The translations under genes and the position numbers were made by a program. The notes beneath the pieces are model-generated. The model ran no database searches, was not told the DNA's origin, and saw nothing but the letters and a program-made list of their open reading frames with translations. Positions 1-32,000 of a stretch of 32,000 bases of DNA are shown piece by piece. This DNA comes from an uncultured Gammaproteobacteria bacterium (GTDB taxonomy: Bacteria; Patescibacteriota; Microgenomatia; Daviesbacterales; UBA10151). The stretch covers positions 30,001 to 62,000 of the forward strand of contig CAYHYM010000001.1 of the NCBI GenBank assembly GCA_964360965.1. The letters run 5' to 3'. Within the stretch, counting starts at the first letter, position 1, and every line of letters begins with the position of its first letter.

Positions 1-1443
<1,443 letters not shown>

Positions 1444-1497
1444 TGGATTTTGCTAACGCGGCACTGAGCGTAGTCGAAAGGCAATAGAGGTTTATGT

Positions 1498-2136
1498 ATG
1501 AAAAATTATTCCCCAATTTTATTTGAGGCCTATGATAAGTTTATGCTCTCCCTGGGGGGCAAAAAGATTCCCACTCCATACAGGATAAATATTCCATATC
1601 AGAGCGATAGAAAAAAATATGGTAAATCTGATCCTGATACTTTAACAACAGATACCAGAAGGTTGGTCGTAGAGCGGAATTTTGATTTAAATAAAGCAAC
1701 TGAGCAAGAAATAAGAAGTTTCATGGAAAAAAATATGCTGGGGATTGACTGTTCCGGATTTGTCTATCATCTGCTGGATTATTTATTAAGACATACCAAC
1801 AAGGGAGGCATGGAAAATATCGGTTTTCCTCCTGCCCAAAGAACCAATGTTTGGCTGTTAACTTCCAAGGAGTTCACCATTCCTGTTGATGATCTAACCC
1901 ATGCTTTGGCAGGGGATTTGATAAAATTAAACAGTGGGCAGGATCTTTTGCACTGCCTGATTGTTTTGGATCACCAAAATAGTATGATCACCTATACTCA
2001 CTCTAGTAGATTTAACAAACCCAGTGGTATCCAAATTGGTAAAATAACTGAGGGAAAATTCCCAGATGATTTACAAGTTTTTTCCTATAATCCCAACAAG
2101 GGGGATGGCATTAGAAGGCTCAAAATGCTAAAATAG
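1498..2136 (+). CDS. NlpC/P60-superfamily (papain-like) cysteine peptidase/amidase, no signal peptide
   Basis: 212 aa ORF. It has the catalytic-Cys motif GIDCSGFVYH and downstream His candidates (LLHCLIVLDH, TYTHSS). An AGAGG sequence lies about 12 nt upstream of the ATG. Confidence 0.55.
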   Translation: MKNYSPILFEAYDKFMLSLGGKKIPTPYRINIPYQSDRKKYGKSDPDTLTTDTRRLVVERNFDLNKATEQEIRSFMEKNMLGIDCSGFVYHLLDYLLRHTNKGGMENIGFPPAQRTNVWLLTSKEFTIPVDDLTHALAGDLIKLNSGQDLLHCLIVLDHQNSMITYTHSSRFNKPSGIQIGKITEGKFPDDLQVFSYNPNKGDGIRRLKMLK

Positions 2137-2140
2137 CTCA

Positions 2141-2779
2141 ATGGTAATTGAAAAAACGCCAGAAACTATGCCTACTTTGACTGTTCCTTATATCTCACAG
2201 AAAGATGATGAAACCAGCAATAGATATGGTAGAAGAGGGTGTGGATTAACGGCTTTGAGAATGGTGCTATCTTATTATGGTAAGGATCTGGGCATGGAGG
2301 AACTAGACCAGCTAGTAGTAGAGACCCACGCTTATCAGCCAATGGAAGGCAAGGAGGAAATAGGCGGTTGGATTCATGCAGGTATGACCAACATAGCTAG
2401 AAAAGTAGGACTCAGAGGATATAGAATCCATTATGGGATGCTTACTGAGCAAGATTTAATTAACTCTAAAGCTGTATTTGAGGAAGAAGGAATGGGTGAG
2501 GAAGAGTTTAAGGACTTTAGTGAGAGCTTTGACCAAGCCAGAACAGAAGGTCCCATGTCTGATCTCTATCGTTTAATTGATAAGGGCATTCCAGTGATTG
2601 CTTCAATGAAAAAATCTTATGCTAAAACTCTAGCTTCTCATATGATAGTTTTAATGGGCTATGGGGGTGATGAGTTAGTGGTTAATGACCCTTGGGAATT
2701 TGGACCAAATTATAAAGTTTCAGTTGATGAATTTAAGAAGCATTGGACTAATAGGGTAATCGTTATAAGCACTCCGTAG
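2141..2779 (+). CDS. Peptidase C39-like (C39_2-type) cysteine peptidase domain protein, no signal peptide
   Basis: 212 aa ORF starting 4 nt after the previous stop. Motifs are VPYISQKD...GCGLTALRMVLSYYG (Cys) and ASHMIVLMGYGGDELVVNDPW (His/Asp). Confidence 0.55.
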   Translation: MVIEKTPETMPTLTVPYISQKDDETSNRYGRRGCGLTALRMVLSYYGKDLGMEELDQLVVETHAYQPMEGKEEIGGWIHAGMTNIARKVGLRGYRIHYGMLTEQDLINSKAVFEEEGMGEEEFKDFSESFDQARTEGPMSDLYRLIDKGIPVIASMKKSYAKTLASHMIVLMGYGGDELVVNDPWEFGPNYKVSVDEFKKHWTNRVIVISTP

Positions 2780-2828
2780 CCCATAGTTTGAATTACTGGA
2801 CAAGTTGTGATATGATTATTTTAATAAT

Positions 2829-3380
2829 ATGTCAGAAAGAGATAGTGAACCTTTGCCCTCAGGGCAAAGATTTTTAGACAACAAATGGACCAGAACAGCT
2901 GCAGCTGTTCTGGGTATTCCAACTGCAATATCACCTATAGCTTGTGCACCCCAGGCTGCAGAAGTCAGACCCGCCAGCGCCAGCGAGTTAGAAAGTGGTC
3001 TAAGGATTCCTTATCCTGACTACCAAATAACTTTACCTGAAGGTTGGGTTAAAGGAGATGGATTTTACATTGGTCATGGTCATATCTTCTTTACTACGGA
3101 AAGACCAGTACCATCAGAAGTTGTTGGAAAAATAACTTTAGGTCGAACTAGCTCTCCAGAAGAAGAAGCCAAAAGAGTTCGTTCTACCTTAAGTGAACAA
3201 GTTCAAGTGGTTAGAGAGGATGAATTAAATATTGAGTACCTAATGGATGGTGATTTAACCTTACTAAGATTTAAAAACGATAATAAAGGTCAAGTAATAA
3301 TTATTGAAGTCTTGATTCCTAATGGTTTGGCAACTGTCTATCAAAAAGAGGCTCTAGAGTTTATAAACGCTATTCACTAA
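2829..3380 (+). CDS. Hypothetical exported protein, possible lipoprotein
   Basis: 183 aa ORF. The N-terminus KWTRTAAAVLGIPTAISPIAC resembles a signal peptide with a non-canonical lipobox (PIAC). No family recognised. Confidence 0.5.
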   Translation: MSERDSEPLPSGQRFLDNKWTRTAAAVLGIPTAISPIACAPQAAEVRPASASELESGLRIPYPDYQITLPEGWVKGDGFYIGHGHIFFTTERPVPSEVVGKITLGRTSSPEEEAKRVRSTLSEQVQVVREDELNIEYLMDGDLTLLRFKNDNKGQVIIIEVLIPNGLATVYQKEALEFINAIH

Positions 3381-3392
3381 CCCCTAAAAGCC

Positions 3393-3422
3393 TTGCGTTA
3401 CCACCTTCAAACCAAGTATAAT
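3393..3422 (+). promoter_or_regulatory. Sigma70-like promoter upstream of gyrA (TTGCGT-18-TATAAT)
   Basis: TTGCGT is at 3393-3398 and TATAAT at 3417-3422. A 27 nt leader follows, containing the small hairpin tggct-acaa-agcca (3428-3441), with no clear SD. Confidence 0.4.
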
Positions 3423-3449
3423 TAGAGTGGCTACAAAGCCATTTTTTTA

Positions 3450-5981
3450 ATGAACATTGGTAAAATTCAACCGGCTCCCATAATTGAAGAGATGCAGCGG
3501 TCCTATTTGGACTATGCTATGTCCGTCATAGTCTCTCGGGCCTTACCTGATGTCAGAGACGGCCTAAAACCGGTGCAGCGACGCATTATCTATGCTATGC
3601 ATGAGCAAGGATTGCACCATACCTCAAGATATCAAAAGTCTGCAGCAGTTGTTGGTGAAGTTTTAAAGAATTTTCATCCCCACGGAGATACCCCTGTCTA
3701 TGAAGCCATGGTGAGAATGGCCCAAAATTTTTCCATGAGATATATGCTGGTTGACGGCCAAGGAAATTTTGGCTCCATTGATGGAGATTCACCGGCAGCC
3801 ATGCGATATACTGAGGTAAAATTATCCTCAATATCAGAAGAATTACTGCGTGATATCAACAAAAACACTGTTGATTTTACGGATAATTATTCAGGAACAA
3901 CTCAAGAGCCCGTCCTGTTGCCATCCGTTATACCCAATCTGCTGCTTAATGGAGCCTCAGGTATAGCTGTTGGCATGGCCACCCAAATTCCACCCCATAA
4001 TTTGGGGGAAGTATGTGATGCCTTGGTCTATATGATAGAACACCCAACCAGAACTGTCATTGCGACCCCGAATGAAACAAGGGGGGATAACAATATATTT
4101 TCCTCTGATGCCACTGTTGAAAATTTAGTCCAGTTCATCAAAGGTCCGGATTTCCCCACAGGCGCTGCTATTTTTGATCAAACAGAAATTATGGCAGCTT
4201 ATGCAACTGGTAAAGGCAGGATTGTCATGCGCGCCAGAGCAGAAGTTGAGGAGACAGAGGCGGGCTCGCCTCGCTCCGCGGGCGGAGCGGGAAAAATGCA
4301 AATCATAGTCACGGAAATCCCATATCAGGTTAATAAATCCACTCTTATCTCAAGGATGGCCGAGCTGGTCAAAGATAAAAAAATAGAGGGGATTGCGGAT
4401 TTGCGCGATGAGTCTGACAGAACACAGATGGTGCGAATTGTGATCGATCTGAAAAGAGACGGGAAACCCCAATCAGTTCTAAATAATTTATACAAACATA
4501 CTACTATGCAGTCTGTTTTTAATGTCAATATAGTAGGCCTTCTTGATGGAGTGCCGCATCTTTTAAACCTAAAACAAATTCTGCAGGAGTTTGTCAACCA
4601 CCGCCAGAGGATTGTCAAAAGACGTTCCGAATTTGAACTGGCTGAGGCTAAAGCCAGGGAACACATCCTGCTGGGACTGACAATTGCCGTTGATCAAATA
4701 GACGATGTCATTGAAACAATTAAAAAGAGCAAAGACGTTGAGATGGCCAAAGTTAATTTAATGGCCAAATTTAAACTAACAGAGATTCAATCGGTGGCTA
4801 TTTTGGATATGCAGCTGCGGCGTTTGGCAGCATTGGAAAGGCAAAAAATTGAGGATGAGCTAAAAATGGTTAAAGAAACCATCGCCTATCTTGAGAATCT
4901 GCTGATCTCGCCTGAAAAAATCTTAAGAGTTATAAAAGATGAGCTGGTAAAAATTAAGCAAAAATATGCAGACCCGCGACGCACCAAAGTTTACAAACAA
5001 AAAGTGGGGGAATTTAATGAGGAAGATCTGGTAGCCAATGAGGTGACAATTGTCACCATTACAGAAGGAGGTTATATCAAACGTCAGTCTCCCGCCTCTT
5101 TCAGGACTCAGGCCAGGGGAGGAAAAGGGGTTTTGGGCATTTCCACCAAAGAAGAAGATGCGGTTTCCCATATTTTTTATACCCAGACTCACGATAATAT
5201 TTTATTTTTTACCAGTATTGGAAAAGTTTATCAGGTTAAAGTTTGGGATATCCCGGAAACACAACGGGCTGCCAGGGGCCAAGCTGTGGTTAATTTAATA
5301 AATATTGAGCAAAGGGAAAAAGTCACTGCTGTTTTAACCAGAAGAGAGAAAGGAGAGGCGGCCAAATACTTCTTTATGTGTACCTCCCGTGGTACTGTCA
5401 AAAAAACCGCTCTTTCAGAGTATGCCCATATTAGAAAGAACGGGTTGTTGGCCATAAAACTGGGAGCGGGTGATAACCTGGGCTGGGTTTACCCAACAAC
5501 AGGATTAGATGATGTGATAATTGTGTCCCAAAAAGGCAAATCTATCAGATTTTCTGAAAAGGGGGTTAAGCCAACACACAGGGATACTTCAGGCGTCAGG
5601 GGTATCAGACTTACAAAAGATGATCAGGTGGTATCTTTAAATATTATTGGGGATGGACAGGGAGAGCTGCTGGTTATTATGGAAAACGGTTTGGGTAAAA
5701 AGACCAATATTTCATCCTGGAAAAGACAAGGCAGAGGAGGACAGGGAGTGAAGGCTGCCCAGGTTACTGCCAAAACAGGGAATATTGTCACAGCATCTTT
5801 AGTTGATAAAACCATGGATACGCTGATTTTAACATCAACCAAAGGCCAACTGATAAAAATGGACCTTAAACAGGTGCCAACGCTGCAAAGACAAACTCAG
5901 GGAGTAATTTTGATGAGAGCAAAAGACGGGGAAAAAGTGGCAGCAGCCACAGTGGTATCATCCAAGGAGAAGGTAGAATGA
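3450..5981 (+). CDS. gyrA: DNA gyrase subunit A
   Basis: 843 aa ORF. Motifs include [22 protein letters not shown] (active-site Tyr), EIPYQVNK and C-terminal beta-pinwheel repeats. Confidence 0.97.
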
Positions 5982-6187
5982 AAAAAGAAAAGTTTATATC
6001 TAATATAGCTATTATTTATTTTTTTGCAGGTTTTGTTTTTGCCATAATTTTTGCCTTTTATTATCATTGGCCGGCTCTGTCATTTTTATCCCCAGGATTT
6101 TTTGTGGTGGCATTTTCCTGGCCCCTGCAGATTGGAGGATTTGGGGGAGACCTGATAAATTATGGCCTGTCAGGTAAACCAATTTGA
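5978..6187 (+). CDS. Small two-TM membrane protein
   Basis: 69 aa ORF whose ATG overlaps the gyrA stop (ATGA). It has two clear hydrophobic helices. Confidence 0.5.
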
Positions 6188-6209
6188 ATATTGATCAATG
6201 ACCAACCTC

Positions 6210-6503
6210 CTATTTGCTGCCCAGAAACTTTTGAGCAAAATCATTTAAAAAATTTGATCCCCGGGAAATAACAAATCCTGACAAAAAAGTATCCACAAAA
6301 GGAATACTGCTTTCAATTCCCAAAATAAGGGAGAAAAAATTAATATGATAGGCAAATGCTAAAAACATCCCTGTTCCCAAACAGAAAAGGGGTAGATAGG
6401 GCTTCAAGGTAGTCACATTACCAAAAATATACTCCACGACAGCCTCATTGATGGCAGTAAATATAAAAACCGTGGCCAAGGGTGATAAATTTAATCCTTC
6501 CAA
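6210..6503 (-). CDS. Holin-like small membrane protein (2-3 TM)
   Basis: 97 aa ORF that starts 2 nt after the amidase stop. It has hydrophobic segments and a charged C-terminal tail. The call rests on size, topology and context only. Confidence 0.45.
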   Translation of the reverse strand: MEGLNLSPLATVFIFTAINEAVVEYIFGNVTTLKPYLPLFCLGTGMFLAFAYHINFFSLILGIESSIPFVDTFLSGFVISRGSNFLNDFAQKFLGSK

Positions 6504-6504
6504 T

Positions 6505-7446
6505 TTAGAAAGTTACCTTCCTGGCAGGAAAAAGCAGTTTATAAATTGAGATTATAACATCAATTAAAGTAAAGGTGGAATCAGGGTGTTCTTTTTGGGG
6601 CAGCGCTACCAGCGGAGGTTCTTTTAAAGAAGCCTTAAAGGCTAAAATCTGGGCCTCCAAGTTTTCTATCTGGCTTTTTTGGGAATCAATAATGGCCTGC
6701 ATGCTTGATATTTGATTTTGTAAATTTTGCCCCTCTTTTCCCATTTTTAAAAGGGACTGATGTTCATCTGAGCTTACCATGGTTAAAAGTACTTGTTCTA
6801 ATCTGGCAGGGGAGTTGGTGTGAGCCGAAAGTCCAGCTTGATCCGGCTCTCTGCCTAAAACAGTTCTATAATAGCTCGCGATTACATCGCGTCGCTCTTG
6901 TAGCTGCCTTTCATCCATACCACTCACAATCATCTGTTTCCAGTTTAACCAGCCATCACCCGGACAGGCTGTTGATTGACCGGGCAGTTCTTTGTGGCCT
7001 TTGATACTATCCCAAGAAATAAAGCCCACTAGATCCCCAAAATTATTAATAAAAAAATCACAAAGTTTTCTGGCTGAGTCAAGCTGATCAGCAGTTGGAA
7101 TTTTACCTGCCATAAAATTACCAATTAAACAAATGCCAATCACTTGATCATTTAAATTGGCCACATTGGCCCGGGCAGTTGATAAATCACCCACATAATA
7201 AACCGTGCCATCTTTACCGATTAAAAAATGATAGCCAATTCCACCCCAGCCATTTGTTTGGATATGAAAACGGGCAATATCCAAAGGAGTTTGACTGTCC
7301 AAGGCAGCAGTGTGGTGGATGGCCAGGTATTTAACCTGAGAAGGTGTCCTGGTCCAGCTCCAATTATAGGCATCACCGGGCAGAGTATCTCTTAAATCTA
7401 TAAATTTATTACCTAAAGAGGGAATGGTTAAATCAATCCTGGCCAC
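6505..7446 (-). CDS. N-acetylmuramoyl-L-alanine amidase (Amidase_2/PGRP fold) with DUF4214-like and coiled-coil C-terminal regions
   Basis: Motifs are YLAIHHTA, GWGGIGYHFLIGKDGTVYYVGD, IGICLIGNF and KGHKELPGQSTACPG, followed by YYRTVLGREPDQAGL (DUF4214-like). No signal peptide. Confidence 0.85.
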   Translation of the reverse strand: MARIDLTIPSLGNKFIDLRDTLPGDAYNWSWTRTPSQVKYLAIHHTAALDSQTPLDIARFHIQTNGWGGIGYHFLIGKDGTVYYVGDLSTARANVANLNDQVIGICLIGNFMAGKIPTADQLDSARKLCDFFINNFGDLVGFISWDSIKGHKELPGQSTACPGDGWLNWKQMIVSGMDERQLQERRDVIASYYRTVLGREPDQAGLSAHTNSPARLEQVLLTMVSSDEHQSLLKMGKEGQNLQNQISSMQAIIDSQKSQIENLEAQILAFKASLKEPPLVALPQKEHPDSTFTLIDVIISIYKLLFPARKVTF

Positions 7447-7485
7447 GTTGTGGCTATACTAACAAAGACCAATTTCTCTTGTCAA

Positions 7486-8406
7486 TCAACGATTATTCCC
7501 CGAATGAAATGCCTTATGCACATCCTTTAGATGAGCATTGGTGACATGGGTGTATATTTGGGTGGTTTGGATGTTGGAGTGACCTAACATTTCCTGCACT
7601 GAGCGGATATCGGCTCCATTTATCAGTAAATCCGTGGCAAAAGAATGCCTTAAGGTATGGGGGGTGGCTTTGACAGGAAGACCTAAAGCTTTAACATATT
7701 TTTCCACAATTCGCTCAATTGAGCGGGAAGTAAGCCTCATAGCCTCACCGCTGTTTTGGGCATCTATCTTACCCTGATACCTGATAAAAAGAGGCTTGAG
7801 GGTATCTTTTCTTGCCATCAAGTATTTTTCCAAAAACTCAACTGCAGAATCAGATAAAAAAACTATCCTTTCTTTTCCACCTTTACCAACAACTCCAAAC
7901 TCGCGTCTGTTAAGATTTATGGTGTCCCTGTTTAAAGAAGCCAGTTCAGAAACCCGCAGTCCTGTTGAAAAAAGCGTCTCCAGAATGGCCCTATCCCTTA
8001 TGCCATCTTTTCTAGATGTATTCGGAGCATCAAGCAGTTGCTTAAGCGAAGCATCATCCAAAATCTTCAAAGGCCTTGGTTCTGCCTCTCCCAGTTCCAC
8101 TTTTTCAGGGGATAAAGTTTGGATATCTTGGCGGGCTAAATATCTTAAAAATGCCCGCAGAGCTATCATAAAATAGTTTTGGGTGACTCTTTTTAAGGAT
8201 CTTTTGGTCTTTGGATCCTGAAATCTTGCCAGATACAACCTGTATTTTCTGACCAAATTCAAATCTATATCTTTGGGATCAATATCATTCGAAAACTGCA
8301 AAAATCGTTTTAGATAATGATCGTAGTTTTTAATGGTTAACTGAGAGGCATTCCTCTCCAGCTCCAGATATTCTAAGAAATCAGTAATTAAGGCAGATAG
8401 GTTCAT
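7486..8406 (-). CDS. Tyrosine recombinase, XerC/XerD family
   Basis: I place the start at the MNLSALITDFLEYLE ATG (8406). The upstream 62 codons of track ORF 7486..8592 lie antisense-free inside the preceding gene and are Cys/Trp/Arg-rich junk. Motifs are GLRVSELASL, TPHTLRHSFAT and LGHSNIQTTQIYTHV. Confidence 0.88.
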   Translation of the reverse strand: MNLSALITDFLEYLELERNASQLTIKNYDHYLKRFLQFSNDIDPKDIDLNLVRKYRLYLARFQDPKTKRSLKRVTQNYFMIALRAFLRYLARQDIQTLSPEKVELGEAEPRPLKILDDASLKQLLDAPNTSRKDGIRDRAILETLFSTGLRVSELASLNRDTINLNRREFGVVGKGGKERIVFLSDSAVEFLEKYLMARKDTLKPLFIRYQGKIDAQNSGEAMRLTSRSIERIVEKYVKALGLPVKATPHTLRHSFATDLLINGADIRSVQEMLGHSNIQTTQIYTHVTNAHLKDVHKAFHSGNNR

Positions 8407-9113
8407 CACAAAAGTGCCAGGCCTAAAATTCCCAGGATGGTTAAGATTGAACCTACTATGGCCAGGGCAAAGGTAAACTGCTCTGTTCCTGCCGGGGGAA
8501 GAGCCTTTGGCGGCCCAACATAGGGAGCAGTAGTCCCTGAGGGTGTGGCCACACCAACACCAACTCCTGCTCCGGGCGCGCCAGCAGCGCAAGTGCCAGT
8601 CCCTATAGTATAATTTCCATTAACCACTGAGTTTAACACATCAGCCACTATATCCCCCCTTTGCACCACATTAGAATCTGAAGTTTTACTTTTATCATTG
8701 GAGTCAAAGTCAAATTTAATCTGACTGGCGCCAGTTGGAGCATCATCTTTAACTTTAAACTTAATGCTGGCCAAAGTTCCAGAACCCAAAAAACCAGTCG
8801 TGACAGAGGCCAAGCCTGAAATGGAAACTTTACCGTTGGACTCATCAATGCTATTTCCCGGGTAATCTGCATAAATTGATCCCACTGACATGGATGAAGC
8901 GCTAAACCTGGAAGTATCATATAAAACTATGGCATCAGTGCCATCAGTTTGAACCCCGCCAGTATTTAAAACAATATCCAATGAGAAGGTACAGCTTTTA
9001 TTAAAGGTACCCGAGGAAGGGGACAAAGACAGGGTGGCAGTCTGGGCAAAGGCAACCGGGCTTAATATAATTGTTATAAAAATTATAAAAATTATAATTA
9101 CTATAGTCTTCAT
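8406..9113 (-). CDS. Secreted cohesin-like domain protein with C-terminal LPPAG + TM anchor
   Basis: It has a classical signal peptide (..SPVAFA/QT). The cohesin-like pattern is LSLSPSSGTF...FSLDIVLNTGG..DGTDAIVLYD...GKVSISG...GTLASIKFKVK. The tail is KALPPAGTEQFTF followed by a 20 aa hydrophobic stretch. Confidence 0.7.
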   Translation of the reverse strand: MKTIVIIIFIIFITIILSPVAFAQTATLSLSPSSGTFNKSCTFSLDIVLNTGGVQTDGTDAIVLYDTSRFSASSMSVGSIYADYPGNSIDESNGKVSISGLASVTTGFLGSGTLASIKFKVKDDAPTGASQIKFDFDSNDKSKTSDSNVVQRGDIVADVLNSVVNGNYTIGTGTCAAGAPGAGVGVGVATPSGTTAPYVGPPKALPPAGTEQFTFALAIVGSILTILGILGLALL

Positions 9114-9664
9114 GGCAGAATATTTATCTCCAACTGATTAACTTTTTCCAAAATATCTGCTCCAGTGCCTGTTTCAGTCACATTAGTGTCCCCGGTTTTA
9201 CCTGGGGTAAAGTCCAATGAAACTTTGGTTAATCCTACAGCTTTGGCCACAAATGTTACTGCAGCAAACTGACCCTCCGGTATAACTCCGCCTTGCTGGG
9301 TGGTAATACCGGAGACAGATACTCTTCCCAAAGTCGCGTCAACCTTATTTTGCGGATAATCGGAAAAAATGGTCCCCAATACTGTTGGCTGGGCTGTTAA
9401 TAGTTTTGGGTCATAGGTAATTATCAAGTCCACCCCATCAACTTTTTTGGCCGAGGCGACATTTATAGTAACCAAAATTCTCTCCCTCACCCTAAGCTGA
9501 CTTTTATCAGCGGAGAGGCTGATGGAGGTTTGACTTGTAACAGGTACGGCAACAGTTGATGGAGGAGTTGGTTTAACCAAAGACCATCCGGCCCACAAAA
9601 CTTCTGCCAAAATTACCATACCCAGCACTATAAAAATGTTTCTTTTCACCAGATATTTTTGCAT
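9110..9664 (-). CDS. Membrane-anchored cohesin-like domain protein
   Basis: 184 aa ORF with an N-terminal TM helix. The cohesin-like pattern is ISLSADKSQL..ILVTINV..VDGVDLIITYDPKLL..GRVSVSG..GQFAAVTFVAK. It overlaps the downstream gene by ATGA. Confidence 0.65.
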   Translation of the reverse strand: MQKYLVKRNIFIVLGMVILAEVLWAGWSLVKPTPPSTVAVPVTSQTSISLSADKSQLRVRERILVTINVASAKKVDGVDLIITYDPKLLTAQPTVLGTIFSDYPQNKVDATLGRVSVSGITTQQGGVIPEGQFAAVTFVAKAVGLTKVSLDFTPGKTGDTNVTETGTGADILEKVNQLEINILP

Positions 9665-9683
9665 ACCTTTAGATTAAACTTTC

Positions 9684-9986
9684 TCAACTGCCGAAGTCAA
9701 GGGCGGGCAGTTGAATTAAAGTCGCACCGGGTGAGGGGGAAGGTGATGGACTAACTTGTGCTGACGGAGAAGAGGAGGGGGCTGTTTCCTTGGTAATTTT
9801 TAATTTTACATTAGAGTTGGTAGTTTCTGTGATGACCTGACCTGTATCATTCACAAATTCCACCTTGGGGATAAAGGCTGCCCGAGGCCTAAAAATTTGG
9901 GTCTGACGTACCAAATACAAAGTAGCCGGAATAGCCACCAAGATAATTACAAAGCCTATTAAAATTAATGTTTGTCTTTTAGTCAT
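9684..9986 (-). CDS. Anchor-module-only paralogue (TM + LVRQTQIFRPRAA + short beta segment + Pro/Ser linker)
   Basis: 100 aa ORF. Its first ~66 aa are near-identical to the N-terminus of ORF 10020..11288. A strong SD (AAGGGGGT) lies 6 nt upstream. It may be a truncated duplicate. Confidence 0.5.
   Translation of the reverse strand: MTKRQTLILIGFVIILVAIPATLYLVRQTQIFRPRAAFIPKVEFVNDTGQVITETTNSNVKLKITKETAPSSSPSAQVSPSPSPSPGATLIQLPALDFGS
9790..9986 (-). repeat. Copy A of duplicated 197 nt N-terminal anchor module (copy B is 11092-11288)
   Basis: The two copies are colinear from their start codons. Bases 9790-9866 are 100% identical to 11092-11168 (77 nt) and the flanks are diverged. Confidence 0.9.
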
Positions 9987-10019
9987 TAACTTACCCCCTT
10001 ATAGATTAACCGACTCTTT

Positions 10020-11288
10020 CTACAGTGTCAACCTTTTACTTGTTCTCATCACATTATCAAAGTCTCCATGGATATCCCACCAATTTCTCAATTTTTTACC
10101 CTGATATGTTTTAGTGTTATTTTTTCCCGGCATGTTTTGCAGCATCCAAATTTGATAATTCAGTGCAGAGTTATTATTTATCGGATCTATATCCTGACAA
10201 CCCCAAATTTGACAACTAATATCTGTCAGCTGACCTAAAGTATCCGGATTCCAATCCAGACAATCAGATTTTTGGGGGGTTGGATTATTCCTGTCATATT
10301 CTGATCTGGCATTTGGTGGATTGTGCGCTGAACCGCACCTGCCATTCACCCCCAAAGTCTGCGGGAAATTTGGTCCCTGGAATTTATCTCTGTATAAACT
10401 TTTATCAACAGCATCAATTTCTGCCTCTATTTGATGTCCCCAAGACTCCAAAGCTTCTGCAGTAAACCTTTGATAATTAAATGTGTACACACGATAAGTA
10501 TTTGCACAAATTGGCATATCATTCTCTCCGCCGCTATTTGAGATATCCCCAAACGGCCCTGACATTTTTGATTCATAAATATCAAGATAGGGGTGACTGT
10601 CTGCTTTTGGCGAACCCTGATAACCCCAAAGCCATACCTCTTTTACCCCCTTACTGTCAACATAGTCGCAAATGTTGTGAGTTTGCATGATGCCCCGGTA
10701 GTCAGGGTAGGTTGGTTTATCCAACCGGGCTTTAATCGGTACTGCCTGCAGGTATTCTTTGGTATCAACGATTGTATAACGGAGAACCGGTTTTGCATTC
10801 GGATCTTTATATCCCAAATATGTGCTGGCTTTCTCCAAAGATATTTTGAGCTGGCTGGTCACATCATCAGTTCTTTTTTTGATCAGTTCATATGAATCAC
10901 CAATATCTCCTGTCACAGTAATATCAATACACTGCTGTTGGGGATTTAAGGAACAGGGAACAGAAGGAAAATATTTAATCAGCAACACATTTATATTAAA
11001 ACTTGTATCCAAGCCTGGTTGGAAAGTTGGAGAAGGGGATGGAGATGAAATTTGTGTGGGAGAAGGACTAGGAAAAGTTGTCACTGCTTCTTTGGTAATT
11101 TTTAATTTTACATTAGAGTTGGTAGTTTCTGTGATGACCTGACCTGTATCATTCACAAATTCCACCTTTGGAATAAAAGCTGCTCTGGGTTTAAAAATCT
11201 GAGTCTGCCTGACCAGATACATGGTGGCAGGAATGGAAATAAGAATAATGACGAAGCCTATGAGAATAAGTATTTGTTTTTTCGTCAC
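10020..11288 (-). CDS. Anchored extracellular protein, unknown ~330 aa Cys/Trp-rich C-terminal domain
   Basis: 422 aa ORF with a GTG start and AAGGGA upstream. It has a TM helix plus LVRQTQIFKPRAA motif, then a PSPSP linker. No family recognised. Confidence 0.7.
   Translation of the reverse strand: MTKKQILILIGFVIILISIPATMYLVRQTQIFKPRAAFIPKVEFVNDTGQVITETTNSNVKLKITKEAVTTFPSPSPTQISSPSPSPTFQPGLDTSFNINVLLIKYFPSVPCSLNPQQQCIDITVTGDIGDSYELIKKRTDDVTSQLKISLEKASTYLGYKDPNAKPVLRYTIVDTKEYLQAVPIKARLDKPTYPDYRGIMQTHNICDYVDSKGVKEVWLWGYQGSPKADSHPYLDIYESKMSGPFGDISNSGGENDMPICANTYRVYTFNYQRFTAEALESWGHQIEAEIDAVDKSLYRDKFQGPNFPQTLGVNGRCGSAHNPPNARSEYDRNNPTPQKSDCLDWNPDTLGQLTDISCQIWGCQDIDPINNNSALNYQIWMLQNMPGKNNTKTYQGKKLRNWWDIHGDFDNVMRTSKRLTL
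11092..11288 (-). repeat. Copy B of duplicated N-terminal anchor module
   Basis: See copy A. Confidence 0.9.
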
Positions 11289-11305
11289 TTTTCACTTTTC
11301 CCTTA

Positions 11306-13183
11306 TCACTTTAACAATATGCTGGCCGTTTGAGGAGGTATTGGTCCCCAAGCGCCACTTTCAAAAAACTGCACATACGCTGACTTTAATCCTGGTCCAC
11401 CTGTTAAAGTCAGATCCAAAGTGAAAACTGTTGCTGTACCCATATCACTTTGGGCTAAAACAGTGGCAAAATTAGGATCAAAGGAAACCCTGAAAGGCAG
11501 CAGGCCTGAAGGCACAGCAGAGGCGGTGGCTGTGGGGGAGGCTGAAGAAGTTGCCACCGGCGAGGCAGATGCAGTTGCCACAGGTGATGCGGCAGGACCA
11601 CCTACAGGGGGTTCTTTTGGTAGAGGGGGAGAGAACTGCTCATCAGATTGGTTGATATTCTGCCTCATACAGGCATAATCAATGGAATTAATCCTGCCAT
11701 CCCCATTAAAATCACCTGTTTTGACCACGTCTTTTACCAAACTCCACTGGCGGGTTAATTCTGCCCGATCAAAAGCATTTATTTTTCCATCAGCCTTGAT
11801 GGCTGGAGCAATATCACCAACCAGCAAAGTTACAGCCTCCAAATTCTTGGTACCGGTTTTGGTTTCAAATTCCACTTTTTTAGAGAGGGTATTGGGTGCT
11901 TTAATAACCAGGGCATACTTTTTATTTTTCTCCAGCTTTGGTGTAAAACCTGTCACTTTGCCATCTTTGTCCAGTTTGACTGTTTGTTCCAGAACCGGCT
12001 CCGGGTTTTCCGACTCGGCGCTGACCAGTACATTGGCAAAAATCTTCACTAACACATTATCCACTGCCAAATTCCCGCCAGCGCTCTTACATTGGGTTAG
12101 AGCGGCAAAGGTGACAGTGGTAGTGCCCACCGAACAGTCGGCTCTGGCAGTTTTGCTGTCATCACGGGTCAGCTCCACATCATTTTTGCCTTCCAATTTT
12201 TTATCCAAAATAGCTGTCACCACCCCTGTTGATTCATTCCAACTCAAAACTTCCGCATCAGTTCCACCCACCTTAACTTTGCCTTTACCTTTGGGGCCAA
12301 TATTGGTACCGGTGATGGTGATGCTGGTACCGGATCCGGAAATGGCATGAGTACAGCTGGCCTCAGAAATAGCAGGATTGGGGATAAAGTTGATCATCCG
12401 ATCTCTTCTTGAAATAACACCAGTATTTGATATAAAGAGGGCATGAATAGTATTTCTGCCAGGTTTGGTTAAGGTATGGGGTATCAGCTTGGGATGAGTA
12501 TCATAAAGTTGAGCGCCTTTATCTGCGCAAGAGGTAGCAGTAATTGGCCCTTTATCAGATATAAAGAAACAGGCAGTAGAAACAGGTGGAGTTGGGGATG
12601 GTGATGGGCTAGGTGATGGACTGGGACTTGGTGAAGGTGAAGGAGACGGTGAAGGAGACGGAGCCTGGTTGACTGTCAGGGCAGAAGGGGAAACAGACAG
12701 GGTTTCCAATGATAAATCTGATTTAACATTTTTCAGCAAGGAGGTATTCAGTATATCAATGCCATACTGATTGGGGGATTGGGATGTAAACACAAGTTCT
12801 ACAAACGAGGTAGTAACTGCCGCAGGCAATGTAAAGCTGGCTGCGGTGTCCAATTCTCCAACCAGTTTAATCTGGCCGTTTAAATTGATCTGGGCCAGAT
12901 TTTGGTCTCCATCGCCCTCCAATACATCAGATTTTTTGCCAACTTTGTAGGTAATGCTTTTCAGCTTAGCCTTAACTGGATCAAATTTAACATTAATTTG
13001 ATACATCCTTATCTTTAAGGCGGCAGTTGAAGTAAGCTGAGCATTGACTGTGAAATCCTGCCCTGCCGGCGCTACCAAGGCAGGCGGATTAAATGAGGAA
13101 GAAACTGTCTGGCCAAATGCGGCCCTGGGCAAGCCTAGTGTAGCAAGTAACAATAAAATAATAACAGTAAATTTTCTTTTCAT
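11306..13183 (-). CDS. Secreted multidomain protein: cohesin-like + (SP)n linker + IPT/TIG-like + beta-sandwich + dockerin-like repeats
   Basis: 625 aa ORF with signal peptide ..LPRAAFG/QT. The TIG-like segment is SGSGTSITITGTNIG..VKVGG. The dockerin-like Ca-binding pair is GDIAPAIKADGKINAFDRAEL ... GDFNGDGRINSIDYACM. Confidence 0.75.
   Translation of the reverse strand: MKRKFTVIILLLLATLGLPRAAFGQTVSSSFNPPALVAPAGQDFTVNAQLTSTAALKIRMYQINVKFDPVKAKLKSITYKVGKKSDVLEGDGDQNLAQINLNGQIKLVGELDTAASFTLPAAVTTSFVELVFTSQSPNQYGIDILNTSLLKNVKSDLSLETLSVSPSALTVNQAPSPSPSPSPSPSPSPSPSPSPSPTPPVSTACFFISDKGPITATSCADKGAQLYDTHPKLIPHTLTKPGRNTIHALFISNTGVISRRDRMINFIPNPAISEASCTHAISGSGTSITITGTNIGPKGKGKVKVGGTDAEVLSWNESTGVVTAILDKKLEGKNDVELTRDDSKTARADCSVGTTTVTFAALTQCKSAGGNLAVDNVLVKIFANVLVSAESENPEPVLEQTVKLDKDGKVTGFTPKLEKNKKYALVIKAPNTLSKKVEFETKTGTKNLEAVTLLVGDIAPAIKADGKINAFDRAELTRQWSLVKDVVKTGDFNGDGRINSIDYACMRQNINQSDEQFSPPLPKEPPVGGPAASPVATASASPVATSSASPTATASAVPSGLLPFRVSFDPNFATVLAQSDMGTATVFTLDLTLTGGPGLKSAYVQFFESGAWGPIPPQTASILLK
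12601..12643 (-). repeat. (Ser-Pro)n linker DNA, near-identical to 15707-15749
   Basis: gtgatgggctaggtgatggactgggacttggtgaaggtgaagg matches 15707-15749 at 42 of 43 positions. Confidence 0.85.
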
Positions 13184-13188
13184 ACTTT

Positions 13189-14115
13189 TTAACGCTTCCA
13201 GATATTCAAATCATCAGCGTCTATTTGACCGTCACCGTCAAAATCAGGGTTAACAGAGACAGGTATTTTACCTAAGTTTACCGCAGTCAGCCAGTAAAGA
13301 TAATCATTTTCATCTTTCACTCCGTTACCATCAGCATCACCTAGGGTTCTTGATGGTCTGTTGCACCAGCTATTTTTATCCTGGGTAGAGGGCACAATGT
13401 TGTAGATAGTTGCCGGAAGAGAACATTGTATCGGACCGCTTCCAGGAGGTAGTCCGTAATCTACCCCTGTCAGTTTGGTAAACTGGCAAGGAGAGGAGCA
13501 GCTGTTATCGGCTTGACACCCACATCCTGTCACAGGCGGGAGCGGAGAAGGCGAAGGAGAAACAGCAGGCCCTGTCACCATATATCTCCCTTCAATGTTT
13601 TCTGCAGTTATTAAAGTTGTTTCCGCTCCGGAGGCCACCAGTTCAAAGGCAGGGGCAAACCTGACAGTTGATACCCCTCCTGCCCTGGCCTTAAACTTGA
13701 GCGTTCCCAAAATCAGAACTCCTGAAGAGATGGGATCTTTCGACTTTCTTACAGCAGTAAAGCGGAACTGGCCCAAGGGATCATCCACAGTATTTCTTAA
13801 AGTGTCAAAACTTGAAAGAGCAGGGTCAAATGTGACAAGCTGTAAGATATTTGTGTTGTAGGCAAGCTGTATGTTTACTCCGGTAATATCCTGGTTTCGT
13901 GCATTCATCTTCAGCTGCACCTCAAATTCTTCTCCCGTATTTTTGCTGGATTCAGCAGGAGAGAGAGACAGTGTTACTGCGCCAGTAGGCACCGCAGCCC
14001 TACTTCTTAGGTCCTGAATCTGCCTGACCAGATATAAAGTTACTGGTATGGCCACAATCAGAATAGCCACTACCATAAACGGTATAATTTTTATCAATTT
14101 ATCTCTATCTATCAT
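13189..14115 (-). CDS. Anchored cohesin-like + dockerin-like protein
   Basis: 308 aa ORF with a TM helix and LVRQIQDLRSRAA motif. The cohesin-like pattern is VTLSLSPAES..FEVQLKMNA..ITGVNIQLAYN. The C-terminus GDADGNGVKDENDYLYW...DFDGDGQIDADDLNIW is dockerin-like. Confidence 0.7.
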   Translation of the reverse strand: MIDRDKLIKIIPFMVVAILIVAIPVTLYLVRQIQDLRSRAAVPTGAVTLSLSPAESSKNTGEEFEVQLKMNARNQDITGVNIQLAYNTNILQLVTFDPALSSFDTLRNTVDDPLGQFRFTAVRKSKDPISSGVLILGTLKFKARAGGVSTVRFAPAFELVASGAETTLITAENIEGRYMVTGPAVSPSPSPLPPVTGCGCQADNSCSSPCQFTKLTGVDYGLPPGSGPIQCSLPATIYNIVPSTQDKNSWCNRPSRTLGDADGNGVKDENDYLYWLTAVNLGKIPVSVNPDFDGDGQIDADDLNIWKR

Positions 14116-15686
14116 AGGTAACCATTTTTCCAGATACTGAAATCCACGGTATTGATTGAGTCGTCGCAGTTGAAGTCTGCCTTTTTACTCTTGGTTAAGG
14201 AATGTAACTCCCTGAACCAGATGTTAAAGTCTGAAAGATCCACATCACCATCTTTGTCAGCATCACCCTGGGAGGGGACACAAACCGCTGGTGTTGGGGA
14301 AGGGGAAGGAGAGGGAGAAGGGGAGGGGGAAACTGTAGGTTGAGGAGCTACACAAAAACCTCTATTTGGTTGATTGGCTTCACAAACAGGTTTTTGGGGG
14401 TCAACACAAAAAGAAGCATCTGTTTGACATTGACTGCCATGACATATCAGACAATCCCTAGCCTTGGAGGCTGAGACGCATTGGGCATCAATACATTTAT
14501 CTTTAAATTCCCTAAAATCAATTGACACCTTTCTTCTACATCTGTCATCCTCATCATCTTTGGTGGCTGCAAAATTATCACAATTAGGATCTTCTGTCTG
14601 TGTTTTGGGGTTATTTCTACAAACTCCACACTGGCCAAAGTTATAGGTATTTAGGATGGGGGTAGTGGTAGTTACACAGGCAAAACAAGATTGGCCTGAA
14701 ACAGCACAAGTCAGCTGGCTGGCTGGAACCCCTTGATAAGCCGGGGTATCAGAAGATGAAAGGCAACCAATAGTACCGGCTGGTTGGCACTGATATGTCC
14801 TTTCAGCTCCAAAAAGATTGCCTGCGGATACTCCCACAGGACAAGTGGGAACACCTAGGGCCCCACCGGGTAGGGTGGTAAAAACAATCAGACTAAGGTT
14901 ACACTGCCCACCAAATTCCTGACTTTTATCATTAAACATTCTCCACCTGAAGGGATATGTCCCAGCAGTTGTGGGCCCAATTGTGACATTAAAGTCCTTT
15001 TGATTGCCTGGTTCAATTGTGCTACCTACACTAATATTGGTTTTATCTGGCTTGAATGCCAACTCAGCACCTGAACCACCAGTGAATCTTAAGGAATAAT
15101 TTGATTGCCAGTTGTTAGTAACACCCCCAGTAGGGTCTTGAGTATTTCTTAAAATCATGGTGATGTTATAAGATTTGTTAATCACAACAATACCAGGGTG
15201 TTTATCATAAGGTTGGCCATCAATGGTGACGTCTGTACAGTCTGCCCTGTCTGCACCACCCACACCTACATTGCCAGATGAAGGTGAAGGTGGAGGTGGT
15301 GGTGGTGAGGCTGCAGCGGGACACTGCTTTGGTTCTGTACAACTGGAAGCATCACACTGCGGTTGATCACCTGGATCATTAGGATCGGCCACACCGTCAC
15401 TATTGATGTCCAGGGTGTTATCCGTATAAGTGGCAAAAGCCGTTAGATAACAACCGTTGGCATCTACAGATCCACAACTACCAACCGGCTGACCAACTTG
15501 TGGCTGGTTTGGCCTATTACACGGGAAAAGACCATCTGGGGCAGGACTCATAATCTCTGCTGCCTTTGATTTAAGTTGAGTTTGTTGTTGGACCAGTCTT
15601 ACTCCCACCAGAAGCCCCACAGCCAAAACCCCCAAAATCAACAGGGCAATGATATTTCTTTTAGATAATAATTTTGTTGCTTCCAT
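14112..15686 (-). CDS. Anchored Cys-rich protein with TSP3-like Ca-binding segment, NBR1-type Ig-like module and C-terminal dockerin-like repeats
   Basis: 524 aa ORF with a TM helix and LVQQQTQLKSKAA motif. Other elements are DINSDGVADPNDPGD, PGNQKDFNVTIGPTTAGTYPFRWRMFND, many CxxC pairs, an (SP)n linker, and GDADKDGDVDLSDFNIW...DFNCDDSINTVDFSIW. Confidence 0.65.
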   Translation of the reverse strand: MEATKLLSKRNIIALLILGVLAVGLLVGVRLVQQQTQLKSKAAEIMSPAPDGLFPCNRPNQPQVGQPVGSCGSVDANGCYLTAFATYTDNTLDINSDGVADPNDPGDQPQCDASSCTEPKQCPAAASPPPPPPSPSSGNVGVGGADRADCTDVTIDGQPYDKHPGIVVINKSYNITMILRNTQDPTGGVTNNWQSNYSLRFTGGSGAELAFKPDKTNISVGSTIEPGNQKDFNVTIGPTTAGTYPFRWRMFNDKSQEFGGQCNLSLIVFTTLPGGALGVPTCPVGVSAGNLFGAERTYQCQPAGTIGCLSSSDTPAYQGVPASQLTCAVSGQSCFACVTTTTPILNTYNFGQCGVCRNNPKTQTEDPNCDNFAATKDDEDDRCRRKVSIDFREFKDKCIDAQCVSASKARDCLICHGSQCQTDASFCVDPQKPVCEANQPNRGFCVAPQPTVSPSPSPSPSPSPTPAVCVPSQGDADKDGDVDLSDFNIWFRELHSLTKSKKADFNCDDSINTVDFSIWKNGYL

Positions 15687-15689
15687 ATT

Positions 15690-16088
15690 TTATATTCCAG
15701 GTGATGGTGATGGACTAGGTGATGGACTGGGACTTGGTGAAGGTGAAGGGCTTGGACTGGGGCTGGGAGACAGTGATGGAGAGGGGGATGGGGATGGTGG
15801 GAGTGGCAAATTAATTCCTTCCTCAGATTTTAAGAAAGGTGAATCCAACACCACATTTATTTCAGAATCTGTAGATGTACATTCACCAACAGCCGGACAA
15901 TTAACACCTGATTTTCCTTCTATTGCTCTAAAGGAGATCGGATCACCACCGGCTGCTTTGGATTTTAATTGCTGTTGGGTTTGGACCAGTTTAATCCCCA
16001 AAGGAATGGCCACAATCATAATGGCCAAAATCAAAAATGAAATGATGTTCTTCCTGGAAAAAAGACTGTTGTCTGAAGAATAATCCAT
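15690..16088 (-). CDS. Anchor-module-only protein ending in a long (Ser-Pro)n tail
   Basis: 132 aa ORF with a TM helix and LVQTQQQLKSKAA motif. The last ~35 aa are SPSPSP... and the stop lies 3 nt before the next gene's start. Confidence 0.5.
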   Translation of the reverse strand: MDYSSDNSLFSRKNIISFLILAIMIVAIPLGIKLVQTQQQLKSKAAGGDPISFRAIEGKSGVNCPAVGECTSTDSEINVVLDSPFLKSEEGINLPLPPSPSPSPSLSPSPSPSPSPSPSPSPSPSPSPSPGI

Positions 16089-16121
16089 TACCCTTACTCT
16101 AAAGCAAAAGATTGAAGTTTG

Positions 16122-17573
16122 TCAATCTGTTTTTAACTTGGTCAAATCTACAATCACAAAATCATGGGTCTGATGGATAATCTTATATTTTTCCATGACT
16201 TGCTTTGTCTGATCATCAAGAGCCACAGACACATAATGGGTGGCCCCCAGCTTAATCAGCTCGGTCACACTCAGGTAAACAGAAGACCAGCCAGGTCGAT
16301 CCAGCTGGTATAAAAAAGCGGTATTTCTCTCAAATGGAGCAATCACCCTGGCTTCTTTGGGTAAAATTTCTCTGGCCACATCTCCAGCTTTCATAATCTC
16401 ACCATGATTAATCTGATAAAAACCCCTCACCTGATACCAGCCAAAAGCAAAGGTTAGAGCAATCAAAGCTAAGGTAGCAGGAATGGTGATCCAGGCAGTC
16501 AACCATCTGCCGGAGGCAAAAATTAGAAAATCTACTGAGCGGGCCATAAACACAGCCAAAATCGGCACCAGGGGAATCTGATAATAATCATGTTCCACAT
16601 TGCCGCGAGCCAAAATCAGCACATATAAACTTAAACCCAGCAGCCACCAGTGGAAAAACCAGGTTTGACCTTGTTTCGGCTTCAAAAATACTCCCAGGGT
16701 AGCCAGGAAAAAACCAGCCACAGTTAAAATTTCCCTGCCCAGTCTTTCTGCAATAATCCAATGTAAGAAAGCTCCTTTGTAGCGGATGTTGTCACCATTA
16801 AAAAGCCAGGCGGCAGAAGGGATGCCTTCAGGATATTGCAGCATCCATAAACGCCATGATAACAGAGGTACAGTGGTCAAAGCAACCAGCAGATACAGCT
16901 TAAGGTTAGTCAGGGCCCGCAATCCCCGGTAATGGAAAGATAAATATGCCATCGGCATCAATAGATAAAGCGTGTATGGTTTGGTGAGAATGGCCACATT
17001 CAAAAACAACACAGTCAAAACAAAAAAAAACCAGGTTTCTTTTTCCAAAAACCTGATAAAAAAATAAAGGGCTGACAAAGAGGCAAAGATCATCATCGGC
17101 TCCGGCATAAACACTCTGGAGAAATAAATATTATACGGTAAAAAGGCCAAAAAGAGAGCTGAGATAAGAGCAACCCTGATCCCTAAAAATTTTTTGACCA
17201 GAAGATAAAGGAGAATAATTGACAAAAGTGAGAAAACAACTGACATTTGCCGGCCATAGATTACCTCCACCTGTCCCATGATCAGATATACCACTGCCAC
17301 CAGACCGCTATAGATGGGAAATTCCACAAAGCGGAAACGCTGCGGGTTGGGACGGGAATCGTGGGTAACAGGAGCCATGTCATCATATTTAGGATGCAAA
17401 AAATCAAAGCCTTCTTTGATAAAATTTCTGGACACAGCTGCCGTGTCAACCTGCCTCCAGGAATGCCAGTCACCCAGGGGAATGTTGATCCGGTACTGGC
17501 GGATCCAAAAGGCCCCAATTAAAATGATTATCAAAAAGAGCAGGGGACTGGAAAAAACCTTTTTAAGTACCAT
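16122..17573 (-). CDS. GT-C fold glycosyltransferase, family 39 (PMT_2/ArnT-like)
   Basis: About 12 TM helices, with an N-terminal loop GDWHSWRQVDTAAVSRNF typical of PMT_2-type proteins. I prefer the MVLKK ATG at 17573, because the track start at 17597 would place TGCTATAAT inside the ORF. Confidence 0.8.
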   Translation of the reverse strand: MVLKKVFSSPLLFLIIILIGAFWIRQYRINIPLGDWHSWRQVDTAAVSRNFIKEGFDFLHPKYDDMAPVTHDSRPNPQRFRFVEFPIYSGLVAVVYLIMGQVEVIYGRQMSVVFSLLSIILLYLLVKKFLGIRVALISALFLAFLPYNIYFSRVFMPEPMMIFASLSALYFFIRFLEKETWFFFVLTVLFLNVAILTKPYTLYLLMPMAYLSFHYRGLRALTNLKLYLLVALTTVPLLSWRLWMLQYPEGIPSAAWLFNGDNIRYKGAFLHWIIAERLGREILTVAGFFLATLGVFLKPKQGQTWFFHWWLLGLSLYVLILARGNVEHDYYQIPLVPILAVFMARSVDFLIFASGRWLTAWITIPATLALIALTFAFGWYQVRGFYQINHGEIMKAGDVAREILPKEARVIAPFERNTAFLYQLDRPGWSSVYLSVTELIKLGATHYVSVALDDQTKQVMEKYKIIHQTHDFVIVDLTKLKTD

Positions 17574-17579
17574 AAAGCC

Positions 17580-17588
17580 ATTATAGCA
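17580..17588 (-). promoter_or_regulatory. Extended -10 (TGcTATAAT) 6 nt upstream of the GT39 ATG, so the mRNA is probably leaderless
   Basis: The minus strand reads tgctataat-ggcttt-ATG. Confidence 0.5.
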
Positions 17589-17665
17589 GCAAGACAAATT
17601 AGACAGTATCTTGCAAAATCATACATTAAACAAAAACGCCGTAATTAATATTGTCCGACAAGGAC

Positions 17666-17842
17666 CAGTATATCTGTGAGTCAGTATATCAGTGTTTCAG
17701 TGGATTAAAAATATTTGATAATTTGATAATATGGAAGTGTGATAAAAGATGTGAATATAAACTTTTGTCAAAAAGAATAAACTCCTTGCACAAATACTGG
17801 CGCTTTTAACACCGATACACAGATATACTGAAAGATACACTG
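17666..17842. repeat. Inverted iteron-like words GTATATC / GATA(T/C)AC flanking a ~120 bp AT-rich core
   Basis: CAGTATATC occurs at 17666-17674 and 17682-17690. GATACAC is at 17814, GATATACTG at 17822-17830 and GATACACTG at 17834-17842. There is a perfect 13 bp inverted repeat, 17666-17678 against 17818-17830. The core contains the tandem TTTGATAAT x2. Confidence 0.7.
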
Positions 17843-17935
17843 AAACTCCGAGCCCCTAGAAGGGCCTAAAAACGGCTGGTTAGGGGAGGGCCGCTATCTG
17901 CCATCATCTAGTTTAGGCTGTCAGGAAGGGCCAAA

Positions 17936-17970
17936 TTGGTAGTTAGTAGTTTGTAGTTGGTAGTTGGTAG
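17936..17970. repeat. Five tandem heptamers TTNGTAG
   Basis: The sequence reads ttggtag ttagtag tttgtag ttggtag ttggtag. Confidence 0.85.
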
Positions 17971-18665
17971 AAAACAGCAAATTTTTGAAGGGAAATATGA
18001 GAAATTAGGCACACAAAAATGCTTGATAAAAAACTTATGCCTTTTATAATTAAATTTATCCTGAGCAAGCCTGAAGGACTCCTCCCTAATCCCACTTCTC
18101 TGACATCGCATAACCATGATTGTCCGACATTATTATATTTGGGGAAGAATGCGGAAAAGAGAGAATAGCCTTGGTCTTCTGATACGTGAGTAAAGAATCT
18201 CTAGATTACTCTCATGATCCTTCGCTAACGCTTGGGATGACAACTAGAAGAGCACCTCTCCTCCAAGAGGCTTCGGGTATTCTATGTAAGAAAGAATAAG
18301 CAATTATATGCACTAACTGACAGATTACTTTTAATCTTCAAGCGTCCATCCTTTTGCCGTAGGCAAAAGTGTACAGAGCTAATAACGAGAGTAAGATCGT
18401 GTGAGTCCTTAGAGTACGGAGTGCTATTGTGACAACGATCACAATAGTAGCGCAGTACTCGGGGGCTCGTAGTGCACGAACATCGTGAGAGCACGAAGAG
18501 ACCCATAGTTTTCCACATTTGAACTTGGCAAATATATAAAACTATATCACCTATAGTTTTCACGAAATATCTCATAATTTTTCACAGTTCGACTTCGCTC
18601 ACTGCAGGCACTCCTCTACTTCCAATTTGTCTTAACAATCCAATTCTCCATTGTCAATTGATTCT

Positions 18666-19448
18666 CTATCCTATCCAGGAAGTTGTTAAAAATGCTACCA
18701 TAAAAACAGCCATCCCAATAATCAGGTATTCCCATATTACTCTCCTATTCAACCTGTTTTTTAACCATCCTGTCAAAAGTCCCAGTAAAACATACATGGA
18801 AGAAGAAACAGCCAGGGAAAACATCGGGGCTTTGATCGGCCAAAAGGAAAAAGCTAAAGCCAGCTCCCCCAAAACCAAACTTAAAATAAATGTCTGTCCC
18901 AAAATTGCAGTCCCCATACTATCCTCCATCTCCTGAGCCCAAATAAATTGCATGATCAGGGGAAAGCTGATCACAAAAACAAATCCTCCATTTGCCCAAA
19001 ATGGCAAATTAAAAGCAGCCAGTACATTTATGATAAAAAAAGCAGTTATCAGGGTAAATAAAAAATTGGCTGTTGAAGCAGCGCGGTACAAAGGTATGGT
19101 CCTTAATGATGCCACATTAAAGACATTTTGAGAAAGCAGAAGTAAATAAAAAGTCAGACCAAAAAAAAGTCCTACAGGCAGCCTAGTAAGCCAGCGCACA
19201 GGCAGTAAGAAATAAAAGGAGGCCACAGCCAAAGCATAAAGCGTGGGCAAGATCAAAAGTACCACTGCTTTGATGGGACTTAGTCCCTCCCAAAGAGCCC
19301 ACAAAGACAAAAAATAAGCGCTGAGCGCAAGTCCTGCTATAAAGCGAAATCTTAAGTCAAAATCAACCAGTTGGGTGGAAAAAAGGCCCAAAGTTAAAAG
19401 TATGGAAGATATGATAATTTTCTGACGTTTGGTTAAATTTAGATTCAT
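18666..19448 (-). CDS. Polytopic membrane protein, unknown function
   Basis: 260 aa from the MNLNLTKRQ ATG, which overlaps the ruvC stop (ATGA). It has about 7 hydrophobic helices. Confidence 0.7.
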   Translation of the reverse strand: MNLNLTKRQKIIISSILLTLGLFSTQLVDFDLRFRFIAGLALSAYFLSLWALWEGLSPIKAVVLLILPTLYALAVASFYFLLPVRWLTRLPVGLFFGLTFYLLLLSQNVFNVASLRTIPLYRAASTANFLFTLITAFFIINVLAAFNLPFWANGGFVFVISFPLIMQFIWAQEMEDSMGTAILGQTFILSLVLGELALAFSFWPIKAPMFSLAVSSSMYVLLGLLTGWLKNRLNRRVIWEYLIIGMAVFMVAFLTTSWIG

Positions 19449-19978
19449 TTTGCTGCCATCTTCAACACATGACAAATGGCAATGGCCAAGGCATCTGTGG
19501 CATCATCCAAATGTCCGCCGCGCCATGTGACTTTTAGCTTCCTTCTCTTTCTTCCGTTACTCCCCAGAAACTTCCTTACCCCATCATGGACTTGGGTCTT
19601 ATCTGCCCTGCCTGATCCTGCCACCATCAGCTTCACCTGAAGTCCGGTATAATCTTGAATGGGAACCCTATGCTCTGCTGCAGCCAGCATGATCACTCCC
19701 CTAGCTTGACCTACCATGATGGCAGTTCTGGTATTGGCCCCAAAAAATAACATCTCGGAAACCATCTGATCCGGCTTGTATTGTTTTATTATTTTGGTCA
19801 GCTCTGAATGAATCATATGCAGTCTATCCTGCATTAATCTTTCTTTGGGGGTGTATATATTGCCATAAGTTATAAGTTCAATTCCATATTCAAATTCCCT
19901 ACCCAAAATATCATCAGGAACCTTAATTACCCCATATCCGGTTGTAGCTGTTCCAGGATCAATGCCTAGTATTATCAT
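19445..19978 (-). CDS. ruvC: Crossover junction endodeoxyribonuclease RuvC
   Basis: The N-terminus is MIILGIDPGTATTGYGVI. An RNase H-like fold pattern and the C-terminal DDATDALAIAICH are present. Confidence 0.93.
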   Translation of the reverse strand: MIILGIDPGTATTGYGVIKVPDDILGREFEYGIELITYGNIYTPKERLMQDRLHMIHSELTKIIKQYKPDQMVSEMLFFGANTRTAIMVGQARGVIMLAAAEHRVPIQDYTGLQVKLMVAGSGRADKTQVHDGVRKFLGSNGRKRRKLKVTWRGGHLDDATDALAIAICHVLKMAAK

Positions 19979-19990
19979 AACAGTTTTCCA

Positions 19991-19999
19991 ATTCTAACA
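19991..19999 (-). promoter_or_regulatory. Extended -10 (TGtTAGAAT) 12 nt upstream of the ruvC ATG
   Basis: The minus strand reads tgttagaat-tggaaaactgtt-ATG. Confidence 0.4.
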
Positions 20000-20056
20000 C
20001 AGCCATTCATTAGTAGTTTAGACACCTGGGGGGTGGATTAGGCAGGCATGTAGGGA

Positions 20057-20725
20057 TTATTCCAAAATAAGATGTTCAATCAGTTTTAATTTTCTTTGAT
20101 AGTCAGCTTGATCAAATACAAAATGTTTATATTTTTCCCTGCTTCCAAACATATCCAACACTAAATTTGGTTCTAAAAAACCATCATTACCAGTAAGATA
20201 ATTTGAAAAGGATGACCACGGATACTTTTCTAATTCACCAACAGTTCTAACTATAAAATTTGTATAAGGATTTAGGTGTATATATCTTGAAACATGAATA
20301 AACTGTTCATCAGTCTCTATCCTCTTGGCTTTAAATTGATCTAAAAATAAGGAGCCGTCCCGTTCATTCCTGGTATTATGATAACGAGTATAACTATTTT
20401 GGAAATTACCTATAAATTTTGAAATACCATCCTCCATTTTCTGCTTTAACAAGAAATGAAAATGATTGGGCATTAAACAAAAACAAATAATATCAACTAA
20501 TTTTTCTGCCTGGTTCGTAATTTTGGTAATCTCTTTTTGTTTATCTTGTTCCAACTCCAAAAATTTAGATAATCTAATAGGTGGGCTTGAAACTCTATAA
20601 AATTCAATTGCCAAAATTGCCCTTTGGTATTCTTTTTTTGTGGTAAAGGTGGGTTGCTTATTTATACCTCTGTTGTAAACATGGTAGATCTCATCCGTTA
20701 CAAGTGGAATTTTTCTACCTGGCAT
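20057..20725 (-). CDS. REP-associated tyrosine transposase-like (Y1/HUH, IS200-like) protein
   Basis: It has the HUH motif MPNHFHFLL, the catalytic-Tyr region SRYIHLNPY, and YPWSSF as is typical of RAYTs. TATTAT lies 6 nt upstream of the ATG. Confidence 0.85.
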   Translation of the reverse strand: MPGRKIPLVTDEIYHVYNRGINKQPTFTTKKEYQRAILAIEFYRVSSPPIRLSKFLELEQDKQKEITKITNQAEKLVDIICFCLMPNHFHFLLKQKMEDGISKFIGNFQNSYTRYHNTRNERDGSLFLDQFKAKRIETDEQFIHVSRYIHLNPYTNFIVRTVGELEKYPWSSFSNYLTGNDGFLEPNLVLDMFGSREKYKHFVFDQADYQRKLKLIEHLILE

Positions 20726-20756
20726 AAAGTCATAATAGATTAATTATCCCTGGGTG

Positions 20757-21395
20757 TCAACCTGAGACACCCCCCAGGTGTTTATAGGTGTTTATACAGG
20801 TGTTTATATCCACTGAATGGACACTCTCCGGATTCCCTATAACCATTTTGATATCGGCAGGTAGTTCAATCTCATGATGGTAAAATCCATCAACCACGCT
20901 TTTACCAATTTTCATACTAATAGGAGTTTTATAGTCTCTAATAATGGGAACCCCCACGTTGTCTCCTTCTCTAAAAAAGCTTCTCCACTCTGGTTTACCG
21001 ACGTCAGCAGGATAAAAATATTTGAACCTTGCCTTAGCTGCTTCAACATCTACCTGACAATCTGAATCAAAAGTCATACCATTAACACTTACTCTAAGTT
21101 TTAATTCAGATAAACACTGGGTTAACTGCATAAACCATGGTTCAGACACTACAGCTTTTAAATTTATATCAGGCCAATCCCAACCGTCTTTATTGTGATC
21201 TTCTCCAAATCTTACTGATATCAATGCCTGTCTTGAAGGTAACTCCACCTGTCTCACTTCTCCGTTAAATTCCCCGTCAAAAATATACTTTTTAAGTTGA
21301 AAAGCATGAACAACAGAATCACCTGACTGGTAAACTAATCTTCCATTAGTAAAAGGTTCAAATTGTTGATCAAATTTTCTAGTTTCAATATCCAT
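20757..21395 (-). CDS. Hypothetical cytoplasmic protein
   Basis: 212 aa ORF, 8 nt downstream of yebC. No family recognised. Its last ~20 codons are built from the repeat and inverted-repeat sequence next to the RAYT gene. Confidence 0.6.
   Translation of the reverse strand: MDIETRKFDQQFEPFTNGRLVYQSGDSVVHAFQLKKYIFDGEFNGEVRQVELPSRQALISVRFGEDHNKDGWDWPDINLKAVVSEPWFMQLTQCLSELKLRVSVNGMTFDSDCQVDVEAAKARFKYFYPADVGKPEWRSFFREGDNVGVPIIRDYKTPISMKIGKSVVDGFYHHEIELPADIKMVIGNPESVHSVDINTCINTYKHLGGVSG
20776..20807. repeat. Three tandem AGGTGTTTAT units
   Basis: Copies are at 20776-85, 20786-95 and 20798-807. They encode the C-terminal ..DINTCINTYKH.. of ORF 20757..21395. Confidence 0.8.
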
Positions 21396-21403
21396 AATTT
21401 GCC

Positions 21404-22264
21404 TTAAGTAGCCTCTCTTAAAATTTCCTCAGCTATATCAAAATTTGCGTAAACTTTTTGTACATCATCCAACTCCTCTATTTTTCGGGCAAAATCCAGT
21501 ACTTTTTTGGCAGTTTCCTTATCTTTTATTTCCATCAAGGTATTAGGTTTATAAACAATTTCAGCCTGCTCTACCCCATACCCTACTTGAGTAATTTTTG
21601 TACTCATAGTATTTAACTGGGAGCTTTCTACATATACTAAATATCCTCGCTTTTCTTGAGCGTCAGCGAAATCCCTTCGGGTCTGAGCTCTTCGAGTCCG
21701 AGCCTCAGAGTCGAGGACCTCAGGGTCGAAGACCTGAGCGAAGTCGAAGGATTCCACATCCTCCGCTCCCAAATCTATTAACTCCAACATTTCCTGTTCT
21801 CTGTCATCCTCCTTTTCGGGGGCCCGCTGTCCCCTAACTTTTATCTCCCCAATTCTATCAAACATATAAGCCACACTTCCCTGCCCAGCCAAAGAACCAC
21901 CTGCTCTTTCAAATAAATTCTTCACTTCCTGTAAGGTCCTCAGTTTATTATCTGTCATCCCCTCCACTAAAAAGGCCACTTTCCCCGGCCCAAAACCCTC
22001 ATACGTGACTTCTTCAATACTTTGACCGGGTAATTTACCCAAACCCCTGTCAATGGCCCGTTGCACGTTCTCCTTGGGCATATTAACAGCTTTTGCCTCA
22101 TCCATGACTACCCTCAAACGAGGATTAGACTCCGAATCACCGGATCCCCCCATTTTAGCAGCAATAGTGATGGCATTAGCTACTTTAGTAAAGGTCTGTC
22201 CCCTCTTTATATCCGCAGCCCCTTTTTGCCTTTTTATCGTCGACCATTTGGAATGTCCGCTCAT
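21404..22264 (-). CDS. yebC: YebC/PmpR family transcriptional regulator / translation factor, with a ~35 aa internal insertion
   Basis: The N-terminus is MSGHSKWSTIKRQKGAADIKRGQTFTK. Other motifs are NPRLR, YEGFGPGKVA and DDVQKVYANF. At 286 aa it is longer than the ~240-250 aa typical of the family. Confidence 0.93.
   Translation of the reverse strand: MSGHSKWSTIKRQKGAADIKRGQTFTKVANAITIAAKMGGSGDSESNPRLRVVMDEAKAVNMPKENVQRAIDRGLGKLPGQSIEEVTYEGFGPGKVAFLVEGMTDNKLRTLQEVKNLFERAGGSLAGQGSVAYMFDRIGEIKVRGQRAPEKEDDREQEMLELIDLGAEDVESFDFAQVFDPEVLDSEARTRRAQTRRDFADAQEKRGYLVYVESSQLNTMSTKITQVGYGVEQAEIVYKPNTLMEIKDKETAKKVLDFARKIEELDDVQKVYANFDIAEEILREAT
21647..21751 (-). repeat. GC-rich degenerate tandem/palindromic element in frame inside yebC
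   Basis: The units are cctcagagtcgagga / cctcagggtcgaaga / cctgagcgaagtcgaagga, plus tgagcgtcagcgaa. Together they encode SFDFAQVFDPEVLDSEARTRRAQTRRDFADAQEKR. Confidence 0.7.
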
Positions 22265-22271
22265 GCAAGAT

Positions 22272-22280
22272 ATTTTAACA
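22272..22280 (-). promoter_or_regulatory. Extended -10 (TGtTAAAAT) 7 nt upstream of the yebC ATG, so the mRNA is probably leaderless
   Basis: The minus strand reads tgttaaaat-atcttgc-ATG. Confidence 0.5.
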
Positions 22281-22457
22281 CAGCCTGAGAATATATGTTT
22301 TTAAAGTAAGGGTATAGTTTAATGGATAGATCTACCCCACTTGCTACAACTAAACCTTCTCTTGGTGTTTCTGATGCCATATTTTTATGAGCAGAATAAT
22401 AAGACGAGTATACAACTACAAACCCATCTTTGCAAATACCAACAAAAATACGAAACA

Positions 22458-22487
22458 TTGACAAGTTTACTTCCCACACCTTATACT
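22458..22487 (+). promoter_or_regulatory. Sigma70-like promoter TTGACA-18-TATACT, 9 nt upstream of the TPR gene ATG
   Basis: TTGACA is at 22458-22463, TATACT at 22482-22487 and the ATG at 22497. Confidence 0.55.
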
Positions 22488-22496
22488 TTTTCTTTG

Positions 22497-23195
22497 ATGG
22501 ATTCACAACTTGCCATTTCAGCTGCTTTGGAAGGCCGTTTTTCCGAGGCTTTAAAATTAAACCAGCATATCTTAAAAGATGATCCTAAAAATGTAGATGC
22601 CCTAAATCGGTTGGCCAGAGCCTATTTTGAACTGGGAAAACTTATCCTTGCCAAAAAATACTACAATCATGTATTAGAAATTGACTCCTATAACCCTATT
22701 GCCCAAAAAAATTTAAAGATTATTAAAGCCTTCAAAGGCAAAAAAGTAAATGGCATACCAGTTATGCAGCGTATTCAACCTGCCCTTTTCCTGCAAGAAC
22801 CAGGTAAAACAAAGGTGGTAGAAGTTATGAAAGTGGCTGAACCCAATAAATTATCCCAACTTTTCCCCGGACAGAGCGTCAAAATTGTACTTAAAAAAAG
22901 AACCATCACTGTGGTTGACCAAAATGATGTTTATTTGGGGGTTTTGCCTGATGATTTAGCCTATCATTTGATCAGACTTTGCAGGGGGGGCAACAAATTT
23001 CAAGTTTATGTTAAATCTGTCAGAGTTAATGGATTATCACTGATTTTAAAAGAGGTGTTCCGCAGCAAAAGATTTAAAAACCAACCGTCTTTTTTGCCTG
23101 CCAAGGTTTATCATCATCAAGATATCATCAGCCTTCCTGCAAAAGGGGAAAGTATTGATTTAACCTCAGATGATGAAGAAGAGGGAACTAGTTAA
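22497..23195 (+). CDS. TPR-repeat protein with uncharacterised C-terminal beta-rich domain
   Basis: I place the start at MDSQLAISAALEGRF. The upstream 52 codons of the track ORF cover the promoter. TPR-like helices include ALKLNQHILKDDPKNVDALNRLARAYFELGK and AKKYYNHVLEIDSYNPIAQKNL. Confidence 0.7.
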   Translation: MDSQLAISAALEGRFSEALKLNQHILKDDPKNVDALNRLARAYFELGKLILAKKYYNHVLEIDSYNPIAQKNLKIIKAFKGKKVNGIPVMQRIQPALFLQEPGKTKVVEVMKVAEPNKLSQLFPGQSVKIVLKKRTITVVDQNDVYLGVLPDDLAYHLIRLCRGGNKFQVYVKSVRVNGLSLILKEVFRSKRFKNQPSFLPAKVYHHQDIISLPAKGESIDLTSDDEEEGTS

Positions 23196-24126
23196 TTTTT
23201 TGGGCAAAGTCTTCTCCTATAAAAATATTAACCTCGGCCCTTGATTCATATTTTTCATCTTTCATTTCAGAGGATGAGAAAACCTGCATCAGCCTTTTTC
23301 GGGTTTGAGAGGGAGGTGCTGATAAAGTGGAGTGTTTTTGTTTAAATGAGGCATTTGAAGAAATTATGACATTTCCTCCCATATTGGAAATGATCCTGGA
23401 CACTTTTTGGGCAATGCCCGGGAGATCCGTGGCATTATAAACCCCAATTGTTAAACCCTCAGACAAAATGGCATCTTCGGAAAAATTCCCTGTCTCAACT
23501 ATTTTATCCTCTCTTATTCCTATCAACCCTAAGGCAAATCGCCAAAACTCAAACAAGGTGATATTTGTTTTTGAGGAAAGCAGAAGTGATATCAAATCCA
23601 GAGGAGATGAACGCAGCTGCAAGATTAAATCTTTAGCCCTGGTATTTTTAAAAGAACCCCCGGGTTCCCAATATCCATCAAGGGGAATCTCCAGATGTGA
23701 AGAAAAAGAGTTTACCAAAAATGAGTCTCCTGCTTTAGGATTCTCATTTTCACCCAAATCAAAGATTGACCTTGCCTGCCATTCTCCAAATCCTCCCGGA
23801 ACATTAATATAAACCTCATCCCCAACTTCTAAAAGGACCAAAGTTTTCTCTTTGGGATTATAGGATAAAACTGATAAACCGGCAGATTTAACCACCAGAT
23901 TAATATTAAATGCTCCGTCCCAAAGATAATTTTTGGAAATGGTGGTTTCTTTATTTAGCGGAGCAGATATGAAATGGACAAAACGCACTCCATTACCCAC
24001 CATAATTACCAAAATAAGTATGACCAGCGCCCACAGGGCAATTTTGACCTTTTGTTTTGTTTTTTTATGTGACTCAAAAATTTTCCAGCCCATTTTTTTC
24101 ATTGTATAAACAAACCTCTTGACCAT
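23188..24126 (-). CDS. Membrane-anchored LytR_C-domain protein (degenerate LCP-like)
   Basis: It has an N-terminal TM helix. The C-terminal IGVYNATDLPGIAQKVSRIISNMGGNVI matches the LytR_C pattern. TATAAA lies 7 nt upstream of the ATG. Confidence 0.65.
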   Translation of the reverse strand: MVKRFVYTMKKMGWKIFESHKKTKQKVKIALWALVILILVIMVGNGVRFVHFISAPLNKETTISKNYLWDGAFNINLVVKSAGLSVLSYNPKEKTLVLLEVGDEVYINVPGGFGEWQARSIFDLGENENPKAGDSFLVNSFSSHLEIPLDGYWEPGGSFKNTRAKDLILQLRSSPLDLISLLLSSKTNITLFEFWRFALGLIGIREDKIVETGNFSEDAILSEGLTIGVYNATDLPGIAQKVSRIISNMGGNVIISSNASFKQKHSTLSAPPSQTRKRLMQVFSSSEMKDEKYESRAEVNIFIGEDFAQKIN

Positions 24127-24175
24127 GCAAGTTTTTATAGTGTAAACTAACCTTTAAAGGGGGTGATAATAATTT

Positions 24176-24448
24176 ATGGATGATCAAAATACAGTACCGT
24201 CTACTGCGGCGCCAGCGCCAACCTGCACCAGCTGTGGCATGGCCACATCAGGTTATAAATGCGCTGTTTGCGGTGAAGAATCAGCTGCCCATGATCAAGC
24301 TCATGCTTGCGGTGGAGAAAATTGCCAGCCAAAATGTGAGGGCTGTGGACAAGCTGACAGCAAATGTACTTGTCAGCAACCTCAAACTCCATCATCAGGC
24401 CCAACTCCTCCACCTGTGGACACTGGAGCAGCGCCACCTGCAATGTAA
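24176..24448 (+). CDS. Small Cys-rich (12 Cys) probable metal-binding protein with Pro-rich tail
   Basis: 90 aa ORF. Cys motifs are CTSCG..(9)..CAVCG, then HACGGENCQPKCEGCGQADSKCTC. A strong SD (AGGGGGTGA) lies 9 nt upstream of the ATG. Confidence 0.6.
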   Translation: MDDQNTVPSTAAPAPTCTSCGMATSGYKCAVCGEESAAHDQAHACGGENCQPKCEGCGQADSKCTCQQPQTPSSGPTPPPVDTGAAPPAM

Positions 24449-24468
24449 AGTTTAAACCTCAATTAAAC

Positions 24469-24513
24469 CACCTTCCAGGATGGTGTCTGCCGACAGATGA
24501 TTCCTGGAAGGTG
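24469..24513. terminator. Bidirectional hairpin between convergent genes
   Basis: A perfect 12 bp stem pairs caccttccagga (24469-80) with tcctggaaggtg (24502-13). The loop holds an inner tctg/caga stem. There is no clean U-tract. Confidence 0.5.
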
Positions 24514-24521
24514 ACATGACA

Positions 24522-26231
24522 TTATTCCCAGGCCAGAGTTTTTCTGGATAGTCTGGCCAGTTCAATTTTGGCCCTGCCTTTAAAATATCCTCCCTCTTTT
24601 AAATGCTGACGCAGTTTTTCCGCCAAAAAATCCCCAGCCAAAATTTCCGGCACAATCACAAAATCAGCTCCCTTTTTATACAAAATTTTGGCATCAAGAG
24701 GAGTTTCTGCCCGGACAACAACAGGTACCCTGATATGTCTTGAGCGGACCTCTTCCAAAAGAGTAAGATTATCCTCCACACCCGGGGCTGTCGATATAAT
24801 CATCCTGGCCTCTTTTAAAAATAAGGCATCTAAAACTTCAGGATCACTCATGTCCCCATAAATAACTTTCACTCCCATCTTTTGTAAATCCTCTATCTGG
24901 GTGGGGTTAAAATCCAAAACAATATGCCCTATCCTTTCCTTTTTTAAAAATTTGATAATCTCTCCCCCCACCCGGTGTCCTCCAATTACCACCACATGAC
25001 CGCGTAAATTTTCACCAATCCTTACTCTTTCCAAAAAATGATGGTAGTTTTTCCTCTCAAAAAAAGTAAAAAGAGAGGACAAATGTTTATAAATTACACT
25101 TGAGTGTGAGATTAAAATGGATGAGATAATCATCGAGGCCACCCCTGTGAGAGCTATTACTGTCAACGCAGCAGTTGAAGCAACCCCCATCTTCACCCCC
25201 ACCAAAATTACAATCAAAGAAAACTCAGACACCTGAGAAAGGTTAATGGAAGTTTGGAATAGAGTATGTTTGCGAAATCCAAAAATACCCAAAATCAGCA
25301 TAAAAAGAACAGGCTTTATCAAAACAGCATAACTTACAAACAACAAAACCGTTGGTAAAACTTCTCTAATTTGAGAAAAATTAACCTGGGTGCCAAGATA
25401 GACAAAAAAGAGGGTGATAAAAAAATCTCTTAAGGGTTTAACTTTGCCTTGAATTTGAAAATGATAAGGCGAGGCAGCCAAAGCCACTCCTGCCAAAAAT
25501 GCCCCTATCATCACGGAAAAACCCAAAAAAATAGAAAATGACACAAAAATAAAACACCAGGAAAGAGCTGTTAAAAATAGCAGTTCTCCTGATTTGGCCA
25601 CAGCGGAAAAAACAGCCGTCAGCAGATAACGATTAAGTAAAAATGCCGATCCAAAAAGTAGCAAAACCTTGGCCACAAAGGTAATTACAGGAATAGTCTG
25701 CTGCAATCCCAATCCCAAAAAAGAGGGAGAAACAGTTAAGGCCAAAAGCACCAGCACTGCCAGCAAATCTTCCAAAATAAGTATCCCCAAAGCCAGTTTT
25801 CCATATAAAGAGGTTAAATCTTTTTTATCAAGCAGCAGTTTGACTACCACGATGGTGGATGAAAAAGACAATCCTAACCCCAAATACCAGGATTCAGCAT
25901 CAGAAAAGCCAAAGTTTTTTGCCAGAGACGATCCTAAAATTGTGGTTATGATAATCTGGAAAAGAGCCGATACAATAATGGGCTTGCCTAAATTTTTTAC
26001 CTCTCTTAAATCAAGCTCCATGCCCACCAGAAAAAGCACAAAAGCTATTCCAATCTCCGGTAAAAAAGATAAAGCTTGTGAGCCTTGAAAATCAAATAAG
26101 GTAGAAGAAGCAAGAATCAATCCTCCAAAAAGATAGGCTACCAAAAGCGGCAGGCTAAATTTATGGGTTACAAAACCCAAAACTGATGATAAACCTAATA
26201 TGATAGCCAGTTGTATGAAAATGTTATCCAT
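24522..26231 (-). CDS. Cation:proton antiporter (CPA2/Kef-type) with C-terminal RCK/TrkA-N domain
   Basis: 569 aa ORF with about 12 TM helices, followed by the Rossmann motif HVVVIGGHRVGGEI. Confidence 0.85.
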   Translation of the reverse strand: MDNIFIQLAIILGLSSVLGFVTHKFSLPLLVAYLFGGLILASSTLFDFQGSQALSFLPEIGIAFVLFLVGMELDLREVKNLGKPIIVSALFQIIITTILGSSLAKNFGFSDAESWYLGLGLSFSSTIVVVKLLLDKKDLTSLYGKLALGILILEDLLAVLVLLALTVSPSFLGLGLQQTIPVITFVAKVLLLFGSAFLLNRYLLTAVFSAVAKSGELLFLTALSWCFIFVSFSIFLGFSVMIGAFLAGVALAASPYHFQIQGKVKPLRDFFITLFFVYLGTQVNFSQIREVLPTVLLFVSYAVLIKPVLFMLILGIFGFRKHTLFQTSINLSQVSEFSLIVILVGVKMGVASTAALTVIALTGVASMIISSILISHSSVIYKHLSSLFTFFERKNYHHFLERVRIGENLRGHVVVIGGHRVGGEIIKFLKKERIGHIVLDFNPTQIEDLQKMGVKVIYGDMSDPEVLDALFLKEARMIISTAPGVEDNLTLLEEVRSRHIRVPVVVRAETPLDAKILYKKGADFVIVPEILAGDFLAEKLRQHLKEGGYFKGRAKIELARLSRKTLAWE

Positions 26232-26296
26232 ATTTTTTTGGACTAATTCGGTACATATCTTGACTTGTTAATTTAGTATGTCTGCCGAATTGTCCA

Positions 26297-27082
26297 TTAC
26301 GAACTTTCTTCTTTTAAATAAGTTAACGCAATTTTTAAATCATCTGGCAATGGGCTTTCCACCTCCATCCATTCCCCACTCACTGGATGATAAAATCCAA
26401 TCTTTTTAGCATGTAAAAACTGTCTATGTACCCATCTGTGATCAAGCCTCACCATCTTACGGCCGACATATTTCTCGTCCGCCACTATTGGGTGTCCCGT
26501 ATATTTTAAATGTACCCTAATTTGATGTGTCCGTCCAGTTTTTGGTCTTACGACCAAAAAAGTAAACAGGTTATAGTGAATAGTTGACAGTTTTCTGAAT
26601 TGTATTTTGTTGAAATCATTAAAAATTGTTTGTAACTTGGTTATTGGTAATTGGTAATTACCTATAGGTTCGTACTCTGTCACAGCCTGTCGTGCCTCCA
26701 GTGCCTCCAGGGGGACGCCTTGGAGGCTTGCAGTGAATTTTTCTCTTTTAAATGGATTCCTGGCAATGGCAGCATCAATTACTCCACCCTGTTCAATTCT
26801 TCCATGCACCAAGGCTAAATATTCTTTTTTAGTTTTTCTTTCTTTAAATTGGGCTTGTAAATTTTCTAAAGCTTGTTGAGTTTTAGCTACCAACAAAACT
26901 CCCGAGGTATCTTTATCTAATCTATGAACTGCCCCACCTCTCTCAAGGTTAATACCATGCTCTTTCTGTAAAATCTCTGCAAGTGTCACTTCTTTTTGAG
27001 TCTCAGATGGAGTGACAACTAAACCAGGTGGTTTATCTACTACCAGAAGAGAATTATCTTGATATATAATCTTTAAAGCCAT
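26297..27082 (-). CDS. RluA-family 23S rRNA pseudouridine synthase (RluD-like, no S4 domain)
   Basis: Motifs are VVDKPPGLVV, HRLDKDTSGVLLVAK (catalytic Asp) and KTGRTHQIRVHL. Confidence 0.9.
   Translation of the reverse strand: MALKIIYQDNSLLVVDKPPGLVVTPSETQKEVTLAEILQKEHGINLERGGAVHRLDKDTSGVLLVAKTQQALENLQAQFKERKTKKEYLALVHGRIEQGGVIDAAIARNPFKREKFTASLQGVPLEALEARQAVTEYEPIGNYQLPITKLQTIFNDFNKIQFRKLSTIHYNLFTFLVVRPKTGRTHQIRVHLKYTGHPIVADEKYVGRKMVRLDHRWVHRQFLHAKKIGFYHPVSGEWMEVESPLPDDLKIALTYLKEESS
26637..26657. repeat. Three tandem heptamers TTGGTWA inside the rluD-like CDS
   Basis: The sequence reads ttggtta ttggtaa ttggtaa. It resembles the TTNGTAG heptamers at 17936-17970. Confidence 0.7.
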
Positions 27083-27085
27083 ACC

Positions 27086-27463
27086 TTAAGATTTCTGTAG
27101 GTAGGAGTGTATTTCAGATAAAACCTGGTCAGGATTTAGAGCAGATTTGATCAGATATCCTGAGGCTCCCAGGTCAGAGCACTGCTTTATCACACCATCT
27201 TGTCCCAGATTTGTTAAAATGACAATCTGACCATTATTTTGTTTTGGGGGAGTTATTTTTAAATCTCGCAAAATTTGCAGTCCGTCTTTTTTGGGCAGCA
27301 TAATATCCAAAAGCACTAGATTATACCCACCCTGGGAAATTTTTTGTAAAGCCACTTCCCCGTCTGCAGCCACATCAACCAGATATCCTTCCCCCTGCAG
27401 CAGTTCCTGATAAAATTCCCGCAAGAATTGATCATCCTCAACAATTAAAATTTTTTCTTTCAT
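27086..27463 (-). CDS. Single-domain response regulator (CheY-like receiver)
   Basis: Motifs are ILIVEDD, LVLLDIMLPKKDG and the LTN..G...K pattern. Confidence 0.9.
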   Translation of the reverse strand: MKEKILIVEDDQFLREFYQELLQGEGYLVDVAADGEVALQKISQGGYNLVLLDIMLPKKDGLQILRDLKITPPKQNNGQIVILTNLGQDGVIKQCSDLGASGYLIKSALNPDQVLSEIHSYLQKS

Positions 27464-27542
27464 AAATTATAATGATTATAACGCATCGCGTTACAAGAAG
27501 CGATGCGATGTAATCGCAGAGCGATTATAACAGTTATAAAAA

Positions 27543-29015
27543 TTACAAAGCAACTGGTTCCAATCCTCTAACCTCTTCTTTGGGCTTGATATGATATTTT
27601 TCAGATTGATCAAGCACATCAGCGCTGGCCACAGGCAAAGAAAAAGTAAAAGTGGCGCCCTTACCCAAACCATCTGAGAAGGCCCAAATCCTGCCATGCA
27701 TGAGATTTACCAAACTTTTGCAAATATAAAGTCCCAAACCTGTTCCGCCTGATGTTCCCATGGCTACATAGGAGTTATCCAACCTGCCAAATTTGGTAAA
27801 AAGTTGTCCCAAATCCTCTTTGGCAATGCCTGAGCCTGAGTCTTTAACTGAAGTTTCAATAATCTGCCCGTCACCAAAAAATGAGATGCTAATTTTGCCT
27901 CCTGAGGGGGTAAATTTTAAAGAGTTTCCCAGCAGATTCAAAAGCACCTGATGCACTTTATTACGATCGGCAAATATTTTTGGTATTGGGGTGCTCAAAA
28001 TTTCAATTGTAATATTTCTCTCCTGGGCTCTGGGTTTTACCTCTTCCATCACCTCATTTACTAAAATGACCATATCATACTCTTGCGGGTTTATCTCTAT
28101 CCTACCCGCTTCAATCCTGGAAATGTTTAACATGTCAGAAACCAGATTAATCAATCTTTCTGTTGAAATCAAGGTCCTCTGAAGGTATTTTTTTAATTTT
28201 TCTGTTAAGGGAATATCAGGTCTGTTTAAGGCCATCCAGATATAGGAACGAATCGCTGTCATGGGTGTTCTTAGCTCGTGAGAAGTAACAGAAACAAAAT
28301 CATCTTTTAGTTGATCTAACTGTTGAAGTCTGGTATTTGCAGTAACCAGTTGTCGACTAGTATCTTTTAGATTCTGATAAAGAAAGGCGTTATCAAGTGC
28401 TCTAGAGACTTCCGCAGTAAACTCTTCCATAATAAGAATTTCTAAAGCTGACAGTTTTTCTTTCTCTTTGGTAGATGAGTATTCTAAGATTCCTACCACC
28501 TCACCTCTTATTAATATTGGGTAAAGAAAAATGCTTTTTAGTCTCCATAATCTTTGAATTTTAGCTGATATTTCTGAAGGCAAAACTCCTTTTTGAATAT
28601 CATATAAATTTCTAGTATGTAGAGGCGTTTTATCTAGGACTACTTTGGTGAATAAGTTCTCTGTATTGGAAAGTGGAACGATCTGTTCTTTAAATTTTAC
28701 TGGCAACATATCATGTAAAGTCTGGGTCGAGTCTGAATCTAGAGATATAGCAATTCGTTTTATTATTTGAGCTTCCTTATCAACTAGCGCAAGGATAGCA
28801 AAAGTAAATCCCAGCTCTTTGTGAATTACTTCTACTATACCTTGGTATAAAGATTCAATTTCCGGGCTAGAAATTACTAACTTATCTAAGCTTCTTAAAG
28901 CTTTTAAAAGCCTATTCTGAGAAGATAATTGAGAATATTTTGAAGCAATAATTCTTATACCCACTAGAGCGGAAATGATGATTGTTATAATGATGAACAG
29001 AGCAGGTATTACCAC
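27543..29015 (-). CDS. Sensor histidine kinase (TM + GAF-like + HisKA + HATPase_c)
   Basis: GTG start. The H-box is SHELRTPMTAIRSY. The N-box LLNLLGNSLKFT and G-boxes DSGSGI and GGTGLGLYICK are present. Confidence 0.9.
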   Translation of the reverse strand: MVIPALFIIITIIISALVGIRIIASKYSQLSSQNRLLKALRSLDKLVISSPEIESLYQGIVEVIHKELGFTFAILALVDKEAQIIKRIAISLDSDSTQTLHDMLPVKFKEQIVPLSNTENLFTKVVLDKTPLHTRNLYDIQKGVLPSEISAKIQRLWRLKSIFLYPILIRGEVVGILEYSSTKEKEKLSALEILIMEEFTAEVSRALDNAFLYQNLKDTSRQLVTANTRLQQLDQLKDDFVSVTSHELRTPMTAIRSYIWMALNRPDIPLTEKLKKYLQRTLISTERLINLVSDMLNISRIEAGRIEINPQEYDMVILVNEVMEEVKPRAQERNITIEILSTPIPKIFADRNKVHQVLLNLLGNSLKFTPSGGKISISFFGDGQIIETSVKDSGSGIAKEDLGQLFTKFGRLDNSYVAMGTSGGTGLGLYICKSLVNLMHGRIWAFSDGLGKGATFTFSLPVASADVLDQSEKYHIKPKEEVRGLEPVAL

Positions 29016-29029
29016 ACAATTAGTATAAC

Positions 29030-29953
29030 CTATTTTGTTAAGCGTCTTTTTATAAAACCAACTATGTTTTCAGCATGAGCTTCTTTATTTACATGATTAG
29101 GTTTATTTAAGTCAGGAAAAAACCTCCTAAAACTTAAAGGGTGTTGATTTCCCCATCGCATTAATTTTGGCTGTTCTCCTGTTAAATCAATTACGGTCGA
29201 AGAAGCTGCTGCATCAATTTTAGGAGATTTTGGGGGAATTTTGTTAAATACCACAAAACCATCCACTCTTGATCCTATCTCTTCATATAATTGGTGCTGG
29301 GCTGCTACAGAATAAACATTTTTCCCCGTAGGATTGGCTGAAGTTCCCGCTACGACTTTACCATATCTTGTGGATAGCTCCCATAAAGTATTATTATAGC
29401 TATCATTAGGATCCTGCCAATCACTTGCTCCTAAAACAAGTACAGTCCTACCAAATGGTTTGGCATCTGTTACCTGAATAGGTAAAGAATCTTGAGCCAT
29501 TAGAAGTAGCCCTACTGAATTATTTTCAAAAAGTAATCCTATTACTTGATTTAAATGGTCTTTGGTAGGATTACTAATATCTAATAATCTTCTTGCTGCT
29601 TCAACTAGCGGTTTTGATTCTTCCGTTTTAGCCACATAATGAGTTGACTCTGGCAAACACCCAATACCTAATACTTGGCGTTGAGGTCTACCTTTAATTT
29701 CATTGAGTGCAGCTGTTGCTAAGGGATTATCAAAAACACCTACCAAAATCATAATCCTCCTACTTTCTGCCCCCCAAGGCATAACCACTACTCCCCCTGC
29801 AGCAATTAAAGCTGCAACCTCTTTTGCATCTTCTTGCCCAGGATGAAAGATTTTACCTCGTCTGCCATCTTTTCTCCTTTGAGCAATGTATTCTTTGTTT
29901 ACCTCTAAACTAGCTAAAGCTGCAGGGGCTAGCTTTCGACCAATTTGAACCAT
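29030..29953 (-). CDS. YrdC/Sua5 (TsaC-like) domain protein, divergent
   Basis: Motifs are IKGRPQRQVLGI, GTSANPTGKN and SSTVIDLTGEQPKLMRWG. It is longer than a plain YrdC domain. Confidence 0.6.
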   Translation of the reverse strand: MVQIGRKLAPAALASLEVNKEYIAQRRKDGRRGKIFHPGQEDAKEVAALIAAGGVVVMPWGAESRRIMILVGVFDNPLATAALNEIKGRPQRQVLGIGCLPESTHYVAKTEESKPLVEAARRLLDISNPTKDHLNQVIGLLFENNSVGLLLMAQDSLPIQVTDAKPFGRTVLVLGASDWQDPNDSYNNTLWELSTRYGKVVAGTSANPTGKNVYSVAAQHQLYEEIGSRVDGFVVFNKIPPKSPKIDAAASSTVIDLTGEQPKLMRWGNQHPLSFRRFFPDLNKPNHVNKEAHAENIVGFIKRRLTK

Positions 29954-29959
29954 AGTTAA

Positions 29960-29987
29960 ATTTTACAACAAAATCTGTATTTGACAA
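29960..29987 (-). promoter_or_regulatory. Promoter TTGTCA-16-TAAAAT, 6 nt upstream of the ATG at 29953 (leaderless)
   Basis: The minus strand reads ttgtca-aatacagattttgttg-taaaat-ttaact-ATG. The same TTGACA palindrome can serve the divergent plus-strand gene. Confidence 0.5.
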
Positions 29988-30033
29988 AATTTGCTATGTA
30001 TGCCCATTATAGTATTAGAGGGGGTGATAAAAA

Positions 30034-30363
30034 TTGGATTTATTATGGTATTTTCTGGCAGGATTTTTTCATTTCAATGCCCTGCCCCATCTTTTTAAAG
30101 GCATCACCGGACAGACTCACATGACTCCTTTTGCCAGGGTGTCATCACCGGTGGTAAATGTGATATGGGCCTTTGTCAGTTTCGGGATGGCAGCTTTTAT
30201 TTTGGGAATGGTCACAGGTAAAGGAGGTTTGGTGCTACCCTGGGATGCCAATCTGATGGATCTGAATTTGTTGGCCTATTTTGGGGGAGCTTTGGTAGTG
30301 GCTTTGTATCTGGCCTGGTTTTGGTCTAATCCCAAAGCCAGACTGCCCTGGCAGACTGACTGA
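30034..30363 (+). CDS. Small membrane protein (3 TM)
   Basis: 109 aa ORF with a TTG start. A strong SD (GAGGGGGTGA) lies 6 nt upstream. Confidence 0.5.
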   Translation: MDLLWYFLAGFFHFNALPHLFKGITGQTHMTPFARVSSPVVNVIWAFVSFGMAAFILGMVTGKGGLVLPWDANLMDLNLLAYFGGALVVALYLAWFWSNPKARLPWQTD

Positions 30364-30379
30364 TTGGTGAACAATCCTT

Positions 30380-30739
30380 CTATTTTGACATTTTCTTAGA
30401 ACAAGAAAGGCACAAAGTAGCTGTGGGCATGGCCAGCAGCCTGGCTGTTTCAATATGCTTGGGGCATTTTAAACAATGGCCATAAGTGCCATTTTTAATC
30501 CTGAAAAGTGCCTCTTTTACATCCTGGGCAAAAGTTTTAAGACCTGCTACCAAAGCAATAGTTCTCAAATGAGCCTGAGCCAAAAAAGACTCTGTCCCCA
30601 ACTCAGTGGTTTCGGCAACAGAGGGAAGCTTAAGCGGATCCTCTTTTTCCACGGTTTGCAAGTTTTTCCTGACCTCCTTTTGACGGGCCAACAGCATTCT
30701 TTTAATATTATTTAAAGTTTTTTGGGGTAGTTCTAACAT
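30380..30739 (-). CDS. DksA/TraR-family C4 zinc-finger protein
   Basis: The C-terminus is CLKCPKHIETARLLAMPTATLCLSC, preceded by a coiled-coil N-terminus. A strong SD (GAGGAGGT) lies 4 nt upstream. The ORF overlaps the lgt 3' end by 32 nt. Confidence 0.75.
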   Translation of the reverse strand: MLELPQKTLNNIKRMLLARQKEVRKNLQTVEKEDPLKLPSVAETTELGTESFLAQAHLRTIALVAGLKTFAQDVKEALFRIKNGTYGHCLKCPKHIETARLLAMPTATLCLSCSKKMSK

Positions 30740-31610
30740 TGAACCTCCTCAATATTTTAGTCAAACTCCTGATATTCCAAAAAATAGCAACTGTTTGATT
30801 ATACCATTTTTTCTGCAAACCCTTTAAAAACCGCTGCCTCTTTTCCCGGCTGGTAAAGATTTCTTTTAACAAAGCAGCCAGATTTTTAACATCTTCTATT
30901 GGTGTTTTCCTGGCAATTTTATAAAACAAAAAAATTGCCAACAAAACAAGTACCAAAGATAAAAAATGTCCGCTACTCTGCCTAAAAAAATCCATGATAA
31001 ATTTGGTTCCTCCTATAAAAATTAGTACTAAACTGGCAATTTTGCCCGGAGGATGAAATTGGACGGCTTTTGGCCAAATCTTTATCAGTATTATTAAAAA
31101 AATCACAGCTTCAAAAAGCTGTACCGGCAGCCTTTTGCCTATCAAACCAACCATGGGAGTGGCAAAAAAAAGGTCGCTTTGAATCCCTGCCCCGCATCCT
31201 CCCAAGAAACAGCCTATATTACCCCAAAAAAGCCCACCCAAAAAACCAACAGATGAAATGTCTAAAACTTTCCCAAAATCGATCTTGATCATCCTGCATA
31301 AAAAAAACAGCGCTCCTGCTCCACCCCCAAAACCTCCCCAAAAAGAAAATCCCGGGTATTTGGTAATCTGGATCATTTTTAGAAAATCTGCTTGAAAAAA
31401 ATTTAAGTGTTCTATAATAAAAAATACTCTGGAAATAACAAGTCCTCCAAAAAAAGTCAGGATTAAAACGTCAAGCATCTTTTCTTCATCCATATCCCAG
31501 GCTCGGGCCAGCCTCCAGATAAGGTAAGTTGAAAATAAAAATGCCACAGCTAAAAATAAGCCAAAAGAAGAAATGGTAATTGGGCCAATTGAAAAAAGCA
31601 CCGGTAACAT
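30708..31610 (-). CDS. lgt: Prolipoprotein diacylglyceryl transferase-like membrane protein with basic C-terminal extension
   Basis: The N-terminus MLPVLFSIGPITISSFGLFLAVAFL..YLIWRLA and the multi-TM layout resemble Lgt. The central signature is divergent. Confidence 0.65.
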   Translation of the reverse strand: MLPVLFSIGPITISSFGLFLAVAFLFSTYLIWRLARAWDMDEEKMLDVLILTFFGGLVISRVFFIIEHLNFFQADFLKMIQITKYPGFSFWGGFGGGAGALFFLCRMIKIDFGKVLDISSVGFLGGLFWGNIGCFLGGCGAGIQSDLFFATPMVGLIGKRLPVQLFEAVIFLIILIKIWPKAVQFHPPGKIASLVLIFIGGTKFIMDFFRQSSGHFLSLVLVLLAIFLFYKIARKTPIEDVKNLAALLKEIFTSREKRQRFLKGLQKKWYNQTVAIFWNIRSLTKILRRFNVRTTPKNFK

Positions 31611-31682
31611 AAGTATTGTGGTAATAAAAGCCTACCATACAACCTAATTTGACGCAAATTTATCCTTTGTATTGACAAAGGT

Positions 31683-31691
31683 TGGTATACT
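31683..31691 (+). promoter_or_regulatory. Extended -10 (TGgTATACT) 6 nt upstream of the ATG at 31698 (leaderless)
   Basis: The plus strand reads tggtatact-atctta-ATG. Confidence 0.5.
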
Positions 31692-31697
31692 ATCTTA

Positions 31698-32000
31698 ATG
31701 ACCGCTACAGCACATGCTTTAGTGGGAGGAGCAATTGCCGCATCTATTTCTAATCCCGCTGTTGCCCTTCCCTTAGCTTTCATCTCCCACCCCATTTTGG
31801 ACATGATTCCTCACTGGGATCTAGGTGTAGGCTGGAGAAAGAAAAATAAAGTAACTCTATTTTTGGAATCTGTCTTGGATTTAATAATTGGAATAATTTT
31901 GGCCTATTTTATATTTGGTAAAAATGTTGATCCAATCTATTTTTTAGCTTGTATATTCTTTTCTGAAGTTTGGGATATCCTGATGATGCCATACCTTCTT
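31698..32000 (+). CDS. Membrane-bound metal-dependent hydrolase-like (YdjM/DUF457-like), 3' end outside window
   Basis: It is not in the ORF track because there is no stop in the window. The frame is open for 101 codons: MTATAHALVGGAIAASI...SHPILDMIPHWD.., followed by hydrophobic helices. Confidence 0.5.
   Translation, partial: MTATAHALVGGAIAASISNPAVALPLAFISHPILDMIPHWDLGVGWRKKNKVTLFLESVLDLIIGIILAYFIFGKNVDPIYFLACIFFSEVWDILMMPYLL

Follow-up and report, generated by a model that had tools for sequence, protein, structure and literature searches.

What does a bacterium use cohesins and dockerins for at a locus where no catalytic module had been recognized? The locus lies in a 32,000-nucleotide stretch of DNA (the window), and an initial annotation had described it as a packed run of nine minus-strand genes for a surface assembly in a small-genome organism; the organism is indeed CPR/Microgenomates-like. 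We favor, as the probable though far from certain answer, a cohesin-dockerin assembly on the surface of a CPR bacterium of the Microgenomates/Daviesbacteria type; it would be a new, lineage-wide, non-cellulosomal form of a known system.

A tightly packed run of minus-strand genes

An open reading frame check confirmed nine co-directional ORFs on the minus strand between 8406 and 17573. The intergenic distances, in order from 8406, are -4, 19, 33, 17, 5, -4, 3, and 33 nt, so the proposed tight packing (-4 to 33 nt) is real. The nine ORFs stood as placed, but the boundary at 8406 did not, because the start of a gene for a XerC/D-type tyrosine recombinase overlaps the stop of the last gene, coh235, by 1 nt (TGATG). 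This recombinase (306 aa, 7486..8406, minus strand; Pfam Phage_integrase 148 bits plus a SAM-like N domain) is probably a housekeeping protein, and we list it as part of the same tight run. The locus is surrounded by housekeeping and cell-wall genes (ruvC, xerC, gyrA, ddl, murC/D, and alr).

Two conserved, membrane-anchored cohesins

We searched the proteins with Pfam models, using the curated cut-offs of 24.1 bits for Cohesin, 22.9 bits for Dockerin_1, and 28.0 bits for N_BRCA1_IG. All four families looked for (Cohesin, Dockerin, TIG, and N_BRCA1_IG) were matched, as was PMT_2 in a GT-C glycosyltransferase. HMMs, profiles compared with solved structures, and predicted fold agree that the modules called by eye are cohesins and dockerins. 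Cohesin exceeded its cut-off in three of the four proteins assigned such a module and fell below it in the fourth.

The gene pair next to the recombinase encodes the two conserved anchoring cohesins. The first, coh184 (184 aa, 9110..9664, minus strand; Cohesin 31.1 bits), consists of an N-terminal transmembrane anchor and a single cohesin (window about 9113-9523). The second, coh235 (235 aa, 8406..9113, minus strand; Cohesin 32.7 bits), has a predicted cleavable signal peptide, a cohesin (residues 26-174, window 8592-9038), a G/A/P-rich spacer, and a C-terminal tail, LPPAGTEQFTFALAIVGSILTILGILGLALL (window 8409-8501). The cell-anchoring tail suspected on a terminal member is therefore real, and it is near-invariant across 26 orthologs. 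Among 841 homologs of coh235, more than 120 are 56-74% identical to it, all with the same architecture. When the AF2 model of coh235 (pLDDT 83.6) was compared with the PDB using Foldseek, the top 50 matches were all cohesins, the best being type I (E 1.6e-10); against solved type I cohesins the target TM was 0.72-0.81 and the rmsd 2.4-3.0 A. The fold also matched a non-cellulosomal cohesin, 2xdh from Archaeoglobus. Profile comparison (hhalign) placed coh184 with the coh235 family at 98.7%.

Three proteins carry dockerins

Dockerin_1 exceeded its cut-off in cohTIGdoc625 (34.8 bits) and fell slightly under it in IGdoc524 (21.5 bits), and the C-terminus of cohdoc308 had no Pfam match. In that C-terminus lie two Ca loops of the canonical form, each of 12 residues (DADGNGVKDEND and DFDGDGQIDADD), and cohdoc308 matches a double dockerin in the PDB, 8x39 (E 0.008). 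We also built a profile from 14 dockerin segments of loci of this type, the three window dockerins among them; it aligned with solved type I dockerins over both repeats (F-hands), with E values of 3.6e-15 to 1e-9. The three dockerin-like repeat pairs were thus borne out, the third through this profile. Five of the six loops keep all the Ca-ligand positions (1, 3, 5, 9, and 12); one of the two loops in cohTIGdoc625 is degenerate.

Two of the three proteins carry both module types, as had been claimed, with the cohesin of cohTIGdoc625 being the weaker case. From its N-terminus, cohTIGdoc625 (625 aa, 11306..13183, minus strand; TIG 25.3 bits) comprises a predicted classical cleavable signal peptide, a probable cohesin (25-175, window 12659-13111), and an (SP)n linker, followed by a TIG domain (272-342, window 12158-12370), a middle domain, the dockerin (456-515, window 11639-11818), and a 110-aa C-terminal domain. 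Its cohesin scored 18.3 bits, below the cut-off, and reached only 21% probability against the coh235 family (hhalign), while the ortholog in L053 passes Pfam Cohesin at 28.4 bits. With a classical signal peptide only, cohTIGdoc625 is the sole member of the locus without a membrane anchor. The adaptor-type protein cohdoc308 (308 aa, 13189..14115, minus strand; Cohesin 25.9 bits) has an N-terminal signal/anchor, a cohesin (about 45-195, window 13531-13983), a PS linker, a Cys-rich stretch, and the dockerin (256-308, window 13192-13350); its cohesin matched the coh235 family at 86.6% (E 4e-6, 155 columns, hhalign). In IGdoc524 (524 aa, 14112..15686, minus strand), an N-terminal signal/anchor and a Cys-rich region precede N_BRCA1_IG (28.7 bits; 190-261, window 14904-15119), which is followed by a second Cys-rich region, a PS linker, and a dockerin (472-524, window 14115-14273) with Ca loops DADKDGDVDLSD and DFNCDDSINTVD. 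The comparison of the dockerin profile with the PDB also supports this last dockerin. We propose IGdoc524 as the distal, adhesin-like member.

The cohesin-dockerin core is conserved in relatives

The comparison covered eight relatives from Daviesbacteria/Microgenomates. In each, one or more dockerin-bearing proteins are encoded immediately 5' of the cohesin pair, and the XerC/D gene lies 3' of the pair. Conservation of synteny was therefore upheld for the core: the order dockerin protein, cohesin, cohesin occurs in 8/8 relatives, each with a coh184 ortholog, and the protein before the pair is a TIG-dockerin in seven of them. At the position of cohTIGdoc625 itself, L054, L056, and L057 encode a protein with TIG and Dockerin. 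The cohesin pair of the relatives consists of one N-terminally and one C-terminally membrane-anchored protein. In our reading, cohTIGdoc625 would serve the two anchoring cohesins as their conserved TIG-dockerin partner. The eight relatives represent one lineage with a collinear neighborhood (YebC-RuvC-DUF5656 ... Xer ... gyrA), so part of the synteny could be simple inheritance.

Cohesins and dockerins need not be mutual partners: the dockerins could be generic Ca- or glycan-binding modules and the cohesins inert Ig-like spacers in a co-regulated secreted set. Many dockerin proteins of non-cellulolytic organisms reportedly have no identified cohesin partner, and the Pfam scores here are modest (18-35 bits). 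We consider this reading very improbable, because cohesin and dockerin genes adjoin in 9/9 syntenic loci and also in four unrelated CPR loci (L004, L027, L034, and L044), the one anchorless member carries a dockerin, and the coh235 model lies close to functional type I cohesins. The dockerin is also the best-conserved segment in the cohTIGdoc625 family (76% versus 39-55% elsewhere), as expected if it contacts conserved cohesins.

That same pattern, a conserved anchoring dockerin on a fast-diverging body, is also typical of an S-layer protein. The TIG-dockerin protein, with its partners, could form a surface layer or envelope lattice, a housekeeping architecture rather than a means of host attachment, in which the membrane cohesins would play the role of the SLH domains or lipid anchors of other bacteria. 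The cohesin pair is lineage-wide, highly conserved, and apparently single-locus, its setting among housekeeping and cell-wall genes fits, and the membrane tethers on several members would suit a cross-linked layer. Cryo-EM of ultra-small OP11/OD1/WWE3 cells from groundwater is said to have revealed an S-layer of unknown composition. Against this, the proteins have no similarity to known S-layer proteins, their Cys-rich regions are atypical for such proteins, and the dockerin proteins differ strongly among close relatives in architecture and in number (1 to 3, of 600-990 aa), which is unusual for a lattice protein. We therefore regard an S-layer as unlikely, though the strongest of the alternatives.

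A candidate enzyme in a variable slot

The initial annotation saw no catalytic module in the locus. This is doubtful and may reflect an annotation blind spot, given that unk422 (422 aa, 10020..11288, minus strand) contains a conserved domain without a match in Pfam or NCBIfam that is fused to dockerins and CBMs elsewhere. An N-terminal signal/anchor and beta-hairpin module (1-67, window 11088-11288) and a PS linker precede this domain of 330 aa (92-422, window 10023-11015), which has near-invariant H285-x-x-E288 and H322 (His-x-x-Glu...His) and six Cys. We found 223 homologs of unk422 at 47-83% identity, and the domain family comprises 2184 clusters at E<=1e-3, of which 752 remain at E<=1e-30. 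A structure search with the AF2 model (pLDDT 87.8) returned only weak fold matches, all metzincins (TM <0.45); hhalign gave no relation to metzincins, and unk422 contains no HExxH. The commonest fusion partner of the domain is Dockerin_1 (7/51 and 11/66), followed by PA14, F5/8C, CBM96, CBM_2, and Lectin_C. Dockerin-tagged copies adjoin cohesin genes in two other CPR genomes: in L004 a cohesin gene follows the tagged protein, and in L027 the cluster also holds dockerin-tagged Peptidase_M11/Reprolysin and Peptidase_M10 proteins. The slot of unk422 is taken in the syntenic relative L053 by a BNR_4 propeller protein. From these patterns, unk422 is a probable secreted hydrolase, and its position appears to be a variable cargo slot.

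The neighboring gene dup100 (100 aa, 9684..9986, minus strand) encodes the unk422-type N-terminal signal/anchor and hairpin, then a PS-rich tail only. Its 5' end is a 204-nt direct repeat of the unk422 5' end (9782-9985 versus 11084-11287, 82% identical), and relatives conserve this small gene at a length of 85-86 aa, with orthologs in L049 and L053.

The dockerin-tagged metalloproteases of L027, the tagged unk422-domain proteins, the frequent dockerin and CBM partners, and the propeller protein of L053 would all suit an analogue of the cellulosome that chiefly serves to hold hydrolases at the surface against host or environmental polymers, with the Ig/TIG proteins as scaffolds and substrate binders. 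In the window, however, the three dockerin proteins have no recognizable or candidate catalytic domain, unk422 has no dockerin, and a multi-cohesin scaffoldin that could gather several enzymes is absent. Among the eight syntenic relatives, moreover, five (L051/L052, L054, L055, and L057) have no recognizable enzyme gene in the locus, where some proteins lack a Pfam match. Enzyme display thus seems to us rather improbable, slightly more so than an S-layer.

The upstream end of the locus

The GT-C glycosyltransferase (PMT_2/GT39-like; 483 aa, 16122..17573, minus strand) had been described as the first gene of the operon. Its identity held (PMT_2 51.4 and PMT 32.2 bits, with a weak, Agl23-like NCBIfam match), but its place in the system did not: all four relatives showing that end (L051, L054, L055, and L056) lack it between DUF5656 and the gene that opens the locus, so it cannot count as a conserved first gene. 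One close metagenomic relative was found (L058), with different upstream neighbors. By its distribution, the GT-C is accessory, and none of the relatives readable at that end has it there. The first conserved locus gene in relatives is the ortholog of PS132 (132 aa, 15690..16088, minus strand; no Pfam family), with orthologs in L049, L051, and L055; PS132 starts with a hydrophobic signal/anchor that carries a LVQTQQQLKSKAA motif and continues through a short segment with two Cys to a (PS)n tail.

Upstream of the locus lies a gene-free, conserved leader or regulatory region (17598..18665, minus strand), with no Rfam match, tRNA, or covariation. Two blocks, about 18488-18612 and about 17840-18150, match the corresponding gaps of L051, L054, L055, and L056 at 70-84% identity (blastn). 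The first contains an invariant 15-mer, AATGTGGAAAACTAT, which occurs exactly once per gap in these relatives.

A model for the proposed surface assembly

In the cohesin-dockerin surface assembly that we favor, coh184 and coh235 would be sockets fixed in the membrane, the former by its N-terminal helix and the latter by an LPPAG-plus-helix C-terminal tail. The secreted, anchorless cohTIGdoc625 would be retained by its Ca-dependent dockerin plugged into one of them. Further dockerins could be taken up by the distal cohesins of cohTIGdoc625 and cohdoc308. Four cohesins and three dockerins could then form a short chain, from the anchor through cohTIGdoc625 and cohdoc308 to IGdoc524 at the tip, and the gene order would run from tip to base. 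Long N-terminal hydrophobic segments are present on cohdoc308, IGdoc524, and unk422; if these remain uncleaved, the three proteins would already be tethered, and the need for a chain, as opposed to a cross-linked layer, would be smaller.

The exposed Ig, TIG, and Cys-rich modules may make the bacterium adhere to a host cell or to a substrate; for the locus proteins, neither an adhesin family already known nor a host or ligand was identified. Alongside them, unk422 would present a probable metal-dependent, glycan-directed hydrolase domain, tethered to the membrane here rather than attached by a dockerin as in other CPR genomes. In this genome, the neighboring GT-C may O-glycosylate the PS-rich linkers. 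A Saccharibacterium requires a protein with a dockerin domain to grow as an epibiont (PMC10633639). Taken together, the conserved cluster points to a plug-and-socket system of dockerins and cohesins that would build the cell surface or grip a host, and not digest cellulose.

A nine-gene locus carries cohesin and dockerin modules

The initial annotation had described nine consecutive minus-strand ORFs as a cohesin/dockerin operon, and we found them in the window exactly at the coordinates claimed, with intergenic distances of -4, 19, 33, 17, 5, -4, 3 and 33 nt. The modules that had been recognized by eye were confirmed by Pfam, with matches to PMT_2, Cohesin, Dockerin_1, TIG and N_BRCA1_IG. Chromosomal housekeeping genes flank the locus on both sides: gyrB, gyrA, an Amidase_2 gene and XerC/D at low coordinates, and DUF5656, RuvC, an IS200-like gene, YebC, a two-component system and Lgt at high coordinates. 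Promoter and terminator scans gave no excess over the shuffled expectation and did not delimit a transcription unit. Homologs of the locus proteins are named as belonging to MAGs of Candidatus Daviesbacteria, Microgenomates and the "Patescibacteria group", which supports the earlier assignment to a small-genome CPR organism.

Four cohesin-like modules had been proposed. Three of them passed the curated cut-off of 24.1 bits for Pfam Cohesin (PF00963): coh235 (8406-9113, minus strand, 32.7 bits), coh184 (9110-9664, minus strand, 31.1 bits) and the cohesin of the cohesin-dockerin protein cohdoc308 (13189-14115, minus strand, 25.9 bits). The fourth, at the N-terminus of the 625-aa protein cohTIGdoc625 (11306-13183, minus strand), scored 18.3 bits and did not reach the cut-off. 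Comparison with the coh235 family by hhalign gave 98.7% for coh184, 86.6% for cohdoc308 and only 21% for the N-terminus of cohTIGdoc625. We call this fourth module a probable cohesin because the ortholog of the 625-aa protein on L053, a contig from a related genome, matches Pfam Cohesin at 28.4 bits. Each protein of the locus has at most one cohesin.

A cohesin fold is a nine-stranded beta-sandwich (jelly-roll) that can be superimposed on solved cohesins, and we looked for it in coh235, the only cohesin modelled. The AlphaFold model (AF2, with 26 orthologs in the alignment) had a pLDDT of 83.6 and about 12 strands, and 50 of its 50 best Foldseek matches in the PDB were cohesins, the best of them with E-values of 1.6e-10 to 5e-9, target-normalised TM-scores of 0.72-0.81 and rmsd values of 2.4-3.0 A. 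These were type I cohesins of C. acetobutylicum, A. thermocellus, P. cellulosolvens and C. cellulolyticum, with 6kgf, 4fl4, 4ums and 2vn6 as the top structures, and the non-cellulosomal cohesin 2xdh of Archaeoglobus also matched (E 1.2e-8, target TM 0.77). A sequence search of the PDB with the coh235 profile returned nothing useful. We detected 841 homologs of coh235, of which more than 120 share 56-74% identity and a common architecture of 226-259 aa.

The three proposed dockerin proteins held up to differing degrees. With a Pfam Dockerin_1 (PF00404) cut-off of 22.9 bits, cohTIGdoc625 scored 34.8 bits, IGdoc524 (14112-15686, minus strand) fell just short at 21.5 bits, and the C-terminus of cohdoc308 had no Pfam match, although it has two textbook Ca loops and matches the solved double dockerin 8x39 weakly. 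All three entered a profile of 14 dockerin segments of the locus type, which aligned over both repeats with the solved type I dockerins of Cel9D, CelD, CelS and Xyn10B (E 3.6e-15 to 1e-9), while calmodulin EF-hands reached only about 1e-3 in the same search. A dockerin consists of two tandem F-hands, with a 12-residue Ca loop bearing Asp or Asn at positions 1, 3, 5, 9 and 12 and then a helix. Tandem F-hands were present, and both Ca loops are canonical in cohdoc308 and IGdoc524. Of the two loops in cohTIGdoc625, the second (DFNGDGRINSID) is canonical, while the first carries an insertion and its positions 1 and 3 are degenerate. Conservation in the 625-aa family is highest in the dockerin, with a mean identity of 76% against 39-55% for the other domains. 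Besides dockerins and cohesins, the three proteins carry only Ig, TIG and Cys-rich modules, including a TIG domain in cohTIGdoc625 (25.3 bits, cut-off passed) and an N_BRCA1_IG domain in IGdoc524 (28.7 bits, cut-off 28.0).

Predicted membrane anchors and N-terminal signals

Classical cleavable signal peptides were found in coh235 (AFA/QT) and cohTIGdoc625 (AFG/QT), and the anchors of the locus are transmembrane helices, with no SLH match by Pfam. In coh184 the anchor is an N-terminal helix. The C-terminus of coh235 (8409-8501) reads LPPAGTEQFTFALAIVGSILTILGILGLALL, and among the 26 orthologs this tail is almost invariant, with LP[PED][AGR]G[TS]E-x-T-x-T followed by a 22-residue hydrophobic helix ending in GLALL. 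A sortase substrate has an LPXTG pentapeptide, a hydrophobic stretch and a basic C-terminal tail. The coh235 tail is LPXTG-like but lacks Thr-Gly and basic residues, and LP itself is absent in some orthologs; NCBIfam sorting-signal models gave no match at E<=1, and the window holds no sortase gene. We rejected coh235 as a sortase substrate; its tail could represent a C-terminal sorting signal of its own kind, or it could be no more than a tail anchor.

In five other proteins, PS132 (15690-16088), IGdoc524, cohdoc308, unk422 (10020-11288) and dup100 (9684-9986), a hydrophobic stretch of 20 residues leads into LVxQxQxxx[SP][KR]A[AS]. The recurrent layout starts with a basic residue, continues with some 20 hydrophobic positions, in which a Pro is often embedded, and closes with [YRK]LVxQxQxxx[SP][KR]A[AS]. 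The same type of signal heads unrelated secreted proteins in several CPR genomes (contigs L013, L015, L027, L034, L041 and L044/L045), and curated models did not match it. The element could be a signal anchor, or else a Sec signal typical of the lineage and cleaved after S/P-x-A, in either case with an unusually long, conserved and polar c-region. The only member of the locus that lacks any possible membrane tether is cohTIGdoc625, which bears the conserved dockerin.

One reading of these envelope proteins, which we regard as unlikely, is that the locus serves to anchor an S-layer.

A conserved core in syntenic loci of relatives

The 625-aa protein has only 26 detectable homologs, yet the contigs that encode them are syntenic. 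A scan of genome contigs with this protein as sole query recovered no relative, and the scan was repeated with the unk422 alignment as the query. In eight relatives (contigs L049-L057) the gene order is YebC, RuvC, DUF5656, a gene-free gap of about 0.9 kb, a variable segment encoding 1-7 secreted proteins, two cohesins and XerC/D. The first cohesin is about 200 aa long with an N-terminal helix, and the second is about 235 aa with a signal peptide and a C-terminal helix. Pfam detected TIG and Dockerin_1 in the gene directly upstream of the cohesin pair in L051, L053, L054, L056 and L057, and an HMM derived from the locus detected a dockerin at this position in every relative. Further dockerin proteins vary from genome to genome in both number and architecture. 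Thus the prediction of conserved synteny stood for a core, namely the TIG-dockerin protein and the two anchored cohesins, and did not stand for the GT-C gene or the rest of the gene set. The idea that all nine genes travel together was dropped; the neighbourhood of unk422 homologs is not conserved.

Because the relatives share a collinear neighbourhood, some of the conservation of the locus is inherited rather than selected. Three observations argue against pure inheritance: the variable segment always keeps a dockerin protein, the dockerin is the most strongly conserved portion of the 625-aa family, and unrelated CPR loci (L004, L027, L034 and L044) also place a cohesin beside a dockerin. Cohesin and dockerin genes adjoin in 9 of 9 syntenic loci, and that the two kinds of module are unpaired here strikes us as highly improbable.

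The recombinase gene XerC/D (7486-8406) follows the cohesin pair in every relative, and in the window its start codon overlaps the coh235 stop codon by 1 nt (TGATG). The Xer ORF as listed, of 368 aa, runs over into coh235, and the true protein is about 306 aa. We found no inverted repeats that would support a shufflon or invertible-segment role for this recombinase, and that role was rejected. An Amidase_2+DUF4214 gene (6505-7446) lies 39 nt beyond XerC/D on the same strand and stays nearby in L049, L051 and L055. Farther out, three genes are inserted between gyrB and gyrA (1498-3380), encoding an unannotated 212-aa protein, a Peptidase_C39-like cysteine protease (2141-2779) and an unannotated 183-aa protein; the relatives have other genes beside gyrA. 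On the opposite flank, a homolog of IS200-like Y1 transposases adjoins RuvC at the same position in the window (20057-20725) and in L051 (781-1449). Mobile elements do not usually keep their position in this way, and the homolog may therefore be domesticated.

The GT-C gene and the upstream gap

The first gene of the run (16122-17573, minus strand) encodes a GT-C glycosyltransferase of the PMT_2/GT39-like type (PF13231; PMT_2 51.4 bits, PMT 32.2 bits), and the multiple hydrophobic segments of a polytopic membrane protein are visible in its sequence. It had been presented as the first gene of the system, and this did not hold as a conserved feature. The gene was absent from all four relatives whose contigs show that end of the locus (L051, L054, L055 and L056), and the only close relative found in JGI metagenomes has different upstream neighbours. 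On these grounds we rejected GT-C as a conserved part of the system. In the window, it sits between the candidate upstream leader and the first conserved gene. PMT-type protein O-mannosyltransferases act on Pro/Ser/Thr-rich linkers, and by analogy the GT-C protein could O-glycosylate the abundant PS linkers in this genome. Within the (PS)n-linker DNA, a 50-nt stretch is 96% identical between the gene for the 625-aa protein (12594-12643) and that for PS132 (15700-15749), and this similarity suggests recent exchange or gene conversion within the locus.

Between DUF5656 and the locus lies a gene-free gap of about 1 kb (17598-18665, minus-strand orientation), with equivalents at L051:2958-3871, L054:3972-5230, L055:5263-6046 and L056:460-1372. 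Blocks of this DNA are conserved at 70-84% in the four relatives. The first contains an invariant 15-mer, AATGTGGAAAACTAT (18505-18519); ahead of it stand two direct repeats of CGTGAAAA with a spacing of about 21 nt. The second contains a 13-codon mini-ORF (M-M-x-D-S-x-x-P-L-x-S-R-F-stop) in 4 of 5 genomes, which runs straight into a GGCCC/GGGCC hairpin. Rfam and tRNA searches of the gap gave no match and we saw no covariation, and a structured RNA was rejected. The gap may comprise a promoter/operator and a leader.

A variable cargo slot and the unk422 domain

The N-terminal module of unk422 comprises a hydrophobic segment, LVRQTQIFxPRAA and FIPKVEFVD..G..ITE, and in relatives the gene at the corresponding position joins it to other C-terminal domains: one of about 170 aa without annotation in L049 and a BNR_4 propeller protein (29.6 bits) in L053. 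L051 is without a cargo gene. In each genome with a slot gene, the cargo gene is followed by a small gene of 85-100 aa that encodes only the module and a PS tail. In the window this is dup100 (9684-9986), which contains a 204-nt repeat of the unk422 5' end that is 82% identical.

The initial annotation had seen no catalytic module in the locus. This was borne out for the three dockerin proteins, but it had overlooked unk422, which carries a conserved, enzyme-like domain. Sequence and profile searches of Pfam, NCBIfam and PDB sequences with unk422 gave no match. Its C-terminal 330 residues are 47-83% identical across 223 proteins, and the family of the domain (10023-11015) comprises 2184 clusters at E<=1e-3 and 752 at E<=1e-30. 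Across 51 homologs, 40 positions are invariant, including H285, Q286, E288, E290, H322 and six Cys, and in a more divergent set the H, E, H and cysteines are still more than 90% conserved. Members of the family include multidomain surface proteins as long as 4654 aa, and some of the MAGs that encode the domain carry the labels Chloroflexi, Actinobacteria, Polyangiales and Nitrososphaera.

The AlphaFold model of unk422 has a pLDDT of 87.8 overall and above 95 across the domain. A structure search of the PDB and BFVD with this model found no convincing neighbour; the best fold matches were consistently metzincin catalytic domains (TACE, adamalysins, fragilysin and ulilysin) but were weak, with E-values of 2e-3 to 1e-2 and target TM-scores of 0.30-0.44. 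Metzincins have the zinc motif HExxHxxGxxH/D on the active-site helix and a Met-turn, and the conserved helix of unk422 reads G-H285-Q-I-E288-A-E290-I-D. When we aligned unk422 with M10 and M11 proteins using hhalign, the dockerin alone aligned and no relation between the domains was detected. We therefore do not call unk422 a metzincin metalloprotease, as it lacks HExxH, its TM-scores are below 0.45 and it has no profile homology to these families.

Among the domains fused to the unk422 domain, Dockerin_1 is the most frequent (7 of 51 close relatives, 11 of 66 distant ones); next come PA14, F5/8 type C, CBM96, CBM_2, C-type lectin, fn3, PKD, PG_binding_1 and type IV pilin N-termini. We take these partners to be the signature of an extracellular catalytic module acting on glycans, and given the dockerins and carbohydrate-binding modules among them, the family is likely a new extracellular enzyme class. 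In L004 a dockerin-tagged copy of the domain is directly followed by a cohesin gene (41 bits), and in L027 another lies among dockerin-tagged Peptidase_M10 and M11/Reprolysin proteins and three cohesin proteins. The window copy has no dockerin; its domain sits on a PS linker behind the N-terminal hydrophobic segment and a short beta-hairpin module. The locus could be read as a mainly degradative complex for enzyme display, as these dockerin-tagged copies might suggest; with the dockerin proteins of the window bearing no catalytic module, we judge this distinctly improbable.

Comparison with known cohesin-dockerin systems

Like the clostridial cellulosome (A. thermocellus CipA with SdbA/OlpB; P. 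cellulosolvens ScaA/ScaB), the locus combines type I-like cohesin and dockerin modules, a hierarchy of anchoring proteins and adaptors with both modules, Pro/Ser/Thr-rich linkers and clustered genes. Unlike the cellulosome, it has one cohesin per protein and no multi-cohesin scaffoldin, no CBM3 and no SLH, its anchors span the membrane as helices, and the window holds no dockerin-tagged CAZyme; Pfam and HMM searches of the locus proteins found no CBM of any kind. The organism is a small-genome CPR bacterium rather than a cellulolytic Firmicute. The features that define a cellulosome (a multi-cohesin scaffoldin with CBM3, dockerin-tagged CAZyme cargo, and SLH or sortase attachment) were all missing from the window.

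Among single proteins, coh235 is most like R. flavefaciens ScaE, a lone cohesin that sortase fixes to the cell through a C-terminal LPXTG-type signal and that binds scaffoldins and other proteins by their dockerins. coh235 shares this layout, and the structures 2zf9, 4n2o and 4wkz, grouped here with ScaE and the autonomous cohesin CohG, are among its fold matches (E ~1e-6). In contrast to ScaE, the coh235 tail (LPPAG[TS]E) ends in a helix without basic residues, no sortase is encoded in the window, and the fold is nearer to type I than to type III cohesins.

The closest functional class is that of non-cellulosomal cohesin-dockerin pairs, which have reportedly been surveyed since Peer et al. 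in 2009. Modules of A. fulgidus (2xdh) and of the C. perfringens GH84 toxin complex (2jh2/2w1n) likewise join extracellular proteins in organisms that do not degrade cellulose, and the A. fulgidus pair is known to bind and has served to display proteins on cell surfaces (PMC9705933, PMC12484212). In those organisms the modules form isolated pairs or connect one enzyme to another, whereas the locus described here is conserved and operon-like across a CPR lineage, with two dedicated membrane anchors, adaptors bearing both modules and a variable cargo slot.

Within the CPR, SEML1_0315 of the Saccharibacterium Southlakia epibionticum is a dockerin-domain protein that is essential for epibiotic growth by Tn-seq and has been proposed to act on host glycans, either to adhere to them or to degrade them (PMC10633639). 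The likeness, a dockerin domain on CPR cell-envelope proteins, is one of description; SEML1_0315 belongs to another CPR class, and no cohesin partner or operon is described for it. A nearer parallel is the cluster at L027:2558-16334 in the Patescibacteria MAG B106T1L10, which also pairs cohesins, dockerins and the unk422 domain. It encodes three cohesin-type proteins, one detected by Pfam Cohesin and two only by the locus-derived HMM, and five dockerin-tagged proteins (Peptidase_M11/Reprolysin, CARDB, the unk422 domain, Peptidase_M10 and a cohesin+dockerin adaptor, the last being also one of the three cohesin-type proteins), mostly with Big_7/fn3 spacers. From its domain content it looks like a protease-bearing cohesin-dockerin complex. 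Unlike the window locus, its cargo is explicit (dockerin-tagged Peptidase_M10 and M11/Reprolysin), its cohesins are not orthologous to coh184 and coh235, and it lies outside the RuvC-Xer frame. Our literature search found no paper tying cohesins to CPR bacteria, and the study of SEML1_0315 was the sole related one that it turned up. The initial observation is thus confirmed and its interpretation supported in part, and we conclude that the window locus is a new, lineage-wide variant of a known cohesin-dockerin system.

Discussion

The reading that we prefer, and hold to be probable, is a surface assembly built on anchored cohesin sockets. The two membrane-anchored cohesins would act as sockets, into one of which the dockerin of cohTIGdoc625 would plug, and the cohesins of cohTIGdoc625 and cohdoc308 would take the dockerins of cohdoc308 and IGdoc524. 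Four cohesins and three dockerins would permit a chain running from the anchor through cohTIGdoc625 and cohdoc308 to IGdoc524, with the Ig-like, Cys-rich IGdoc524 outermost. If the N-terminal signals remain uncleaved, the same contacts could cross-link tethered proteins into a layer. In either arrangement, unk422 would be a surface-tethered enzyme beside the assembly.

A broader proposal, which we offer tentatively and with less than even confidence, is that the locus is a conserved Microgenomates surface organelle. Two universally retained membrane cohesin sockets would receive rapidly diversifying dockerin-tipped adhesins or S-layer-like proteins, and the adjoining cassette slot would exchange the enzyme domain that follows a constant N-terminal module (the unk422 domain here, the BNR_4 propeller protein in L053 and the unannotated domain in L049). 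The unk422 domain would then found a large, dockerin-associated family of secreted, metal-dependent, glycan-active enzymes with at least 750 clusters.

CPR/Patescibacteria make up a large share of bacterial diversity, and most are thought to live attached to host cells. For the Microgenomates, we know of no identified hosts, attachment apparatus or S-layer proteins. A lineage-wide syntenic locus with two conserved membrane sockets and variable plug-bearing surface proteins offers a concrete and tractable candidate, and its modules are small and soluble, which makes an in vitro binding assay feasible without cultivation. The locus also widens cohesin-dockerin biology past cellulosomes to a minimal system of one cohesin per protein, and it brings to light the large uncharacterised unk422 family, with 2184 clusters, no Pfam model and a link to dockerins. 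If the surface-organelle proposal is true, cohesin-dockerin assembly would be a general principle of surface construction and host interaction in the CPR, independent of cellulose degradation.

Follow-up and report, generated by a model that had tools for sequence, protein, structure and literature searches.

The locus described here raises the question of why five neighbouring proteins of an uncultivated groundwater Daviesbacteria-like bacterium (CPR) begin in the same way, whereas other products of the operon carry ordinary signal peptides. In the window, that is, the entire 32-kb stretch of DNA that was analysed, the co-oriented minus-strand ORFs at 9684-9986, 10020-11288, 13189-14115, 14112-15686 and 15690-16088, designated below by their first coordinate, share a membrane-spanning leader of about 36-45 residues. 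A K/R-rich n-region is followed by a hydrophobic helix of about 21 residues that ends in (V)AIP and then by L-[VA]-[QRK]-Q-x-Q-x-[LF]-[KR]-[SP]-[KR]-A. A six-frame regex search and a scan of every ORF with an HMM (E 1e-16 to 1e-24) located the motif in these five ORFs only and nowhere else in the window, which bears out the common N-terminus noticed in a preliminary description of this DNA. Four of the motifs quoted there are correct as given; ORF 10020 reads MYLVRQTQIFKPRAA and not LYLV. The helix and the motif belong to the common part as described, but that part is longer, and the n-region [ST]-K-[KR]-[NQ]-[IL]-I is shared as well. In 9684, 10020 and 15690, three of the five, it also extends past the Ala into a beta-hairpin segment of about 35 residues. 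At the level of sequence, the likeness of the five leaders is far beyond chance.

Downstream of its leader, 15690 continues with a hairpin segment that contains Cys-x-Cys, followed by a tail rich in Ser and Pro. The passenger of 14112 consists of an Ig-like domain and a C-terminal dockerin, the Dockerin_1 match lying just under the cut-off. In 13189, the first cohesin strand begins 7 residues past the Ala and the C-terminus is dockerin-like; the C-terminal 330 or so residues of 10020 have no relative in Pfam or PDB. The cohesin model PF00963 matched 8406, 9110 and 13189; its match to 11306 was weak, and 11306 also contains Dockerin_1. Cohesin and dockerin reside on separate, co-encoded secreted proteins in the window and likewise in loci L006, L009 and L010. 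The ordinary signal peptides ascribed earlier to 8406 and 11306 are indeed present (Table 1), and 9110 provides a third type of N-terminus, an anchor that reads KRNIFIVLG..EVLWAGW in the window. Each of the three types, leader, classical signal peptide and anchor, is stable across orthologues. As to the surroundings, the true start of the Xer-like recombinase is probably the ATG at about 8406 and not the TTG at 8592, the PMT_2-family glycosyltransferase is restricted to this genome and does not count among the conserved neighbours, and the conserved non-coding region contains a dif-like site at 18101-18128.

Table 1. Leaders, operon members and surrounding features in the window (the arrow marks the predicted signal peptide cleavage site)
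Feature	Coordinates	Strand	Remarks
Xer-like tyrosine recombinase	7486..8406	-	conserved neighbour downstream of the cluster, 21 loci
Operon member, cohesin protein	8406..9113	-	classical signal peptide SPVAFA↓QT; conserved hydrophobic C-terminal tail
Operon member, cohesin protein	9110..9664	-	distinct conserved N-terminal anchor KRNIFIxLG..EVLWAGW, then Pro/Thr-rich linker and cohesin domain
Leader of 100-aa small protein 9684-9986	9879..9986	-	aa 1-36, invariant Ala36; E 9e-19
Leader of 422-aa protein 10020-11288	11181..11288	-	aa 1-36, invariant Ala36; E 4.2e-17
Operon member, cohesin-like + TIG + dockerin	11306..13183	-	classical short signal peptide ..PRAAFG↓QT
Leader of 308-aa protein 13189-14115	13996..14115	-	aa 1-40, invariant Ala40; E 9.8e-16
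Leader of 524-aa protein 14112-15686	15561..15686	-	aa 1-42, invariant Ala42; E 2.4e-18
Leader of 132-aa small protein 15690-16088	15954..16088	-	aa 1-45, invariant Ala45; HMM E 8.5e-24
PMT_2-family glycosyltransferase	16122..17597	-	immediately upstream of the first leader gene
Conserved non-coding region between DUF5656 gene and cluster	17598..18665	-	conservation across loci
DUF5656 polytopic membrane protein	18666..19475	-	conserved upstream neighbour, 15 loci

A leader profile of 43 positions was searched against 1.84 billion (1.84e9) representatives of clusters formed at 50% identity and matched 1,562 protein clusters at E<=1e-3. In all 150 matches listed, the leader was N-terminal, within residues 1 to about 40. 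The matched proteins range from 49 to 1,461 aa, their passengers are mutually unrelated, and every recognisable passenger domain is extracytoplasmic. Dockerin_1 was found on 21 of the 64 passengers surveyed; others were TIG, CarboxypepD_reg, SdrD_B, cohesin, S8 subtilase with an I9 propeptide, M64, CBM and BNR. Glycoside-hydrolase or CBM matches among the 64 proteins were single and weak; most passengers are Ig-like domains or domains of unknown type. At E<=0.1, the leader of the five window proteins is covered by no model of Pfam-A or NCBIfam, and no published description of it was found, in agreement with the earlier remark that it was not recognised as a named signal. The named signals YSIRK, ESPR, KxYKxGKxW, Tat twin-arginine and lipobox gave no motif or model match, and the logo contains neither an RR pair in the n-region nor a Cys at the boundary. 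Confinement of the motif to recent paralogues, named earlier as a refutation, holds insofar as the leader proteins are largely co-operonic paralogues of one syntenic cluster; these are, however, ancient and diverged, and the matches on unrelated passengers of many species exceed a local duplication. As a tag for export or anchoring, the leader is thus widespread though without a name, and most of its use is in one conserved cohesin-dockerin surface operon.

The leader genes are arranged in tight tandem arrays of 2-6 per locus, in which small leader-only proteins of 80-100 aa stand first. In Daviesbacteria/Microgenomates, the syntenic cluster has the order yebC-ruvC-DUF5656-conserved non-coding region-[leader genes + cohesin genes]-xer, and its markers were present at 18 of the 24 long loci; some leader proteins are encoded outside it. 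Consecutive leader genes were co-oriented in 52 of 52 cases, with a median gap of 11 nt. A co-occurring peptidase or sortase-like gene, which the preliminary description had proposed to look for, was found in none of the 47 leader-bearing loci. DUF5656, the only conserved membrane neighbour, does not show a protease-like fold, and no functional tie of DUF5656 to the leader was found.

In the sequence logo, the invariant Ala was numbered 0; in signal peptidase terms, it corresponds to P1 and the residue two before it to P3. Information amounts to 2-4.3 bits per position across 37 positions and falls from 4.3 bits to <1 bit by +2 past the Ala, so that the motif is, as had been noted, too conserved for a generic signal peptide. 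The Ala was present in 205 of the 205 matched proteins (100%). It is preceded by S (67%) or P (28%) at -2 and by K/R at -1 and -3, and is followed at +1 by A (43%), S (17%) or T (13%). Pro did not occur at +1 or +2 (0/193) and was found at +4 in 28%. About 90% of the leaders contain K/R at -33/-32, ahead of a hydrophobic core of about 21 residues (-30 to -10), to which a polar Gln-rich segment of 10 residues (-9 to 0) is joined. A small-xxx-small segment, A-I-P-x-G/T, has A/S/G at -18 (94%), Pro at -16 (93%) and G/T/A/S at -14 (94%). The n/h boundary is occupied by Asn (65%) or Gln (18%), with Leu/Ile/Val at the +5 position. The net charge of +2.3 on the outer flank of the helix is unusual immediately outside the membrane for an exported protein. 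In the AF2 model of 15690, residues 12-40 are predicted to form one continuous helix that ends at Q40, followed by LKSKAAGG as coil of low confidence (mean pLDDT 56, residues 41-50).

The layout of the leader resembles that of monoderm Sec signal peptides cleaved by signal peptidase I: a basic n-region, a hydrophobic core and a polar end that has Ala at P1 and in most cases Ser at P3, then Ala, Ser or Thr but no Pro at +1, and an extracytoplasmic passenger. Its 36-45 residues fit the second length mode, at 41 aa, that has been reported for Gram-positive signal peptides. It differs in the length of the core (about 21 residues) and of the polar segment (about 10), in three basic residues ahead of the site and in being conserved as a whole, which ordinary signal peptides are not; both regions are longer than their counterparts (h-region about 14-16, c-region about 5-7) in classical signal peptides encoded in the same clusters. 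When compared with 168 verified Gram-positive signal peptidase I sites, which have Ala (36%) and no Pro (0%) at P1' and Pro at P4' in 14%, the leader is similar in P1' Ala, the lack of Pro at P1' and Pro at P4'. By contrast, Pro at P3, found in 28% of the leaders, occurs in 0/168 of the verified sites. On a scoring matrix built from these sites, the Ala site reaches +3.3 bits with P3 Ser and -6.4 bits with P3 Pro, whereas eight classical sites of the same clusters score 0.6-11.4 bits, and the Ala is the best-scoring site in only 70 of 193 proteins. Cohesin paralogues provide a different measure: the invariant Ala lies 3-6 residues ahead of the first cohesin strand, and in paralogues that have a classical signal peptide the AxA site lies 0-3 residues ahead of it, compared with a linker of 20-30 residues before the cohesin domain in the true anchors of the operon. 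Cleavage at this Ala, which the preliminary description placed after AA, is plausible because the Ala matches the AxA position of the ordinary-signal-peptide paralogues, but the site is a weak one by the signal peptidase I matrix.

Conserved motifs in the export signals of a subset of surface proteins are also a feature of YSIRK-G/S, ESPR (autotransporters) and KxYKxGKxW (accessory-Sec glycoproteins). In these classes, as in the leader, a conserved motif on a lineage's surface-protein subset implies a role beyond plain export, and the Ser/Pro-rich, possibly glycosylated passengers recall accessory-Sec substrates. The leader differs from them in the lack of sequence similarity and in the location of conservation, which lies in and after the hydrophobic core and not within the n-region; near the leader genes, SecA2/SecY2 genes were not seen. 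In the tapA-sipW-tasA operon of B. subtilis, the TasA and TapA leaders, which are poor substrates of the housekeeping peptidase, are handled by the dedicated, non-canonical SipW, according to one report (PMC10269814). The operon-specific surface or matrix proteins are common to both systems, and the putative site of the leader scores weakly on the signal peptidase I matrix; unlike tapA-sipW-tasA, the leader cluster has no peptidase gene within or beside it in 47 loci. The leader thus belongs with signals of a known kind, as a variant particular to its lineage, and does not represent a new principle.

We favour, tentatively and with a rough probability of 45%, the leader as a discrete export module specific to Daviesbacteria-like Microgenomates, with a processing site at the [KR]-[SP]-[KR]-A joint. 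The n- and h-regions would drive Sec/YidC-type insertion with the N-terminus in and the passenger out, and the Gln-rich helix would run about 10 residues beyond the membrane, exposing the basic joint. The joint, [KR]-[SP]-[KR]-A↓[A/S/T], would serve as the processing site for a signal-peptidase-type enzyme, and the cut would free the passenger, whose dockerin or cohesin might then dock on the membrane-anchored cohesin proteins of the operon. Dockerin-bearing and pro-subtilase proteins are normally released, as in cellulosomes and subtilases. Since ordinary signal peptides coexist in the operon and 40+ residues are under protein-level selection, the leader must do more than a generic signal peptide. 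The extra role may be recognition by a dedicated or relaxed-specificity peptidase, or the targeting or timing of the export of these proteins.

Because the site departs from those typical of signal peptidase I, an uncleaved helix is a serious rival, possible although rather unlikely. The leader would then be a type II signal-anchor and an assembly helix that packs the operon products together or against a partner membrane protein, so that a single surface complex would form in the membrane, its basic subunits being the small proteins of 80-130 aa. A helix of 21 residues has the length of a membrane anchor, and the small residues at -18/-14, the conserved Pro at -16 and the Gln-rich segment fit helix packing at least as well as cleavage. 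The single helix that AF2 predicts for 15690, the low matrix score with Pro at P3, the conservation along the entire leader and the leader-only proteins at the head of the arrays point in the same direction. Arguing for a cut instead is the sharp stop of conservation at the Ala and a small residue, typical of a protease P1/P1' boundary, and several proteins leave only 3-7 residues between the Ala and the folded cohesin, unlike the genuine anchors with their longer linkers. Moreover, a C-terminal dockerin would be redundant on an already anchored protein, and the three basic residues outside contradict the positive-inside rule. A different helix-based scheme, the pilin-like assembly raised in the preliminary description, is very unlikely. 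It assumes a class III signal that a prepilin-type peptidase cuts on the cytoplasmic side, the helix making up the filament core, as it does in type IV pilins and the archaeal (Sulfolobus) bindosome, with which the operon shares co-encoded small and large proteins and a Pro-containing N-terminal hydrophobic helix. Type IV pilins have Gly (in archaea also Ala or Ser) at -1 before the helix and, in bacteria, Glu at +5. The boundary residues of the leader, the absence of Glu+5 and the lack of any match of the five window proteins to a Pfam/NCBIfam pilin or prepilin-type model at E<=0.1 largely rule out membership in this family. In addition, conservation runs 30 residues past the boundary to the outer-side Ala, and no prepilin peptidase, assembly ATPase or platform gene was seen within about 10 kb at 47 loci, as judged by eye from neighbour families and available Pfam annotations.

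Two further explanations can be judged in part from the nucleotide sequences. The leader might have no special function and be simply the signal peptide that a paralogous family inherited from its ancestor, spread by tandem duplication and domain shuffling within one operon and kept similar by descent and occasional gene conversion. The great majority of leader genes are tandem paralogues within a single syntenic cluster, and 9684 and 10020 are 82% identical across the first 204 nt. However, in 91 distinct leader-coding segments the mean nucleotide identity was 53%, and the same codon was used at identical amino acids at a frequency of 0.41, compared with 0.39 expected. The constraint on the leader acts on the protein and not on the DNA; because synonymous sites are randomised, the similarity is kept by selection on the peptide and not by recent conversion. 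A leader without special function is also improbable in view of 37 positions that hold 2-4 bits over 1,562 clusters while the passengers have diverged past recognition, and of the classical signal peptides of the same operon, which lack such conservation although all three N-terminus types are stable in orthologues. The codon analysis likewise refutes the leader-coding segments as recombination sites for the adjacent Xer-like recombinase. This scarcely credible alternative was suggested by the recombinase gene that flanks the cluster at 21 loci, joined at some by a second tyrosine recombinase gene, and by the phase-variable Mycoplasma Vsp/Vpma/Vsa surface-lipoprotein loci (Xer1-type recombinase), which also combine tandem surface-protein genes, a conserved leader and an adjoining tyrosine recombinase gene. 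In Mycoplasma, conservation is at the DNA level and inversion requires inverted copies. The leader cluster differs in its protein-level conservation only, its uniform gene orientation and the absence of a lipobox, and no inverted copies of leader genes were found.

The operon as a whole resembles cellulosomes in its predicted cohesin-only anchored, adaptor-like cohesin + dockerin and dockerin-bearing proteins. It differs in that most passengers are Ig-like or of unknown type and not glycoside hydrolases, that anchoring relies on N- or C-terminal membrane helices and not on SLH domains or sortase, and that the host is a CPR bacterium with a small genome (the complete chromosome of a relative measures 820 kb). 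It is conceivable, though doubtful, that a surface structure peculiar to Microgenomates, and not described before, uses the leader both as its membrane-embedded assembly helix and as its processing site. If so, the 80-130-aa leader and hairpin proteins would be its repeating subunits and the large dockerin/cohesin leader proteins accessory subunits, and the A-I-P-x-G helix, together with the [KR]-[SP]-[KR]-A joint, would be the recognition target of a putative dedicated peptidase or insertase. Such a structure would follow a pilin-like logic but have no homology with type IV pilins, with sortase pili or with TasA fibres.

Five minus-strand ORFs of the window, named here by their left coordinates, begin alike, as a direct reading confirmed; the N-termini quoted in the preliminary description are accurate except that ORF 10020 has MYLV instead of LYLV. 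The common segment of about 36-45 residues, which ends at an invariant Ala, is referred to below as the module. A six-frame regex scan of the window found its motif in these five ORFs only, and a profile HMM matched the same five at E values of 1e-16 to 1e-24 and nothing else in the window. ORFs 8406 and 11306 of the same operon have short classical signal peptides (..VAFA↓Q and ..AAFG↓Q), in agreement with the earlier observation, and ORF 9110 exhibits a third type of N-terminus, KRNIFIVLG..EVLWAGW. The window also contains gyrB, gyrA, ruvC, yebC, an amidase, an IS200-type transposase and a Xer-like recombinase. Several of its genes recur on a contig of the Hainich groundwater 0.1 µm metagenome, with a 308-aa protein being identical.

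Features of the window and of related loci (L numbers; contigs from metagenomes and genomes)
Feature	Position	Strand	Content or basis
Module ORF 9684	9684-9986	minus	hairpin + Ser/Pro tail; reading, regex, HMM
Module ORF 10020	10020-11288	minus	~330-aa domain without assigned identity, no match in PDB sequence search; reading, regex, HMM
Module ORF 13189	13189-14115	minus	cohesin + dockerin-like end; reading, regex, HMM
Module ORF 14112	14112-15686	minus	Ig-like domain + dockerin; reading, regex, HMM
Module ORF 15690	15690-16088	minus	hairpin + Ser/Pro tail; reading, regex, HMM
Small module + hairpin proteins	15690-15953; 9684-9878		
212-aa genes between gyrB and gyrA	1498-2136; 2141-2779		
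Xer ORF as listed	7486-8592		TTG start
ORF 8406, C-terminal tail	8406-9113, tail 8406-8500		conserved in L004, L005, L009, L010, L013, L027, L037
ORF 9110, N-terminal anchor	9110-9664, anchor 9560-9664		orthologues in L005, L006, L009
PMT_2-family glycosyltransferase	16122-17597		34 nt upstream of first module gene
Conserved non-coding region	17598-18665	minus	nucleotide conservation
Same region elsewhere	L003 8739-9931; L004 8951-9988; L005 8819-9700; L009 2958-3871; L022 3188-4014; L030 4575-6038; L037 11274-11906		
dif-like site GTCGGACAAT-N6-TATGCGATGTCA	18101-18128	minus	inside conserved non-coding region
Second left-arm copy (half-site)	17650-17660		~470 nt downstream of dif-like site
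DUF5656	18666-19475		ten-helix membrane protein (AF2 pTM 0.76)
Extra ORF	L018 6454-7473; L021 5387-6442; L050 3526-4497; L013 10507-11451 / L020 4216-5160		N-terminus tyrosine-recombinase-like

Of 1.84 billion representative proteins, 1,562 matched an HMM built from 40 aligned leaders at E<=1e-3, and 91 of them did so even at E<=1e-10. In the 150 matches listed, the match always started within residues 1-40 of proteins 49 to 1,461 aa long. In a logo drawn from 193 non-redundant leaders, with the invariant Ala as position 0, S/T at -34 is followed by K (76%) at -33, K (63%) or R (30%) at -32 and N (65%) or Q (18%) at -31. The hydrophobic stretch from -30 to -10 includes A (76%) at -18, I (80%) at -17, P (93%) at -16, G/T/A/S (94%) at -14 and L (98%) at -11. 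Thereafter come Q (60%) or R (26%) at -9, Q (83%) at -6, L (50%) or F (43%) at -4, K (69%) or R (20%) at -3, S (67%) or P (28%) at -2, R (46%) or K (40%) at -1, A (100%) at 0 and A (43%), S (17%) or T (13%) at +1. Each position as far as the Ala carries 2-4.3 bits of information, +1 has 1.7 bits and those from +2 less than about 1 bit; Pro occurs in 0 of the 193 leaders at +1 and +2 and in 28% at +4. The net charge is +2.3 for -9 to 0, just outside the membrane, versus +1.5 for the n-region. AlphaFold2 modeled ORF 15690 (36 homologues, mean pLDDT 67) with a single helix at residues 12-40 and the coil LKSKAAGGDP, after which four short strands lead into a disordered Ser/Pro tail. The leader is covered by no Pfam-A or NCBIfam model, nor was it described in the literature searched (the motif, CPR secretomes, cohesin/dockerin in Microgenomates, Daviesbacteria).

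In a large share of the members the conserved region runs past the Ala as a hairpin of about 35 residues with the pattern x-I-x-F-x-G..C-x4-C-T-T-T..[IV]-x-[IV]-x-L-x-S-P-[FL]-G-P-P or the variant FIPKVEFVD..NVKLRITKE, and an end-motif [ST]-P-x?-[FLWY] lies 15-75 residues past the Ala in 80 of the 193 proteins. Many whole proteins of 80-100 aa consist of module and hairpin alone. Such small proteins, represented in the window and by P0006-P0057 from the searches, usually stand first in arrays; their hairpin, with its two Cys, a TTT segment and an end in ..SPF or ..SPFGPP (or the variant), is also the N-terminal domain of many large members.

Relatives of the leader genes were found in Candidatus Daviesbacteria and Microgenomates MAGs, among them one complete 820-kb chromosome. 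A scan of the genome collection with a narrower leader alignment returned three loci only. A degenerate DNA pattern for AIP-x4-L-x-[QRK]-x2-Q-x-[LF]-[KR]-[SP]-[KR]-A, run on the metagenome collection, yielded 41 loci, in 37 of which the HMM identified module ORFs; contigs of several members were fetched in addition. One or more module genes are present at 47 loci, of which 28 have at least two and 13 at least three, the maximum being six in 7.5 kb. All 52 consecutive pairs of module genes point the same way, and the gap between the two has a median of 11 nt. Clustering of the neighbours at these 47 loci gave a Xer-like recombinase (21), DUF5656 (15), RuvC (14) and YebC (12), in the order yebC-ruvC-DUF5656-~1 kb non-coding-[small module, large module, cohesin proteins]-xer-amidase, and at least one synteny marker (XerC, DUF5656 or RuvC) is present in 18 of the 24 loci of at least 6 kb. 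Exceptions are an S8 pro-subtilase and an M64 peptidase that carry the module in other contexts. The module is therefore ancient and widespread, yet mainly used by one operon.

Pfam domains on 64 long module members comprise Dockerin_1 (21), TIG (8), CarboxypepD_reg (6), SdrD_B (4) and cohesin (2), with single cases including Peptidase_S8 plus I9 propeptide, Peptidase_M64, CARDB, CBM_4_9 and BNR. All of these domains are extracytoplasmic, which requires an N-in/C-out topology and makes the module some form of export signal. In the most likely reading, to which we give a probability of about 0.45, it is a dedicated export module: processing at the invariant Ala would free the passengers, which would then build a surface complex through cohesin-dockerin pairing. 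Cleavage after this Ala (the preliminary description considered a site after AA) is favoured by the sharp conservation boundary and by the S-x-A↓A pattern in two thirds of the members. The preferences at +1 and +4 and the Pro-free +1 resemble Gram-positive signal peptidase sites, the verified examples of which have Ala in 36% at P1' and Pro in 14% at P4' (PMC2638155). Cleavage is further supported by the correspondence of the Ala to the AxA site of paralogues with classical signal peptides, where AxA lies 0-3 residues ahead of the first cohesin strand (..AFA↓QT-ATLSLSP); in module cohesin proteins the Ala precedes that strand by 3-6 residues (..LRSRA↓AVPTGA-VTLSLSP, ..LQSRA↓DVDS-VTLSLSP, ..FKPRA↓TGEI-VTFSLVP), and genuine anchors of the operon (9110 type) have a Pro/Thr/Gln linker of 20-30 residues before the cohesin. 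Moreover, dockerin-bearing proteins and pro-subtilases are normally released. Arguing against cleavage are the hydrophobic core of about 21 residues plus a polar segment of 10, far longer than in the classical signal peptides of the same loci, and Pro at P3 (position -2) in 28% of the modules versus 0 of 168 verified Gram-positive sites. A log-odds matrix from P7 to P3' built from these 168 sites scored the Ala site at +3.3 bits with Ser and -6.4 bits with Pro at P3, compared with 0.6-11.4 for eight classical sites of the same clusters and a background of -9.6 ± 6.5 (99th percentile 4.5); in only 70 of 193 proteins did the Ala outscore every other site. Judged by such canonical criteria the putative site is weak or atypical, and if it is cleaved, the enzyme is probably one of relaxed or dedicated specificity. 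The long helix and the Pro at P3 make it likely that signal-peptide predictors handle the module poorly. SipW, which acts on TasA/TapA, is an established example of a signal peptidase specific to one operon (PMC10269814).

The main rival, which we hold to be less likely but serious, keeps the module in the membrane, where its small-xxx-small/Pro helix and Gln-rich extension would pack the operon products together; export with processing and membrane packing are not mutually exclusive. Pilin-type class III processing is very unlikely: the pilin-like assembly signal suggested earlier lacks the defining boundary residues, and no Pfam or NCBIfam model matches. That the leader is simply inherited and has no special function is improbable, its conservation being hard to reconcile with that idea. 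Still less credible, indeed nearly negligible, is an element acting at the DNA level, such as a recombination site resembling that of Mycoplasma vsp, since the module genes are co-oriented and the codon analysis refutes it. Extended DNA similarity in the window is confined to 9684 versus 10020 (82% over 204 nt), and the other copies share 67-74% over about 50 nt. Across 91 distinct module-coding segments the mean nucleotide identity is 53%, and identical amino acids use the same codon in 41.2% of cases, where codon usage would give 38.6%; it is thus the peptide that is under selection, strongly and over its full length. Recent duplication, gene conversion and an RNA element are thereby excluded as causes of the similarity, so that of the concern that the motif merely marks recent paralogues there stands only its use mainly within one operon. 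Classical signal peptides, EVIWAGW anchors and modules are each stable as N-termini across orthologues, which, together with the selection on the whole peptide, upholds the view that the module is too conserved for a generic signal peptide and does something that the latter does not. Like YSIRK, ESPR and class III leaders, it is a conserved export signal, lineage-specific and of a kind already known, so that the principle is not new; that it belongs to a new assembly system served by its own processing enzyme appears unlikely.

The co-occurring peptidase or sortase envisaged in the preliminary description did not emerge: judged by neighbour families and the available Pfam annotation, none of the conserved neighbours at the 47 loci is a gene for a peptidase, sortase, rhomboid or pilus-assembly protein. 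The only conserved membrane protein nearby is DUF5656 (about 68% identity, 120 best of 925 matches), whose named homologues belong to Daviesbacteria or Patescibacteria. It was considered as a processing enzyme and set aside, as there is no evidence of a link and no relative by PDB sequence or by fold (best Foldseek E 0.59). The nearest module gene is 0.6-3 kb away, and because the DUF5656 gene overlaps ruvC it may simply be syntenic. The protein O-mannosyltransferase-like PMT_2 glycosyltransferase was rejected as a conserved partner since it lies beside the cluster in this genome only; it could be a candidate for glycosylating the Ser/Pro, (SP)n linkers.

Other surface proteins of the operon have conserved termini of their own. 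ORF 8406, a cohesin protein, ends in ..G-[TS]-x-E-[LF]-T-x-x-[LV]-A-I-V-G-S-x-L-T-I-L-G-I-L-G-L-A-L-L directly before the stop codon, in some copies just behind LPPAG or LPEAG; the tail may function in sorting or anchoring at the C-terminus, but it has no basic end and differs from a standard LPXTG signal. The second conserved anchor, that of ORF 9110, reads [KR]-[KR]-N-[IL]-F-I-x-L-G-x-[IV]-[IL]-x-x-E-V-[IL]-W-A-G-W, with a Glu within the helix and an n-region like that of the module, and precedes a Pro/Thr/Gln-rich linker and a cohesin. As listed, the Xer ORF starts inside gene 8406-9113; its homology sets in at residue ~63 (MNLSALITDFLEYLELERN), which points to an ATG at ~8406 as the probable start, with a one-base overlap with the upstream stop codon. 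Of the two adjacent 212-aa genes, 2141-2779 encodes a Peptidase_C39_2/papain-like cysteine peptidase and 1498-2136 a weakly NlpC/P60-like protein; both products are probably cytoplasmic because they have no hydrophobic segments.

No conserved ORF lies in the gap of about 0.6-1.4 kb that separates DUF5656 from the module cluster, yet the nucleotide sequence of this gap is conserved across many loci, in blocks of 85-330 nt at 70-84% identity, with a block E of about 95 nt in 19 loci. A structured RNA was provisionally set aside: there was no Rfam match even at E<=1, RNAalifold gave no consensus structure, folding z-scores were only -1.9 and -2.6, and a hand-drawn hairpin had modest covariation support, with 78.5% of cells paired versus 74% in shuffles, 12 of 500 of which were as good. 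The region may serve as regulatory DNA or a 5' leader, or encode an RNA not yet described. The arms of its dif-like site are imperfect inverted repeats, near-invariant in the window, of which L001 is a duplicate, and in seven related loci, around a variable 6-nt centre; the site resembles ATAAT-N6-TTATG, the core of bacterial dif sites. Cumulative GC skew turns at the position of the site, ~18 kb, and beyond the other end of the cluster lies the Xer-like gene. Gene orientation switches at ~6.1 kb, where gyrA on the plus strand and the minus-strand genes converge; most of 1-6 kb has a positive GC skew, which is close to zero at 7-18 kb and turns negative past 18 kb. From orientation and skew together, the window probably spans the replication terminus. 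Several related loci have an extra ORF between gap and module cluster, which suggests this junction as a hot spot of recombination or integration.

CPR/Patescibacteria are believed to live attached to other cells, and to our knowledge almost nothing is known about how they export and organise surface proteins beyond a few cultivated Saccharibacteria. Proteins encoded by a conserved cohesin-dockerin surface operon of Daviesbacteria-like Microgenomates can be recognised by the tag of about 43 residues, which is of use in annotating CPR surface proteins and gives access to this operon; the profile HMM is a simple handle for candidate attachment proteins in metagenomes. If the module is merely a long signal peptide, over 1,500 protein clusters at present called hypothetical would still be better annotated; if it has a dedicated enzyme or a role in assembly, it would point to a lineage-specific pathway of surface display.

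Follow-up and report, generated by a model that had tools for sequence, protein, structure and literature searches.

The ORF-free gap at positions 17598-18665 of the window (the whole 32-kb stretch of DNA analysed here) is a real non-coding locus kept across a group of Daviesbacteria-like CPR, ultra-small groundwater bacteria. The locus is single-copy in the DNA examined, with the yebC-ruvC-DUF5656 genes on one side of it and, on the other, a variable surface-protein island that ends in an Xer recombinase gene. We interpret it as a terminus-proximal Xer/dif and control locus that is padded with debris in this genome, and give this interpretation an even chance of being right. dif is the site at which Xer recombinases untangle chromosome dimers, with a layout of ~28 bp in which two 11-bp arms of partial dyad symmetry enclose a centre of 6-8 bp. 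A chromosome is expected to have a single functional copy, at the GC-skew switch that marks the replication terminus, and recombination there to require Xer and, usually, FtsK. In the proposed mechanism, the Xer recombinase, probably a single-recombinase system, would bind both arms of a 28-bp site, and strand exchange across its 6-bp centre would resolve chromosome dimers near the replication terminus. A half-site would be a binding site coupling the recombinase to the promoter of the surface/xer operon, and two conserved blocks, A and B, would be accessory or regulatory DNA that proteins bind; an additional role as an extended -10 promoter is possible for block A, and local RNA hairpins could form in block B, given transcription of the minus strand of the locus. 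Conservation, the architecture of the site, its linkage to the recombinase gene and the debris are observed, whereas recombination, a location at the terminus and the roles of the half-site and the two blocks belong to the interpretation.

CPR (Patescibacteria) are uncultured and, to our knowledge, almost nothing is known of how they complete and segregate their chromosomes; a full-text literature search returned no paper linking a dif site to CPR. If the interpretation is true, a dif-type site that is conserved at one syntenic locus, where recombinase modules alternate, would mark the replication terminus in these genomes and offer a natural case of Xer-system replacement. The locus may also link Xer recombination to a hypervariable surface-protein island, and transcript mapping and protein-binding assays have well-defined targets in blocks A and B.

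A conserved non-coding gap downstream of DUF5656

The gap (1068 nt) is bordered by the DUF5656 stop (18666) and the PMT_2 start (TTG at 17597, or ATG at 17573); gene callers pick the ATG at 17573, and counted to that codon the gap extends to 17574 and measures 1092 nt. It is the window's largest ORF-poor stretch, and a Pfam search of its ORFs (longest, 97 aa) gave no match. An earlier reading of the letters by themselves (the sequence-only reading) had described an ORF-free gap of ~1.07 kb between a membrane-protein gene and the leaderless promoter of the surface operon, and both its extent and its setting were borne out, with DUF5656 on one side and the PMT_2 promoter on the other. One assembly (L004) annotates a 43-aa gene inside the gap, which shows no conservation. 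The features, in the direction of the minus strand, are as follows.

18666-19448, minus strand: DUF5656 membrane-protein gene, upstream anchor of the conserved locus (gene order yebC-ruvC-DUF5656-gap)
18609-18621, minus strand: conserved purine-rich motif AAGTAGAGGAGTG, immediately past the DUF5656 stop; first of three GGAG(G/A)AG motifs, no ORF after it
18587-18604, minus strand: dispersed repeat copy CAGTGAGCGAAGTCGAAC, in some relatives only; variable filler
18502-18585, minus strand: block A, with direct boxes GTGAAAA (18579-18585, 18557-18563) and GTGGAAAA (18509-18516)
18529-18549, minus strand: tandem 10-mer TGATATAGTT (two copies) of block A, degenerate in the window
18502-18518, minus strand: conserved block A element ATGTGGAAAACTATGGG
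18330-18490, no strand: lineage-specific filler, including a 74-nt hairpin (18397-18470), common to the closest relatives only
18251-18309, minus strand: island ATATAATTGCTTAT ... ATACCCGAAGCC ... TTGGAGGAGAGGTGCT, conserved in relatives
18103-18130, minus strand: dif-type palindrome ATGTCGGACAA-TCATGG-TTATGCGATGT, 28 bp
18076-18086, minus strand: conserved Shine-Dalgarno-like motif GGGAGGAGTCC, no conserved ORF downstream
17990-18012, minus strand: island GTGCCTAATTTCTCATATTTCCC, conserved in relatives
17936-17970, no strand (plus-strand reading): heptamer microsatellite, five copies of TTGGTAG, unconserved; the position is AT-rich and variable in relatives
17846-17935, minus strand: block B, with hairpin H1 (17912-17935), CTAGATGATGGCAGATAGC, CCCC..AGCCGTTTTT..GGGG (17865-17886) and GCCCTTCTAGGGGCTCGG
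17666-17702 and 17810-17845, no strand: inverted CAGTRTATC word arrays surrounding the IVP gene stump
17753-17809, plus strand: 3' stump of a 23S_rRNA_IVP (four-helix-bundle) gene, between the inverted word arrays
17648-17661, minus strand: half-site TTGTCGGACAATAT, the same arm as in the dif-type site, in direct orientation, beside the surface-operon promoter
17571-17587, minus strand: leaderless-type promoter of the surface-protein/xer operon, with TATAAT at 17580-17585, 6 nt ahead of the PMT_2 ATG (17571-17573)
7486-8406, minus strand: Xer-family tyrosine recombinase gene ('xerA'), last in the surface operon, its ATG overlapping the stop of the preceding gene

Conservation was assessed in a comparison set of 67 non-redundant relatives, most of which carry an ORF-free gap of 630-1340 nt downstream of DUF5656. 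The conserved unit, from block A to block B, measures ~650 nt in the window, where it is longest, and 380-630 nt in relatives, and colinear conserved islands persist within the locus although the flanking proteins are only ~60-70% identical. Conservation in close relatives, whose absence the sequence-only reading had named as counting against its claim, was thus found. Several other accounts of the locus were dropped. Synteny traced via the PMT_2 gene led to two genome matches (70% identity) in another gene context with no gap there; a phage or viral origin was not borne out by phage records, which gave no match, or by viral contigs, none of which had the exact block A motif; and the GGAGGAG motif has no conserved ORF downstream that would point to a hidden protein gene.

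The palindrome, the half-site and the recombinase genes

The sequence at 18103-18130 has the dif-type shape of two 11-bp arms around a 6-bp centre, and 28 non-redundant genomes have a palindrome at this position of the alignment. In 27 relatives the ortholog of the window's palindrome is GTCGnACAA-TGTATC-TTATGCGAC, the right arm of which also occurs, unchanged, as the right arm of the Magnetospirillum dif (PMC2731167). On a matrix derived from 27 proteobacterial dif sites in the literature (PMC2731167), the relatives' orthologous sites scored 21-25 bits (training minimum, 18.6), compared with 7-9 bits for the next-best match in each relative locus and a mean maximum of 13.5 bits (overall maximum, 19.7) in shuffled 32-kb sequences. 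The window's own palindrome scored 11.5 bits, second-ranked in the window and within the chance range, and TCATGG stands at its centre where the relatives have TGTATC; orthology of position and arms is thus the ground for the dif assignment there. The full site occurs once in the window and only once in each examined locus that has it, and is absent at this position in about half of the relatives. Arm-N6-arm palindromes (at least 8 of 9) numbered 23 in the 48.7 kb after DUF5656 versus 3 in 102 kb of upstream DNA, a strict scan that was not used as the main test because its threshold misses many variants.

The distribution of Xer-family genes follows that of the sites. None of the loci with the full palindrome has a recombinase gene directly adjoining the gap, and at loci with the half-site only, an Xer-family gene comes immediately after the gap in every case in which enough downstream sequence is available. 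At the promoter of each gap-adjacent gene there is a separate arm-N6-arm palindrome, whose variant corresponds to the clade of the recombinase. The half-site itself is conserved in relatives immediately upstream of the promoter of the next gene. The recombinase of the window, with Phage_integrase and SAM-like domains in Pfam, scored about equally as XerC (246 bits) and XerD (243 bits), and exceeded the NCBIfam cut-off for archaeal XerA (223 versus 220 bits). A shufflon, or inversion of the surface genes, was rejected, with no additional copies of the site arms anywhere in the window.

The same arrangement might instead serve transcription, with a dimeric regulator (which could be the recombinase, working solely as a repressor) binding the palindrome and half-site as operators, blocks A and B as further regulator sites, and no dimer resolution at all. 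The half-site does lie immediately upstream of the operon promoter in many genomes, the palindromes of other lineages overlap the -10 region or start of the recombinase promoter in a manner that resembles autoregulation, and the downstream genes encode variable surface proteins, a class often under tight regulation. However, the full site is ~460 nt upstream of the promoter rather than on it, the relatives match the dif profile far above background, the full site alternates with recombinase-plus-site modules, and a conserved convergence of gene orientation adjoins the locus, and we regard transcriptional control without recombination as unlikely.

Gene orientation converges at ~6.2 kb in the window, just past xerA, and does so in two relatives as well (L031 and L092); in a third (L091) an opposite-strand gene follows xerA. 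The window's cumulative GC skew forms a plateau at 6-18.5 kb and then falls (plus to minus), a pattern that at 32 kb is confounded with gene strand, so that the terminus is not demonstrated by it. The convergence point lies beside gyrB and gyrA, which are near the origin in many bacteria. The features expected of a bacterial origin of replication are clustered DnaA boxes, an AT-rich unwinding element beside them and diverging gene orientation. The length and conservation of this intergenic region, its repeated boxes (one reads TTTTCCACA on the plus strand) and the presence of gyrB and gyrA at most 18 kb away would suit an oriC with repeated boxes and AT-rich DNA, but the gap holds a single DnaA-box-like match (at most 1 mismatch), the flanking genes are co-oriented through the gap and converge rather than diverge nearby, the skew changes with the wrong sign for an origin, and the window has no dnaA gene. 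We consider an origin extremely improbable.

Among the three identities proposed for the gap by the sequence-only reading (large structured RNA, control region, element graveyard), a control region fits best, given the conservation of its position and islands, the dif-type site, the half-site by the promoter and the conserved repeated boxes.

Blocks A and B and the case for an RNA

No other part of the locus is as well conserved as blocks A and B, which match nothing known and are left unexplained by the Xer/dif model. Block A, with three direct GTG(G)AAAA boxes, gave an nhmmer match in 66 of the 67 loci and is conserved in sequence rather than in structure; an extended -10 promoter combined with protein-binding boxes is one possible role. 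A protein gene starting at the conserved ATGTGGAAAACTATGGG was rejected, the ATG-initiated ORFs being of 6-83 aa and unconserved and the ATG missing in five genomes. Block B gave an nhmmer match in about 55 loci, and the three AGGGCC-containing words previously noticed at 17858-17922 are real, their GGGCC words falling within this block. No conserved sigma-70 promoter was found inside the unit on either strand. A strong plus-strand promoter at 18023-18050 is specific to the window.

Searches for a known RNA were negative: Rfam gave no match at the gathering threshold in the window or in the loci of 20 relatives, and four noise matches only at E<=10, and ARAGORN found no tRNA or tmRNA, in agreement with the earlier failure to recognize RNase P, tmRNA, SRP, 6S or tRNA by eye. 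The hairpins reported for the GC-richer part of the gap are present (for example, at 18397-18470), a few local hairpins show compensatory changes, and the whole region folds only modestly better than shuffled sequences (z = -2.3 and -2.5 for the two strands). The case for one large structured RNA is weak, and that identity was not established, with neither an Rfam match nor an RNAalifold consensus nor a conserved canonical internal promoter.

A more specific proposal is a long minus-strand RNA that would start at block A, used as an unconventional promoter, and end near block B, with the palindrome as one of its hairpins. It would account for conserved 5' and 3' blocks around a middle of variable length and for the absence of conserved ORFs, and the tandem TGATATAGT looks like an extended -10 element. 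The covariation score of the block B helices, which were named by hand, was 0.232 versus 0.183 for controls, with 0 of 500 shuffles as high and slid controls also beaten, and in two helices G-U exceeded A-C (45:10 and 49:12), which favours the minus strand. Against this, besides the lack of a match in Rfam and of a conserved canonical promoter, RNAalifold gave no consensus pairs for block B or parts of it; H1, the best hairpin, is weak in roughly half of the sequences, that of the window included; and mutual information is near zero in the best-conserved motifs, whose sequence is invariant. In the palindrome stem, moreover, the variable position is unpaired in ~9 of 28 genomes, and one arm is lost in about half of the relatives exactly where a recombinase gene adjoins, a loss that would not be expected of an RNA hairpin. 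We judge such a transcript improbable. Three candidate pairings or signals were rejected individually: a block B pseudoknot (AAGCC with GGCUU) had G-U to A-C at 2:30, the wrong asymmetry; a long-range pairing of GGAAAAC in block A with GUUUUU in block B showed uncompensated single changes in three relatives (L039, L075 and L061); and a terminator reading of GCCGTTTTT lacked covariation in the upstream stem.

A broader possibility, which we rate as somewhat unlikely, is that the block A-block B unit (0.4-0.7 kb) is an undescribed CPR-specific element around an Xer site. It could be a dif-carrying long non-coding RNA or a nucleoprotein 'terminus organiser', an accessory region controlling Xer recombination and the surface-protein island; either way, recombinase-plus-site modules would have been swapped between lineages at this place.

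Debris in the gap and comparison with known Xer systems

The remaining gap DNA in the window is debris and consists of the IVP stump with its arrays, REP-like repeats, the microsatellite and the long hairpin. The word CAGTRTATC occurs four times in 17666-17842, two per side and inverted (0.28 expected in the whole window), and the block has a perfect 13-nt inverted repeat as well as 22-nt arms that are 86% complementary and 107 nt apart. Relatives carry an intact PF05635 gene between long inverted repeats, always on the same strand. The 52-aa ORF of the window did not match PF05635 at the gathering score, and its alignment with the intact genes is confined to the last 18 residues (61% identity; E 8e-8); the IVP sequence of the window is a remnant, not a gene. 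The inverted words seen here previously are thus present, and the label 'iteron-like' given to them is wrong, since in relatives such arrays flank this mobile-looking four-helix-bundle gene. What the element has in common with 23S rRNA intervening-sequence (IVP, PF05635) elements is the repeat-bracketed gene of the relatives, of which the window keeps the repeats and an 18-codon stump; in contrast to them it lies outside any rRNA gene, and its repeats are short-word arrays that vary from lineage to lineage (CAGTRTATC in the window, GATCAGAT-like in others). An invertible promoter at 17666-17842 was also rejected, because the repeats are accounted for by the IVP element and the strand of the IVP gene is constant in relatives; three assemblies that span the block (L003, L004 and L005) all have it in the orientation of the window, and no flipped copy was seen. 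A fourth assembly (L006) ends within the inverted-word block.

The five tandem heptamers noticed earlier, TTGGTAG at 17936-17970, are real. Of three dispersed-repeat copies claimed, that at 18587-18601 held, with exact or near-exact copies at 21735-21749 and 1465-1479, whereas those at 18059-18085 and 18220-18245 are weak and the former overlaps a conserved island. The IVP stump between inverted arrays, the dispersed repeat copies, the microsatellite and the fact that the window's unit is the longest among relatives are what one would expect of an element graveyard, a functionless accumulation of decaying repeats and pseudogenes. Yet conservation of both blocks, the islands and the palindrome persists between genomes with only ~60-70% identity in the flanking proteins, which contradicts that identity for the conserved islands and leaves it standing for the filler only; as an account of the locus it is very unlikely.

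With the classical dif/XerCD system of Escherichia coli, the locus shares the 11-6-11 architecture and the inner motif ..CGCAyAA-TGTAT.-TTATG.., and the relatives' sites score within the range of published proteobacterial dif sites; it is likewise intergenic, single-copy in the loci examined and near a convergence of gene orientation. It differs in the near-perfect palindromy of its arms, suggestive of a single recombinase in place of a XerC/XerD pair, in the divergent centre of the window's site, and in that the site sits inside a conserved non-coding unit of 0.5-0.7 kb. A symmetric site also fits the homodimeric single-recombinase system of archaeal XerA/dif, the cut-off for which the window's recombinase passes, although the genome here is bacterial.

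In xerS/difSL of streptococci and lactococci and xerH/difH of epsilon-proteobacteria, the site is linked to the recombinase gene as a 'single module' (PMC5357621), a layout shared by the half of the relatives that carry the palindrome at the promoter of an adjacent xer gene. In the window, by contrast, the recombinase gene and the site have ~9 kb of surface-protein genes between them. Differing systems within one group have been described for the epsilon-proteobacteria (Carnoy and Roten), and similarly, lineages within one group of relatives carry different Xer systems here. The sequences of difSL and difH are unrelated to the site at this locus; the block A boxes (TGAAAACTATAA) resemble the left arm plus centre of difH, yet the inverted partner is absent. 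In the plasmid site cer, non-coding DNA flanking the core Xer site binds accessory proteins (PMC5357621), and in cer and psi, as at this locus, the core site is flanked by hundreds of base pairs of conserved non-coding DNA; the likeness is one of analogy only, and the locus differs from both in being chromosomal and in having conserved blocks on both sides of the core site.

The non-coding locus downstream of the DUF5656 gene

The window encodes gyrB/gyrA, an Xer-type recombinase, cohesin/dockerin surface proteins, a PMT_2 glycosyltransferase, a DUF5656 membrane protein, RuvC, a RAYT-type Y1 transposase, and YebC. Its source is a bacterium of the Candidate Phyla Radiation (CPR) near Candidatus Daviesbacteria, and homologs of the DUF5656 protein (~70% identity) carry Daviesbacteria names in their sources. 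Two MAGs labeled "uncultured Gammaproteobacteria" (L001 and L002), which may be mislabeled bins, also encode a PMT_2 protein sharing 70% identity with the window's. The gap is bounded by the DUF5656 stop (18666) and the PMT_2 start (TTG at 17597, or ATG at 17573 according to gene callers), and Hainich groundwater H51 0.1-um assemblies contained identical DNA, with zero variation within the gap.

The claim of the sequence-only reading that this interval is free of ORFs was borne out, as its ORFs were at most 97 aa long and none matched a Pfam family. Its by-eye finding of no RNase P, tmRNA, SRP, 6S, or tRNA signature also held: the Rfam scan of the window gave no hit at the gathering threshold (noise only at E ≤ 10), ARAGORN gave no match in the window, and Rfam gave none in 20 relatives' loci. 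The next-largest gaps of the window (24127-24521 and 29954-30379, ~400 nt each) contain small ORFs only; at the position of the former, relatives carry a called 78- to 95-aa gene.

Look-ups and one metagenome scan with a DUF5656 protein alignment yielded 67 non-redundant downstream regions; in most of them, DUF5656 was followed by 630 to 1340 nt lacking any ORF of 100 aa. BLAST and iterated nhmmer revealed colinear conserved islands across these gaps. Block A was present in 66 and block B in ~55 of the 67 loci (nhmmer), each once per locus, with smaller islands and linkers of variable length between them. The distance from block A motif ATGTGGAAAACTAT to block B motif AGCCGTTTTT was 376 to 630 nt in most relatives and longest (651 nt) in the window. 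The gap region is a conserved non-coding locus, and this conservation rules out a pure graveyard: an "element graveyard" had been one of three candidate readings of the gap, which the colinear islands contradict, debris being located in the filler. The features are as follows.

7486-8406, minus strand: xerA, the window's recombinase gene
8406-17597: surface-protein island (cohesin, dockerin, TIG, PMT_2)
17648-17661: half-site TTGTCGGACAATAT, repeating the left arm of the palindrome in direct orientation, 469 nt downstream
17846-17935, minus strand: block B
18103-18130: dif-type palindrome, ATGTCGGACAA-TCATGG-TTATGCGATGT in the window, in the aligned middle island
18502-18585, minus strand: block A

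The dif-type site, linked recombinase genes, and the surface-protein island

Within the locus, the component with the best support is the dif-type Xer site, which is linked both to a recombinase gene and to a variable surface-protein island. In relatives, the middle island reads ATGTCGCACAA-TGTATC-TTATGCGACGT. The palindrome has the same 11-6-11 layout as dif (PMC5357621), and its inner bases resemble published sites; the right arm of the relatives has the same sequence as in Magnetospirillum dif, and the variant found in the window matches a Bartonella dif arm (PMC2731167). On a weight matrix trained on 27 dif sites (PMC2731167; training minimum, 18.6 bits), the relatives' site scored 21 to 25 bits, compared with 7 to 9 bits for the next best per locus and a maximum of 19.7 bits in shuffled 32-kb sequence. 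The window copy scored only 11.5 bits because of its differing center; dif centers vary among species and are constant within species (PMC2731167). No report of dif in the CPR came up in our literature search. A variable stem position of the palindrome was unpaired in ~9 of 28 genomes, which argues against a purely RNA-structural reading. The full-site arm and the half-site are the only two copies in the window; in relatives, the half-site lies just upstream of the next gene's promoter, and we infer a role for it.

None of the 28 full-site loci with enough sequence (window included) had a recombinase gene directly beside the gap. Half-site-only loci, with GTCGnACAATAT at the dif-type position, all had an Xer-family gene where sequence was sufficient, starting 470 to 1020 nt after DUF5656. 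These gap-adjacent recombinases were mostly ~33% identical to that of the window, and a third type, found in a few loci, was 40 to 46% identical. Ahead of each gap-adjacent gene, and overlapping its promoter, was a separate arm-N6-arm palindrome (TGAGTATAA-TCAACC-TTATACTCA, TTCTTGTAA-TCAGCA-TTACACGAA, or TTCGTATAA-TCATCC-TTATACGAA), whose variant followed the recombinase clade. The product of xerA matched XerC and XerD equally and passed the archaeal XerA threshold; the gene overlaps the stop of the last surface gene.

The longer loci share the order yebC, ruvC, DUF5656, gap, (xerB), surface-protein genes, xerA, and opposite-strand genes, among them gyrA and a gene of 69 aa; the window follows this order minus xerB, the second Xer-family gene. 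Located between the non-coding locus and xerA, the surface-protein island is highly variable in size and content among relatives (loci L091, L092, and L093 compared), with one gene in relative L031 versus ~9 kb in the window, and its 5' end is bounded by the second Xer gene in some lineages. A 204-nt direct repeat (9782-9985 and 11084-11287; 82% identity) lies at the 5' ends of two surface-protein genes, which therefore share signal/anchor regions. An N-terminal VRQTQIFKPRAA-like motif recurs in several island genes and in relatives.

Genes converge at ~6.2 kb in the window (about 6187-6210); in L031 and L092 they do so immediately beyond xerA, and an opposite-strand gene likewise follows xerA in L091. 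This convergence, with the 69-aa gene and gyrA on one strand and xerA and its neighbors on the other, is conserved in relatives (L092, 16076-19203). Cumulative GC skew of the window goes up, plateaus from 6 to 18.5 kb, and then goes down. Convergence and skew are consistent with a terminus, the skew being confounded by gene strand. gyrB/gyrA appear to lie beside this terminus-like switch and not beside an origin.

Blocks A and B as possible protein-binding DNA or non-coding RNA

The block A consensus (minus strand), [GC]GTGAAAA-N15-TCGTGAAAAGAAT-N3-TGATATAGTTTGATATAGTTG-N2-AGGCACGAATGTGGAAAACTATRGG, contains the GTG(G)AAAA box three times in direct orientation, plus a perfect tandem 10-mer resembling two extended -10 elements; its sequence is conserved, with no signs of pairing. 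Boxes TGAAAACTATAAG and GGAAAACTATGGG resemble the left arm and center of epsilon-proteobacterial difH, TGAAAACTATAATTTTCA (difH table, PMC2731167), but they are direct repeats and lack an inverted partner. The block A ATG opens ORFs of 6 to 83 aa and is missing in five genomes, which rules out coding.

Block B has the near-invariant motifs CCGTTTTT and TTGTAG-like. As regards the suggested large structured RNA, hand-named block B helices scored above shuffled and slid controls, and G-U exceeded A-C in two of them, which points to the minus strand. On either strand, the gap folded only modestly better than shuffled sequence. On the other side stand the lack of any Rfam match and of an RNAalifold consensus structure for block B; mutual information in its core was near zero, and its best hairpin, weak in the window, was strong in only about half of the sequences. 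A proposed pseudoknot helix failed. Neither strand of the unit had a conserved canonical TTGACA-N17/18-TATAAT promoter, although in relatives such promoters stand out clearly immediately downstream of the unit. Given the missing consensus, weak hairpin, and missing conserved promoter, a single large structured RNA is possible but not established. For blocks A and B, conservation at the sequence level favors putative protein-binding DNA, with non-coding RNA as a possible alternative.

Filler and mobile-element debris

In the window genome, the locus is inflated by debris. Three relatives (L078, L086, and L020; family confirmed by Pfam for the first two) have an intact or near-intact 23S_rRNA_IVP (IVP) four-helix-bundle gene, oriented on the opposite strand, between block B and the gene that follows, and homologous sequence occupies the same position in two others (L042 and L065). 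Inverted arrays of short words (18 to 43 nt) flank the gene on both sides in L086 and L078. The window retains inverted arrays of CAGTRTATC words, common to L065 and a further relative, L087, as well as the last 18 codons of the IVP gene (61% identity; E, 8e-8), and these remnants explain the iteron-like block that the sequence-only reading had placed at 17666-17842. The inverted words, heptamer array, and hairpins were all found as it described them; the heptamer array and a 74-nt hairpin were unconserved in relatives. The dispersed repeat CAGTGAGCGAAGTCGAAC has further copies in the window, at 21735 and 1465, and is found in some relatives.

Within the YebC coding region (21675-21749), two 15-nt tandem repeats accompany an exact dispersed-repeat copy, TGAGCGAAGTCGAAG; YebC has 286 aa in the window versus 247 to 270 aa in relatives, which suggests that the repeats were inserted in frame. 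Variable linkers of several relatives contain scattered copies of a GC-rich palindromic element, GTCATTCTGAGCGAAGCGAAGAATCTC ... GAGATCCTTCGGCTATCGCCTCAGGATGAC (~830 to 920 after the DUF5656 stop in L056; the gap of L007), and the window has a half copy (18215-18245). The RAYT/IS200-like Y1 transposase gene (20057-20725), flanked by 43-nt inverted repeats (20019-20784), is inserted between ruvC and neighboring genes; at that spot it is present in relatives L073 and L089 and absent from most others.

Follow-up and report, generated by a model that had tools for sequence, protein, structure and literature searches.

A dispersed hairpin repeat as the likely source of an in-frame insert in a Daviesbacteria YebC protein

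We found that the yebC gene of the window (the whole 32-kb stretch of DNA analyzed here) carries a composite insert, in which a 45-nt cassette (encoding SFDFAQ on one side and DFADAQEK on the other) has a 60-nt quasi-palindromic block nested inside it. The insert is likely to be the product of an in-frame insertion of selfish-type repeat DNA and not an ancestral feature of the protein. In its sequence and genomic context, its core resembles hairpin repeats found next to small genes for GIY-YIG (Ssn-like) nucleases. In-frame insertions of repeats in conserved genes are textbook knowledge for Rickettsia; to our knowledge, they have rarely been shown outside Rickettsia.

The insert, its position in YebC and its make-up

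The host gene belongs to the TACO1/YebC family. Its product matched both Pfam domains of this family above their curated cut-offs (PF20772, 96 bits; PF01709, 153 bits) as well as the NCBIfam YebC/PmpR model NF001030 (260.8 bits; cut-off 243), its relatives in the PDB are 1LFP, 4F3Q, and 1KON, and its closest homologues are Candidatus Daviesbacteria proteins with 64-77% identity. The DNA itself comes from an uncultured Candidate Phyla Radiation (CPR) bacterium of the Daviesbacteria. The insert (residues 172-206, SFDFAQVFDPEVLDSEARTRRAQTRRDFADAQEKR) occupies exactly positions 21647-21751 (Table 1). A sequence-only reading of the window had reported 35 extra in-frame codons at this place in a locally GC-rich stretch, and the open reading frame, the domain matches, and the coordinate mapping confirm these codons, just as the GC content of 57% at 21650-21749 versus 41% for the whole window bears out the local enrichment. 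The same reading had placed the entire length excess of the protein in the insert. Measured against the 250-aa Daviesbacteria baseline, most of the excess (about 27 aa) does lie in the insert loop, but about 5 aa (QRAPE) are found at 21807-21829 and 4 aa at the C-terminus.

Table 1. Features of the window discussed in the text, with their positions
Feature	Position	Strand	Remarks
yebC (TACO1/YebC family)	21404..22264	minus	286 aa; host gene of the insert
Whole 35-codon in-frame insert, S172-R206	21647..21751	minus	beta-hairpin tip; 105 nt
Cassette part 1, hairpin-repeat core M', CT-GAGCGAAGTCGA-AGGA	21734..21751	plus	minus-strand translation SFDFAQ
Nested 60-nt quasi-palindromic block	21674..21733		encodes VFDPEVLDSEARTRRAQTRR; private to the window's genome
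Cassette part 2, TCGCTTTTCTTGAGCGTCAGCGAAATC	21647..21673	plus	minus-strand translation DFADAQEKR; second, degenerate core of GAGC-GTCA-GCGA type
Second in-frame GC-rich element, hot spot 1, QRAPEKE	21807..21829	minus	decayed copy of CAGCGGGCCCCCGAAGGGGAGGG
RAYT-like Y1 transposase	20057..20725		between yebC and ruvC; PF01797; NF047646 50.8 bits, below cut-off 80
Intergenic hairpin copy, CAGT-GAGCGAAGTCGA-ACTG	18585..18604	minus	12 nt upstream of the start of ORF 18282..18575
Intergenic core copy, CTGAGCGTAGTCGAA	1463..1480	plus	between gyrB and the next ORF; weak stem

Mapping the insert onto a YebC structure, a check that had been proposed along with the initial claims, placed it at the tip of a beta-hairpin. 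In the alignment with 1LFP (A. aeolicus), the query runs from residue 172 to 208 while the chain advances only from 166 to 171, and the insert stands in place of a 4-residue turn between two beta-strands. The AF2 model has strands at residues 169-174 and 206-213 on either side of the insert and places short helices within it, with a pLDDT of about 53-54 over residues 181-200.

The 35 residues had been taken as one element, a view that gives way to a shared 45-nt cassette and a private 60-nt nested block. The first part of the cassette (18 nt) is identical in four other loci (L001, L014, L283, and L286), and the 22-mer CCTGAGCGAAGTCGAAGGATTC (21733-21754) is identical to a copy at position 1584 of locus L231, inside the 0.8-kb flank of a GIY-YIG gene. 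The second part is nearly identical in six carriers and resembles GTCATTCTGAGCGTCAGCGAAAAATC, a repeat adjoining the GIY-YIG gene in L206; in comparison with the homologue P0072, this stretch appears to have been replaced, not cleanly inserted. Four degenerate half-core units of 15 nt, two per orientation, make up the nested block. It is missing from the otherwise identical cassettes of L001, L014, P0004, and P0005, its junction has a 1-nt ambiguity, and no second copy of it was found in the 2.6 Mb of DNA searched. A search of the 35-aa peptide against 1.84 billion representative proteins returned P0121 as the sole match, which we read as chance because P0121, 1240 aa long, contains tandem repeats of an unrelated kind. 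Tandem Repeats Finder detected 15-nt arrays at 21675-21703 (score 44) and 21703-21735 (score 52), the units of one array being roughly the reverse complement of those of the other. Of the tandem units of about 15 nt described from the sequence (three were quoted, at 21703-21717, 21718-21732, and 21733-21751), most lie in the private nested block. When folded as single-stranded DNA, the whole 105-nt block gives only a weak hairpin (z = -1.39).

A dispersed hairpin repeat and its association with small GIY-YIG genes

The 14-mer TGAGCGAAGTCGAA of the insert (21735-21748, plus strand) occurs again at 18588-18601 (minus strand) and, with one mismatch, at 1465-1478 (plus strand), giving 3 matches in the window versus 0.12 expected; none of 100 shuffles reached 3. 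Both other copies lie between ORFs, confirming the earlier statement that they are non-coding. We found that what these copies share is the invariant 12-nt apex GAGCGNAGTCGA of a hairpin repeat of about 20-27 nt, in which the apex is closed by a covarying stem of any sequence. The repeat family has other copies too: 108 distinct core copies were present in the DNA examined, intergenic ones included. L014 and L031 both retain the intergenic hairpin of 18585..18604 at the orthologous position; in L029, the orthologous hairpin is split in the middle by another member of the repeat family, a 27-nt unit. In the 4-bp stem next to the apex, 88% of the cells were paired versus 55% in shuffles, and the covariation score was 0.85 versus 0.25, a value reached by 0 of 500 shuffles (slid controls, 0.08-0.23). 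Copies from the viral sample, for which the search pattern fixed CCT/AGG, were excluded before this count.

The core repeat is present in many phyla and in viral contigs. Among the viral-contig matches listed, which were obtained with the pattern CCTTCGACNNNGCTCAGG, all four bases are about equally frequent at the central N of the apex; we used these matches for their content and not their number, since a rough estimate showed the count to be of the same order as chance. Core copies are sparse in Daviesbacteria DNA, at about one per 40 kb, half of these being the yebC loop itself. Of the six frames in which the core can be read, five are open. Searches with Rfam gave no family match in the window at gathering thresholds and chance-level microRNA and snoRNA matches only for a Bacteroidetes copy pair. 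Literature searches for the insert peptide motifs and the repeat DNA strings found nothing relevant, and the same was true of those for in-frame palindromic elements in CPR. Several other ideas (tRNA T-arm/D-arm mimicry, hammerhead core, k-turn, RNase P P4, 16S 5' region, the ssoA CS-6 element, and uptake sequences) were dropped with no test or fit.

Copies of the core were found on both sides of a GIY-YIG gene in Sphingomonas (locus L201), and three Daviesbacteria loci have 91-93-aa GIY-YIG ORFs between GTCAT-led hairpins, GTCATCCTGAACGAAGTGAAGGATC among them. The Daviesbacteria GIY-YIG ORFs lie at 9147-9440 of L005, 12977-13261 of L021, and 13166-13447 of L067. With these three Daviesbacteria GIY-YIG sequences as query, we gathered 80 metagenome loci around such genes. 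GTCAY-led hairpins were observed at 53 of them and the exact core type at 8 (e.g. GTCAT-CCC-GAGCGTAGTCGA-GGG-ATC), the latter being a minority type in the sampled GIY-YIG clade. Leader-bearing copies lie within the 0.8-kb flanks of small GIY-YIG genes in L208, L227, and L271, and the repeat-flanked proteins (91-106 aa) consist of a GIY-YIG domain only. A GTCAT or GTCAC leader is carried by 13 of the 108 distinct core copies, including those adjoining GIY-YIG genes; GCCTGY, CTCAT, GTTCGS, and GTTTAY are other common leaders. No GIY-YIG gene lies within the 32-kb window, and such a gene is found at most 10 kb from yebC in 3 of 35 related Daviesbacteria loci.

This arrangement is similar to that of Ssn, a group of GIY-YIG single-strand DNA nucleases with NTS/SRM repeats (Chenal et al., 2025; PMC11893778). 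The products of ssn genes (cd10448) bind and cleave single-stranded DNA in a strand-specific manner, and SRMs are 20-50-nt inverted repeats that form hairpins, flank the small single-domain GIY-YIG gene on both sides, and have a conserved non-palindromic 5' leader (CGTCAT) that gives them an orientation (PMC11893778). Likewise, the repeat family described here consists of hairpin-forming inverted repeats within this size range and occurs on both sides of single-domain GIY-YIG genes of about 90-100 aa, and some of its copies have a directional 5' leader (GTCAT/GTCAC); both families have numerous scattered solo copies and are phylogenetically widespread. The window's own three core copies differ in that they lack a leader of the GTCAY type and flank no such gene. 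The apex GAGCGNAGTCGA and the related GAGC..GCGA hairpins also do not match the published SRM search string, HGTCWYN(0-2)YYVSBRHN(0-5)WNVSBRGN(0-2)RNCYNB (PMC11893778). This string matches NTS; it matched none of the core copies tested and nothing in the window, and the 125 kb surrounding the GIY-YIG genes yielded 3 matches; the hairpins flanking the Daviesbacteria GIY-YIG genes do not fit it. Moreover, 2% of NTS in N. meningitidis are intragenic (PMC11893778), whereas half of the copies observed in this lineage lie in frame in one gene.

These observations bear on whether local replication slippage alone could have produced the insert, the loop codons having expanded into a low-complexity tandem array and neither a dispersed nor a mobile element taking part. 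The 15-nt arrays speak for it, as do the closer likeness of adjacent units (12-13 of 15 positions, versus 10-11 of 15 for inverted partners) and the nested 60 nt with no other copy. However, the cassette core shares 22 identical nt with the copy beside a GIY-YIG gene on an unrelated contig, the core is one of a family that has over 100 distinct copies and a stem that covaries, and the same 45 nt recur in non-sister lineages, which refutes slippage for the 45-nt cassette. As an account of the whole insert it is improbable; plausibly, it explains the nested 60 nt only, and for these it is already part of the explanation that we favor, the insertion of repeat DNA.

Distribution among Daviesbacteria and rival explanations

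The 45-nt cassette is nucleotide-identical, or nearly so, in six scattered Daviesbacteria lineages, the yebC genes of which differ by 20-30%, and the carriers form no clade after masking of the loop. For example, the carrier P0005 is 95.7% identical to the non-carrier P0072 and at most 81% identical to other carriers, and the yebC genes of P0005 and P0072 are three palindromic indels apart. Synonymous changes were found in 0-1 of 15-16 codons of the cassette versus 37-46% in the remaining yebC (Fisher p 0.001-0.004); this scarcity may be due to selection acting on the DNA, to a recent spread, or to the two together. When YebC relatives were aligned, as the sequence-only reading had recommended, the insert proved to be patchy and missing from most orthologues, including the closest non-carrier P0006; it was not found in any of the solved YebC/TACO1 structures or in distant orthologues. 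Most of the 120 Daviesbacteria homologues have a 10-residue baseline loop. Judged from these alignments, the insert is a lineage-specific in-frame insertion and not an ancestral conserved loop. Inserts in the same loop occur in 33 of 121 Daviesbacteria proteins, at at least four positions and with a small GC-rich vocabulary, and other lineages have other GC-rich mini-palindromes there.

The phenomenon is not confined to this loop. The 23-mer of hot spot 1, the second element in yebC, is also present in the yebC genes of L003 and L013 and, in a different frame, in an unrelated 313-aa ORF of L004; the element is absent from P0006, P0004, and P0003. In addition, the window's GyrA contains GSPRSAGGA in frame, which is absent from six relatives and is encoded by a GC-rich palindrome that differs from the repeat core and is also one of the yebC-loop mini-palindromes of other lineages. 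One and the same DNA element is read in several frames (QRAPEGEG and TAGPRRGG; PFDxAQG and PERSRG).

It might instead be proposed that the insert is an adaptation at the protein level, an acidic-plus-basic helical arm serving YebC in contacts with the ribosome or nucleic acid, with the DNA repeat being incidental. The two halves of the palindrome do encode stretches of opposite charge, one acidic (FDPEVLDSEA) and the other basic (RTRRAQTRR), the AF2 model has short helices, and the insert has been kept in frame. Yet the pLDDT of about 53 within the insert, the unrelated peptides that fill the same loop in other lineages, and the presence of the same DNA elements in other genes and other frames all argue against this proposal, as do a conservation that is at the nucleotide level and not at the amino-acid level only and a nested 20-aa peptide that has no relatives among the 1.84 billion representative proteins. 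We therefore regard such an adaptation as quite improbable.

Little support can be given to a REP-type element mobilized by the RAYT-like Y1 transposase, the gene of which lies 700 nt downstream of yebC in an interval that has no transposase gene in relatives. The outer flank of this gene reads GTAGTTTAG and is followed by a hairpin, and the 27-nt unit of the repeat family begins with GTAGTTTAC or GCAGTTTAT. Against this very unlikely origin stands that the gene's own flank, ACACCTGGGGGGTG, occurs only there in the window, and that the window's RAYT-like gene and its homologues at five other loci have CACC..GGTG-type palindromes in their flanks and never the GAGCGNAGTCGA core. The leader GTAGTTTA shared by the RAYT flank and the 27-nt unit is probably a coincidence, the resemblance amounting to three cases of a string with many chance matches. 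No relatives of the RAYT-like protein were found in viral contigs. By definition, REPs lie outside genes, and the REPs of one genome have conserved stems. The repeat shares with REP, BIME, and REPIN sequences its short GC-rich palindromes, clustering, and nesting, next to a RAYT-like gene with its own palindromes in the window; it differs in that the RAYT-flanking palindromes are another sequence and in that conservation lies in its apex, with a stem that varies freely. Finally, an ancestral YebC loop lost in most lineages is hardly credible: repeated precise loss could also yield a patchy distribution, but the segment is absent from solved structures and distant orthologues, the baseline loop prevails among the Daviesbacteria homologues, and an old segment would show synonymous changes, of which the cassette has almost none.

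Comparison with other in-frame elements and proposed origin

Rickettsia palindromic elements (RPEs) are about 150 bp long and comprise ten families, with a conserved peptide per family and both coding and non-coding copies (PMC10969869). As in RPEs, repeat DNA was found here in frame in conserved housekeeping genes at fold-tolerated positions (two sites in yebC, and gyrA via a different palindrome), together with non-coding copies, and both occur in small, host-associated genome types. The insert is a lineage-specific in-frame insertion that replaces a turn and has the core of a dispersed family with intergenic copies; therefore, it behaves like RPEs. This likeness is behavioral only. Membership in an RPE family is not supported, since hairpins of about 20-27 nt (in a 45-nt cassette), and not palindromic elements of about 150 bp, form the units of the repeat; this size and the weak folding of the whole 105-nt block set it apart from the described families of about 100-150 bp, its peptides vary by copy and frame instead of being conserved per family, and the host lineage is CPR/Daviesbacteria. 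The resemblance to Rickettsia-type elements that had been suggested from the sequence thus stands for the in-frame insertion and the dispersed core, but not for the family.

Mitochondrial GC clusters are also small GC-rich palindromic DNA in AT-rich genomes and may sit inside genes. Intragenic small mobile sequences of the MITE/ERIC/RU type can form in-frame gene fusions (PMC10969869; PMC2759123) and resemble the present case as small GC-rich palindromic DNA in AT-rich genomes. The units here are several-fold shorter, and a comparison of filled and empty yebC sites revealed no terminal inverted repeats and no target-site duplication, the loop being partly replaced.

In the explanation that we favor, the active part of the cassette at the surface beta-hairpin tip of YebC is a copy of the widespread hairpin repeat, the GTCAY-led copies of which flank small single-domain GIY-YIG genes in the layout published for Ssn/NTS-SRM. 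The patchy distribution of the cassette and its nucleotide identity in diverged yebC genes suggest that processes at the level of the DNA spread or renew it, likely by exchange of the loop segment through homologous recombination or by repeated targeted insertion. In this genome, another 60 nt may have been added by duplication and inversion of half-cores, through slippage or template switching on the hairpin. YebC would tolerate the insert because it lies in a solvent-exposed turn and because most frames of the core are open. The peptide itself probably forms a flexible, charge-paired protrusion that serves no necessary function.

A further reading, which we offer as speculation and consider rather doubtful, is that GIY-YIG target-type hairpins are kept under nucleotide-level selection in the coding sequence of genes for genome maintenance and translation in CPR bacteria (the yebC-ruvC operon and gyrA), where they would be intragenic marks controlling the fate of incoming single-stranded DNA in natural transformation. 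Such hairpins would be the coding-region counterpart of the Neisseria NTS and DUS, and RPE-like insertions and Ssn repeats would be one phenomenon.

Our findings extend RPE-like in-frame insertion behavior, here with far smaller units, to the Candidate Phyla Radiation and tie the repeat by sequence and context to the hairpins of small GIY-YIG nucleases, a system characterized only in 2025. Given the identity of the cassette in diverged genes, its patchiness, and the recurrent gain and loss of several different mini-palindromes at the same loops, this is a testable case of nucleic-acid elements shaping protein loops. Segments of this kind make CPR protein sequences longer and more diverse, and we advise masking them in alignments and phylogenies. 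The invariant apex GAGCGNAGTCGA may, in turn, be a candidate substrate for new Ssn-type nuclease specificities.

A composite insert at a turn of YebC

The yebC gene is a minus-strand ORF of 286 aa with both TACO1/YebC domains present, and its nearest relatives are the YebC proteins of Candidatus Daviesbacteria (CPR; 64-77% identity). The 35 residues singled out by the sequence-only reading are S172-R206 and map exactly to 21647-21751. The block is indeed locally GC-rich (57%, against a window average of 41%), and the ~15-nt tandem units reported for it were recovered by Tandem Repeats Finder as two 15-nt arrays, the consensus units of the two being almost reverse-complementary. The description of the block is confirmed, except that the folding was overstated: as a whole it forms only a weak single-strand hairpin (z = -1.39). 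Alignment to A. aeolicus 1LFP pairs query residues 1-172 with chain residues 1-166 and then query 208 with residue 171, so that the insert replaces a 4-residue turn. An AlphaFold2 model built on 55 homologues (mean pLDDT 84.9) places strands E169-174 and E206-213 at the borders of the insert, with a few short helices predicted inside it and a low pLDDT of ~53-54 for residues 181-200. Given these flanking strands and the aligned turn, the insert projects from a beta-hairpin tip, as an insertion at a turn, rather than forming an interdomain linker.

Most of 120 Daviesbacteria homologues are ~250 aa long and have a 10-residue loop type, EDVEDFLEDNIQKYLVY; a minority carry SFDFAQ-DFADAQEK in the loop. 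The insert is composite. Its 45-nt cassette (TCCTTCGACTTCGCTCAG + GATTTCGCTGACGCTCAAGAAAAGCAA) is also found in the yebC of five other carrier loci (L001, L014, L283, L286 and, modified, L007), and in the window exactly 60 extra nt lie at the junction of the cassette halves. These 60 nt consist of four degenerate 15-nt units, two per orientation, all resembling halves of the adjacent hairpin-repeat core. Neither the rest of the window nor 2.6 Mb of fetched DNA contains a second copy of the 60-nt block, and its peptide has no relatives among 1.84 billion representative proteins except one chance hit to a tandem-repeat protein. Because adjacent units are more alike than inverted partners, our interpretation is that the 60 nt were amplified locally from the pre-existing cassette, by slippage and template switching on a hairpin. 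Extended to the whole block, pure slippage fails for the cassette.

Coordinates of the features discussed, in the window and in related loci
Feature	Locus	Position (strand)	Remark
yebC	window	21404..22264 (-)	
60-nt nested block	window	21674-21733	
15-nt arrays	window	21675-21703; 21703-21735	
14-mer TGAGCGAAGTCGAA	window	21735 (+); 18588 (-); 1465 (+)	one mismatch at 1465
22-mer	window	21733-21754	
second yebC element	window	21807-21829 (-)	QRAPEKE; decayed copy of CAGCGGGCCCCCGAAGGGGAGGG
gyrA	window	3450..5981	
gyrA insert GGCTCGCCTCGCTCCGCGGGCGGAGCGGGA	window	4262-4291 (+)	27 nt, GSPRSAGGA
GGCTCGCCTCGCTCCGCGGGCGGAGCGGGA-type element	L001	973-1075	split by nested insert
insertion between yebC and ruvC	window	20013-21395	
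RAYT-like transposase gene	window	20057..20725	
212-aa ORF	window	20757..21395	no family match
ACACCTGGGGGGTG, inverted copies	window	20022; 20768	
large ORFs	window	9700-16100 (-)	one with dockerin and TIG domain matches
204-nt duplication	window	9782-9985; 11084-11287	82% identical
27-nt unit in intergenic core	L029	12085-12125	G(T/C)AGTTTA(C/T)-CCC-GAGCG(A/G)AGTCGA-GGG
27-nt unit in core inside yebC	L007	2621-2650	same unit
small GIY-YIG ORF region	L005	9100-9480	
small GIY-YIG ORF region	L021	12900-13400	
small GIY-YIG ORF region	L067	13100-13520	
small GIY-YIG ORF region	L045	3590-3945	other CPR locus
intergenic aaaaaagNataggtgccaaNctaNtCCACCTGGAGGGTGg	L004; L006; L009	6667; 5560; 6552	

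A dispersed family of covarying hairpins

The 14-mer that the insert had been said to share with non-coding DNA is present as described: three matches were found against 0.12 expected by chance, no shuffle gave three, and both copies outside yebC lie between ORFs. This 14-mer forms the apex of a hairpin repeat. In a scan of all fetched loci, the conserved part comprised 12 nt, GAGCGNAGTCGA or, on the opposite strand, TCGACTNCGCTC. At the central N, the four bases were about equally frequent in the scan of viral contigs. The arms are short, complementary and variable by copy (CCCT/AGGG, TCCT/AGGA, TCCC/GGGA, CAGT/ACTG, GTTC/GAAC and GGT/ACC). Among 45 copies, counted after leaving out those with arms fixed by the search pattern, the four arm pairs were 88% paired (55% in shuffles), with a covariation score of 0.85 (0.25 in shuffles, 0 of 500 as high; slid controls 0.08-0.23). 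The insert core is a member of a dispersed, covarying hairpin family that has no match in Rfam. Our census drew on 32 kb of this genome and on ~0.6 Mb from related Daviesbacteria, centred on yebC. The core is not specific to Daviesbacteria: Bacteroidetes, Levybacteria, Alphaproteobacteria and other groups also have it, as do at least 120 IMG/VR contigs spanning all GC contents. Copies are often arranged in tandem or as inverted pairs, and some flanks recur (GGGCAGGC, GGGTGACA and GGATGAC, for example).

The copy at 18588 is kept at the orthologous intergenic site in two related loci (L014 and L031). In a third, L029, a 27-nt unit of this family, GTAGTTTAC-CCC-GAGCGAAGTCGA-GGG, interrupts the orthologous copy in the middle. 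Both there and in L007 the unit sits at the exact centre of an earlier core, in the opposite orientation, so the family nests into, or targets, itself. Elsewhere in the window, glycine/acidic repeats of the GGTGA(A/T)GG type occur in the run of large ORFs, together with a 204-nt duplication. The intergenic aaaaaagNataggtgccaaNctaNtCCACCTGGAGGGTGg is conserved at apparently orthologous positions of three Daviesbacteria loci and may represent a small RNA or regulatory element.

Association with small GIY-YIG genes

The hairpin family is associated with GIY-YIG genes. In a search of plasmid records, we found a Sphingomonas locus with a 106-aa GIY-YIG gene, a perfect 24-nt inverted core pair upstream of it and a core copy at its 3' end. 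Single-domain GIY-YIG proteins of about this size, termed Ssn, are site-specific single-strand DNA nucleases whose genes carry hairpin repeats of their own on the flanks (NTS in Neisseria, SRM generally). A CGTCAT leader gives these repeats a direction, solo copies number in the hundreds, and in N. meningitidis the repeats modulate natural transformation (PMC11893778, 2025). Three Daviesbacteria loci contain GIY-YIG-only ORFs of 91-93 aa with GTCAT-led hairpins on both sides; one of these hairpins, GTCATCCTGAACGAAGTGAAGGATC, nearly reproduces the core. Among 80 metagenome loci fetched with a profile of these three ORFs, 53 had GTCAY-led hairpins with a stem-GA-RC-loop-GY-GA-stem pattern, and the exact core type was present at 8 (GTCAT-CCC-GAGCGTAGTCGA-GGG-ATC, GTCAT-TCC-GAGCGGAGTCGA-GGA-ATC and GTCAT-TCT-GAGCGAAGTCGA-AGA-ATCTC, for example). 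A 22-mer of the window recurs unchanged in one repeat copy at these loci. Three Daviesbacteria loci and another CPR locus have small GIY-YIG ORFs less than 10 kb from yebC; those of L005, L021 and L067 are flanked by GTCAT-led hairpins, and that of L045 is followed by a palindrome, CCTGCCTGCCGGCAGGCAGG, which several ORFs also contain in-frame, as LPAGRQ.

Sequence and context match Ssn repeat systems, in which intragenic copies are reportedly rare (2% of NTS in N. meningitidis; PMC11893778). Because the published SRM search string does not match the hairpins at these GIY-YIG loci, the window's own core copies lack a GTCAY-type leader and the 32-kb window contains no GIY-YIG gene, we describe the repeat as Ssn-repeat-like in architecture and association rather than as a proven SRM, with statements on nuclease function drawn by analogy with Ssn systems.

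Patchy distribution and proposed exchange of the cassette

With the loop and a second hot spot masked, cassette carriers do not form a clade: the carrier P0005 is 95.7% identical to P0072, a cassette-free YebC, and no more than 81% identical to the other carriers. Among the window, L001 and L014, synonymous differences affect 0-1 of 15-16 same-amino-acid codons in the cassette, versus 37-46% in the rest of the gene (Fisher p 0.001-0.004), and divergence returns in the codons adjoining the cassette. Its distribution is patchy, and its conservation is at the nucleotide level. Three indels, each a GC-rich palindrome, separate the yebC genes of P0005 and P0072 (L283 and L284), which are 91% nucleotide-identical: 12 nt completing CCGCCAGCTGGCGG, an 18-nt perfect palindrome CTCGCTTCGCGAAGCGAG, and the loop cassette. 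The 30 nt after its 18-nt core are also replaced, which favors recombinational exchange of the loop segment over simple insertion. Clustered substitutions between these genes suggest that yebC is mosaic and recombining. CCGCCAGCTGGCGG is also present in the yebC loop of L005.

Loop inserts occur in 33 of 121 sequences, at at least four positions and from a small vocabulary of peptides, and the same DNA elements are found in other genes and other frames. The GC-rich palindromic insert of gyrA lies in a GyrA beta-hairpin loop and is missing from six relatives; its element is also found in the yebC loops of P0107, P0089 and P0069 and in a 266-aa ORF of L039. The CAGCGGGCCCCCGAAGGGGAGGG element, seen decayed as a second in-frame GC-rich element of the window's yebC, recurs in the yebC genes of L003 and L013, and a 313-aa ORF of L004 holds it in another frame. 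Adaptation at the protein level is disfavored as an explanation of the insert by the interchangeable loop contents, the elements in several frames and the low model confidence. Mobilization by the nearby RAYT-like Y1 transposase, encoded within a ~1.4-kb insertion between yebC and ruvC (adjacent in ~30 relatives), is countered by the different palindrome that borders its gene and five homologues.

Inverted copies of ACACCTGGGGGGTG border the transposase gene in the window, the right-hand one supplying the last codons (..HLGGVSG) of the 212-aa ORF. The likeness to Rickettsia palindromic elements proposed by the sequence-only reading extends to behavior but not to unit size or peptide conservation (PMC10969869), and we found no literature report of such hairpins occurring in-frame within CPR genes. 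We propose that the cassette spread by recombination or targeted insertion, and that the insert peptide may be tolerated, not needed.
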